DNA of 32,000 bases from Ignicoccus hospitalis KIN4/I (GTDB lineage Archaea > Thermoproteota > Thermoprotei_A > Sulfolobales > Ignicoccaceae), in contig NC_009776.1 in NCBI RefSeq assembly GCF_000017945.1, forward strand, positions 690,001 through 722,000, in the 5' to 3' direction. Each line of letters starts with the position of its first letter. The first letter of the stretch is position 1. This document shows, piece by piece, positions 1 through 32,000 of this stretch. The notes under the pieces were generated by a model. The model was not told the origin of the DNA and did no database searches. It worked only from the letters and a program-made list of their open reading frames with translations. A program made the position numbers and the translations under genes.

Positions 1-1
1 G

Positions 2-565
2 AGGACTGCGGAAAACCTCAGCATTCCCCTGACCGTCGGCGGAGGGGTCCGGAGCTTGGAGCATATAGAAAAACTGCTCAAGGCCGGCGCGGACAAAGTA
101 AGCATAAACACCGCCGCCGTGAAGAACCCCTTGCTAATAACTGCGGCCGCGGAGGAGTTCGGCTCCCAAGCAGTGGTCGTCGCGATAGACGCTAAAAGAA
201 AGGGAAACGGGTGGGAGGTTTACGTCAGCGCGGGCAAGGTGCCTACGGGGCTGGACGCAGTCGAGTGGGCGAAGAAGGCGGAGGAGTTAGGGGCCGGTGA
301 GATACTCCTTACCTCAATAGACTACGACGGGACCCAGAACGGGTACGACTTAGAACTGACGAGGGCGGTAAGCGAGGCAGTCAAGATACCGGTAATAGCT
401 TCTGGAGGCGCCGGCGAGCTCGAACACTTCTACGCAGTTCTAACTGAAGGGAAGGCTGACGCGGCACTGGCGGCGAGCGTTTTCCACTACGGTAAGTTCA
501 CCGTCGGAGATGTCAAAAAATACCTAATTCAGCGCGGAGTGCCGGTAAGGCCTTGTTGTTGGTAG
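2..565 (+). CDS. hisF: Imidazole glycerol phosphate synthase cyclase subunit HisF (5' end lies upstream of the window)
   Basis: The frame is open from the window edge. The translation ...[107 protein letters not shown] matches HisF barrel and phosphate-binding motifs. Stop codon at 563-565. Confidence 0.9.
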
Positions 566-912
566 GCTGCGTAGAGCTCCTTCATAGTCTTAGTTACTAG
601 GAAGTACTCAAACGCGTACGACGCGCTGATAGGGAGGGACATCAGCATTTTGTGAACGAAGCCAACGAAGGCTAAAACTAGCAGAAGGAAGAGCGAACCT
701 ATCGCGGGCCCCGCCTCATCAACTACAAAAGAAGCGACGACGCCTACTACGGTATAGTAAAGGCTCCACGAAATGAGGGTAGCTACGAGCAGCATGGGAT
801 TATAGACAATACCGAAGTAGACGCCCATGCCTAGCGCTAGGGGGAGAGAAAGTGAAAACGATATGATTAACCTGCCTCCGGCCCCCCACGGGACGCGGAC
901 CTTTGACGCCAA
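529..912 (-). CDS. Small integral membrane protein, hypothetical
   Basis: 127-aa ORF with 3-4 hydrophobic helices. The annotated start overlaps the divergent gene at 903, so the internal ATG at 826-828 (MGVYFGIVY...) may be the real start. No recognisable motif. Confidence 0.4.
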
Positions 913-1907
913 CGCTGTTCGCCGGCACGTCCTTCTTGGTGGCGCTTATAACGTCATACTTCGTAACGTTGAAGTGGATAGACGCCGCCAAGAGGAGGGA
1001 CTTGGTAGGCCGCGACGTCAACAAGCCTTACACCGTCTACGTCCCGGAGGCCGGCGGAGTGGGCTTCGTAATGGGGTTCTCCATGGGCGCGCTGGCGTCG
1101 GTCGCTCTAGGGACGTTCTTAGTCGATAGGAGCTCTTGGTGCCTATACGTCTTAGCGGCGCTCAACACGGTTCTGATGGCAGCGTTCATAGGTTTTATTG
1201 ACGATGTCTTGGGGTGGAAGAAGGGATTAAGTCATAGGGCTAAGGTCCTCTCAACCCTTCCCATAGCTATACCTTTAATGGCAATAAAGGCGGGCGTCAG
1301 CGTTATGTGTTTGCCCTTGATAGGTTGTTTGAACTTAGGGATCTTGTACCCCCTCTTGATCGTCCCCGTCGGCGTGGTGGGCGCCACTAACGCGTTTAAC
1401 ATGATAGCAGGGCTCAACGGGTTGGAAGCTGGAATGGCCTTAATAATACTCTCAACTTTGGGTGTTTTAGCCTATACCCACGGAAACCTCGCAGCTTTAA
1501 TTATATCCATATCAGCAGTAGGAGCTGCCTTGGGCTTTTTGAAGCTAAATTGGTACCCGGCGAGGGTGTTCCCGGGCGACGTCTTAACGTATTCAGTGGG
1601 CTCCGTCATAGCTACCGTAGCCGTAGTAGGGAACATGGAGGGCCCGGCGCTAATACTCTTCTTACCCTACTTCTTGGAGCTTGCGCTATACTTATACGGA
1701 AAGAAGAATGGAGTAGAGAAGGAGAGTTGGGGAAGGCCAGTGGGCGAATGCCTAGAGGTTCCGTACGACAAGCCCTACAGCGTGACGCACCTCGCTATGA
1801 AGGCTCTAAAAGCCTTGAAGGGGTGCGCGAAGGAAAAGGAGGTCGTTGAGCTCATACTTCTCGTCGAAGCAGCGCTAGCCGTTATAGTGTTGTACCTATA
1901 CAGTTAA
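903..1907 (+). CDS. aglH: Dolichyl-phosphate GlcNAc-1-phosphate transferase-like protein (GT4, MraY/WecA/AglH family)
   Basis: Polytopic membrane protein. It carries the family motifs GRDVNKP...VPEAGGVG, FIGFIDDVLG and NAFNMIAGLNGLEAG. Confidence 0.75.
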   Translation: MTPTLFAGTSFLVALITSYFVTLKWIDAAKRRDLVGRDVNKPYTVYVPEAGGVGFVMGFSMGALASVALGTFLVDRSSWCLYVLAALNTVLMAAFIGFIDDVLGWKKGLSHRAKVLSTLPIAIPLMAIKAGVSVMCLPLIGCLNLGILYPLLIVPVGVVGATNAFNMIAGLNGLEAGMALIILSTLGVLAYTHGNLAALIISISAVGAALGFLKLNWYPARVFPGDVLTYSVGSVIATVAVVGNMEGPALILFLPYFLELALYLYGKKNGVEKESWGRPVGECLEVPYDKPYSVTHLAMKALKALKGCAKEKEVVELILLVEAALAVIVLYLYS

Positions 1908-1920
1908 CCCCGGGTCGCCC

Positions 1921-2316
1921 TTGGATGAGGAGAAGCTAAACGAAATCAGAAAGAAAATGTTAATAAATGCGCTGAAGAAGTCGTTCGAGTATTTCCCAAT
2001 AAGATACGCAATGCTTTGCTACGACACCATATTGAAGACGTTTAACATAGTCGTTAAGTTCGATGATAAGCCCTCTCTTCACGCGGCCGACTTGCACGAC
2101 TACATATACACGAGGTACGGCCTCGACCCGCGCTTCTACGTAGTTAACACGCTCAACCCGATGACGAGGGAGAGGATGTTGAAAGAGTGCGAGTTCGTAG
2201 AGGGCGACCGAGAGGAGTACCTAAGGGACTTGGAGGAGGCGGAGAGGGAGGCGAGGGAATTCGAACGGAACCTAAAGGACGTGGCTAAACTTTATGGAGT
2301 CCGAGGGAGCGAATGA
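1921..2316 (+). CDS. Hypothetical protein
   Basis: 131-aa ORF with a TTG start. Composition is coding-like, with an acidic coiled C-terminus. No motif recognised. The 3' end overlaps the convergent gene by 32 nt. Confidence 0.45.
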   Translation: MDEEKLNEIRKKMLINALKKSFEYFPIRYAMLCYDTILKTFNIVVKFDDKPSLHAADLHDYIYTRYGLDPRFYVVNTLNPMTRERMLKECEFVEGDREEYLRDLEEAEREAREFERNLKDVAKLYGVRGSE

Positions 2317-3385
2317 GCTGGGACAAGACTCGCTTTATCCTCCCGTCTACTACGACTCTATGGTTACCTATGAGGCTAGGCTCGCCCTCCAGCTCAGCCC
2401 ATATCTGTGTCCTACACGCGTCCAGCTCCTCGCCCTCTACGGTAAGACCCTCTAGCAGCTCGTGGCCGAGCTTGCTCAGCCGTATCGAAGTAATCTCCTT
2501 GCCCTTGCTAACGTACCCTCTGATCGCGAGAGGGAGGCCCGTCTCGTAGTGATACGTGAGGTCGTACCGATCTAACAAAGTCAAGGGCGCGGTACAGTGG
2601 GCGAAGGCGACCAACTTCGCGTCTAAGTAATCTAAGTTGAAGATGCCCCCCACCCTCCCTCTGGCGGCGTAACTCAAAACTTGTGCAAGCAAGGAGTTAG
2701 TGTCGCCCTCACACGCCGTGGGCACGTTGGCGGAGTTTAACAAGGCCACGCTTAAGCAAGGCGTTACGGCAACGTCCTTCATCAATTCGAAACAACTTAT
2801 CGAGAGCGCCTTGTACCCCTTTAAGGTCTCGCTTAGGGCCACGTGCAGCTTAGCGGCCTTGACTAGGTCCTCGCGGCTCACTTCAACCTTAGTGGCGCCC
2901 ACTCCGATCGACTCGACTAAGTCCTTCACTTCGTCATCTTTCACCTCTTCGAACTTTTCGACTATTAACGACTTTTTGATGGATTCAATCTTAGCATCGA
3001 AGATATTCCTCAGATCTTCCTCCGTGTACCCGGGCGCGACCAACCAAGGGGCCTTCTGGCCCACCAAGGCTATCCGGGCGCCGAAGAACTTGTCCAGCCT
3101 GGTGAGGACCTTGAACGCTTCTTCCCTCTCCTCAGCTGACTTCACGAAGAATACTCCGGCCTTGGGTAGCGCGGCCGCCGCCTCTAGCGCTGCAGCCAAG
3201 GCGTTCCTCGAAGGTCCGGCAACCAACGCGAAGGCCTTTGGCTTGCACGCGTCGTAAGCCTCGAGCGCGTACCTTTCGGAGCCGCCGGTGAGCACCTCCA
3301 CTACTGTTAGCCCGCCATCGCCACGGCACTCCTCGCTCAAGCCTTGGTAACTCGCGCGCAGTACGTTCAAGACTCGCCCCCTCAA
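2285..3385 (-). CDS. FucI/AraA-like sugar isomerase family protein (putative)
   Basis: 366-aa ORF. ALVGQKAPWLVAP, SCFELMKD..TPCLSVALLNS and VPTACEGDTNSLLAQVL resemble the ACEGD core of L-fucose/arabinose isomerase-like proteins. The family call is from memory only. TTG start. Confidence 0.5.
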   Translation of the reverse strand: MRGRVLNVLRASYQGLSEECRGDGGLTVVEVLTGGSERYALEAYDACKPKAFALVAGPSRNALAAALEAAAALPKAGVFFVKSAEEREEAFKVLTRLDKFFGARIALVGQKAPWLVAPGYTEEDLRNIFDAKIESIKKSLIVEKFEEVKDDEVKDLVESIGVGATKVEVSREDLVKAAKLHVALSETLKGYKALSISCFELMKDVAVTPCLSVALLNSANVPTACEGDTNSLLAQVLSYAARGRVGGIFNLDYLDAKLVAFAHCTAPLTLLDRYDLTYHYETGLPLAIRGYVSKGKEITSIRLSKLGHELLEGLTVEGEELDACRTQIWAELEGEPSLIGNHRVVVDGRIKRVLSQLIRSLGLHKV

Positions 3386-3388
3386 AGG

Positions 3389-3397
3389 GTTTTAACC
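3389..3397 (+). promoter_or_regulatory. TATA-like box upstream of rpl21e
   Basis: gttttaacc lies about 35 nt upstream of the TTG start at 3429, in the 43-nt divergent spacer between the isomerase-like gene and rpl21e. Confidence 0.35.
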
Positions 3398-3428
3398 TTC
3401 CTCATTAATCCTGCCGGGTGATGAGGAC

Positions 3429-3728
3429 TTGGTAAAGGCCCCGAAGGGGTGGAGGCACAGAACTAGGCACATTTATAGAAAAAGGGTGAGGGAGAAGGGC
3501 GCTGTTCCCCCGCTGAGCTTGGTGCTGATCGACTACAAGCCGGGCGACAAGGTGATAATAGACCCGAACCCGGCAATATGGTCGGGCTTGCCCCACAGGA
3601 GGTTCTGCGGGAAGGTGGGCGAAGTGGTGGGCAAGCGAGGAAAGGCGTACCTAGTGAAGGTCAGGGACGGCGACGTATACAAGACCATAATAGTTCGTCC
3701 AGAACACCTAAGGCCTTTCAAGCAGTAA
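3429..3728 (+). CDS. rpl21e: 50S ribosomal protein L21e
   Basis: MVKAPKGWRHRTRHIYRKRVREKG...KPGDKVIIDPNPA...HRRFCGKVGEVVGKRGKAYLVKV is the canonical L21e sequence. TTG start. Confidence 0.95.
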   Translation: MVKAPKGWRHRTRHIYRKRVREKGAVPPLSLVLIDYKPGDKVIIDPNPAIWSGLPHRRFCGKVGEVVGKRGKAYLVKVRDGDVYKTIIVRPEHLRPFKQ

Positions 3729-3764
3729 AAGGGTAGCTCTCCCCTCCTCCGTGGTAGGTAAGGG

Positions 3765-4217
3765 TTGACCCTTACGTGCATTAGCGTTGAAGAGAAGTTC
3801 CCCGCCGCCCACTATACCAACCCCCGTCTGAGCCCCGCGGGCACCCTTCACGGCCACAACTGGCGAGTGAAGGTCACCGTCTGTAAGGAGGGGGTCAGCG
3901 CTTGGGTCGTGGACGCGGTCAAGTTGCGCGAGGCCCTCAATGATATAATAGATCCTTTGCGCTTTAGCTTGCTGGTACCCGAGACTGACGCCAAGCTGTG
4001 GCTGGGGCCGAAGGGCCTAAAGGAGCTCTTGGAAGAGGCATTGGGAATAAGAGTTAGGGTGGCCGTTCTACCATATCCGATAGTGTCAGGAGAGATAGTA
4101 GCGCATTACGTATGTTCCCGCATCAAGGACGAGATCGACGCGGACTGTTGTAAGGTCGAGGTGGAGGAGTCGCCCGGAGAGGTGGCGACGTACGACGAGT
4201 GTGCCTTCACCTCGTAA
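3765..4217 (+). CDS. 6-pyruvoyl-tetrahydropterin synthase / QueD-like (COG0720 family) protein
   Basis: FPAAHYTNP...GTLHGHNWRVKV matches the AAH / HGH zinc-ligand pattern. The position of the catalytic Cys (E. coli HKCGRLHGH) reads SPAGTLHGH, and the DHH motif is not seen. Confidence 0.7.
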   Translation: MTLTCISVEEKFPAAHYTNPRLSPAGTLHGHNWRVKVTVCKEGVSAWVVDAVKLREALNDIIDPLRFSLLVPETDAKLWLGPKGLKELLEEALGIRVRVAVLPYPIVSGEIVAHYVCSRIKDEIDADCCKVEVEESPGEVATYDECAFTS

Positions 4218-4578
4218 ACCTATATATCGCTTTCTGAGGGGCTCCCGAGGGAAAGGGGCTTTGATCCTGCCACCCATAGATGAGGTAGTCAAAGTCTATT
4301 CGAAGTTTATAGACAAGGAGGACGTAGATTCTGCGAACAGGTTCTTGGCGTCAGTTGCGGCCATGGCGGCCTACTACGCGGCGGCCGAGGGAAAGGGGGA
4401 AGAAGTGAGGAAGTACATAGAAGAGTTAAGGGAAAAAATAGTTGAGGGGCCGGAGATGCTCAACCCCTACGTCTTCGGACTCTTAGGGGACCTCATAGAA
4501 GACCCGAGCGACTTGGAGGCGGTGAAGGAGAGGCTGAGGCTGATATGGGGCATGGACCAGCTCGGGTTAGAGGATTAA
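4201..4578 (+). CDS. Hypothetical protein
   Basis: 125-aa helical, acidic ORF that overlaps both neighbours. The start is uncertain: GTG at 4201 or TTG at 4261. Confidence 0.4.
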   Translation: MPSPRKPIYRFLRGSRGKGALILPPIDEVVKVYSKFIDKEDVDSANRFLASVAAMAAYYAAAEGKGEEVRKYIEELREKIVEGPEMLNPYVFGLLGDLIEDPSDLEAVKERLRLIWGMDQLGLED

Positions 4579-5114
4579 AGTGTCACTGCGGACGTCCGGC
4601 GATAATAAGGCACCCCTCCTCGGGGACGGCGTTATGTCCTAAGCACTTCCTCCGGTTAGTGGAGCGCAAGTTGTGGAACTCCTTTAAGGAATTGAAGTTG
4701 CGTTCGGACATAAGGGAGTACACTATAGATACCTCGTTGGGAGCGGTAGAGGCCCGCATGCTGGCTGAAGCTTTAAGGAGGCGTGGAATAAAGGTTGAAC
4801 TCGTGGAGGGCGGCGAGATAAGGGCTTTCTCCATAGACAAGGTGTTATACTTCCTTTTGAAAGCTTTCTACGAGAACGACGAAGAGGCCTTAGCTATGGC
4901 CGACCCCTACCGTTCCAAAAACCCCGCGTACGTATTGCTCCCATACGAGGTGGCCGTGTACGCTAAGCTCCGGGGCCTCGAGCCCCCTCCGGAGCCCTTC
5001 GAGGGGGCGCTCTGGAGGGTGGCTCTGGAGGTCTCCCTTCGGCAGCCCAGCGAGGCCTACTCAGCTTTGAAGGTAATACCTAAATTAAGGGAACTCTTCC
5101 CAATATCTCGTTAG
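4545..5114 (+). CDS. Zn-ribbon protein resembling a truncated TtuA/Ncs6 (PP-loop ATPase) without the PP-loop
   Basis: KCHCGRPAIIRHPSSGTALCPKHF followed by FLRLVERKLWNSF matches the N-terminal zinc finger and first helix of TtuA/NcsA. Where SGGKDS is expected, the sequence reads IDTSLGAVE. Length is 189 aa, versus about 300 aa typical for the family. Confidence 0.6.
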   Translation: MGHGPARVRGLKCHCGRPAIIRHPSSGTALCPKHFLRLVERKLWNSFKELKLRSDIREYTIDTSLGAVEARMLAEALRRRGIKVELVEGGEIRAFSIDKVLYFLLKAFYENDEEALAMADPYRSKNPAYVLLPYEVAVYAKLRGLEPPPEPFEGALWRVALEVSLRQPSEAYSALKVIPKLRELFPISR

Positions 5115-5642
5115 GTTACGCCTCTTTAGGTACCTCATCGAGGTCTCCAAGTTCCGGTAGACGGTCGAGTGCATCTTCCCCTCTATTAACTCCTCTATAG
5201 CCCTCTTCGCGGCCTCCACGTTTTCGTACTCTCCTATTATCGCTATTATGCCGTCAGATATACTCAACTTGACTTTAGCTATTTCCTCTATATTCCTCTT
5301 GGCCTTGCCGTGCTTCCCTATAACCCTCCCCAAGATCCTCCTCAGTTCCTTGTCGTCCTTACGACTGAACAAAACGTCACGGAGGTCGATTATTTCCATT
5401 ACATATTCGTCCCTCAAGAGTAGCGAGGCGGTCTCAATGTCGAAGCCCAAAGCTATTGCTTGCAACAAGTTCTTGGCGTTTAAGAGGTCTAAAGAGGTGC
5501 TCTCGTCCGTAGGCTCTATTATAACCCTCCCCCCTTCTATTCTTATATTGGTCTTGGTTAGCCTCATGGCTTCTTCGAGGAGGTCCTTTCTCTTCATCAG
5601 CTTTCTCAAGGTTTCGGGCGGAAGGCCTAAGTAAAACCTCAT
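5085..5642 (-). CDS. KH-domain RNA-binding protein, Dim2/Pno1-like
   Basis: QAIALGFDIETASLLL..., RILGRVIGKHGKAKRNIEEI (GxxG KH loop) and AIEELIEGKMHSTVYRNLE fit archaeal Dim2p. The ORF extends to 5699, but the ATG at 5640-5642 (MRFYLGLPPETL...) fits the family N-terminus. Confidence 0.8.
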   Translation of the reverse strand: MRFYLGLPPETLRKLMKRKDLLEEAMRLTKTNIRIEGGRVIIEPTDESTSLDLLNAKNLLQAIALGFDIETASLLLRDEYVMEIIDLRDVLFSRKDDKELRRILGRVIGKHGKAKRNIEEIAKVKLSISDGIIAIIGEYENVEAAKRAIEELIEGKMHSTVYRNLETSMRYLKRRNLTRYWEEFP

Positions 5643-5675
5643 CGGGGACGCGCTCAAACTTGCTGCCCCACGGGT

Positions 5676-6584
5676 ATGACCTATCGGTGGTTTATTCATA
5701 TGTGGCCCTTAGAGGACAAGAGGCTTCTCGTGCTGAAGGACTCAATAGCGGTAGTCGTGGGTTACGAGCACCCTCCGGGCTGTTACGTGGCCTATCGCAA
5801 ATACGCCGTGGGCGCTGGGCCTTGGAGGGGCTTCCGGCGCTTAGTCAAGGAGTACTCGCCCGTGAGCGTGCTTAAGGGGCGCAGGGTATACGACCCCAAC
5901 TTCGGCAGCGAAGTCCCGTTGGTTTGCGCGGACGAAGTCGTGGAGGCGCCGGACCCCCTGAAGCGCTTCGAGGAAGTCTTGTCGGCCCCTAAGGACGAGT
6001 TGGAGTACAAGGTCTTGAAGTTTAGCAAGTTCTTGTCCGGGAGGGTCGGTTTGGGCGGCTCCTTGTTGCTTAAGATTCATCACGACCTCTCGGACGTAGA
6101 TCTATTGATCTACAGCGATCCCGTAGCTGCTTGGGAGAACCTCAAGAACAACGAGACACTCGAGCCCGAGACCTCTTGGGTGGTCAACGTCTCCAGAAGG
6201 CTTGGAATGCCCATCTCGACGGCAAAGAGGTTGTATTCAAAGGCCCTCAGAGCGAGGTTCGACGGAACGCCGATTTCCTTCTCGTACGTTAAAAGGAGCT
6301 TCGAGAGGTACGGCGCCAGCGCGGCGACCTTCGTGGGCTCCTTTGTGGGTGAACTGTTCTTAGACCCCTTGGACGAACGCGCGTTCTATTACCCTCATCG
6401 GAGGCGCGCGGGGGAAGTGGTGGTCGAGAGCTATGAGAGTGCGTTCTTGAAGGTACTCGTGGAATGTGAAAGGGTCAAGGTTAAGGGTGCTCTGTACGTT
6501 AAGCCTGACGGCACAAAAATCGTTAGAGTGGGCATTAAGGAGGTCGGGGGCTACGTGCTTCCAGCGCGACCTTGCCGTCTATAA
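5676..6584 (+). CDS. Predicted nucleotidyltransferase (Pol-beta fold), archaeal type
   Basis: GGSLLLKIHHDLSDVDLLIY fits the G[GS]...DxD minimal nucleotidyltransferase signature. 302 aa. An alternative ATG lies at 5700. Confidence 0.6.
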   Translation: MTYRWFIHMWPLEDKRLLVLKDSIAVVVGYEHPPGCYVAYRKYAVGAGPWRGFRRLVKEYSPVSVLKGRRVYDPNFGSEVPLVCADEVVEAPDPLKRFEEVLSAPKDELEYKVLKFSKFLSGRVGLGGSLLLKIHHDLSDVDLLIYSDPVAAWENLKNNETLEPETSWVVNVSRRLGMPISTAKRLYSKALRARFDGTPISFSYVKRSFERYGASAATFVGSFVGELFLDPLDERAFYYPHRRRAGEVVVESYESAFLKVLVECERVKVKGALYVKPDGTKIVRVGIKEVGGYVLPARPCRL

Positions 6585-7143
6585 CAACTTTCACAGCCCT
6601 CGCCTTGCCCCAAGCGACCACCACGTCAGTCAACTTCGAGGGAGGGCATATGTCCAACCACGCCTTTATCTTCTTTATGTGGACGGTTACTAACAACGTG
6701 CTGTTCTCGTTAGCGACGTCTATCTGTACTCGTTTACAAATGGTGTTTTCTAAGGGATATATTACGACGGTCCCGTTGCCCTTAACTACCGAGTCTAGCA
6801 GTTGAGAGAACAAGTATCGACCCTCGCACGTGAAGTTAGACATAATCGTCGCGTTCCATATCACTTTAGGCTTCGCGGGCTGCAAAAGAGGCAAGGTCTC
6901 GATAACGCAGCCGGCGGGGGCGTCGGTAGGAACGTAGACCTTCAAGTAGGGGGTATCGCAAACAACCTTCACGTTCTCTCTGATGAGCGTGGCGTTGGGC
7001 GGGCGGGGGAGCAGCACCAAGCCCTCGTCCGTTATGGCTACCCAACCCCTCTCCGCCGGCGCGACCGCTCTCACTTCGGCGTTCAGCTCTACTGCGGCGA
7101 ACGCCAGCGCCAGGGAGAGCAAAGTAATAATTGCGGACTTCAT
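6535..7143 (-). CDS. Secreted hypothetical protein
   Basis: ATG start, Sec-type signal peptide MKSAIITLLSLALAFAAVELNA, several Cys and N-x-S/T sequons. No family recognised. Confidence 0.6.
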   Translation of the reverse strand: MKSAIITLLSLALAFAAVELNAEVRAVAPAERGWVAITDEGLVLLPRPPNATLIRENVKVVCDTPYLKVYVPTDAPAGCVIETLPLLQPAKPKVIWNATIMSNFTCEGRYLFSQLLDSVVKGNGTVVIYPLENTICKRVQIDVANENSTLLVTVHIKKIKAWLDICPPSKLTDVVVAWGKARAVKVVIDGKVALEARSPRPP

Positions 7144-7166
7144 CCCACCTTTCCGGCAGAGCGGCC

Positions 7167-7688
7167 GTGAGGAACGTAATAGCTCTGTTATTTGGATTGG
7201 GGCTGCTGTTAGCTGCGGGCTGCGACGACGGGAGCCCTCCTTCCCCCCAAGAGATAGTTCTAGATCATAACTTGCTCGTAGTTAAGGGCCTTACGGACCC
7301 TTGTAACGTGTCCAGAGTGGAGATAATAATTGTGAAGGATGGAACCACCACTACCTTATTGGAGACAGAACCCCTCAAGACTTCAGTCGACCTTCGAGCG
7401 ACCTTACCTCGGCCCCCCTTTACCCTCACTCTGGCCTACTCCGACGGCGCGGGCAACAACGGCACTTTGACTTGGACGGTCAGCTACTTGCCCTATACAC
7501 CCCACACATTGGAGAAGATGGTTATCACGGGAACTAAGGCGTTAGTTTTGGTGAACCCTCCTCCCGCTAGGCCCGCCTTGCCGGAGGAGTACGGCGACCC
7601 CAACTTCCAAAACGGCGCTTGGCTGTTGGTCGCCGGGGCGGCCTTTTTAGTCGGGCTCATACGGGCCTCGACTTCGAGAAGCTCATAA
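7167..7688 (+). CDS. Exported protein with a lipobox-like signal and a C-terminal hydrophobic anchor
   Basis: GTG at 7167 gives MRNVIALLFGLGLLLAAGC(19)DDGSPP. The C-terminus is GAWLLVAGAAFLVGLIRASTSRSS. The tracked ORF begins at TTG 7131. Confidence 0.6.
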   Translation: MRNVIALLFGLGLLLAAGCDDGSPPSPQEIVLDHNLLVVKGLTDPCNVSRVEIIIVKDGTTTTLLETEPLKTSVDLRATLPRPPFTLTLAYSDGAGNNGTLTWTVSYLPYTPHTLEKMVITGTKALVLVNPPPARPALPEEYGDPNFQNGAWLLVAGAAFLVGLIRASTSRSS

Positions 7689-7723
7689 CTCTGTAGAGGG
7701 TTGCGTTAACGTAGGGCATAGAG

Positions 7724-8506
7724 TTGTCAGTGGCGCTCGTGGGCTCGAAGCGACTAAACAAGCATCTGATAAAACTGTTAAAAGATGACCAAGACGTTCA
7801 GAAGCTTTACCTATGCTGTATGAACTACAAGGACGTGGGTTCGTTGGTCGACGAAAAGACGGTAATAGTTGACGAGGACAAAGTATTCAAGCTAAAACCG
7901 AACGTAGTGGTTGAAGATATAGGGGCTAAGAGGGCTTTAGACATAATAAGGAAGTCCTTGGAGAGCTGCGCCCACGTAGTGGTGGTTAGCGCCGCAGTGT
8001 TCTCCGAGAAGAAGGTAGTGGAGGAGGTGGAGGCGTTGAGCGGGGAGTGCAAGAGATACGCCGTCGTGCCCTTCGGAGCGCTGCCCGCCATGGACGCGCT
8101 GGAAGCCCTCTCCCTAGACTCGCTAAAGGACGTGTCCATATGGATTAGGAGGAGCCCCGAACAGCTGAGCAACATCTTGCGGGAAGCCGGCTTGGAGCCC
8201 GAGGGGCTGAACTTACCCGTCACGGTCTACGAAGGCTCGGCGCTCGAGGAACTGATTAAGGTAAAGGAAGACATAAACACCTTAATGGCTGCAGTCTTGG
8301 CCGGGAGGCTCGACCCTACTACCAAAATAATTGCAGACAACATGGTGTCCGGCTCGGAATACAAGATCAAGATGACTTCAGAAGTAGCCGAAATAGAGGT
8401 CAAGGCTAAGTACAAAGTCCTAGATAAGATAAGCGAAATAATGATTTATTCCGTCTATAGGGCCGTCAAGAGGTTGCTGAAGGGTTGGGGAGTGGTGGTC
8501 CTCTGA
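7724..8506 (+). CDS. Aspartate dehydrogenase (NadX/DUF108)-like protein with degenerate motifs
   Basis: Collinear with my recollection of T. maritima NadX: VVEDIGAKRAL, VVVSAAVF, VVPFGALPAMDAL, VYEGSALE..INTLMAAVL. The GxGxxG position reads LVGSKRLN, and the catalytic-His region (DHNIH) reads SGSEY. Confidence 0.6.
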   Translation: MSVALVGSKRLNKHLIKLLKDDQDVQKLYLCCMNYKDVGSLVDEKTVIVDEDKVFKLKPNVVVEDIGAKRALDIIRKSLESCAHVVVVSAAVFSEKKVVEEVEALSGECKRYAVVPFGALPAMDALEALSLDSLKDVSIWIRRSPEQLSNILREAGLEPEGLNLPVTVYEGSALEELIKVKEDINTLMAAVLAGRLDPTTKIIADNMVSGSEYKIKMTSEVAEIEVKAKYKVLDKISEIMIYSVYRAVKRLLKGWGVVVL

Positions 8507-9162
8507 AGGCGGCCGTGTTGACCTCCGGAGGCAAGGACAGTAACTACGCCGCTCACTGGGCGGCGCTTCACGGCTTCGAAATATGTTGTTTGCTAACCCT
8601 TAAGCCTCCCGAGGACTCCGAGCTCCTCCAGTTCAGCGCGGTAGAGACAGTGGGCTTACAAGCCAAGGCGATGGGCGTCGAGTGGATCTTCGAGGAGGGG
8701 GAAGAGGGCGCGGTAAGGGACCTAATGGTCGCGGCCCGAGAGCGGGGGGCGAGCTACTTGGTCTCGGGGGCCTTGCTTTCCGACTACCAGAGGCAGCGCT
8801 TAGGGTACTTCGCGAAGGAAGCGGGCCTCGTTCCGGTCAACCCCCTCTGGAGGGTAGACCAAGAGAAGTACATGAGGATGCTCATTAGACACGGCTTCGA
8901 GTTCATCCTAGTGAGGGTCGCCGCCGAAGGCTTGGGGCCGGAGTTCCTAGGAAGGGTAATAACTGCTGAAGACGTAGAGGAAATAATAAGGCGCGCGAGG
9001 AGGTACGGCTTCAACCCAGCCTTCGAGGGCGGCGAGGCGGAAACGCTGGTATTGAGAGCTCCTTTATATAAAAAGAAGATATACGTTGAAGGCGAAGTAG
9101 TCAAGAGGGGACCCGGGGACTGGGTATACGTAATTAGGAGGGCCGAATTAAGAGATCTATAA
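8485..9162 (+). CDS. dph6: Diphthine-ammonia ligase (diphthamide synthase, MJ0570-type PP-loop ATPase)
   Basis: [15 protein letters not shown] (PP-loop), [16 protein letters not shown] and [10 protein letters not shown] are family signatures. The start is TTG 8485 or GTG 8515. Confidence 0.85.
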
Positions 9163-9194
9163 AAACAGCCCCTCGGAGCGTCGCGAGGGACCAA

Positions 9195-9800
9195 ATGAAG
9201 TACTTACTCGACACCATGAGGGAAATTGCCACATTTATATACTTCGCGAGCAAGATGTTGAAGGAGCATCAGGTTGAAGAGTTCACGAACTTGTTAGTGA
9301 AGATCTATAACACTCCCAACAGTAAGGTATTAGTAATGGGAGCCGGTCGCAGCGGCCTAGTGGCTAGGGCCTTTGCTATGAGGTTGATGCACCTAGGTTA
9401 CAACGCTTACGTGCTGGGGGACACCATAGTTCCTAGCGTGAGAGAGGGGGACGTGGTAATTGCCATCTCTGGCTCGGGGAGCACCAAGCTCGTGTTGGCC
9501 GCGGCCGAGGCGGCCAAGCAAGTGGGGGCGACAGTTGTGGTCCTCACCAGCTACCCCAACTCCCCCTTAGGGAAGTTGGCCGACGTAGTGGTGGAAATAC
9601 CCGGGAGGACTAAGTTGTCGAAATCGCAAGACTACTTCTCCCGCCAGATCCTCGGCCAGCACGAGCCCCTCGCCCCACTCGGAACGCTCTTCGAGATAAC
9701 GGTCCAAGCCTTCTTGGACAGCTTGGTGGTAGAGCTCATGAACAGGCTGGGTAAGAGCGAGGAAGACTTAAGAATGCAGCACGCCAACATAGAGCTGTGA
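9195..9800 (+). CDS. hxlB: 6-phospho-3-hexuloisomerase (SIS domain)
   Basis: [33 protein letters not shown]...[14 protein letters not shown] is the typical PHI/SIS pattern. ATG start. Confidence 0.8.
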
Positions 9801-10654
9801 GGTTCGAGGTACTGAGGGAGTTCGACCCGTGGAACGGGCCCTTGTGCACGTGTCCTAGGAAGTACAGCCTCCAACCGTATACCGGTTGTCCGTTTTCCTG
9901 CCTTTACTGTTACGCGACGTCCTATATAGGGAAGAAGTTCTACCCCAAAAAGAACTTCTTGGAGAGGCTCGAGTGCGACTTGAGGAAGGCCGATAGATCA
10001 AAGGTGATAAACGTGTCTACTTCCAGCGACCCCTACCCGCCTATAGAGGAGAGGCTGGAGCTCACCAGGGGAGCGTTGAAACTCATCAGGGACTACGGCT
10101 TCAAGGTCCTCATAACGACGAAGGGGGTGCTCTTCGAGAGGGACGCGGATTTAATTGAAGGGATCGGGGCGATAATGGTTACGATAACTACCTTGGACGA
10201 GGAGTTGGCCAGAGTTATGGAGCCGGGCGCCCCCTCCCCCCTGGAGAGGCTCGAGGCCATCAAGAGGGTCTCGCACAGAGTTCCGGTAGGGGTCAGAATA
10301 GACCCGGTGGTCCCCGGGGTAAACGACTCGGAGGACGACATCAAAGAGATGTTGAAGTTGTTGAAAAACGCTGGCGTAAAACACGTGACGACGTCAACTT
10401 ACAAGGCGAAGCCGGACAACTTGAAAAGGATGACTAAGGCCTTCCCGCATTTGAAGGAGTTGTACAAGAGCGCCGTAAAGGTTGGGGGTTACCTCTACTT
10501 GCCCGAGGAGCTCAGACGTGAGCTCTTGAGGCCCGTGGCCGAGGGGGCCAAGAGGTTGGGCATGAGCTATGCTTTCTGTAGGGAAGGTTTCCCCTTCGAG
10601 GCGCCCTCTTGCGACGGCTCTCACTTGATACCTAGCAAGCACTTGCCCTCGTAG
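9797..10654 (+). CDS. Radical SAM protein (SplB / DNA-photolyase-like, COG1533-type)
   Basis: [10 protein letters not shown] is a CX3CX2C cluster motif near the N-terminus, followed by a TIM-barrel-like alternation. The GTG start overlaps the upstream stop (GTGA). Confidence 0.8.
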
Positions 10655-10944
10655 TTACAAGGGCAGGCCGCACAAGCGCTTTCCTTGGGACACTTCTTCG
10701 GTATGGACGCTCCTTCCTCTAGCCTTTTGATTACGTACTCGAGCACTTCTACGCCCAACTTCCCGGCCCTCACCAGACACTTCTGAATAGCGTCCAGCTG
10801 CGCGAGCCCTTCTCTAAATAGGGAGCATTCCTTCCACCTCTTTGTATGTAGGCCCAAGAAGTCCGGGTAGGCCCTCCCGTCTACCAGACACAAGTACATC
10901 AACTTGTTCAGCTTCCTAGCGAAGGGGCACTGTTCGCCGTCCAT
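10621..10944 (-). CDS. Cys-rich hypothetical protein
   Basis: 107-aa ORF with an ATG start. The C-terminus [20 protein letters not shown] suggests metal binding. Convergent with the radical SAM gene and overlapping it by 34 nt. Confidence 0.45.
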   Translation of the reverse strand: MDGEQCPFARKLNKLMYLCLVDGRAYPDFLGLHTKRWKECSLFREGLAQLDAIQKCLVRAGKLGVEVLEYVIKRLEEGASIPKKCPKESACAACPCNYEGKCLLGIK

Positions 10945-11011
10945 GGCGAGTTCACCTTAACTCCCCGAGCCGTGTGGCCTTCCGGGGTAAGGCATTAAGA
11001 GAATTCTACAT

Positions 11012-11680
11012 GTGATAATGGCTTATTCGGCCCTCGAGCTGGTGCCCAGAGAGATAGCCGGACACCCGGAGGTCAGAAAGTACGCGGAGAGGAGGAACAA
11101 GCCGCCAACCAAAGTGATCTTGGACAAGAGTTACCATTACCACGCTATGAGCAAGCTGAAGGATAAGGAGAACAGGGGGAGGCCGGACATAGTTTTCATG
11201 TTCCTCGCAGCGGCGCTCTCCTCGCCGCTCAACCTCAGAGGGATGTTGAGGGTTTACGTCCACACTAGGGATGACTTGGTAATATTTGTAAACCCTAAGA
11301 TGAAGCCCATTAGAAGCTACGAGAGGTTCCTAGGGATAATGGAACAGCTGTTCGAGGAAGGGAGAGTTCCCCCGGACAGCGAAGAGCCCATGCTGGAGAT
11401 AAAAAATATGAACCTTAGGTACTTGGTAAAGAAGGTCATAGGAAGTGAAGGGATTATCTTGATGGATCCCAACGCCCCTTTGGTAAGTCCAAAGGGGGTT
11501 GCTGAAGAGGCTAAGGAACTGCCCGTGGTGGTGGGGGGCTTCCCCCGAGGGGACTTCGGCTTAGACGCTTACAAGTTGGCCAAGAGGAGGTATTACATAT
11601 TCCCGACGATTCTCGACCACTGGCTGGTAGCGGACCGAATTATAGCCTCCTTCGAAGAGCTGGCGGGGATATATCAGTGA
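11012..11680 (+). CDS. nep1: rRNA small-subunit pseudouridine methyltransferase Nep1/Emg1
   Basis: ALELVPREIAGHPEVRKYAERRNKPP..ILDKSYHYHAM...NRGRPDIVFMFLAAALSSPLN...VYVHT matches Nep1 (SPOUT) motifs. Confidence 0.9.
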   Translation: MIMAYSALELVPREIAGHPEVRKYAERRNKPPTKVILDKSYHYHAMSKLKDKENRGRPDIVFMFLAAALSSPLNLRGMLRVYVHTRDDLVIFVNPKMKPIRSYERFLGIMEQLFEEGRVPPDSEEPMLEIKNMNLRYLVKKVIGSEGIILMDPNAPLVSPKGVAEEAKELPVVVGGFPRGDFGLDAYKLAKRRYYIFPTILDHWLVADRIIASFEELAGIYQ

Positions 11681-12126
11681 ACGTGACAGAGATCGTAATT
11701 GCATTGTTAGTAGTGATAGCTTCAGTAGCAGTAGGCTACTTCGACGCTTTAACATTCGGAGGCTCGATAAACGTACTGAACCCCGCAACGGCCTTTGCGG
11801 CCGTAGTGGCTTTCGTATTGATAGTGGTGTACGATAAAAGCTACGGAAGGCTTTACGAGACCGTTACGAAGGCCAGCGTACTCGCCGCGGTGGTGTTGGA
11901 CGCGTTAAGGGTAATCAGCTTGACTGGGGGCCTAATGGTGCCGAAGGCTTTGAAATTGGCGCTTACGTGGTTAGGCCCGCTTTGGATAGAGACGAAGGAC
12001 ATAATCTTGTTCGCGACCAGGCCGGAGGCAATAGGGCCCGAAGCGTTTACGGCTAAGGCGTTGGCCCTCGACCCCGTTCCCTTTATAGTGTTGGGCTACT
12101 ACTTCCTCGTCCGCCGGAAGTCGTGA
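11677..12126 (+). CDS. Integral membrane protein, hypothetical
   Basis: 149 aa with about 4 hydrophobic helices. The GTG start overlaps the nep1 stop (GTGA). Confidence 0.55.
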   Translation: MNVTEIVIALLVVIASVAVGYFDALTFGGSINVLNPATAFAAVVAFVLIVVYDKSYGRLYETVTKASVLAAVVLDALRVISLTGGLMVPKALKLALTWLGPLWIETKDIILFATRPEAIGPEAFTAKALALDPVPFIVLGYYFLVRRKS

Positions 12127-12130
12127 AAAC

Positions 12131-12138
12131 TTATAAGA
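12131..12138 (+). promoter_or_regulatory. TATA box for tRNA-Glu
   Basis: ttataaga is centred about 30 nt upstream of the mature tRNA 5' end. Confidence 0.5.
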
Positions 12139-12164
12139 CGGATGACTTCCCCTGTGGCCGGAGG

Positions 12165-12242
12165 GCCGCCGTAGTATAGCCCGGCCAAGTATGCGGGCCT
12201 TTCAAGCCCGTGACCCGGGTTCAAATCCCGGCGGCGGCACCA
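12165..12242 (+). tRNA. tRNA-Glu: tRNA-Glu (anticodon UUC), no intron, CCA encoded
   Basis: Hand-folded cloverleaf. Acceptor GCCGCCG/CGGCGGC. D-stem GTAT/GTAT with two G-U pairs. Anticodon stem CGGGC/GCCCG with loop CTTTCAA. 4-nt variable loop. T-arm CCGGG-TTCAAAT-CCCGG. Discriminator A followed by CCA. Confidence 0.9.
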
Positions 12243-12323
12243 AAACCTCAAATCCCACCAGAGGCCTTAATCCACGGACTCCGGGAAGCTGGGAGCCTTA
12301 AGCTCGCGCCCCCCGCTGAGAGG

Positions 12324-12332
12324 CTTTAAATC
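12324..12332 (+). promoter_or_regulatory. TATA box for the rpl37ae cluster
   Basis: ctttaaatc lies about 30-36 nt upstream of ATG 12361, implying a short or absent leader. Confidence 0.5.
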
Positions 12333-12360
12333 TCCCTCACAAGGGGCGCGGGGGAACGGT

Positions 12361-12624
12361 ATGGGTAAGAGGACCAAAGTGGTAGGCATAGCCGGCCGGT
12401 TCGGGGCTAGGTACGGCTCCACCTTGAGGAAGCAGTGGAAGCAAGTTATGGAGGCCCGCTACGCTCCCCACACTTGTCCTTACTGTGGGATAAAGGGATA
12501 CGTGAAGAGGATCGCCGTGGGGCTCTGGAAGTGCGAGAAGTGCGGCAGAGTCTTCGCGGGGGCGGCTTACGTGCCGGTCTCCGGCCTCAACAAGGCTTGG
12601 GGAGCTAAGCCGGAAAGGAGGTAA
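12361..12624 (+). CDS. rpl37ae: 50S ribosomal protein L37Ae (L43e)
   Basis: MGKRTKVVGIAGRFGARYGSTLRK...HTCPYCG...WKCEKCG shows the canonical L37Ae zinc ribbon. Confidence 0.95.
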   Translation: MGKRTKVVGIAGRFGARYGSTLRKQWKQVMEARYAPHTCPYCGIKGYVKRIAVGLWKCEKCGRVFAGAAYVPVSGLNKAWGAKPERR

Positions 12625-12630
12625 GACTTT

Positions 12631-13173
12631 TTGAAGGTTTTAATAACTACAGCCTACTCGCCCTCTCCGAGGACCAGGACGTTCGTCAAAGACTTGGTCT
12701 CAGTGCTCCCCGGCTCCTCTAAGCTTAGCAGAGGAAAGATATCAATGGAGCTCTTAGGAGCAATAGCGGCCGACGAGGGGGCCGACAAGGTAATAATAGT
12801 TAAAGAGTACCACGGGAACCCCTCCTCCCTAGAGGTCTACGACGTCGTGGACGCGGAGCTGGTGCCGAGGGGAACGATAAAGCTCAAGGGGGTGACCCTC
12901 TCGTCCGAAAGGGGTAAGAGAGTATACAATGCGAGGAAGGTAGGCATTAGGGCTTACTCTCTCATCCCCGAGGCCCAAGAAATGGCTGAGAAGCTTTCGG
13001 AGCTGTTGGGTTTGCCGTTAATAGAGAAGGAAGAAGAGGCGAGCGAGTACGACTTGATACTGGACGTAGAGCCGCACGAAGCGGGCTTCGAAGTGATCTT
13101 CAGGACGCCGGGGTCGCGCGCCCCGGTGGGCCCCTCTTTGAGGGTGAGGGAAGTTGTGGAGGGGGAGGGCTGA
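12631..13173 (+). CDS. Brix-domain (Imp4-like) ribosome biogenesis protein
   Basis: MKVLITTAYSPSPRTRTFVKDL matches the Brix N-terminus. The position between rpl37ae and pcc1 matches the conserved archaeal gene order. TTG start. Confidence 0.75.
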   Translation: MKVLITTAYSPSPRTRTFVKDLVSVLPGSSKLSRGKISMELLGAIAADEGADKVIIVKEYHGNPSSLEVYDVVDAELVPRGTIKLKGVTLSSERGKRVYNARKVGIRAYSLIPEAQEMAEKLSELLGLPLIEKEEEASEYDLILDVEPHEAGFEVIFRTPGSRAPVGPSLRVREVVEGEG

Positions 13174-13393
13174 GATAGAGCTAGACGGGCCTTGCTCCGA
13201 GGCAGTCTTAAAGGCGTTGAAGAGGGAAGTACTCGACCCACCCTCAGAGAGGAGAGTCAGGATATACATGACGGATAATAAGATAACGATAGAGGCTGAG
13301 GACTTGAGGGCCCTCAGGGCGACGTTGAACTCCTTCCTCTATTGGATTTATGCGGCTTGTGAGAGCCTCTCCCAGCTCTTAAGTCTTCCTTAG
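13154..13393 (+). CDS. pcc1: KEOPS complex subunit Pcc1
   Basis: EIELDGPCSEAVLKALKREV...ITIEAEDLRALRATLNSFLYWI resembles the Pcc1/CTAG signature (A.D..alRa.lNs.lrw). Small protein located downstream of Brix. Confidence 0.7.
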   Translation: MWRGRAEIELDGPCSEAVLKALKREVLDPPSERRVRIYMTDNKITIEAEDLRALRATLNSFLYWIYAACESLSQLLSLP

Positions 13394-13412
13394 GCGGGCC
13401 TAAAGGAGAGCC

Positions 13413-14177
13413 ATGTTCGTGGTGTTCGCCGGGACGGCCGGCTCGGGCAAGAGCAGCCTGGTGGCCTCCTTCAGTGACTGGATAAGGAAAGAGGTCGGCT
13501 TGAAGATATCAGTGGTTAATTTGGACCCGGGCGCCGAGGCCCTCCCTTACCAGCCGGACTTCGACATACGCCAACTGTTCACCATTAGGGAAATAATGCA
13601 GAAGTACGGGCTGGGGCCCAACGGCGCCTTCTTAAAGGCGGCCGAACTGTTGGGAGAATATTCCAGAGAGATAATTAGGCATAAGGTGTTCAGAAGCTTC
13701 TCCGACTACATTTTGATAGATACGCCGGGCCAGCTAGAGATGTTCTTGTTTAGGCCTGAAGGTACGCAGTTCTTGAAGAAGCTGGAGAGGCTGAGGCCAG
13801 TACTGATAGTCTACATAGTGGACGGCTCCTTGGCTCCCCACCCGGAGGACTTGCTAACGAGCTACATGTTGAGCTTAATGCTCCAAGCTAAGTCAGAGCT
13901 CCAAGTGGTCACTGTGATAAATAAGGTCGACTTAGTAAGCGAGGAAGACATGAAAACCATTAGGTTGCTCATAGAGAACCCCGAGGAGTTCGCCAAGTCT
14001 GTGGCTGACAAGGTGGGAGGGATAGCCGGCGATATGATAATGGACTTGATAAAGATAGTTGAGATGTACGCCCCTCCGGAGAGGGCTATACTGGTCTCCG
14101 CGAAGACTAAGGAAGGCTTGAGGGAGTTGTACGACCTCGTCCACGAGGTCTACTGTAGTTGTGGAGACCTTACTTGA
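13413..14177 (+). CDS. GPN-loop GTPase
   Basis: GTAGSGKSS (P-loop), GPNGA (GPN motif), DTPGQLE (G3) and NKVD (G4). Confidence 0.9.
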   Translation: MFVVFAGTAGSGKSSLVASFSDWIRKEVGLKISVVNLDPGAEALPYQPDFDIRQLFTIREIMQKYGLGPNGAFLKAAELLGEYSREIIRHKVFRSFSDYILIDTPGQLEMFLFRPEGTQFLKKLERLRPVLIVYIVDGSLAPHPEDLLTSYMLSLMLQAKSELQVVTVINKVDLVSEEDMKTIRLLIENPEEFAKSVADKVGGIAGDMIMDLIKIVEMYAPPERAILVSAKTKEGLRELYDLVHEVYCSCGDLT

Positions 14178-14280
14178 AGCGTCGCCAGCCTTTGGCCCCT
14201 CGTCACCCCTCAGCTCCTGCGTGGCCGCTCATCCGCCTCTCGATTAATCTTCCCGCCTCGACCGCTACTTAGAGGTTCGG

Positions 14281-15381
14281 GTGAAGGACACGCCCTTCGC
14301 AAAAGTAACCGAGGAGTTGATAGAATACTTAAAGATGAGGTGGTTGGGCTTCGAAGGGGAAGGGGAGTTCGCCCGCTACTGGAACGGCGAGCCCATCATC
14401 TTCGAGGGGGAACTGGAGGGGTGGCTGAAGAGGTTCCCGTGGGCGAGGACCGTCTACGCGAGCGCCGACCTATATCGGGGCAAGGAGAGGCTCGCCTCCG
14501 ACGTAGTTCTGAAGGTTAGGCCCGACGCGTGGGAGGCCGTGGCTAGGGCCGTCAAACGCGAGGGAGCGTCCCCGTGGTTCTTGAGCAACTCCTCCGAGGT
14601 CTACGTCTTGGTCAGCAGGAAGTGTTTCAGCTCCCTCAAGAGGGTCACCCCCTCCTACGTGGCCCGTAAGCTGGCGGAGGAGGCGGGGCTGGAGGTCTTC
14701 TACGAGGCGTTGACCGTCGAGAGGTTCCCGCCGGCGCCTTACACGTACTCCAGCTCCGGGCCCTTCCTCCCCTTGAGGAGACCCAACGAGGAAGCGATTG
14801 ACGTGTGTGAAGGAAGTTTAGAGGAGTTCGTTAAACGGTGTGAGGAGGGCGCGCCCCGGGAGTTCGCCCACCCCGGGCGCTTCCCAGTAATGGCCCTCTT
14901 GCAAGCCGTCAGATACTACTTGGTTATGGGTAACTTAATGAAGGCGCTGAGCTTCGGCTTAAACAGGGCGATATTTTACGCTTGGTTGAAGTACTACTAC
15001 AACCCTAGGTCCGCGAGGAGGCCGCCGGGCTACGACGAAAAGGTCCTAAAGAAGATAGAGAAGCTTCGCCCCTTGAGCCCTCTGAAGGACAAGGCCCCGC
15101 TGTGCGGGGAGTGGTTCTGCATGGGAGACAAGCCCCAAAGGCCAGAGGACTTCTACGCTCAAGTGTGGAGGCGCTTCGAGCGCTCCGGGTTGCCGTTCGA
15201 AATAGCTTGGGACAAGGCCTTGGATTACGTCTCAAGCTTCCCTTACTCGGTACTCATAAATCCTAACTCCTTCTTCAAGTTAGTATACGAACCGGTGAGG
15301 GACGACTTCTCGCGCGTAATAGAGCATAAAGCGCGTCGGCGCGCCACGCTCTCGGACTTCTTCCAACGGGGCTCCCGATGA
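14281..15381 (+). CDS. Hypothetical protein (366 aa)
   Basis: Long ORF with genome-typical composition and a GTG start. No secure motif. Four Cys (VCEGS, KRCEEG, PLCGEWFC) and HPGRFPVMALL weakly recall the primase large-subunit Fe-S domain; this is unverified. Confidence 0.55.
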   Translation: MKDTPFAKVTEELIEYLKMRWLGFEGEGEFARYWNGEPIIFEGELEGWLKRFPWARTVYASADLYRGKERLASDVVLKVRPDAWEAVARAVKREGASPWFLSNSSEVYVLVSRKCFSSLKRVTPSYVARKLAEEAGLEVFYEALTVERFPPAPYTYSSSGPFLPLRRPNEEAIDVCEGSLEEFVKRCEEGAPREFAHPGRFPVMALLQAVRYYLVMGNLMKALSFGLNRAIFYAWLKYYYNPRSARRPPGYDEKVLKKIEKLRPLSPLKDKAPLCGEWFCMGDKPQRPEDFYAQVWRRFERSGLPFEIAWDKALDYVSSFPYSVLINPNSFFKLVYEPVRDDFSRVIEHKARRRATLSDFFQRGSR

Positions 15382-15478
15382 GGAAGGTAAAGCGGTCGCC
15401 GAGGCGGTGAGGTAACTCCCATGGACCGAGGAAAAGGGTTTTTGACCGTCCGTCTGTCATAGTTTATGGTCGGAAACC

Positions 15479-15658
15479 GTGAGGAAGAGGGGCATTACGT
15501 TGCAAGACGCCCTCACTATAGTTATGATACTGTGGCTGAGCTTGAGCATACTGGCGCTGTTAATAGACATATACTTGGCGTTGCACCATATAAGCAAGGG
15601 GAACTATAACATAACGATACCCCTAAGAATAGGGATAACGTTGCCCTTAGGTCCTTGA
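15479..15658 (+). CDS. Candidate 59-aa membrane protein with a prepilin-like N-terminus (below the 60-aa track cutoff)
   Basis: My own translation from GTG 15479: MRKRGITLQDALTIVMILWLSLSILALLIDIYLALHHISKGNYNITIPLRIGITLPLGP, with stop at 15656-15658. A basic n-region and G are followed by a hydrophobic stretch of more than 20 aa. Confidence 0.35.
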   Translation: MRKRGITLQDALTIVMILWLSLSILALLIDIYLALHHISKGNYNITIPLRIGITLPLGP

Positions 15659-15665
15659 TATCGCG

Positions 15666-16706
15666 TTATATCGCGTCCAAAAACCTCAACCTTTTGGGTA
15701 TGGGCGGATGGCTCATGAACAGCTCCACAATCGGGTTGGTCCTCTCCGCCTTTAACCTCTCAACTATGTCGTCTATGTCGTAGAACGGCTCAGCGAACGC
15801 GTATATGAACAGCATCTTGGCGGGCGAGTCCACGAAGCGGGCGACTTCCTCCTTAAGGGCTGGGTCGCTCTTCAAGCTCTCGAACGCTAAGTGTATCCTA
15901 GCCAAGGCCCTCTGCATGTTTCTCTTACCGCTTACCTTGGCCCCGTGCAAGTCTGCGTAGTACTCCCTTAACCTGTTGAATTGGAGCAGCACGAAGTTGA
16001 GAGCTATGCCTATTGCTAGAAGCGCCATCCCTACGAACATTAGCGCGCTCCCTTCGTTCCTCTCGTCCCTGCTCGTGGCGCCGGAGAAGAAGCCCCAGTC
16101 TACCAGCACCCTGCCCAAATAGTAGATCAGCATCGGCGCCAGCGACAGCGCCAGTATCAACCAAACATCTCCGTGCCTGTGGTGGCCGAGCTCGTGGCCT
16201 ATGACCGCTTCCAGCTCTTCTTCGGTGGCGACGTTTAGCATGCCCCTCGTTACAGCAACGTACTTCCCTGTCAGGAAGTTACCGTACGCAAAGGCGTTAG
16301 GGATGTTGACGTCAGCGACCAAGGCTTTGGGAGGTTTCTTGAACCCTGCCTTGGCAGCCAACGCCTTTACCATCTCCGCCAGCCTAGGCTCGACTTCCTC
16401 GGCGGGTTTGGTCCGGTACATTATGTTTATCAGCCACGGCGCTATTAGCCATTGTATCACTGCGAAGGCAGTTACAAAGAGCGCGAAGCCCATTAGCGTC
16501 GCGTTGAACCCAATCGTGCTTGCAATTAGGCTGTATCCCGAGTAGAGCAACAAGACGTACGCTAGGAGAGTAAGTCCCATGAACAGCTTCAGCCCTCTTT
16601 CACCCTTGGGGACCTTGTTGATTATCGGAGACAGCCCGACCATCAGTGCTAACACTAGAGCGGTCAGCAGAGGCTCAATGAAGAAGGACGGACCCCACAA
16701 GAACAT
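15666..16706 (-). CDS. htpX: HtpX-like M48 zinc metalloprotease
   Basis: HELGHHRHGD (HExxH) lies between transmembrane helices. The architecture is typical of HtpX, including a C-terminal SHPP motif. Confidence 0.85.
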   Translation of the reverse strand: MFLWGPSFFIEPLLTALVLALMVGLSPIINKVPKGERGLKLFMGLTLLAYVLLLYSGYSLIASTIGFNATLMGFALFVTAFAVIQWLIAPWLINIMYRTKPAEEVEPRLAEMVKALAAKAGFKKPPKALVADVNIPNAFAYGNFLTGKYVAVTRGMLNVATEEELEAVIGHELGHHRHGDVWLILALSLAPMLIYYLGRVLVDWGFFSGATSRDERNEGSALMFVGMALLAIGIALNFVLLQFNRLREYYADLHGAKVSGKRNMQRALARIHLAFESLKSDPALKEEVARFVDSPAKMLFIYAFAEPFYDIDDIVERLKAERTNPIVELFMSHPPIPKRLRFLDAI

Positions 16707-16757
16707 AGCCTTAACGTACCCCGTGCAGGCAAGTGTTTCCCCCCGAGAATTAAAGTT

Positions 16758-17801
16758 TTGCGCATAATGGGGCGGCGGCGAGGCGAATTGTTGGAATACC
16801 TCTTCGGCTTAGTGAGCATGTTGGCCGACTTCGTCTACGAAGGAGGGCGCTCCGCAATACCGGCAGAGATTAGGGACCCCGTAGAGCTGGGGATAATTTC
16901 GGGAACTTCGGAGGGCTTGGGCTACCTATTAAGAGCTTTGAGCGGAGTTATGGCAGATAAGCTAGGAGCCCATTACCTATTCATGTTTCTGGGCTACTCC
17001 CTAGTGGTGGCGTACCCTATAGCGGCGCTGATACCCTCCCTCACTACCTTCCTCGTAGCCGTTGTAGTAGAGAGAATAGGGAAGGCGATAAGGTCGCCGG
17101 CCCGCGACGCCTTAGTAGCGGCCAACGTAGAAGACCCAGGAAAGGCCTTTGCAATAATAGAAGTGATGGATCAAGCGGGGGCGGTTGCCGGTCCCCTGAC
17201 GCTGTTCTTGCTCTCTTCCTACTTCGGGTTGAGGGAGTCAATGGTGGTGTTTTTTATCCCTTATATAATAATGATACTCATACTGTTGAAGTTGAGAAAC
17301 CTCAAGGTAGTTCCTAGGAAGAAGGAGGTGGTGTGGAGCGCCGGCTCGGCAGTGGCCTTCAGCTTCTTAATAGGGGCCTCTTTCGTGCAACCCATACTCT
17401 CAGTCGCTTCGGCGCCTCAGCCCGTTTTGGGCTACGCGCTAGTGATGTTGGTAGACGCGCTGGCGAGCGTACTTATGGGAAAGTTCTTTAGGAAGTTAGT
17501 CTACTTAGCGCCCTTGCTCGCGTTGTCCTCGCTGAGCTTGAAGGATTGGCGCTTCTTACCCTTGGCGGGCGTAGCGATAGCTTACACCGAGGTCGTGGTG
17601 AGGGCGGTGATAGCGGAGGCCGGAGGGGAGGGGAGGCTTTACGGCTTGGCATACGCGGCCCTAGGCTTGGGCTACTTCGTAGGAGGCCTCGTCATGCCTT
17701 CCTTGAGCGAGGCGGAGCTAGCCGTTTACTCCCTCGCGCTCTCGGGCGCGGCTTTGGCCTTCTTACCAAAGAGGGGAGAAAGGCTCATTCCAAAATTATG
17801 A
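16758..17801 (+). CDS. MFS-like permease
   Basis: 347 aa with about 10 hydrophobic helices. The loop ERIGKAIRSPARD loosely resembles MFS motif A. Confidence 0.6.
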   Translation: MRIMGRRRGELLEYLFGLVSMLADFVYEGGRSAIPAEIRDPVELGIISGTSEGLGYLLRALSGVMADKLGAHYLFMFLGYSLVVAYPIAALIPSLTTFLVAVVVERIGKAIRSPARDALVAANVEDPGKAFAIIEVMDQAGAVAGPLTLFLLSSYFGLRESMVVFFIPYIIMILILLKLRNLKVVPRKKEVVWSAGSAVAFSFLIGASFVQPILSVASAPQPVLGYALVMLVDALASVLMGKFFRKLVYLAPLLALSSLSLKDWRFLPLAGVAIAYTEVVVRAVIAEAGGEGRLYGLAYAALGLGYFVGGLVMPSLSEAELAVYSLALSGAALAFLPKRGERLIPKL

Positions 17802-18444
17802 CGCGTTCGCCCTCCTCTAGTTTCTCCTTCGGTATTTTGCTAACAAACGTCGGATCGTCCAAGTCGCCGAAGCTCCTCGCTCCCGTGGGACAAGTCTCCA
17901 CGCAAGCCGGAAGCAACCCCTTCCTTATGCGGTGGTAACAGAGGGTGCACTTGTCCACCGCCCTACTGTATACGTCCACGCCCCTCGCCGCATATGGACA
18001 CGCAACTATGCACGCTCCGCACAAGATGCACTTGTTCTTATCGACCATGACTACCCCGTCCTTCGTAACGTAGGTGGCTCTCGTCGGGCACACGTGGGCG
18101 CACGGCGCGTCTTCGCAGTGCCTACATATCCGGTGCCAGAACTCCGCTCTAACGTTGGGGTATTTGCCCCATTCCAATCTTATCACGTTAGTCCTCGTCA
18201 TGAAAAGCTTTCCGAGGACTTCCTCTGGACTCTCTCCGCTTTCCACCCTCTTTATGGCCTCCTCCAGCGGGCTCCCTTCGTACTTGCGCAGCTTGATCAC
18301 CTTGGATAGTAGCTCCCCTATTACCCCTAGCTCCAGCGGCTTGCCCTCTTTGTACTGGTTCTCCATTACGCACGCGGCCGTACAGGCTCCGCAGCCCACG
18401 CACTTCTTGAGGTCTATTATCATAGCGGGCTTCACGGCAATCAC
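17785..18444 (-). CDS. 4x[4Fe-4S] electron-transfer subunit of the molybdopterin oxidoreductase (PsrB/DmsB-like)
   Basis: Four cluster motifs: CVGCGACTAAC, CRHCEDAPCAHVCP, CILCGACIVACP and CTLCYHR...PACVETCP. The GTG start overlaps the catalytic-subunit stop (GTGA at 18441-18444). Confidence 0.9.
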   Translation of the reverse strand: MIAVKPAMIIDLKKCVGCGACTAACVMENQYKEGKPLELGVIGELLSKVIKLRKYEGSPLEEAIKRVESGESPEEVLGKLFMTRTNVIRLEWGKYPNVRAEFWHRICRHCEDAPCAHVCPTRATYVTKDGVVMVDKNKCILCGACIVACPYAARGVDVYSRAVDKCTLCYHRIRKGLLPACVETCPTGARSFGDLDDPTFVSKIPKEKLEEGERVIILE

Positions 18445-20945
18445 CTCTTCACCTTTACTATGACGTCCGATAACAAGTGAGTGCCCGTAACCGGGTCTAT
18501 CAAGAACGGTGATTGAAGAACGTTGAACTTTAGGTCCTTGTACTTACCAAACGTCAACTTCACCTCGAACCCGTAGTTCGGCGGAACGTAGATCGCCTCT
18601 GGGACTATGCCTTCGGTCAGCTTCGCCGGCCCCCTGACGCACTCCTCGCCGGCGCACACCTCGACCACCTCGCCGTCGTTGATGCCCAACCTCTGCCCCC
18701 TAGCCTTGTTTATCCATATCTTCTTGGAATCGTCAACTATCCACGACAACAGCGGGTTAGGTTGTAGCCACGTGTAGCTCATGTTTTTCTCCTTCCCAGT
18801 CAAAAGTACGAACTCGTCAGAGGCTAAGGCCTTCCTCATCCAGATCGGGGGTACCCAGGTGGGCAGCGGGTGCCACTCGGGCTTAAGCTCACCCTTCCTC
18901 GACTTTATTATTTTCAATAGTTTGAGCGGCAAGATCTCCACCTTTCCGCTGGCCGTGTTAAGCCAGCCGTTCTCCAAGATTTTTGCGTTCATTTCCAATC
19001 CCCACGAGTCGTCCGTCAAGTACACTATTCCTTTGTTCTTCACGTCGTCGAACTTTACCCCTTGCTTCTCGCACTGCTTGCGTATTACGCTCTCGAAGTC
19101 GCCCTTCTCGAGCGCTTCCTTTACGTCACAGCCCGGACAGAGCACGTTTTCCAACTTGCTTAGGTATTTCTCGAGGAGGCCAAGCTCTCTGAAGGCGTCG
19201 GCCCATATGGTTAGCATGTCCTTGCACTCGGCCTCGACTGCGGGGAAGGCCGCCATGAACCCCTTAGCCAAGCTGAATGGGATGCCGCTGAGGACGTTGT
19301 ACCTTTCTAAGTAACCGCACTCCGGTATGAACAAGTCGCTGTAGAGCACGCTGTCGTCTTTCATTAATCCTATGTCTATTATTTTCTCGACGTTGGGGTG
19401 TTTGGCTACCTTCTGGAACGCTTGACCCATGAAGGTCCTCGCGGGGTTGCCGCCCAAGATGATGATTACGACTCCTTTGTTCTCTTCGACGAATCTGAGG
19501 AGGCCGTGGTACCCCCTGCCCCAAGGTATGAGCGGGCCTTTGGTTACGGTGCCGTCGCTGAGGGCTATCGGCGTCTCGCTCTCGTACTCGTAAAGCTTAG
19601 ACGGCTTTTCCTTCACCGGAGGGCCGGCCACCGGCGGTGCGGCCCTCTGCAACACCTTCCCTATTCCGCCCATACTGAGGACCACGCCTCCGGGCCTCAG
19701 GAAGTTGCCAGTAACGATCGAGAGGACGGCCGCGGCCCGGTACAGCTGGAAGTGGTTGAAGTACTTGTTAGCGCTCCACCCCGTCTCTACGGCGGCGGGC
19801 CTGGTCATGGCGAACTCGGCCGCAAGTTTTTCTACCACCTCCTTGGGGACGCCGCTGACCCTCTCAGCCCACTCCGGAGTGTAATCCTTGAGGTGTTCCT
19901 TGAGCGCGTTAAAGACCGTAGTGACGGGCTTGCCCTCGTACTCACCTTCGTAGGTTAGGGAGGGCAGCTTGGCTTCTCTGGAGAACTTGAAGGAGTCGGA
20001 GGCCTCGTCGAATACTAGGAAGTCAACGACCTCGAACTCCTTCATCGGGTTCTTAACAACTATGTTCTTCGTTTCCACCAGTTCCAAGGTGTCCTTGTAT
20101 ATTAGCATGGGCGCGTTGGTATATTTCTTCAAGTACGTTTCATCGTAGAGGCCTTCGTTGATTATCACGTTAAGCATGGCTAGGAAGACGGCTAAGTCAG
20201 TGCCGGGCTTCACCGGAACCCACTCGTCGGCCTTGGCCGCCCACTCGCTCAGCCTCGGGTCCATAACTACCAGCTTGTAGCTGCCCAACTTGGCGCCGGC
20301 CTTGGCCGTCTGGCCCACTGCTACCGAGCCGCCCAAGTTCCTTCCGAAGGAGAGGAAGTACTTGGTCCTCTCGTAGTCTGGGACCAAGAACGCGTGGTGG
20401 CCCGGGGCCCCGGAGAAGCCCCACGAGAGCAGCTTCGAGCCTATGCAAGTCGAGAGCGGGATGTTGATAACGTTGTCAGTGCCTATCGTCGGGGCTATGG
20501 CCATACTTATAGGGTCGTTGTACGCGGCGGCAGCAGCTTGGCCTACTACCAACACGACCTTCCAAGGGGCACCCTCTTCGAGCTTCTCCTTTATTATGCT
20601 GGCCATCTCGGCAATTGCGGTCTTGTAGTCTACTTCTTCGAAGTCCCACGACCCCCTCTCGGATCCCCGCCTCTTGAGGGGCGTCCTCAACCGGTCCGGG
20701 TTTTCGAGCTGTAGAGGCCCGGAGTTCCCCCTAGGGCACACGTGGCCTTTGTTGTGGTAGGTCGCGTAGGGGTTGCCGTAAACCCTCACGGCCTTTCCGT
20801 TTCGGACCTCTACCAGTATACTGCACGACGCCGTACACATGCGGCATATGTTCGGTACTAGCTTGACTCCGGAGGCCCTCTCCTTTTCTAGGCCTTCTAA
20901 CGGCACGTTGAACGGCTTTACCGAGAGTTTTGATAAGATCTTCAT
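18441..20945 (-). CDS. Molybdopterin (bis-MGD) oxidoreductase catalytic subunit, Psr/Phs/Ttr/Sre-like
   Basis: 834 aa. N-terminal CRMCTASCS...C Fe-S motif, a TCIG candidate Mo-ligand region, IILGGNPA, and a C-terminal barrel (INKARGQRLGINDGEVVEV). An in-frame stop lies 2 codons upstream of the ATG, so no Tat leader is possible. Confidence 0.9.
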   Translation of the reverse strand: MKILSKLSVKPFNVPLEGLEKERASGVKLVPNICRMCTASCSILVEVRNGKAVRVYGNPYATYHNKGHVCPRGNSGPLQLENPDRLRTPLKRRGSERGSWDFEEVDYKTAIAEMASIIKEKLEEGAPWKVVLVVGQAAAAAYNDPISMAIAPTIGTDNVINIPLSTCIGSKLLSWGFSGAPGHHAFLVPDYERTKYFLSFGRNLGGSVAVGQTAKAGAKLGSYKLVVMDPRLSEWAAKADEWVPVKPGTDLAVFLAMLNVIINEGLYDETYLKKYTNAPMLIYKDTLELVETKNIVVKNPMKEFEVVDFLVFDEASDSFKFSREAKLPSLTYEGEYEGKPVTTVFNALKEHLKDYTPEWAERVSGVPKEVVEKLAAEFAMTRPAAVETGWSANKYFNHFQLYRAAAVLSIVTGNFLRPGGVVLSMGGIGKVLQRAAPPVAGPPVKEKPSKLYEYESETPIALSDGTVTKGPLIPWGRGYHGLLRFVEENKGVVIIILGGNPARTFMGQAFQKVAKHPNVEKIIDIGLMKDDSVLYSDLFIPECGYLERYNVLSGIPFSLAKGFMAAFPAVEAECKDMLTIWADAFRELGLLEKYLSKLENVLCPGCDVKEALEKGDFESVIRKQCEKQGVKFDDVKNKGIVYLTDDSWGLEMNAKILENGWLNTASGKVEILPLKLLKIIKSRKGELKPEWHPLPTWVPPIWMRKALASDEFVLLTGKEKNMSYTWLQPNPLLSWIVDDSKKIWINKARGQRLGINDGEVVEVCAGEECVRGPAKLTEGIVPEAIYVPPNYGFEVKLTFGKYKDLKFNVLQSPFLIDPVTGTHLLSDVIVKVKR

Positions 20946-20951
20946 AATCTA

Positions 20952-21893
20952 TCACCCATAAATTAGGACTTTTAACAATAACAAGGCTATCCATATCAAA
21001 AACGCCGCGAGGGTAACCATGACTTCGGGGCGCTCGACGAACGCGGCCTCTTGGGAGAAGGCGTAGGAGTACGGCGGCAAGCTCAGCCTCAGCCTCTGAG
21101 GCCACTCCGCAGAGAGCGCCTTGTTCGCGAACAAGCCTATGAAGGCCAGCGCGGCCCCCGCGACGGGGTTCGCGAGAGAGACGACGGCGGCCAGCGCTAG
21201 GAGCGCGTAGTACGGCGCTACGTACTTGAGCGGCACTTCCAACCTCTCGAAGGACTTAACGAAGTAGAGTTCCCAGAAGTCGAGGAGTAGTAAGGAAATT
21301 ACGGATACCAATATAATGTCCCCCCTCGTTAACCATATACCCATCGCTAGGAATGTTGCCGCTGCGAACTCGGCGGCCTTGGCGGAGCCTTGCCACCCGG
21401 GCACCTTACTAGTCCCGAACGCCATACCGAAGTTCGTTTCCAACAAGATAGCCGAGGCTATGGCTAGGAGCGCGGCCTCCGGCGAGGGGGCGAGGAGGAG
21501 CCAGAGTATCGACAACGCTAATAGCACGTAGAATGCGACGTTCCACGCGATCCTAGAAGTCTTGTTGAAGCTCGTTAGGATGTTAATTGCCCTCTCGGGG
21601 GCGCCTAGGTCGGCGACCACCAGCGCCCACGCGGGTACCAAACTGGCCAAGGCTAGGAACGCCAACGGTTGGGGCTCAGCCCTTATCACTCCCAGCCCCG
21701 CGAGCCCCGCGGCTATCGCCGCTCCCGCGGCTAGCGTTGCGAAGAACGAATACGCGGGGACTAGGAACTTCCAAGCAATTTTCGACCTCTCTACCATTCC
21801 TTCTTCGTTTGCTAACAGTTCGCGCCAGTACTTTACGAACGCTAAGGCGCCCGCGCATGCCAGTATCAAAAAGCTCACGGCGACAATGACCAA
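20952..21893 (-). CDS. NrfD/PsrC-like membrane anchor subunit
   Basis: 313 aa with about 8 helices. ADLGAPERAINILTSFNKTSRIAWNVAFY matches the NrfD signature (DLG.PeR...S.ma). First gene of the operon. Confidence 0.8.
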   Translation of the reverse strand: MVIVAVSFLILACAGALAFVKYWRELLANEEGMVERSKIAWKFLVPAYSFFATLAAGAAIAAGLAGLGVIRAEPQPLAFLALASLVPAWALVVADLGAPERAINILTSFNKTSRIAWNVAFYVLLALSILWLLLAPSPEAALLAIASAILLETNFGMAFGTSKVPGWQGSAKAAEFAAATFLAMGIWLTRGDIILVSVISLLLLDFWELYFVKSFERLEVPLKYVAPYYALLALAAVVSLANPVAGAALAFIGLFANKALSAEWPQRLRLSLPPYSYAFSQEAAFVERPEVMVTLAAFLIWIALLLLKVLIYG

Positions 21894-21953
21894 TCCCTAA
21901 ACCCGCGGGAGTTCCCGACCGGTCGGTAATTAATTTTCTCTTGGGTTAGCTCG

Positions 21954-23063
21954 TCAGCGCGCCCTCAACCACTCTTCGTATATTCCCCTCTCCAACGCCC
22001 ACTCCTTCAACGGGCCTAACACTATTGCCTTGCCCTTTATGTGCTCCGGGGCGGGGCTTCCCGTCAAGAACAAGCCTATCTTTATTGATAGCATCATAGA
22101 TTTCAAGAACTTTTTCAATTCTTCTTTCCCCTCATAAGCCGCCTTGAGGGCGGGCAAGGCTACTCCGACCAAGTCGGCCCCGAGGGCTAACGACTTTACG
22201 GCGTGTAGGCCGTCCCTTATGCCTCCCGAAGCTATTACTAAGGCGTCCGGCGCGGCGGCTCTGGCCTCCATTATCGACGCGGCCGTCGGGATCCCCCAAG
22301 AGGACATCCAGTCAGCCACAGTCGCTAGCACTTCGTCGCCCTTCTCCCTCGCTCGGTACATCTCCACCCTCACCCAGCTCGTCCCCCCGGAGCCGGAGAC
22401 GTCGAAGGCCTTTATTCCGAGCTCCCTAAGAGCCTTCACGCTTTCGTAGTCCAAGCCCGCTCCCGTCTCCTTTATTATTATTGGCTTCTCCACCTTGTCT
22501 ACTAGTTCAGAGAGCTTGTTCAGCAACCCTTTGTAATCTACGTCGCCTTCCGGTTGGAATGACTCCTGGGCGGCGTTCAAGTGAATAGCTATGGCGTCGG
22601 CGTCTATCATATCTATAGCTTTCTTTATCTCTTCTAAGCCGTAGCCCTTGAGCAGCTGCGGCGCGCCCAAGTTGGCTATTAACAGCGCGTTGGGGGCCCT
22701 TTCTCGGGCTATCCTGAAGGTCCACTCCAGCTCCGGCCTCTCGACCGCTGCCCTCTGGCTCCCCACCCCCATGCCCAACCCCAGCTCTTCTACGACCTCA
22801 GCGATGACGGCGTTGATCTTAGCTGCGTGTTCGTTGCCCCCGGTCATGCCGGTTACTATGAGAGGCGCGCTCAACTTCTTCCCGAAGACTTCTATTTCAG
22901 TGACCACCTCCTCTAGGTTAAGCTCCGGCACGGCTCTGTGAGGGACTTTGACGAAGTCCAACCACGTGTCGCCGGCCTCGACGTCCTCGAGGAGGGTTAT
23001 CCGTAAGTGGTCAAGCTTCCTGTTCGACGTTTCCAACTTCGCACCAGCCCGCCTTTTACACAA
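21954..23063 (-). CDS. fni: Type-2 (FMN-dependent) isopentenyl-diphosphate delta-isomerase
   Basis: Collinear with type-2 IDI as I recall it: NRKLDHL, PLIVTGMTGG, GMGVGSQRAA, IANLGAPQL, DAIAIHLNAAQE, IIKETGAG, DVSGSGGTSW and IASGGIRDG. The start is TTG 23063 or TTG 23036. Confidence 0.92.
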   Translation of the reverse strand: MCKRRAGAKLETSNRKLDHLRITLLEDVEAGDTWLDFVKVPHRAVPELNLEEVVTEIEVFGKKLSAPLIVTGMTGGNEHAAKINAVIAEVVEELGLGMGVGSQRAAVERPELEWTFRIARERAPNALLIANLGAPQLLKGYGLEEIKKAIDMIDADAIAIHLNAAQESFQPEGDVDYKGLLNKLSELVDKVEKPIIIKETGAGLDYESVKALRELGIKAFDVSGSGGTSWVRVEMYRAREKGDEVLATVADWMSSWGIPTAASIMEARAAAPDALVIASGGIRDGLHAVKSLALGADLVGVALPALKAAYEGKEELKKFLKSMMLSIKIGLFLTGSPAPEHIKGKAIVLGPLKEWALERGIYEEWLRAR

Positions 23064-23107
23064 AAACGCTCTATTTTACTGGTTCTCGCAGTCCCGGGGC
23101 TCAAGCC

Positions 23108-23677
23108 TTGGAGAGGAGGACTAAGGAGACCGTGGTCAAAGTGGAGAAGTGCGAGCGCGCGAGCGCAGACGTGGAGATACCCTTCTTCCGCCACATGCTC
23201 GAGACGTTCTTGAAGCATTCCGGCCTGGCCGCTTGCATAAGCGCTCGCGACCTCCAAGGCTTTGATGACCACCACTTGGTGGAGGACGTGGCCATAGTTC
23301 TGGGAAGGTTCTTGAAAGAAGAGTTCGCTAAGAAGGTGGAAGAGGGAACTCTCAAGAGGTTCACGTGGTCTTTGGTCCCCATGGACGAGGCGCTGGCGCG
23401 CTGCGCGCTCGACGTCTCAGGGAGAGGAGGCTTCTACGGCAGTATGGAGTTCGAGCGGGAGGAGATAGGCGGCCTCGCGCTGGAGAACGTGGAGCACTTC
23501 TTCGAGACCCTCGCTCGGGAGGCAAGGATCACGTTGCACTTAGACCTCCTTAAGGGCAAGAACGACCATCACAAAGTAGAAGCGTTGTTCAAGGCGTTCG
23601 CCAAGTGTGTGTCCGAAGCGCTGGGGTACGGCGGAGAGCTCAGCACCAAGGGGGTGATAGAGATCAATGGTCAGTAA
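23108..23677 (+). CDS. hisB: Imidazoleglycerol-phosphate dehydratase
   Basis: RRTKETVVKVE, FFRHMLETF, DDHHLVEDVAIVLG, VPMDEAL and NDHHKVEALFKAFA are HisB signatures. TTG start. Confidence 0.9.
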   Translation: MERRTKETVVKVEKCERASADVEIPFFRHMLETFLKHSGLAACISARDLQGFDDHHLVEDVAIVLGRFLKEEFAKKVEEGTLKRFTWSLVPMDEALARCALDVSGRGGFYGSMEFEREEIGGLALENVEHFFETLAREARITLHLDLLKGKNDHHKVEALFKAFAKCVSEALGYGGELSTKGVIEINGQ

Positions 23678-23849
23678 ATTGAACGTTTTAAACTTTTGAC
23701 TCCATTCTATCTATACAATAGTATATCATGCCCTTCAGCCGTAATAATCGATATATATCCTAATATTGTGAATCGAGCCCGAAGCAACTAGCAAATCGAG
23801 GATGCCGGTAACTGGCATAGTTAATGTACGGATTAGCTTTCCCAGAACT

Positions 23850-25811
23850 CTAGCTACCATCTTTGAGCCTCCTTCTAAGCGCGACTAGGAAGACACTAGC
23901 CAACGCAACGACGGGGGTCTCGGGCTTTGTCGTACTAGACAGTATCGTAGTTGTCTCTACTAAGGTGGTTGGAACCAGCGTTACAGACGTTGTAACCACA
24001 GCGGTGTTAGTAAGAGTTACGTTCGCCGGAGGGAAGAACCCGTATATGGGTTCCCTCTCAGCGTACTTCCTCACCCTGACCCAGTCCCAGAAGTCCGATA
24101 CGTTGACCTTCTTCCTCTGTTCTACTTTAAACTTCCCACCGAAGTTGGGGCACTGCAGCGAAGTGCTGGCCAATAAGTTCCCGTTCTGATCGAAGACGTT
24201 TATTGAGAAGGTTCCGTTGAACGAGACCTTAAAGGTCAGCCACCGGTGATCGGGGAACGCGTCGAGCAGTTTGACGTCTTCCACTTGACCGTTGCATATC
24301 AACCTAGAGCTCAAGGAGGTCCCGTCCATTTCGTGTAACGAAAGCTCGTTCCCGCTCCGGTCTTCAATTACTAACGCGTTCCACTGGTCGTCCCCGCCCA
24401 TGTTCATTACCTTGGCCTCAACCAGGAACTCGCTTACCGATATCTCCTTGCTTACCATGTTCGACCAGTGGTCGCTCCCCCACACCTCTAACTGGCCGTC
24501 GTAGATCTTGTAATTGATTGGTAAGTAAGTACCGCTGCCCAGAATCCACTTGGTAGAGTTCAGCTGGGTTTCAGAGAAGTCGTCGTAGAAGTCAAACACT
24601 TGGTCCCCGCTTACAGCCCCGTTCGCGACTCTCTCAATTATTAGGTATATTCCGCTCTTGGCCGGTATCGACGGGACCCTTATCCAGACATAGCCATCGC
24701 CTTTCAATGGATCTGCTGTACACTCATCATTAGCAGTTTCGTAGCAGAAGGGGACGCTGATCCCGTTGTAGATCACCTTTAGCGGTTTGCCTTGGAGCTC
24801 AATTGGCAATTGAGCCCTTAGCTGGTACTCTGCGAGGTCGTAGTCGTTGGGGTTGAAGACGGCCAGGAGGGAGTGTGGCGAAACCATGACAACGGAAGCA
24901 ATTGGTTCCTCATCAGCGTACTTCCTCACCCTGACCCAGTCCCAATAGTCCTTATTGCTATAGCATTTCCATTGCCTTATGTAAGCTTCAGTGAAGTCAT
25001 TGCAAGTGAACACCTTACTCGCTTTCACTAAGAGGTTCCAGCTATTGTCGAATACCTCTCCCCAGTAGGAAGTGCCTTTCTTGACTATCCTCAGTATTAA
25101 CCATTGGTTCAATGGGAACCTATCCATTAGTTCCTCATAGTCATTGTCGTAATTACCTCTACAGTACACTTGCACGTACATGTCGTCACTGCCCCAGATG
25201 TTGAGTATTCCGTACCTATTCCAATCGCCGTTCGCGTCGGTTAGGTATAACGCGTGCCACTGATCGTCTTGAGCATTGAGGATCCTCGCTTCAACTACTG
25301 CGTTCTCCAAGCCTATTGGATCCTTGCTCCTAAGGATCCTCCAGTGTCCGTCCGACCAAGTAGCCAACTGACCGTTTTCGATTGAGTAGTAAATTCCGCC
25401 GTAATTAGCATCGCCTAAGACCCATTTATTAGTATCCAATTGACCCTCGTTGAAGTCGTCGTAGAAGTCGAACACTTGGTCTCCATTAACTGCTCCGTTA
25501 GTTCCGACTGCTAACTTTAGTCCAGTCTTCCCGTTGGCCGGTATGAATGGGACCTTTATCCAAATGTAACCGTCGCCCTTTGTCGAGTCAGTAGTGCACT
25601 CGTAATTGGTAGTTTCGTAGCAGAATGGAACTGGGGAGTTGTTGTAGGTTATGGCTATCTCTCTACCCTTCAACTCGTCCGGTAGCTCAACCCTTACTTG
25701 GTACTCCGTGAGGTTGTAGTCGTTCGGATTGTAAATGGTCACGTGGTAGATCCAGTTCGAAGCAGTAGCAATGGCTACTAACAGAGTAAGGATTACCGCG
25801 ACTCTCCTCAC
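23850..25811 (-). CDS. Exported surface protein with two tandem lectin-like modules (DUF2341-like plus ConA/LamG-like) and a C-terminal Thr-rich anchor
   Basis: Signal peptide MRRVAVILTLLVAIATAS. Two modules of about 290 aa each contain NPNDY..EYQ, PFCYET.N.ECT, GDGY.WI.VP, GDQVFDFYDDF...L...KW and WDWVRVRKYA. C-terminus is T-rich ...PVVALASVFLVALRRRLKDGS. GTG start with a TATA box about 40 nt upstream. Confidence 0.85.
   Translation of the reverse strand: MRRVAVILTLLVAIATASNWIYHVTIYNPNDYNLTEYQVRVELPDELKGREIAITYNNSPVPFCYETTNYECTTDSTKGDGYIWIKVPFIPANGKTGLKLAVGTNGAVNGDQVFDFYDDFNEGQLDTNKWVLGDANYGGIYYSIENGQLATWSDGHWRILRSKDPIGLENAVVEARILNAQDDQWHALYLTDANGDWNRYGILNIWGSDDMYVQVYCRGNYDNDYEELMDRFPLNQWLILRIVKKGTSYWGEVFDNSWNLLVKASKVFTCNDFTEAYIRQWKCYSNKDYWDWVRVRKYADEEPIASVVMVSPHSLLAVFNPNDYDLAEYQLRAQLPIELQGKPLKVIYNGISVPFCYETANDECTADPLKGDGYVWIRVPSIPAKSGIYLIIERVANGAVSGDQVFDFYDDFSETQLNSTKWILGSGTYLPINYKIYDGQLEVWGSDHWSNMVSKEISVSEFLVEAKVMNMGGDDQWNALVIEDRSGNELSLHEMDGTSLSSRLICNGQVEDVKLLDAFPDHRWLTFKVSFNGTFSINVFDQNGNLLASTSLQCPNFGGKFKVEQRKKVNVSDFWDWVRVRKYAEREPIYGFFPPANVTLTNTAVVTTSVTLVPTTLVETTTILSSTTKPETPVVALASVFLVALRRRLKDGS
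24027..25757 (-). repeat. Internal tandem duplication (2 x about 0.86-0.88 kb) within the 653-aa gene
   Basis: Residues 19-310 align with residues 311-595. There is an exact 32-nt identity between 24058-24089 and 24913-24944. A second near-identical patch starts at 24579 and 25455. Confidence 0.9.
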
Positions 25812-25847
25812 GGTTCACTACCGTTTTACGTGACTCGTTACAGACTC

Positions 25848-25855
25848 TATTTATA
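25848..25855 (-). promoter_or_regulatory. TATA box (TATAAATA on the minus strand) of the 653-aa gene
   Basis: tatttata on the plus strand, centred about 41 nt upstream of the GTG at 25811. Confidence 0.55.
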
Positions 25856-25861
25856 GTTAAC

Positions 25862-25906
25862 ATTGTTACGAATTGTCACCATCGTTAAGTATCGTTCTGA
25901 ATCGTT
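25862..25906. repeat. Phased hexamer array ATYGTY x5 at 10-bp spacing, immediately upstream of the TATA box
   Basis: ATTGTT at 25862, ATTGTC at 25872, and ATCGTT at 25881, 25891 and 25901. Confidence 0.7.
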
Positions 25907-26124
25907 TGCCTAGTTACTAATTATAACAAACATGCCAATAACTTTTAAGATCCAGAGAGTCAGTGGTTCGCACGGATTGCCTGCGTTTGGCGCAGAAAAT
26001 GCGAACTTTCGACCAGCTCGTTACCAATCGAGTCGGTCGCATTTGACTAAGGAGTTACCTGGATCTGACCTATAAGTTACCAAGAAATGGGCAACTTATA
26101 ATAGATATTAATTCGCAACTCGAT

Positions 26125-26265
26125 ATGGACGATACGGACGTTTTGGAGGAGCTTAAGTGGCCCTTTCAAGCTTTCTTGGTGTTGCTCTTAGACAGCTCTG
26201 ATGCACATCACTTAAGCATCAATAACTTAATCAAATTAAGGAGAAAGAACGCCCTTCCTGACTAA
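26125..26265 (+). CDS. Candidate 46-aa ORF (not in track)
   Basis: ATG 26125 is preceded by cttataata about 25 nt upstream. Translation: MDDTDVLEELKWPFQAFLVLLLDSSDAHHLSINNLIKLRRKNALPD. No motif recognised. Confidence 0.2.
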   Translation: MDDTDVLEELKWPFQAFLVLLLDSSDAHHLSINNLIKLRRKNALPD

Positions 26266-26310
26266 TTCTTGGAAGTACTCGCTATCCTTCAAGTCGTCCT
26301 TATAGAGTTC

Positions 26311-26556
26311 CTAGACCTCTCTAACGTATTTGAAGACGATCTCCTTTACTTCCCCCTCACCCCAGTCCCAAATGTCAAGTAACGTCTTCGCTAATGCCTC
26401 GGCGAAGAGCAATACTCTCTTGCGTCTCTTCTTGACTGCCGCTTGGACCATTTCGCCCCTCTGATAATTTTTGGAAGCGTGGGCAGAATAACTGAGCGAA
26501 GCTTCGGAGAGAAATTTCTGGGGGTTAACTTCACAATAATGTTTGAATAAGAACAT
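26311..26556 (-). CDS. Hypothetical small protein (81 aa)
   Basis: ATG start, with ttttaaa (minus strand) about 45 nt upstream. Basic patch KKRRKR. No family recognised. Confidence 0.35.
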   Translation of the reverse strand: MFLFKHYCEVNPQKFLSEASLSYSAHASKNYQRGEMVQAAVKKRRKRVLLFAEALAKTLLDIWDWGEGEVKEIVFKYVREV

Positions 26557-26620
26557 AGCTATTCATCGAGAACCAACTCGAAGGGTGTTAGGAAAGCGAA
26601 TGCCCGTTTAAAAAGCTAGG

Positions 26621-27616
26621 TTACTCCTTCTTCTTCCTCAACTTAGGCACCAAGAACGCAGCTGCCAGAGCGACGGCCGAAATCTCCGATGTGTTCGGCG
26701 TAGTAGTGGTTGATACTGGCTGAGGGGTATACCTCACTACTCGGTACATCTCAATCTTGCCGTTTGAATACCCAACTGCTAGCCTGTCCTTCCACCAAGC
26801 GACGTTCCAAATTCCCTCCATCCTCTTGAAGTAGACCAAGTTTCCGTTTATGTCGAATATCTTGAGCATGTTATTTCCATTATCAGCCACCGCTATGTAC
26901 TTACAGCCCGGAGAGAAGGCCGGGGTATGCTCGTTCCCACCAACGCCCAATCTACTTCTATTCCACAGCAACCTAGGATTGGCTGGATCCGAAATGTCGT
27001 AAACGTAAAGCTCCTTGGCGATTACTGCTAAGTAGTTTCTGCAAGCGTTAACGCTTCCAGATGGGTAATCATAGCCTATTTCATTGACTATTTCTCCAGT
27101 GTTCAAGTCCAGTATTTGGAGCTTTTTGCCACCTTCGTTAGCCGCGTAAACGTAGCCCTTATGGACTACTACGTCTTCAACATAATCACCAACTCCGGTG
27201 TCCCAGTACTTGTATCCGCTGAAGTCGTACTTGGCGCAATAGTAATCGCAAGCTACGAAGGCGTTACCGAAGAGGGCAATTGCTAAATCGTGACTGTCTC
27301 CAACCTCTATCTTCTTCCAGAAGGTTCCGTCCTCCTTGAAGAGGTAGACGTAGTCATCGGTATTAACGAAGCCGAACACTCTGTTGGAGTAGCCGGCCCC
27401 AGCCATAATGCCTCCTCCGCACTCCTTCCCCAACAAGTTCCCGTTGGGATCAACGATGTAGGCGCAATTGTCCCAAGAGGCTATTCCCAAGTTGCCGTTC
27501 GGTGAGAAGACCATGTCCTCAATGGCGTTGTTAGGCTCACTGAAGGTCCACAGGAGCTTCAGGTCAAGCGCGTGAAGTACGGCCAATAGCAGCAGAGCTG
27601 CTGCCAGCGCCCTCAC
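26621..27616 (-). CDS. Exported beta-propeller protein (LVIVD/PQQ-like repeats) with a C-terminal Thr-rich anchor
   Basis: Signal peptide MRALAAALLLLAVLHA. Repeated strand motifs, including ELYVYDISDPANPRLL (LVIVD-like), YVYAANEGG, IAVADNGN and KIFDINGNL. C-terminus is TTTTPNTSEISAVALAAAFLVPKLRKKKE. GTG start. Confidence 0.8.
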   Translation of the reverse strand: MRALAAALLLLAVLHALDLKLLWTFSEPNNAIEDMVFSPNGNLGIASWDNCAYIVDPNGNLLGKECGGGIMAGAGYSNRVFGFVNTDDYVYLFKEDGTFWKKIEVGDSHDLAIALFGNAFVACDYYCAKYDFSGYKYWDTGVGDYVEDVVVHKGYVYAANEGGKKLQILDLNTGEIVNEIGYDYPSGSVNACRNYLAVIAKELYVYDISDPANPRLLWNRSRLGVGGNEHTPAFSPGCKYIAVADNGNNMLKIFDINGNLVYFKRMEGIWNVAWWKDRLAVGYSNGKIEMYRVVRYTPQPVSTTTTPNTSEISAVALAAAFLVPKLRKKKE

Positions 27617-27755
27617 TTTTCTTTCTTCCTCAAGTCGGGGCTACTGATGGACTTTCTCTAATAAGTTTTTGCTATAACAGCCGAATGTTTAACGGACAGT
27701 ATAGTTTTTAAATACCCTCAATACAGTCTAAAATGTCCTAAATTTAGCTTTAGCG

Positions 27756-28067
27756 CTAGGTACGAGGGGCCTGTAAACCAATAGAAGCGTTCCACATCGG
27801 CTCAAGCCCTATCTTCTTTAAGTTCTCGCTGTTGGTTACACAGTACTTCATGGGGGTTTCGTCATTAGAGTATGGCCGGAATGTGTTATCTGTCCCCCAG
27901 ATCTTGAACTGTGGTACTACGCTGCTTATTTCTTTCCAAGTTATAGTTCCGTTGTCCGCACACGCTCCTAGTTGGTTGAGTGCGTCAACGAACGCGGTTG
28001 GCGCTATTCCGTTCATATCACACTTGAAGTAATCAGGGTTATAGAGCACTCCCGTATCTAACAGCAC
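27756..28067 (-). CDS. Orphan ORF or possible gene remnant (103 aa)
   Basis: GTG start, no signal peptide, no motif. A TATA-like ctataaa (minus strand) lies about 65 nt upstream. Flanked by a 10-bp inverted repeat and an 11-bp direct repeat. Confidence 0.3.
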   Translation of the reverse strand: MLLDTGVLYNPDYFKCDMNGIAPTAFVDALNQLGACADNGTITWKEISSVVPQFKIWGTDNTFRPYSNDETPMKYCVTNSENLKKIGLEPMWNASIGLQAPRT

Positions 28068-28412
28068 TATGCCTACGTCTTGCGGAGCTACGACGGCGTT
28101 CTAGGGAGTAGGGTCGGTGATGGCAGTTAGTTTATAGCGTTAATTAGGTTTAGCTTTAGATCCAAGGACATTTTTGCTCGATTAGAACTGCTCGAAAGCT
28201 ACTAACTTTGTGAATATTAATACAATACAACATGGATTGCGAAGATCAGTACAGTTAGGTGATAGAAACTGGAAAGCTTGGGCTTTTCTGTTTGGGTGTA
28301 CAGTCTTTAGTACCGATATATTTTATGGAATTTTTCTATCTGGAATCATTACTGATATCGCAAAAGCCAAGGTTTAGAAAATCGAAAACCGAGATTAGGT
28401 CGTTACTGCACA

Positions 28413-29333
28413 ATGGCTTATATATTAGCTAGAGAATGCACCGGGCTGAGGGAAGTGAGGATGAGGTCGTGGCTAGTGTTGTCAGCGATGATTGCCCTCG
28501 CAACTGCTCGGGTTTACATAGTGTTCCCAGTGACAACAACCACCGTTAGTTATACGATGTTGCAACCTAATAATACTATGATAGCGTTCGAGGGTGACTG
28601 CTTCCCTTATGGTTTCACGGCAACTCTGATCTACAGATCCAACATAAGTGCGACTACTACCACGGTGGACGCGGGTACCGTTTACACGGCTGGTACATTA
28701 CTACAACCAGAGATTCAGAACGTTGTAACGTTAACCCAATTACCGAATGCCATAGAGAATGGGATAGTTAAGGTCTTCTGTGTTAATGCGCGGCAAAGAG
28801 TATATGCTATCTCCAGTACAGTCCAAACCATAAGCGTGTCAGGCGTTGTTACCAATACCATCAGTTACGTAACGACCAAAACGTATATGATACCTACTGT
28901 TGCATCAGAGGTGTACCCTCCCGGAATAACAGCCTATAAAACCACCTATGCCACAACTTCAGCTCACTTCATCACTACCACTAAGGTTACCTTTACAACC
29001 AGCGGTGCTATTGAAACTACAATAACTCTCAGTAATCTCATAACAGAAAATCCCCTAAGAGGGTTAGAGATGCCCGCCAATCCGATTTCTGCAGTGATAA
29101 CTACCCCATCCACAGTACTAACCGCTGTACATGATGTCCTTGAAATGTTGATACCAGTGACAGTGAGCGCAATAGCTGAAGGGAGTAAACCCATGACTAC
29201 AAATGCCGCCGACACAGCGACCACCACAGTTACAGGTAGCATTCCCGCGCCAATACTGCTAGCCTTTGCTTCAGCAATACTAACTAAGAGATTTAAAAAA
29301 TCTTCAAAAAAGGTTGTCGTTACTGCCAAGTAG
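28413..29333 (+). CDS. Exported Thr/Val-rich surface protein with a C-terminal anchor
   Basis: The internal ATG at 28461 gives the signal peptide MRSWLVLSAMIALATA. The body is rich in T/V/I beta-strand-like segments and N-x-S/T sequons. C-terminus is TATTTVTGSIPAPILLAFASAILTKRFKKSSKK. Confidence 0.75.
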   Translation: MAYILARECTGLREVRMRSWLVLSAMIALATARVYIVFPVTTTTVSYTMLQPNNTMIAFEGDCFPYGFTATLIYRSNISATTTTVDAGTVYTAGTLLQPEIQNVVTLTQLPNAIENGIVKVFCVNARQRVYAISSTVQTISVSGVVTNTISYVTTKTYMIPTVASEVYPPGITAYKTTYATTSAHFITTTKVTFTTSGAIETTITLSNLITENPLRGLEMPANPISAVITTPSTVLTAVHDVLEMLIPVTVSAIAEGSKPMTTNAADTATTTVTGSIPAPILLAFASAILTKRFKKSSKKVVVTAK

Positions 29334-29664
29334 GCAAATGCCGCCAACTAATCGTTTTTAATTTCTTTCCTTTCGTAAGGAAGTTCTGCATGAAAGAGGT
29401 GTGATGGCATACGGAACATCTGAAATATTAGATAGGCAATACAATAATATACGATATAACGATTGTGATCGCTGTAATTTAGAGAATCGCGATACTCTGG
29501 TTATTACCCCAACTTAGTACTTTAGAGCACATTATAATTTGCGGTCTAGACATACAAACGCAGAAGACCGATATGAAGTTTAACATGATATCAAACTAAT
29601 TCCCAACGCCGAAATTTATATGTAGAGATACGATACTAGATAATGTTCGCTCGAGGAAGGAGAG

Positions 29665-30121
29665 ATGAGAGTATTGGCAACAACTCTGCTGCTAGCTCAC
29701 CTACACCGACACCGTCACTAGGTGGATCGTTTATACAACGACGTACACCACCACTAAGACTTTGGGACCCAAAACCGTGACCGAAGTTTACACGACCACC
29801 TACACTACCACTAAGGTACTCGAGAGGCATCCTATAACAGAGACCGTCACAGAGGTCATAACTAAGCCCATAACTTCCGTAGTGACGTCGGTAGAGACAG
29901 TCACTGAGACTATCACTAGAACGCTCCTAACGGCCACCACGCTCTCGACGACCATACTCCTCACTACGACTAACTTGACCCTTACGAGCGTTACGACCAC
30001 CACCGTGGTGTCTCAAGTTACTAACGTGTACATACCGACGGTAGCGCTGCTCGGCGCCCTCATAGCGGCCAAGCTCGGGATTAGGAGGGAGGGGAGGGTT
30101 TGGGAGTTTTTAAAACAGTAG
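29665..30121 (+). pseudogene. Thr-rich anchored surface protein whose signal peptide and body are in different frames (+1 shift near 29693-29700)
   Basis: ATG 29665, preceded by gaggaaggagag and tttatat, encodes MRVLATTLLLAHLHRHRH-stop in frame 1. Frame 2 is open from 29696 (LTYTDTVTRWIVYTTTYTTTKTLGPK...), which is upstream of the tracked TTG at 29762, and it ends in TVALLGALIAAKLGIRREG. Confidence 0.65.
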
Positions 30122-30340
30122 GTTTCGCGTAGTCGAAACTTATGCATAGTGAGGCTACGTCACCACCTAAATCCCTCGCTTGGCCTTAACGTTCCTCTAT
30201 AAGCCCGCCCGAGTTCCCACTTGGCCCTTCCTCCATACAGCTTATATAAAGATGAGCGTTGAGTAACGCTAAGGCGATCTTGATCTATGTATGAAGGCTT
30301 ACGAGGTTATTTTAGGTGGTTTTTTCAGGGCTAGGGTCAG

Positions 30341-30574
30341 CTAAGCCTTAACTTCTGCTTCGGCCTTCTCGACCCTAATGCTGTCAGTGGGACAGTTCTC
30401 CACGCAAGCCATACATCCTATACAAGCCTCTTCCCTAACGACTTCGCTCACCAACCTGAAGTATTCGCCGTCCTTAACCATCTTTATTTCAAAAACGTCC
30501 GTCGGACATATCTGGGCGCAGACGCTACACCCTATACAAGTCTCCTTTTTGACGCTCACCTTGAACGCGGTCAC
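30341..30574 (-). CDS. fdx: 2x[4Fe-4S] ferredoxin
   Basis: CIGCSVCAQICP and CIGCMACVENCP. 77 aa. GTG start, with actataag about 40 nt upstream. Confidence 0.9.
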   Translation of the reverse strand: MTAFKVSVKKETCIGCSVCAQICPTDVFEIKMVKDGEYFRLVSEVVREEACIGCMACVENCPTDSIRVEKAEAEVKA

Positions 30575-30739
30575 TCTTGAATACCCCTTCTCGACACATT
30601 ACGGGGCTTATAGTTATTGGCGGTTAGGGGGATGAGGTGGCCGATTTGTGCGCTCGACTGATGACGAATGTGGGACCTCGCCGACCCGTGCCTTACTTTT
30701 AATATATTGGCTTGGAGCGCGTGGCTAGGGAGAGCCGGG

Positions 30740-31099
30740 ATGAGCTTGGACGCCCAAGCGCAAAAGCTGTTAGCTCAATACCAGCAACAGCAAGAGGTCT
30801 ACCAGAGCTTGGTCCAGCAGAGGGTACTGCTGGAGGCCGAGCTCAAAGAGCTTAAGAAGGTCTTAGAAGAGCTCGAGAAGCTCCCAGAGGACGCCGAGCT
30901 TTATAAGAACGTGGGCCACGTCCTATACAAAACCAAGAAGGACGATTTGGTTAAGGAAATAAAGGACAAGATAGACCTCATAGAGGTGAAGCTGGCCGGC
31001 CTGAAGAAGCAAGAGGAGCTCGTCAAGAGCGAGTTAGAAAAGCTCCGCCAGCAGTTGCAGAAGGTGTTGAGCGGTGGAGGGCTGGCAGGAGGAGGTTGA
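30740..31099 (+). CDS. pfdB: Prefoldin beta subunit
   Basis: MSLDAQAQKLLAQYQQQQEVYQSL...LYKNVGHVLYKTKKDDL...LEKLRQQLQ is a coiled-coil / beta-hairpin / coiled-coil pattern. ttttaatatatt lies 30-40 nt upstream of ATG 30740, so the tracked start at 30668 lies upstream of this promoter. Confidence 0.85.
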   Translation: MSLDAQAQKLLAQYQQQQEVYQSLVQQRVLLEAELKELKKVLEELEKLPEDAELYKNVGHVLYKTKKDDLVKEIKDKIDLIEVKLAGLKKQEELVKSELEKLRQQLQKVLSGGGLAGGG

Positions 31100-31364
31100 G
31101 AAAGTAGTAGAAGCCCTCCTCAAGGCTTCTGAGCGCGTCGAGGAAGAGGTCAAGAAGAGGTTGGGCGAGAGGGCCCAAGACCTCGACCTAGAGATAGTTG
31201 TCGAGGTGGACGAGGAAAAGAGGGTAGACGCCAGCTTGGAGGTCAAGGGCCTGAGGTCGAAGTACTCTTACGAGGAGGTGGTGGAGGAGGCCCTCGATGC
31301 GGGAATGCAAGAGCTTGAGAGGAGATTTACTAGCGAAGGGCAAAGAGATCTTAGAGAGGCTTAA
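31074..31364 (+). CDS. Small acidic protein, DUF3194-like (typically follows pfdB in archaea)
   Basis: 96 aa with a GTG start overlapping the pfdB end. DLDLEIVVEVDEEKRVDASLEV fits my recollection of the family. Position is conserved after prefoldin beta. Confidence 0.55.
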   Translation: MEGWQEEVEKVVEALLKASERVEEEVKKRLGERAQDLDLEIVVEVDEEKRVDASLEVKGLRSKYSYEEVVEEALDAGMQELERRFTSEGQRDLREA

Positions 31365-32000
31365 ATCTGAGAAGGCGGCAGTCGTAGTCCATAGACACGC
31401 CGACCCGGACGCGGTCGCCTCTGCGGCTTTCTTCTGGCGCGCGGGCGCGGTGCCCTACGCCCCCGGGGGCCTCTCTTCCTTGGGCAGGAGGGTCGCCGAG
31501 TCAGTTGGCATGGAGTTCCGCGAAGGGCCTATAGAGGAGGAGTGGATGATAATAGTGGACACCGCTTCGAGCTCCCAGCTGCCTGGAGTCGACTTGACGA
31601 AGGAGTACTGTAGGGTAGACCACCACGCCCAGGGAGACTTGAAGCCGTGCTTGGTCGATCCGGAGGCCAGCTCAACTTCTGAGATAGTCAGCCTCCTCGC
31701 CCGGGAGCTGGGCGTGGAACTGGACGAGAGGATGGCGAGGGCACTGATGCTGGGCATATATGTAGATAGCAAGGGCTTTAAGCTCTCGAGGCCTCAGACG
31801 TTCAGCGCAATGGAATACTTGAGCGAGTTCGCGAAGCTCAGCGACGCGCTAAAGATGCTTCCGTCCGAAAAAGAGGAGGACTTGGGTACTAGGATAGCCA
31901 AGCTGAAAGCTTGTGAGAGGCTCACTTACAGGAAGGTGAAGGACTATATAATCGCGGTAACTAGGGTAGGAGCTAACGAAGGCGCGGTCTTGAGGACCTT
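31297..32000 (+). CDS. DHH-family phosphoesterase (3' end beyond the window)
   Basis: My own translation of the frame open to the window end: ...AAVVVHRHADPDAVASAAF (motif I), IIVDTAS (motif II), RVDHHAQGD (DHH motif III). ATG at 31297, alternative TTG at 31315. Confidence 0.8.
   Translation, partial: MRECKSLRGDLLAKGKEILERLKSEKAAVVVHRHADPDAVASAAFFWRAGAVPYAPGGLSSLGRRVAESVGMEFREGPIEEEWMIIVDTASSSQLPGVDLTKEYCRVDHHAQGDLKPCLVDPEASSTSEIVSLLARELGVELDERMARALMLGIYVDSKGFKLSRPQTFSAMEYLSEFAKLSDALKMLPSEKEEDLGTRIAKLKACERLTYRKVKDYIIAVTRVGANEGAVLRT

What the first reader, a model, noticed from the sequence alone, without database searches (positions are those of the whole stretch)
23678..30340. Low-GC accessory island encoding only exported, anchored surface proteins
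Composition changes directly after the hisB stop at 23677. My hand counts of sampled 60-nt lines inside the island are 37% (28141-28200), 38% (25081-25140), 43% (28801-28860) and 45% (27001-27060). The neighbouring oxidoreductase operon gives 63% (20221-20280). Gene spacing also changes, from overlapping or under 100 nt to AT-rich spacers of about 140-500 nt (25812-26310, 27617-27755, 28068-28412, 29334-29664). Every convincing ORF in the island has an MR... Sec-type signal peptide and a C-terminal anchor, and none has a housekeeping function. I see no integrase, transposase or tRNA at the borders. This looks like a horizontally acquired or fast-evolving cell-surface, adhesion or cell-contact module with no named system.
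Basis: partly seen in the sequence, partly recalled or inferred. Interest (0 to 1): 0.7.

Follow-up and report, generated by a model that had tools for sequence, protein, structure and literature searches.

The report
Lineage-specific surface-protein islet in Ignicoccus hospitalis
A 6.7-kb AT-rich stretch inserted between two housekeeping genes of the archaeon Ignicoccus hospitalis carries genes for membrane-anchored, exported binding-type proteins from a fast-evolving, genus-specific gene pool; this is a real but fairly ordinary "flexible island", and the proteins are barely expressed in culture.

Summary
The window is the Ignicoccus hospitalis KIN4/I chromosome, and the island is Igni_0806 to Igni_0811. 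Island GC is 46.5% against 55% in both flanks (Mann-Whitney p=4e-8). It is 27-36% non-coding against 6% in the flank, and synonymous codon usage is non-host-like in five of six ORFs.

It is a true insertion. In the sister lineage (a metagenome contig), in a MAG and in I. pacificus, hisB and the ferredoxin gene abut with overlapping stop codons (CTAG).

Contents:
- Three intact type-I anchored proteins, each with a Sec signal, an ectodomain, a Thr-rich stalk, a short C-terminal hydrophobic segment and a Lys/Arg tail:
  - Igni_0806, two copies of DUF2341 plus a ConA-like jelly roll.
  - Igni_0808, a beta-propeller.
  - Igni_0810, a tiny orphan family.
- One frameshifted relative, Igni_0811.
- Two doubtful small ORFs.

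These modules are fused to one another in other Ignicoccus species, so they are probably functionally linked. Igni_0808 and its I. islandicus homologue have dS of 0.54, against more than 1.5 for housekeeping genes. That implies recent exchange within the genus.

There is no integrase, no tRNA at the borders, and no phage or plasmid match. Published proteomics found almost no product. Adhesion or binding is inferred, not shown.

The parts
23108..23677 (+). hisB (Igni_0805), the left flanking core gene. Its last codons (…I-N-G-Q*) differ from relatives (…V-D-L*) because the insertion begins at about 23669.
   Evidence: Pfam IGPD 2.5e-49; exact match to ABU81987; junction alignment.
23678..30340 (.). 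The inserted islet: 6663 nt, GC 0.465. It is replaced by about 31 nt or less, with the two stop codons overlapping, in the three relatives that keep hisB next to the ferredoxin gene.
   Evidence: blastn: window 22020-23655 and 30360-30945 map to L075 2-1630 and 1662-2237. The same junction is seen in L074 and L073. GC statistics.
23850..25811 (-). Igni_0806, 653 aa. Domains: signal peptide (aa 1-17); DUF2341 (20-110) plus ConA-like jelly roll (112-300); second DUF2341 (313-400) plus second ConA-like domain (405-592); Thr-rich stalk (593-631); hydrophobic segment PVVALASVFLVAL plus RRRLKDGS tail.
   Evidence: Pfam PF10102 2.3e-31 with 2 stretches. AF2 pLDDT mostly 80-98 for aa 20-400, with dips to about 60-70 near aa 200-230. 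Foldseek top PDB hits are GH16, CBM66 and ERGIC-53 lectin folds, E 6.5e-7. No ExDxxE motif. The two repeats are 46% identical with dN/dS 0.17. TATA-like and SD-like elements lie upstream.
25812..26310 (.). AT-rich spacer of 499 nt, GC 0.41. No ORF with homologues.
26311..26556 (-). Igni_0807, an 81-aa ORF that is probably not a gene.
   Evidence: No signal or anchor and no family hit. Its start overlaps the conserved 3' flank of Igni_0808, but there is no ATG at that position in I. islandicus. Zero spectra in PMC3149612 Table S1.
26529..26620 (-). 3' flank of Igni_0808, conserved with I. islandicus. A T5 run follows directly after the stop codon.
   Evidence: 146/172 nt (85%) identical to L076 across the CDS end plus flank. 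No significant fold.
26621..27616 (-). Igni_0808, 331 aa: signal peptide (1-16), beta-propeller (17-296), TTTT linker, hydrophobic segment ISAVALAAAFLVP plus KLRKKKE tail.
   Evidence: PDB sequence hits to designed and natural archaeal 'Cell surface protein' propellers, 1.4e-11. Pfam gives only sub-threshold WD40/LVIVD/propeller hits. It is 71% identical to I. islandicus EYM_04150 and 69% to the I. hospitalis paralogue ABU81617. dN/dS is about 0.3.
27756..28067 (-). Igni_0809, a 103-aa ORF of doubtful coding status.
   Evidence: No signal, anchor, family or homologue outside this strain. Zero spectra.
28461..29333 (+). Igni_0810, 290 aa when read from Met17 (GenBank starts it at 28413). Signal peptide MRSWLVLSAMIALATA; N-terminal domain with two invariant Cys; 19% Thr overall; anchor IPAPILLAFASAILT plus KRFKKSSKK tail.
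   Evidence: RefSeq has a 290-aa version. All homologues start with MR (alignment A4). Only 6 homologues exist among 1.84e9 representatives. GC3 is 0.44 and the codon score is -0.336 bits per codon. TATA and SD elements lie upstream of Met17.
29665..30121 (+). Igni_0811, a frameshifted gene. The ATG at 29665 encodes MRVLATTLLLA in frame 1 and stops at about 29719. The Thr-rich body (33% Thr) with the anchor IPTVALLGALIAA…RREGR runs in frame 2 from 29696.
   Evidence: Three-frame translation. Its 5' region is 74% similar over 42 nt to that of Igni_0808 (inverted repeat I1). An independent assembly, L001, has the same sequence.
30334..30343 (.). Right junction. GGTCAGCTAA here resembles GGTCAGTAA at the left junction (23671-23679). 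This is a weak possible direct repeat.
   Evidence: Read directly. By my estimate, chance is not excluded (p roughly 0.02-0.05).
30341..30574 (-). Ferredoxin gene (Igni_0812), the right flanking core gene.
   Evidence: Pfam Fer4_7 1.4e-16. It is 78-86% identical to the gene abutting hisB in L073, L074 and L075.

Best explanation
Shown. The interval is a 6.66-kb lineage-specific insertion, a small flexible genomic island ('islet'), in the I. hospitalis lineage. It lies exactly between the convergent stop codons of hisB and a ferredoxin gene. In relatives those two stop codons overlap as CTAG.

The islet carries four genes, each with its own upstream TATA-like box and purine-rich ribosome-binding-like stretch. 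All four follow the standard crenarchaeal design for a type-I anchored envelope protein: an SPase-I type Sec signal (MR + hydrophobic + A), an ectodomain, a Thr-rich stalk, a short C-terminal hydrophobic segment with a [IVT]P…AL/LL motif, and a Lys/Arg tail.

The ectodomains are:
- two tandem DUF2341 + concanavalin-A-like (lectin/glucanase fold, no GH16 catalytic motif) units in Igni_0806;
- a beta-propeller in Igni_0808;
- a Cys-pair domain plus a Thr-rich beta-rich region in Igni_0810;
- a Thr-rich remnant in Igni_0811, which is disabled by a frameshift.

The three families belong to a multi-copy gene pool seen mainly in Ignicoccus and related uncultured archaea (DUF2341 itself is much more widespread), and in other species the modules are fused to each other. 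That links them functionally.

The pool evolves by domain shuffling, by recombination between paralogues, and by exchange between Ignicoccus lineages. Igni_0808 and I. islandicus EYM_04150 have dS 0.54, against more than 1.5 for housekeeping genes, and their 3' flank is 85% identical.

The low GC has two sources. One is the AT-rich promoter and spacer DNA. The other is synonymous codon usage closer to that of the 45-48% GC Ignicoccus species than to the host's.

Inferred. After Sec export the proteins stay tethered by the C-terminal segment to the inner membrane, or reach the outer cellular membrane after vesicle traffic. There they would act as glycan- or protein-binding (adhesin or receptor-like) envelope components.

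Inferred. The locus is variable because such proteins are under diversifying or frequency-dependent pressure from viruses, symbionts or neighbouring cells. It is largely silent under laboratory conditions.
For: Identity of the window: exact protein matches to ABU81987-ABU81994.

Insertion:
- blastn and tblastn junctions in L075, L074 and L073.
- In the hisB tree, L075 is sister to I. hospitalis with 92% bootstrap and the other two relatives lie outside that pair. hisB-ferredoxin adjacency is therefore the ancestral state.

Composition:
- GC values and statistics.
- Codon log-likelihood: all 27 host genes score +0.025 to +0.27 bits per codon in favour of the host model. The island genes score -0.04 to -0.34, except Igni_0811.

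Architecture:
- ORFs, hydrophobic segments and tails.
- DUF2341 hit at 2.3e-31.
- AF2 model and Foldseek ConA-like fold.
- Propeller hits at 1.4e-11.
- Igni_0810 family alignment.

Fusions:
- EYM_02635, EYM_06285 and IPA_07620 join a propeller to DUF2341/ConA-like units.
- The I. pacificus 555-aa protein joins a propeller to a Igni_0810-like domain.
- I. pacificus also has a similar low-GC cluster.

Exchange and recombination:
- dS values.
- 3' flank identity.
- Tracts of about 120 nt at 100% identity with the paralogue.
- 80% nt identity of one DUF2341 domain to the I. islandicus-like locus L080.

Selection: dN/dS of 0.17-0.33.

Literature:
- SP + S/T linker + C-terminal TM is the usual crenarchaeal anchor, and crenarchaea lack archaeosortases (PMC3387779).
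- arCOG03508/DUF2341 proteins have been proposed as adhesins (PMC4858521).
Against: - No protein function is demonstrated.
- Proteomics covering more than 75% of predicted proteins found 11 spectra for Iho_0806 in pure culture and none in co-culture. It found zero spectra for Iho_0807-0811 (PMC3149612 Table S1). Membrane proteins are under-sampled in that study.
- There is no mobility gene, no tRNA target and no convincing flanking repeat, so the insertion mechanism is unknown.
- The compositional background is only about 28 kb of I. hospitalis DNA.
- The non-host codon usage is also seen in the paralogue outside the island. It could therefore reflect low expression or a trait of the family rather than foreign origin.
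- The I. hospitalis versus I. islandicus dS control rests on two housekeeping pairs, and differing GC3 inflates their dS.
- The phylogeny rests on a single gene.
- The second ConA-like domain and all of Igni_0810 have low-confidence models.
Confidence: 0.7

Rival explanations
1. Ancestral segment lost elsewhere. On this view the gene cluster was present in the Ignicoccus ancestor between hisB and the ferredoxin gene, and was precisely deleted in the other lineages.
For: Homologous families exist in all three cultured Ignicoccus species. Synteny in the genus is generally poor: in I. islandicus hisB sits next to a Cas6 gene.
Against: Three relatives, including the sister lineage L075, show the same hisB-ferredoxin junction with overlapping stops. 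Repeated deletions that each recreate CTAG are implausible. The island's composition and codon usage differ from those of the flanking genes. Homologues in the other species sit at unrelated loci.
Confidence: 0.05
2. Decaying, non-functional DNA. On this view the segment is a relic under relaxed selection, AT-biased mutation explains the low GC, and the ORFs are on their way to becoming pseudogenes.
For: Igni_0811 is frameshifted. Between 27% and 36% of the island is non-coding, with no recognisable remnants. Peptide evidence is close to zero. The paralogue ABU81617 has lost both its signal peptide and its anchor.
Against: Three ORFs of 290-653 codons remain intact in AT-rich DNA. dN/dS is 0.17-0.33. 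Each gene keeps TATA-like and SD-like elements. I. hospitalis has a streamlined 1.3-Mb genome with few pseudogenes (PMC2614490).
Confidence: 0.15
3. Acquisition from outside the genus. On this view a virus, a plasmid or the symbiont Nanoarchaeum equitans (about 32% GC, from my own knowledge) delivered the segment.
For: The GC is low. I. hospitalis is in physical contact with N. equitans, and lateral exchange between the two has been reported (PMC2614490).
Against: There are no PHROGs or PADLOC hits and no phage or plasmid DNA match. The named homologues closest to the island proteins are from Ignicoccus.
Confidence: 0.03
4. Pilus-associated tip adhesin. On this view Igni_0806, as an arCOG03508/DUF2341 protein, works like the proposed PilY1-like tip adhesins of archaeal type IV pili rather than as a membrane-anchored protein.
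For: The proteomics table assigns Iho_0806 to arCOG 3508. That arCOG is proposed as a pilus tip adhesin in Methanococci (PMC4858521). A DUF2341 gene in the M. maripaludis epd locus is needed for transformation (PMC10133366).
Against: Igni_0806 has a class I signal peptide, not a class III (prepilin) signal. It ends in a hydrophobic anchor with a basic tail. The window contains no pilin, PilB/C-type or prepilin peptidase gene.
Confidence: 0.07

Closest known systems
Flexible (hypervariable) genomic islands encoding cell-envelope proteins in prokaryotic genomes
   Same: The segment is present in one lineage and absent at the same locus in close relatives. Its GC and codon usage are atypical. Its cargo is exported or anchored envelope proteins from fast-evolving multi-copy families. 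There is evidence of recombination and of exchange among related lineages.
   Different: It is small (6.7 kb). It has no integrase, transposase, tRNA target or clear att repeats. No population data show within-species variability; all matching contigs come from the same strain.
Crenarchaeal type-I anchored surface (glyco)proteins, such as Sulfolobus/Aeropyrum oligopeptide-binding proteins and SlaB-type stalk anchors (PMC3387779)
   Same: [quoted passage not shown]
   Different: The ectodomains are unrelated (DUF2341/ConA-like, beta-propeller, the Igni_0810 family). The hydrophobic segments are short, at about 13-15 residues. Ignicoccus has no S-layer and has an outer cellular membrane, so the final location is unknown.
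arCOG03508 / DUF2341 large proteins of methanococcal Epd type IV pilus loci (proposed PilY1-like adhesins, PMC4858521)
   Same: They share the DUF2341 domain (Pfam 2.3e-31) and the arCOG assignment, and both are inferred to have an adhesive or binding role.
   Different: Igni_0806 has no pilus genes nearby and no class III signal. It is membrane-anchored and carries two DUF2341 + ConA-like units in tandem.
YVTN/WD40-like beta-propeller 'cell surface proteins' of Methanosarcinales, and the expanded WD40-like family (arCOG02491) noted in the I. hospitalis genome paper (PMC2614490)
   Same: A beta-propeller ectodomain with sequence similarity to PDB 'Cell surface protein' propellers (1.4e-11). 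It is a member of the family expansion reported for I. hospitalis.
   Different: Pfam WD40, LVIVD and propeller models are all below their thresholds. Igni_0808 is a single propeller with a signal and an anchor. No S-layer association is possible.
Archaeosortase substrates with tripartite C-terminal sorting signals (PGF-CTERM, VPXXXP-CTERM)
   Same: A short motif ([IV]PxP / [IT]PxxAL), a hydrophobic stretch and a cluster of basic residues at the extreme C terminus, preceded by a Thr-rich region.
   Different: No NCBIfam CTERM model matches. Crenarchaea are reported to lack archaeosortases and their substrates (PMC3387779). Cleavage and lipidation are untested.

Membership tests
Horizontally acquired genomic island (classical definition) | Present in one genome and absent at the same locus in close relatives | tested here: met
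   hisB and the ferredoxin gene abut in L075, L074 and I. pacificus L073. L075 is sister to I. hospitalis.
Horizontally acquired genomic island (classical definition) | Base composition and codon usage that deviate from the host | tested here: met
   GC is 0.465 against 0.553 (p=3.6e-8). Codon log-likelihood is negative for 5 of 6 ORFs and positive for 27 of 27 host genes. The background is only the window, not the genome.
Horizontally acquired genomic island (classical definition) | Mobility genes (integrase, transposase, recombinase) | tested here: not met
   No such domain in the ORFs scanned with Pfam, NCBIfam, PHROGs or PADLOC; the four smallest ORFs (41-55 aa) were scanned with PHROGs only.
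Horizontally acquired genomic island (classical definition) | Insertion at a tRNA gene with flanking direct repeats | tested here: not met
   The only tRNA lies 11 kb away. The junctions share only GGTCAG(C)TAA, which may be chance.
DUF2341 (PF10102) / arCOG03508 | Significant match to the family profile | tested here: met
   E 2.3e-31, 108.5 bits against a cut-off of 23.4, in two stretches. arCOG 3508 is listed in PMC3149612 Table S1.
Concanavalin-A-like lectin/glucanase fold (GH16-like) | Beta-jelly-roll fold similar to GH16, CBM66 and L-type lectins | tested here: met
   AF2 pLDDT is mostly 70-98 for aa 112-300, dipping to about 60 near aa 220-230. Foldseek hits to 6t2o, 4pq9, 3d6e, 4b1m and 1gv9 have E 6.5e-7 to 5e-5 and TM (target) 0.56-0.71.
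Concanavalin-A-like lectin/glucanase fold (GH16-like) | GH16 catalytic ExDx(x)E motif | tested here: not met
   A regex search of the 653-aa protein finds none. It is therefore not filed as a glycoside hydrolase.
WD40/YVTN-type beta-propeller cell-surface proteins | Sequence match to propeller repeats | tested here: inconclusive
   PDB hits 8prj (1.4e-11) and 8pra 'Cell surface protein' (2.6e-6). All Pfam propeller, WD40 and LVIVD hits are below their curated cut-offs. No structure model was made.
Crenarchaeal SP + S/T-linker + C-terminal TM anchored proteins | N-terminal SPase-I type signal, Thr/Ser-rich stretch, C-terminal hydrophobic segment and basic tail | tested here: met
   Sequence features of Igni_0806, 0808 and 0810. 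No dedicated signal-peptide predictor was available. Glycosylation and topology are not testable here.
Archaeosortase (PGF-/VPXXXP-/PEF-CTERM) substrates | Match to a CTERM sorting-domain model and presence of an archaeosortase | tested here: not met
   No NCBIfam CTERM hit at E<=0.1. The literature states that crenarchaea lack archaeosortases (PMC3387779). The rest of the genome was not scanned.
Type IV pilus tip adhesin (PilY1-like) | Pilus locus context and class III signal or pilin-like N terminus | tested here: not met
   There are no pilus genes in the window. The N terminus is a class I signal and the C terminus is a membrane anchor.

The most novel reading that the evidence does not exclude
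Ignicoccus species may share a pool of exchangeable envelope-protein genes, built from propeller, DUF2341/ConA-like lectin and Thr-rich stalk modules. The genes would move between lineages and between loci by recombination without any recognisable mobile-element machinery. The I. hospitalis-specific set inserted at hisB would then contribute to cell-cell recognition, for example as a receptor or decoy that helps determine why only I. hospitalis hosts Nanoarchaeum equitans. Alternatively it could be a virus-receptor variation locus.
Probability: 0.08. Interest if true: 0.75.

Novelty: new member of a known kind. Interest (0 to 1): 0.4.

Why it matters
I. hospitalis is the only cultured host of Nanoarchaeum equitans, and how the two cells recognise each other is unknown. 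A lineage-specific set of anchored, lectin-like and propeller envelope proteins is a reasonable place to look.

The low synonymous divergence between Igni_0808 and its I. islandicus homologue indicates that envelope genes are exchanged within this genus of hyperthermophiles without any visible mobile element. That is a modest but testable point about archaeal genome dynamics.

Against this, the proteins are almost undetectable in published proteomes of pure culture and co-culture. Variable surface-protein islands are also a common theme in prokaryotes. The finding therefore refines the annotation more than it reveals a new system:
- Igni_0811 is frameshifted.
- Igni_0810 most likely starts at Met17.
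- Igni_0807 and Igni_0809 are doubtful genes.
- Domain fusions link the three protein families.

Tried and rejected
- The one genome-contig scan, run with hisB, returned only Methanobacterium, Clostridia and similar hits and no Ignicoccus. Synteny had to be recovered through protein homologues and the look-up of encoding contigs instead.
- Literature searches for the Igni_08xx locus tags found nothing. The proteomics table uses Iho_ tags. Giannone 2015 (PMC4274422), which includes transcriptomics, is not held.
- A single-sequence AF2 model of Igni_0810 was useless, with pLDDT 36.
- NCBIfam gave no CTERM or other family for any island protein. PHROGs and PADLOC gave nothing.
- No phage or plasmid DNA similarity was found.
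- Rfam found only the distant tRNA. The conserved 3' flank of Igni_0808 has no significant fold, with z of -0.6 and 0.06.
- The tandem-repeat scan found nothing of note.
- blastx of the spacers against all collected Ignicoccus proteins and ORFs found no pseudogene remnants. The apparent 38-aa hit was the nucleotide-conserved 3' flank.
- The shared end of five Logan contigs at 24087 looked at first like a strain-variation breakpoint. The break coincides with the 51-nt internal repeat of Igni_0806 (88% identical, containing an exact run of about 33 nt), so I read it as an assembly break.
- My first propeller tree used a wrong sequence because of a file-name clash. It was redone.

Full report
**Identity and observation**

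All flanking proteins and five of the six island ORFs match Ignicoccus hospitalis KIN4/I proteins exactly, from ABU81987 (hisB, Igni_0805) to ABU81994 (ferredoxin, Igni_0812). The 119-aa reading of Igni_0811 is not in the collection. The finding therefore covers Igni_0806 to Igni_0811.

The compositional step is real:
- GC is 0.465 for 23678-30340, against 0.553 to the left and 0.550 to the right.
- The fourteen 500-nt windows in the island differ from the fifty outside it (Mann-Whitney p=3.6e-8).
- No 6.66-kb window in the left flank falls below 0.541.
- The four long spacers exist, with GC 0.35-0.41.
- Coding density falls from 94% in the flank to 64-73% in the island.
- Gene GC3 is 0.44-0.66 in the island, against 0.63-0.80 for the 25 genes to the left.

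A synonymous-codon likelihood test, which removes amino-acid composition, gives a clear split. All 27 flanking genes favour the host codon model over I. islandicus or I. pacificus models, by +0.025 to +0.27 bits per codon (mean 0.153, sd 0.053). The island ORFs score as follows:

| ORF | bits per codon |
|---|---|
| Igni_0806 | -0.04 |
| Igni_0808 | -0.09 |
| Igni_0807 | -0.13 |
| Igni_0809 | -0.13 |
| Igni_0810 | -0.34 |
| Igni_0811 | +0.09 |

The island is therefore compositionally deviant but not uniform.

**It is an insertion**

I therefore took hisB homologues and fetched their contigs.
- In an ENA metagenome contig (L075, hisB 74% identical), in MAG GCA_054016835.1 (L074) and in I. pacificus (L073), the ferredoxin gene follows hisB directly, on the opposite strand.
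- blastn maps window 22020-23655 and 30360-30945 onto L075 2-1630 and 1662-2237.
- tblastn finds an unannotated ferredoxin gene at L073 10547-10762.
- Junction alignments show the two stop codons overlapping as CTAG in L074 and L075. The I. hospitalis hisB acquires a slightly different, three-codon-longer C terminus from the inserted DNA.
- A hisB tree puts L075 as sister of I. hospitalis (92% bootstrap) with the other relatives outside that pair. Adjacency is therefore ancestral and the island was gained on the I. hospitalis branch. This rests on a single-gene tree.
- I. islandicus has rearranged the locus and is uninformative.

The contigs that match the window exactly are all the same strain. 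The five Logan contigs are 99.98-100% identical, and the 19 kb of L001 that overlap the window (including the whole island) are 99.989% identical. Within-species variability could therefore not be assessed. Five Logan contigs all end at window position 24087, which coincides with the 51-nt internal repeat of Igni_0806, so I read this as an assembly break rather than a strain breakpoint.

**Gene content**

- **Igni_0806 (653 aa)** has a signal peptide and two tandem units of DUF2341 (Pfam 2.3e-31), each followed by a second domain. An AlphaFold model built on 49 homologues is confident for residues 20-400. Foldseek places the second domain in the concanavalin-A-like lectin/glucanase fold, with GH16, CBM66 and ERGIC-53 as top hits (E down to 6.5e-7). 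There is no GH16 ExDxxE motif, so a binding role is more likely than a hydrolytic one. The protein ends in a Thr-rich stretch, a 13-residue hydrophobic segment and RRRLKDGS.
- **Igni_0808 (331 aa)** has a signal peptide, a beta-propeller, a TTTT linker and a hydrophobic segment followed by KLRKKKE. The propeller gives PDB sequence hits to archaeal 'Cell surface protein' propellers at 1.4e-11, but Pfam hits are only sub-threshold.
- **Igni_0810** most likely starts at Met17. RefSeq has a 290-aa form, all homologues begin with MR, and TATA-like and SD-like elements lie upstream of Met17. It is 19% Thr, has two invariant cysteines and ends in IPAPILLAFASAILT-KRFKK. Only six homologues were found among 1.84 billion cluster representatives, one of them I. 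pacificus IPA_01195.
- **Igni_0811** is broken. A signal-peptide start (ATG 29665, MRVLATTLLLA) lies in frame 1, and the Thr-rich body plus anchor lie in frame 2. Its 5' region resembles that of Igni_0808. An independent assembly shows the same sequence.
- **Igni_0807 and Igni_0809** have no signal, no anchor, no family and no homologue outside this strain.

No integrase, transposase, phage, plasmid or defence signature was found. The only tRNA is 11 kb away.

**The three families are linked and belong to an Ignicoccus gene pool**

Homologues of Igni_0806 and Igni_0808 occur in I. islandicus and I. pacificus, but at unrelated loci. In those species the modules are fused:
- EYM_02635 and EYM_06285 are a Igni_0808-like propeller followed by a DUF2341/ConA-like unit.
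- IPA_07620 is a DUF2341/ConA-like unit followed by two propellers.
- In I. pacificus, IPA_01195 (Igni_0810-like) sits in a cluster with a giant propeller protein, a 204-aa signal-plus-anchor protein, and a 555-aa protein that joins a Igni_0808-like propeller to a Igni_0810-like domain and the same VPxP…RKR anchor.
- That I. pacificus cluster has GC 0.40-0.42, against 0.50-0.53 for housekeeping genes of the same genome.

The combination of modules and the relative AT-richness therefore recur in another species.

**Evolutionary dynamics**

| Comparison | dS | dN/dS |
|---|---|---|
| Igni_0808 vs I. islandicus EYM_04150 | 0.54 | 0.31 |
| hisB, I. hospitalis vs I. islandicus | 2.4 (NG86) | – |
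| SIS-domain gene, I. hospitalis vs I. islandicus | 2.9 (NG86); 1.55 (LWL85) | – |
| Housekeeping genes vs closer relatives L074/L075 | 0.8-1.6 (one NG86 value not computable) | – |

- Igni_0808 and EYM_04150 are 77.7% identical in DNA over 1.1 kb. This includes 92 nt of 3' flank, and the last 172 nt are 85% identical.
- Both genes have GC close to 0.50 and GC3 close to 0.63, whatever the GC of the genome they sit in.
- This indicates exchange within the genus well after speciation. The direction is unknown.
- Igni_0808 also has a paralogue in I. hospitalis, ABU81617, with 82% nt identity. It contains tracts of about 120 nt that are 100% identical, and it lacks the signal and the anchor. This points to recombination or gene conversion.
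- One DUF2341 domain of Igni_0806 is 80% identical in DNA to the I. islandicus-like gene in L080, while the rest of the gene is not.

**Function and expression**

The design of signal peptide, Ser/Thr-rich linker and C-terminal TM is the usual crenarchaeal way of tethering secreted proteins. Crenarchaea are reported to lack archaeosortases (PMC3387779), and no CTERM model matched.

DUF2341/arCOG03508 proteins have been proposed as PilY1-like adhesins in methanococcal pilus loci (PMC4858521), and one is needed for transformation in M. maripaludis (PMC10133366). Igni_0806, however, has no pilus context.

The most likely mechanism is therefore Sec export, tethering by the C-terminal segment, and ligand binding (glycan or protein) by the lectin-fold and propeller ectodomains. 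This is inference.

Whole-cell proteomics detected 11 spectra for Iho_0806 in pure culture and none in co-culture with N. equitans. It detected nothing for Iho_0807-0811 (PMC3149612 Table S1). That argues against a prominent role at the contact site under those conditions, although membrane proteins were under-sampled in that study.

**Verdict**

The region is a small, lineage-specific insertion of envelope-protein genes drawn from a rapidly reshuffled, genus-specific pool. It has no identifiable mobility machinery and little expression in culture. It is a new member of a known kind (flexible islands encoding surface proteins), of moderate interest mainly because of the organism.

Noticed in passing
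window 26529-26620 (-) and L076 11048-11138: The non-coding 3' flank of Igni_0808 is about 85% identical to the flank of I. islandicus EYM_04150. That is more conserved than housekeeping coding sequence between the two species (70-73%). A T5 run follows the stop codon. No significant RNA fold was found.
   Followed up: partly
L078 1656-2666 (I. hospitalis ABU81617, elsewhere in the genome): This is a paralogue of Igni_0808 with 82% nt identity, including tracts of about 120 nt that are 100% identical (a gene-conversion-like mosaic). It lacks the signal peptide, and its C terminus (…PSRRQKEG) looks like a frameshifted version of the anchor (…PKLRKKKE). Its codon usage is also non-host-like.
   Followed up: partly
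window 24046-24096 and 24901-24951; contigs L002-L006: Five independent Logan assemblies of this strain all end at window position 24087. That point coincides with the 51-nt internal repeat of Igni_0806, so I read it as an assembly break caused by the tandem DUF2341/ConA-like duplication, not a strain breakpoint.
   Followed up: yes
proteins P0018, P0019, P0020, P0023, P0024, P0028, P0030, P0043, P0045, P0109, P0116: Many homologues of Igni_0806 and Igni_0808 replace the Thr-rich stalk and TM anchor with a conserved helical C-terminal domain of about 45 aa (…CL[FI]..T[IM][DE]…K.F…YE.IVK.LS..). The family thus appears to have two alternative C-terminal attachment modes.
   Followed up: no
L073 10547-10762 (I. 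pacificus CP006868): A 72-aa ferredoxin gene, 78% identical to Igni_0812, lies directly after hisB but is not among the called genes of that record.
   Followed up: partly
L079 1-9400 (I. pacificus): This is a low-GC cluster (0.40-0.42) of signal-plus-anchor proteins. It contains a protein of more than 1395 aa with a propeller, a 204-aa protein, a 555-aa propeller + Igni_0810-like fusion, IPA_01195, and a further uncalled Igni_0810-like stretch at 8865-9338.
   Followed up: partly
L076 11233-11730 (-) and 8961-10000 (I. islandicus): A LAGLIDADG-type ORF lies immediately downstream of EYM_04150, the close relative of Igni_0808. A 1-kb gene-free AT-rich spacer lies upstream. This could bear on how the gene moved.
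   Followed up: no
L080 4233-4340: In this I. islandicus-like Logan contig, the EYM_06285-type gene has a stop codon between its signal peptide (MRRLLLVTLISAMLLSS*) and the propeller body. This is another apparently decapitated family member.
   Followed up: no
window 23669-23677: The last codons of hisB (…IEINGQ*) differ from relatives (…VDL*). The insertion replaced the original stop codon and extended HisB by three residues.
   Followed up: yes
window 17785-21893 (-): Upstream of fni and hisB lies an operon of a 4Fe-4S protein, an 834-aa molybdopterin oxidoreductase and an NrfD-like membrane subunit. It has the polysulfide/sulfur-reductase-type architecture, which fits the sulfur respiration of Ignicoccus.
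   Followed up: no
window 28413-28460: The GenBank start of Igni_0810 (306 aa) adds 16 residues ahead of the signal peptide. Homologues, the RefSeq model and the upstream TATA/SD elements all favour Met17 (28461).
   Followed up: yes

Follow-up and report, generated by a model that had tools for sequence, protein, structure and literature searches.

Four proteins encoded in a low-GC, mostly unexpressed island of Ignicoccus hospitalis KIN4/I (Igni_0806, Igni_0808, Igni_0810, and Igni_0811) probably end in one lineage-specific C-terminal module. The most likely reading of the tail is a membrane anchor of a type already described from related archaea, and a conserved motif in it could mark a sorting signal. 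The reading as a lineage-specific variant of the crenarchaeal Ser/Thr stalk with a C-terminal anchor was given a probability of roughly 0.55. All coordinates refer to the analyzed window of 32,000 nucleotides.

The earlier note described a Thr-rich linker, a hydrophobic segment, and a basic tail at the ends of these four proteins and of Igni_0785, a protein of the core region outside the island. The tripartite tail proved real and stands on unrelated, putatively exported proteins; all five quoted C-terminal strings were present, each at its ORF end. The linker, hydrophobic block (13–17 aa), and K/R cluster were found in all five, but the linker was Thr-rich in the island four only, with 21–43% Thr in the 30 aa upstream of the tail.

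The island and its tail proteins

GC content was 0.44–0.48 in the island versus 0.52–0.59 in the core region (1–23 kb), and the module is present four times within 6.3 kb. The ectodomains (tandem lectin/glucanase-fold domains in one protein, a beta-propeller in another, and two Thr-rich sequences, of which that of Igni_0810 is an orphan) are unrelated and have nothing in common except linker and tail. In homologues elsewhere, the tail is absent or a different C-terminal module takes its place. Two hypothetical ORFs within the island, Iho_0807 (26311..26556, minus strand, 81 aa) and Iho_0809 (27756..28067, minus strand, 103 aa), carry neither signal nor tail.

Igni_0806 (Iho_0806; 23850..25811, minus strand, 653 aa; locus tag given from size and order) has a signal peptide (residues 1–17) followed by two DUF2341 and concanavalin-like lectin/glucanase-fold repeats, with a Thr-rich linker leading to the tail. 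PF10102 matched it twice (E = 2.3e-31), and GH16 glucanases and L-type lectins were matched by Foldseek. The AF2 model places a helix at residues 2–17, beta domains at 21–593, a disordered segment at 595–632, and a C-terminal helix at 633–650, an arrangement that speaks for an anchor. The linker NVTLTNTAVVTTSVTLVPTTLVETTTILSSTTKPE (residues 597–631; 23919..24023, minus strand) has a pLDDT <50 in this model and 37% Thr in its last 30 aa. The tail is TPVV-ALASVFLVAL (residues 632–645), then RRRLKDGS (23853..23918, minus strand).

Igni_0808 (Iho_0808; 26621..27616, minus strand, 331 aa) begins with a signal peptide and continues as a beta-propeller ("WD40 repeats", arCOG2491) with weak Pfam propeller matches; a short linker rich in Thr joins this to the tail ISAV-ALAAAFLVP, then KLRKKKE (26624..26683, minus strand). 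Homologues numbered 614 at E ≤ 1e-3, and homologous tails occur in the family. This tail is degenerate, the motif Pro being replaced by Ser. In Table S1, the protein is listed with a SigP signal, no called TMD, and no detection in proteomics.

Igni_0810 (Iho_0810; 28461..29333, plus strand) is annotated from 28413 (306 aa); a start at Met 28461 gives 290 aa and a signal peptide. It contains 19% Thr, its own entry was the sole match among 5.8 billion proteins, and it was not detected in proteomics. The ORF runs six residues (VVVTAK) past the end quoted in the earlier note. Its tail, (TGS)-IPAP-ILLAFASAILT-KRFKKSSKKVVVTAK (29241..29330, plus strand), is the only canonical form in the island.

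Igni_0811 (Iho_0811; 29665..30121, plus strand; listed ORF 29762–30121) contains 33% Thr, extends eight residues (RVWEFLKQ) past its quoted end, and has the tail IPTV-ALLGALIAAKLGI-RREGRVWEFLKQ (30032..30118, plus strand). By sequence reading, no signal peptide was present in its own frame, which is open only from 29696. A signal-like ORF at 29665–29721 (ATG at 29665, MRVLATTLLLAHLHRHRH and stop) lies in another frame, which points to a frameshifted or decaying gene, probably a frameshifted one. The protein was identical in one metagenome contig and one MAG and was not detected in proteomics.

A conserved element bordering the hydrophobic stretch on its outer side

A tail profile was trained on 28 tails of beta-propeller homologues from other Ignicoccus-like archaea, using only sequences from other organisms; the training tails come mostly from one protein family, and shared descent therefore adds to the signal. 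Its consensus is G-[IV]-P-A-[PV]-A-L-L-[AS]…R-[RK]-[RK]. The conserved element, [IVT]-P-x-[PV]-A-L-L, became visible only from these homologues. It directly adjoins the hydrophobic segment at its outer edge, without a spacer, and the stretch beyond the second Pro is only 10–11 residues long, often with a further Pro or Gly. The distance from the motif to the basic cluster was 14–15 residues in 18 of 24 tails, and the 30 aa upstream contained 19.5% Thr and 10.8% Ser. The signature residues are far from invariant (frequencies: P 0.57, [PV] 0.65, L 0.60–0.62).

The island tails scored 14.5–24.8 bits, compared with a maximum of 6.2 at internal hydrophobic and basic sites (n = 36) and a 99th percentile of 12.4 for composition shuffles. 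In segment-wise shuffles, with linker, hydrophobic block, and basic end kept in place, p was ≤0.001 for three tails: those of Igni_0806 (24.8 bits) and Igni_0811 (17.1 bits) were matched by 0 of 1000 shuffles, and that of Igni_0810 (18.2 bits) had p = 0.001. The Igni_0808 tail (14.5 bits, p = 0.10) was not significant alone. Across six-frame ORFs (159,467 aa), the top 12 matches all lay ≤13 aa from an ORF end, and no internal site exceeded 6.4 bits. Anchors of distant lineages on DUF2341 homologues reached ≤7.8 bits. The motif was found in 21 of 28 tails versus 3 of 36 internal sites (Fisher p = 4e-8), and [IV]PAP in 8 of 28 family tails versus once in 72,562 non-tail positions. The earlier note had named a lack of conserved positions beyond generic hydrophobicity as the result that would speak against a shared signal; by profile and shuffles, the four island tails hold positional sequence information, and such positions thus exist in them.

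The core-region exported protein Igni_0785 (Iho_0785; 7167..7688, ORF also from 7131, plus strand, 173 aa) does not, contrary to the earlier proposal, belong with the island four: its tail scored 0.8 bits (shuffle p = 0.76), and it was rejected as a member of the module. Its signal ends in LLAAGC, and its C-terminus, AWLLVAGAAFLVGLI-RASTSRSS, is a plain anchor. In an orthologue (P0075, 51% identical), the anchor is kept and its sequence is not, with AWMIMALLGLSLGAI in the place of AWLLVAGAAFLVGLI. At 15 aa, this anchor is as short as that of the module although it lacks the motif, and a short anchor is therefore no special mark of the module.

The motif first named, A-x-x-[AV]-F-L-V in three of the five tails, was literally matched in Igni_0785 only; in Igni_0806 and Igni_0808 the form is A-x-[AV]-F-L-V, and the shorter [AV]FLV is found in three of the five. 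Shuffling the residues within each tail left some tripeptide common to at least three of the five in 31% of cases; the figure was 32% when real hydrophobic segments of the window were drawn in random sets. Given these rates and the orthologue without the motif, it was rejected as a chance resemblance.

Relation to known anchors and sorting signals

The general architecture is already known. Binding proteins of Sulfolobus and Aeropyrum carry a Ser/Thr-rich glycosylated linker with a C-terminal transmembrane segment (PMC3387779), and S. solfataricus AmyA depends for its membrane association on a hydrophobic-plus-charged C-terminal motif, a type noted to be widespread across Crenarchaeota (PMC5023256). 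The conserved motif of the Ignicoccus tails matched no curated model. Crenarchaeal anchors (AmyA, oligopeptide-binding proteins, SlaB-type stalks) likewise combine a Sec signal, a Ser/Thr stalk, a hydrophobic stretch, and charged residues, and they too occur within one lineage on numerous secreted proteins that are not related to one another (PMC5023256, PMC3387779). The hydrophobic stretch is 18 residues in AmyA versus 13–17 in the Ignicoccus tails, or 10–11 after the Pro motif. The crenarchaeal anchors have been described by composition, whereas the Ignicoccus tails have a position-specific [IVT]-P-x-[PV]-A-L-L at a constant spacing from the basic cluster. Unlike the hosts of those anchors, Ignicoccus has two membranes and no S-layer.

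Several observations speak against a plain anchor. Such an anchor could do without a motif that is conserved across unrelated proteins and constantly spaced from their basic clusters; 10–11 residues are short for a stable transmembrane helix; the TMD predictor did not call the Igni_0808 tail; and the module has most of the attributes that Haft lists for cleaved sorting signals (1, 2, 5, 7, and 8, with 6 in three of the four proteins). Less probably than a retained anchor, the tail may be a C-terminal sorting signal like PGF-CTERM/ArtA, PEP-CTERM/exosortase, or CGP-CTERM/archaeomyxosortase, cleaved by a putative intramembrane enzyme. After Sec export, the hydrophobic stretch and basic cluster would hold the precursor in the membrane, [IV]-P-A-[PV] would be recognized, and the helix removed, with a lipid perhaps attached or the protein passed on, e.g., towards the Ignicoccus outer membrane. 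The extreme C-terminal position, the fourfold occurrence, the signal peptides of Igni_0806, Igni_0808, and Igni_0810, the unrelated ectodomains with tailless or differently ended homologues, and the short core containing Pro or Gly beside a basic cluster are all consistent with this.

CGP-CTERM/archaeomyxosortase (MrtA) of Thermococcales (TIGR04288) is likewise a very compact tripartite tail of hyperthermophilic archaea (about 20 aa). Its upstream 30 aa are rich in Thr and Ser (26% and 15%), and no spacer separates its motif from the hydrophobic segment. It has an invariant Cys, which the Ignicoccus tails lack; TIGR04288 gave no match to them (control tail 36.4 bits), and no CPBP-family enzyme was identified. 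PGF-CTERM/archaeosortase A (TIGR04126) and PEP-CTERM/exosortase (TIGR02595) are likewise tripartite, Thr/Ser-rich upstream, with a Pro motif at the outer membrane edge. By eye, [IV]-P-A-P resembles V-P-E-P, and, judged by family names, exosortase substrates have VPEP and VPLPA-type motifs that look similar to [VI]-P-x-P, which would favor a sorting signal. The Ignicoccus core is shorter and its signature residues are much less invariant, and both models remained below cutoff on all Ignicoccus tails (control tails 50.3 and 36.9 bits).

No Pfam/NCBIfam C-terminal sorting model reached its cutoff on any tail, and positive controls did. The best-scoring curated model on the Igni_0810 tail, PGAP-CTERM (NF050189), gave 15.5 bits versus a cutoff of 25, aligned over model positions 11–27 of 28 with the first ten uncovered. 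As the earlier note had stated, the window encodes no processing enzyme: no sortase, exosortase, rhomboid, or CPBP was among the Pfam/NCBIfam matches, and the sole membrane protease there is an M48 peptidase (15666–16706). Across the window and ~200 kb of related loci, no family of sorting enzymes was found, and no candidate enzyme adjoined the tail genes. Archaeosortases and their target motifs are reported absent from Crenarchaeota (PMC3387779). Further points against a sorting signal are that only Igni_0810 is canonical in the genome, that Igni_0808 lacks the Pro, and, as above, the descent shared by the training tails and the equally short Igni_0785 anchor.

It is unlikely that the island is a silent or decaying remnant, with tails that go back to formerly functional surface proteins by way of an anchor cassette shuffled across Thr-rich low-complexity DNA and that no longer have a role in I. 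hospitalis. Iho0806–0811 were named among "clusters of unexpressed genes", with Iho_0806 alone detected (11 spectra, pure culture), and the long intergenic gaps, the low GC, the probable frameshift in Igni_0811, and the orphan status of Igni_0810 fit such a history. However, the other three ORFs are intact with signal peptides, and membrane proteins are under-detected by shotgun proteomics. The tail-coding segments share no DNA similarity with one another, which argues for a module that is old and still conserved; decay would also say nothing of its role where it is expressed. That the tails are alike only in the polar linker, hydrophobic helix, and positive-inside residues generic to signal-anchored proteins, with motifs read in post hoc, would account for AFLV, Igni_0785, and the Igni_0808 shuffles, and is very improbable given that three tails each exceeded at least 999 of 1000 segment-keeping shuffles on a profile from other organisms that distant DUF2341 anchors and internal sites failed to match.

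Predicted arrangement in the Ignicoccus envelope

Under the preferred reading, a lineage-specific anchor, the module would comprise a Thr-rich, probably glycosylated, extended stalk, the juxtamembrane [IVT]-P-x-[PV]-A-L-L, about ten more hydrophobic residues, and an Arg/Lys cluster. Export, glycosylation, topology, and retention of the tail on the mature protein are predicted from the sequences. The N-terminal signal peptide would direct the chain through Sec, the C-terminal hydrophobic stretch would act as a stop-transfer helix with its outer end capped by prolines, and the basic cluster would remain cytoplasmic by the positive-inside rule. The ectodomain would thereby be held by its stalk on the outside of the cytoplasmic membrane, the side that in Ignicoccus faces the intermembrane compartment.

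C-terminal tails of the five proteins

The tails were compared in five proteins of Ignicoccus hospitalis. P1 (Igni_0806, 23850..25811, minus strand), P2 (Igni_0808, 26621..27616, minus strand), P3 (Igni_0810, 28461..29333, plus strand), and P4 (Igni_0811, 29665..30121, plus strand) are encoded in a low-GC island, and P5 (Igni_0785, 7167..7688, plus strand) in the core region. The locus tags were set by matching gene sizes and order to Table S1 in the published proteome study of I. hospitalis (PMC3149612) and counting from two anchors, the 219-aa Fe-S protein Iho_0801 and the 834-aa molybdopterin oxidoreductase Iho_0802. P1 has 653 aa, P2 331 aa ('WD40 repeats'), and P5 173 aa; P3 and P4 are annotated with 306 and 114 aa, respectively.

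All five C-termini quoted in the earlier note are present in the sequence, with the quoted ends of P3 and P4 being 6 and 8 residues too short. A hydrophobic block of 13–17 aa and a K/R cluster were found in each of the five proteins. The island tails end in RRRLK, KLRKKK, KRFKKSSKK, and RRE, and none of them contains Cys. The Thr-rich linker described for the four island proteins is present in each of them (21–43% Thr over the 30 aa that precede the tail); the linker of P5 is Pro-rich instead.

The motif A-x-x-[AV]-F-L-V had been claimed for three of the five tails. It matches literally in P5 only, P1 and P2 being one residue shorter between A and [AV]. A tripeptide common to at least three of the five tails was obtained in 31% of within-tail shuffles and in 32% of random sets, each made up of five real hydrophobic segments taken from the window. 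The homologue search with P5 returned a single orthologue (51% identity), which keeps the anchor, but has AWMIMALLGLSLGAI in place of AWLLVAGAAFLVGLI. Having one literal match, a chance-compatible frequency, and no counterpart in the P5 orthologue, the motif was rejected as a shared feature and is due to chance.

A different element recurs in the relatives of P2. The homologue search with P2 gave 614 proteins (E ≤ 1e-3), and a hydrophobic stretch with a basic cluster at the end was present in 28 of the 145 P2-family representatives. When these tails were aligned on the basic cluster, a recurrent element was seen directly before the hydrophobic core, for example in GIPAPALLAPLLGGLF-RRTKKK, GVPAPILLSLFGGIIL-RRRKG, KIPAPVLLVPITIAL-RRIRK, and GIPSVALIGGLASIAS-RKLLKRR. 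The pattern [IVLT]-P-x-[PVLI], starting 12–17 residues before the basic cluster, was found in 21 of the 28 tails vs. 3 of 36 control sites (Fisher p = 4e-8), the controls being hydrophobic and basic sites inside proteins of the same loci. [IV]PAP occurred in eight of the tails vs. once in 72,562 non-tail positions.

A tail profile was trained on the 28 P2-family tails, leaving out the window's own sequence. Its consensus is T-T-x-T-[GK]-[IV]-P-A-[PV]-A-L-L-[AS]-L-L-x-x-A-L-R-[RK]-[RK]-R-[KR], with emissions of 0.63 (I/V), 0.57 (P), 0.65 (P/V), 0.60 (L), 0.62 (L), and 0.70 (A/S), and R/K at positions 21–25. P-A-P is invariant solely in a hand-picked subset of canonical tails; among the window tails, P3 alone has the canonical form, and P2 carries Ser at the position of the Pro. 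In register, the tails read TP-V-V-A-L-A (P1), IS-A-V-A-L-A (P2), IP-A-P-I-L-L (P3), and IP-T-V-A-L-L (P4).

The profile scored P1 at 24.8 bits, P3 at 18.2 bits, P4 at 17.1 bits, P2 at 14.5 bits, and P5 at 0.8 bits. The 36 internal controls reached a maximum of 6.2 bits, the C-terminal anchors of distant-lineage DUF2341 homologues scored ≤7.8 bits, and the 99th percentile of composition-shuffled tails was 12.4 bits. Segment-wise shuffles were also applied, in which residues changed places only inside their own segment (linker or hydrophobic block), so that the polar-hydrophobic-basic layout was kept: P1 and P4 scored above all 1000 shuffles, and p was 0.001 for P3, 0.10 for P2, and 0.76 for P5. 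Six-frame ORFs (1,236 ORFs, 159,467 residues) were scanned in 233 kb of sequence, made up of the window, I. pacificus, and loci from Desulfurococcales MAGs and vent metagenomes. The 12 best matches were all ≤13 aa from a stop codon, and the best internal match was 6.4 bits. Because of these scores, the shuffles, and the restriction of matches to C-termini, the four island tails are one position-specific, strictly C-terminal shared module, and P5 is a generic anchor outside it. The shared signal of the earlier note is confirmed in part: it is borne out for P1–P4 (14.5–24.8 bits, with the shuffle p of 0.10 for P2), and neither the membership of P5 nor the named motif stands. The interpretation as a sorting or anchoring motif is supported in part.

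At the N-termini, typical signal peptides were recognized in P1, P2, and P3 (the latter from Met 28461, the MAG-called start) by their n-h-c regions ending in A-T-A or L-H-A, as read from the sequence. In the published annotation, Iho_0806, 0808, and 0785 are SigP positive (PMC3149612, Table S1). The row for P2 in the same table has a signal peptide call and no transmembrane domain call, so a standard predictor did not call a membrane helix in its hydrophobic tail of 13 aa. The reading frame of P4 itself lacks a signal peptide. P4 looks frameshifted, because a signal-like ORF, MRVLATTLLLAHLHRHRH*, lies upstream in another frame at ATG 29665; the main frame opens at 29696 and starts with two copies of a VYTTTYTTTK[TV]L unit. 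This stretch of P4 (29665–29830) recurs unchanged both on a metagenome contig and in a MAG. The signal peptide of P5 (7167–7230) ends lipobox-like (LLAAG-C), and the Cys is kept in its orthologue P0075 (SGAQT-C). Crenarchaeota are not generally known to have lipoproteins.

Carriers of the module and the gene island

The module is carried by different kinds of proteins. P1 has two DUF2341 repeats, and its AlphaFold model has two beta-sandwich units resembling GH16 glucanases and L-type lectins, a disordered Thr-rich stretch (residues 595–632), and a terminal helix (633–650) that includes the basic residues. P2 is a beta-propeller, P3 is a Thr-rich orphan with no homologue besides itself among 5.8 billion proteins, and P4 is likewise Thr-rich. 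As judged from their sequences, the ectodomains of P1–P4 are unrelated. In unfiltered BLASTP, the similarity of P1 and P2 was confined to residues 624–651 and 301–331, respectively, and P1–P4 and P3–P4 matched in the Thr-rich linker and tail only. No DNA similarity was found among the tail-coding segments.

Outside the window, the module was also found on the MAG DUF2341 protein P0020 (GVPIPAPVLLAPVAAFLARKRKR, 21.2 bits) and on a 200-aa secreted ORF that neighbours a propeller gene on a metagenome contig (GGIPAPLLLALGGALLAGKLGKRK). An unrelated protein secreted by I. pacificus has a weaker version (YTPLIALLALLMIPLIEKVRRK, p = 0.02). The carriers so far are Ignicoccus or close relatives: genome matches are to I. 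pacificus and Desulfurococcales MAGs, and the HisF proteins of the window and of one carrier contig share 79% identity. A metagenome scan with the propeller alignment gave seven loci, none with a tail. Tail genes cluster elsewhere as well. One vent-metagenome contig (L019, 1–4379) carries a pair of neighbouring propeller genes, each with a tail, and on another (L020, 504–2272) a propeller gene is followed by the 200-aa secreted ORF with its GGIPAP tail. A possible homology of P3 to this ORF was limited to a single TTTTVDAG stretch (E = 0.028) and was not relied on.

Several homologues end differently. I. islandicus P0004 (EYM_02635, 863 aa) and I. pacificus P0010 (IPA_07620, 948 aa) have no tail. 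In both, a P1-like DUF2341/lectin-fold part is fused to a P2-like propeller, the two being separate neighbouring genes in the window (23850–27616); this Rosetta-stone fusion in two other Ignicoccus species suggests that P1 and P2 may work together. At least eight homologues of the DUF2341 and propeller families have a helical C-terminal module of ~220 aa in place of the tail, for which no Pfam name was seen (P0002, P0008, P0012, P0027, P0135, P0146, and P0169, set against the C-terminal 260 aa of P0004). This ~220-aa module may be another means of attachment or oligomerisation. In P0037, a homologue of euryarchaeal type, the tail is PGF-like.

The GC content is 0.44–0.48 in the island (~25–30 kb) vs. 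0.52–0.59 in the core region (1–23 kb), and that of the KIN4/I chromosome is 56.5% (PMC2614490). Core genes of the window recur with 99.98–100% identity in a MAG, ENA metagenome contigs, and Logan assemblies of sequencing runs. In the island (23850–30200), where the orphan P3 is found along with two small ORFs of hypothetical proteins, the intergenic gaps are unusually long for a 1.3-Mb genome. Iho0806-0811 are listed among the 'clusters of unexpressed genes' in the proteome paper, together with Iho0262-0264, 0432-0437, 0893-0896, 1023-1026, and 1312-1316; Iho_0806 was the sole island member detected, its 11 spectra all coming from pure culture and none from co-culture (PMC3149612). This listing, the apparent frameshift of P4, the low GC content, and the long gaps suggest a silent or condition-specific, partly decaying cluster of surface proteins. 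The core region also contains a sulfur/polysulfide reductase cluster, SreB-SreA-SreC (17785–21893, Igni_0801-0803). In purified Nanoarchaeum equitans, Iho_0801 and 0802 are reported to be enriched more than any other I. hospitalis protein (PMC3149612).

Comparison with known sorting signals

The tails were compared with the attributes of tripartite sorting domains as listed by Haft (bioRxiv 10.1101/2023.06.07.544157). The module is located at the extreme C-terminus, occurs four times within 23850–30121, and closes with a terminal cluster of basic residues (2–5 in Haft's list). Three of its four island carriers have an N-terminal signal peptide, P4 only through a frameshift. Member pairs are alike in the signal region only (unfiltered BLASTP), and homologues exist without the signal or with another C-terminus (P0004, P0010, those with the ~220-aa module, P0037). 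For two further attributes the picture is mixed: as to 'three nearly invariant signature residues', the module has emission probabilities of 0.57–0.65, and as to a full-length transmembrane helix, it has a hydrophobic stretch of only 13–17 aa, the predicted helix 633–650 of P1, and no transmembrane call for the P2 tail.

Whole-protein CTERM scans are unreliable for such short domains, as HMMER filters missed the PGF-like tail in the long P0037, and isolated tails were therefore rescanned with positive controls. The control tails scored 50.3 (PGF-CTERM), 36.9 (PEP-CTERM), and 36.4 bits (CGP-CTERM). None of the C-terminal sorting models of Pfam and NCBIfam (release 20) reached its cutoff on the window tails or the relatives' canonical tails. 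PGF-CTERM (TIGR04126, cutoff 24.5 bits) had no match on the window tails, which have no P-G-F signature, and its sole match on the relatives' canonical tails was 9.2 bits. PEP-CTERM (TIGR02595, cutoff 16 bits, P-E-P signature) matched no tail, the Pfam PEP-CTERM and LPXTG models stayed below threshold, and CGP-CTERM (TIGR04288, cutoff 21 bits, invariant Cys in C-G-P) gave no match. The best curated scores were those of PGAP-CTERM (NF050189; 15.5 vs. cutoff 25, on P3, model positions 11–27 only) and a MYXO-type model (15.0 vs. cutoff 15.85), both alignments beginning downstream of the first model positions. Since the controls pass the cutoffs and the window tails do not, the tails are not members of PGF-CTERM, PEP-CTERM, or CGP-CTERM. 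The closest architectural analogue is CGP-CTERM of Thermococcales, which has 20 aa, no spacer, and a Thr/Ser-rich upstream region; it has an invariant Cys, whereas the Ignicoccus tails have none. No curated Pfam or NCBIfam model matched the module. In I. pacificus, a 1108-aa Thr-rich exported protein (L009, 5565–8891, minus strand) has a different tail, PPGGSGFEGIAGLIMLAYAIARMMERL, which is PGF-like by eye; no curated model matched it at cutoff (best 11.6 bits, Heimdall-CTERM), and this reading was dropped.

Retention or cleavage of the tail

Binding proteins of Sulfolobus and Aeropyrum and S-layer stalks have a glycosylated Ser/Thr-rich linker followed by a transmembrane segment at the C-terminus, and archaeosortases, along with their motifs, are reported to be missing from Crenarchaea (PMC3387779). 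Membrane association of S. solfataricus AmyA requires a C-terminal hydrophobic stretch and charged residues, and such an end was noted as widespread among the proteins that related Crenarchaeota secrete (PMC5023256). The features of crenarchaeal C-terminal anchors (Sec signal, Ser/Thr-rich linker, hydrophobic stretch, and charged end) are found here too. The general design of the tail has already been described for Crenarchaeota, and the module is best read as a lineage-specific variant of that anchoring architecture.

The most likely reading, with a probability of roughly 0.55, is that the tail is a putative stop-transfer anchor that is retained. The chain would be exported by Sec, the Thr-rich stalk would be glycosylated, and a short helix would be capped by prolines at its outer end, with basic residues on the cytoplasmic side. 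The lectin-fold and propeller domains would then be placed at the outer face of the cytoplasmic membrane, facing the intermembrane compartment of Ignicoccus.

A serious rival, though a less likely one, is that the tail is a C-terminal sorting signal which is cleaved. The distance from motif to basic cluster is fixed (14–15 residues in 18 of 24 tails), the hydrophobic core is very short and contains Pro/Gly, and most of the attributes listed by Haft are present; however, the signature is degenerate, one protein family dominates the training set, and the anchor of P5 is equally short. The search for a sorting enzyme also argues against cleavage. The earlier note had reported no processing enzyme in the window, and no candidate was found there, in 104 kb of I. 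pacificus, or in the MAG and metagenome loci (about 200 kb of related loci, the contigs of canonical-tail proteins being mostly 1–5 kb). The multi-pass membrane ORFs of all loci were transporters, cytochrome b, and similar proteins, with two having no family match. The core region has a GT4-family glycosyltransferase (903–1907; AglH-like, first step of N-glycosylation) and a membrane M48 peptidase (15666–16706; HtpX/Ste24-type), neither of which is linked to the tails.

More doubtful still is the further proposal that the [IV]-P-A-[PV]-A-L-L tail is the first dedicated C-terminal sorting signal of Crenarchaeota/Thermoproteota. A putative intramembrane enzyme would recognise the tail, remove the short helix, and re-anchor or route the glycosylated surface proteins. 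If so, their destination could be the outer cellular membrane unique to the Ignicoccus lineage, and the signal would, on present sampling, be restricted to Ignicoccus and close relatives. Archaeosortase-type sorting is not known from Crenarchaeota, which would depend on plain C-terminal anchors.

The cell of Ignicoccus, the host of Nanoarchaeum, has two membranes but lacks an S-layer, and the way in which its exported proteins are kept in place or directed is treated as an open question (PMC3387779). If the tail is an anchor only, as the retained stop-transfer reading holds, the module would refine a known architecture modestly, as its lineage-specific form on an island of silent genes. Being conserved on unrelated lectin-fold, propeller, and Thr-rich proteins, the tail can be used as a marker in searches for the lineage's anchored surface proteome, and it is a defined query for phylogenetic profiling toward a partner enzyme.
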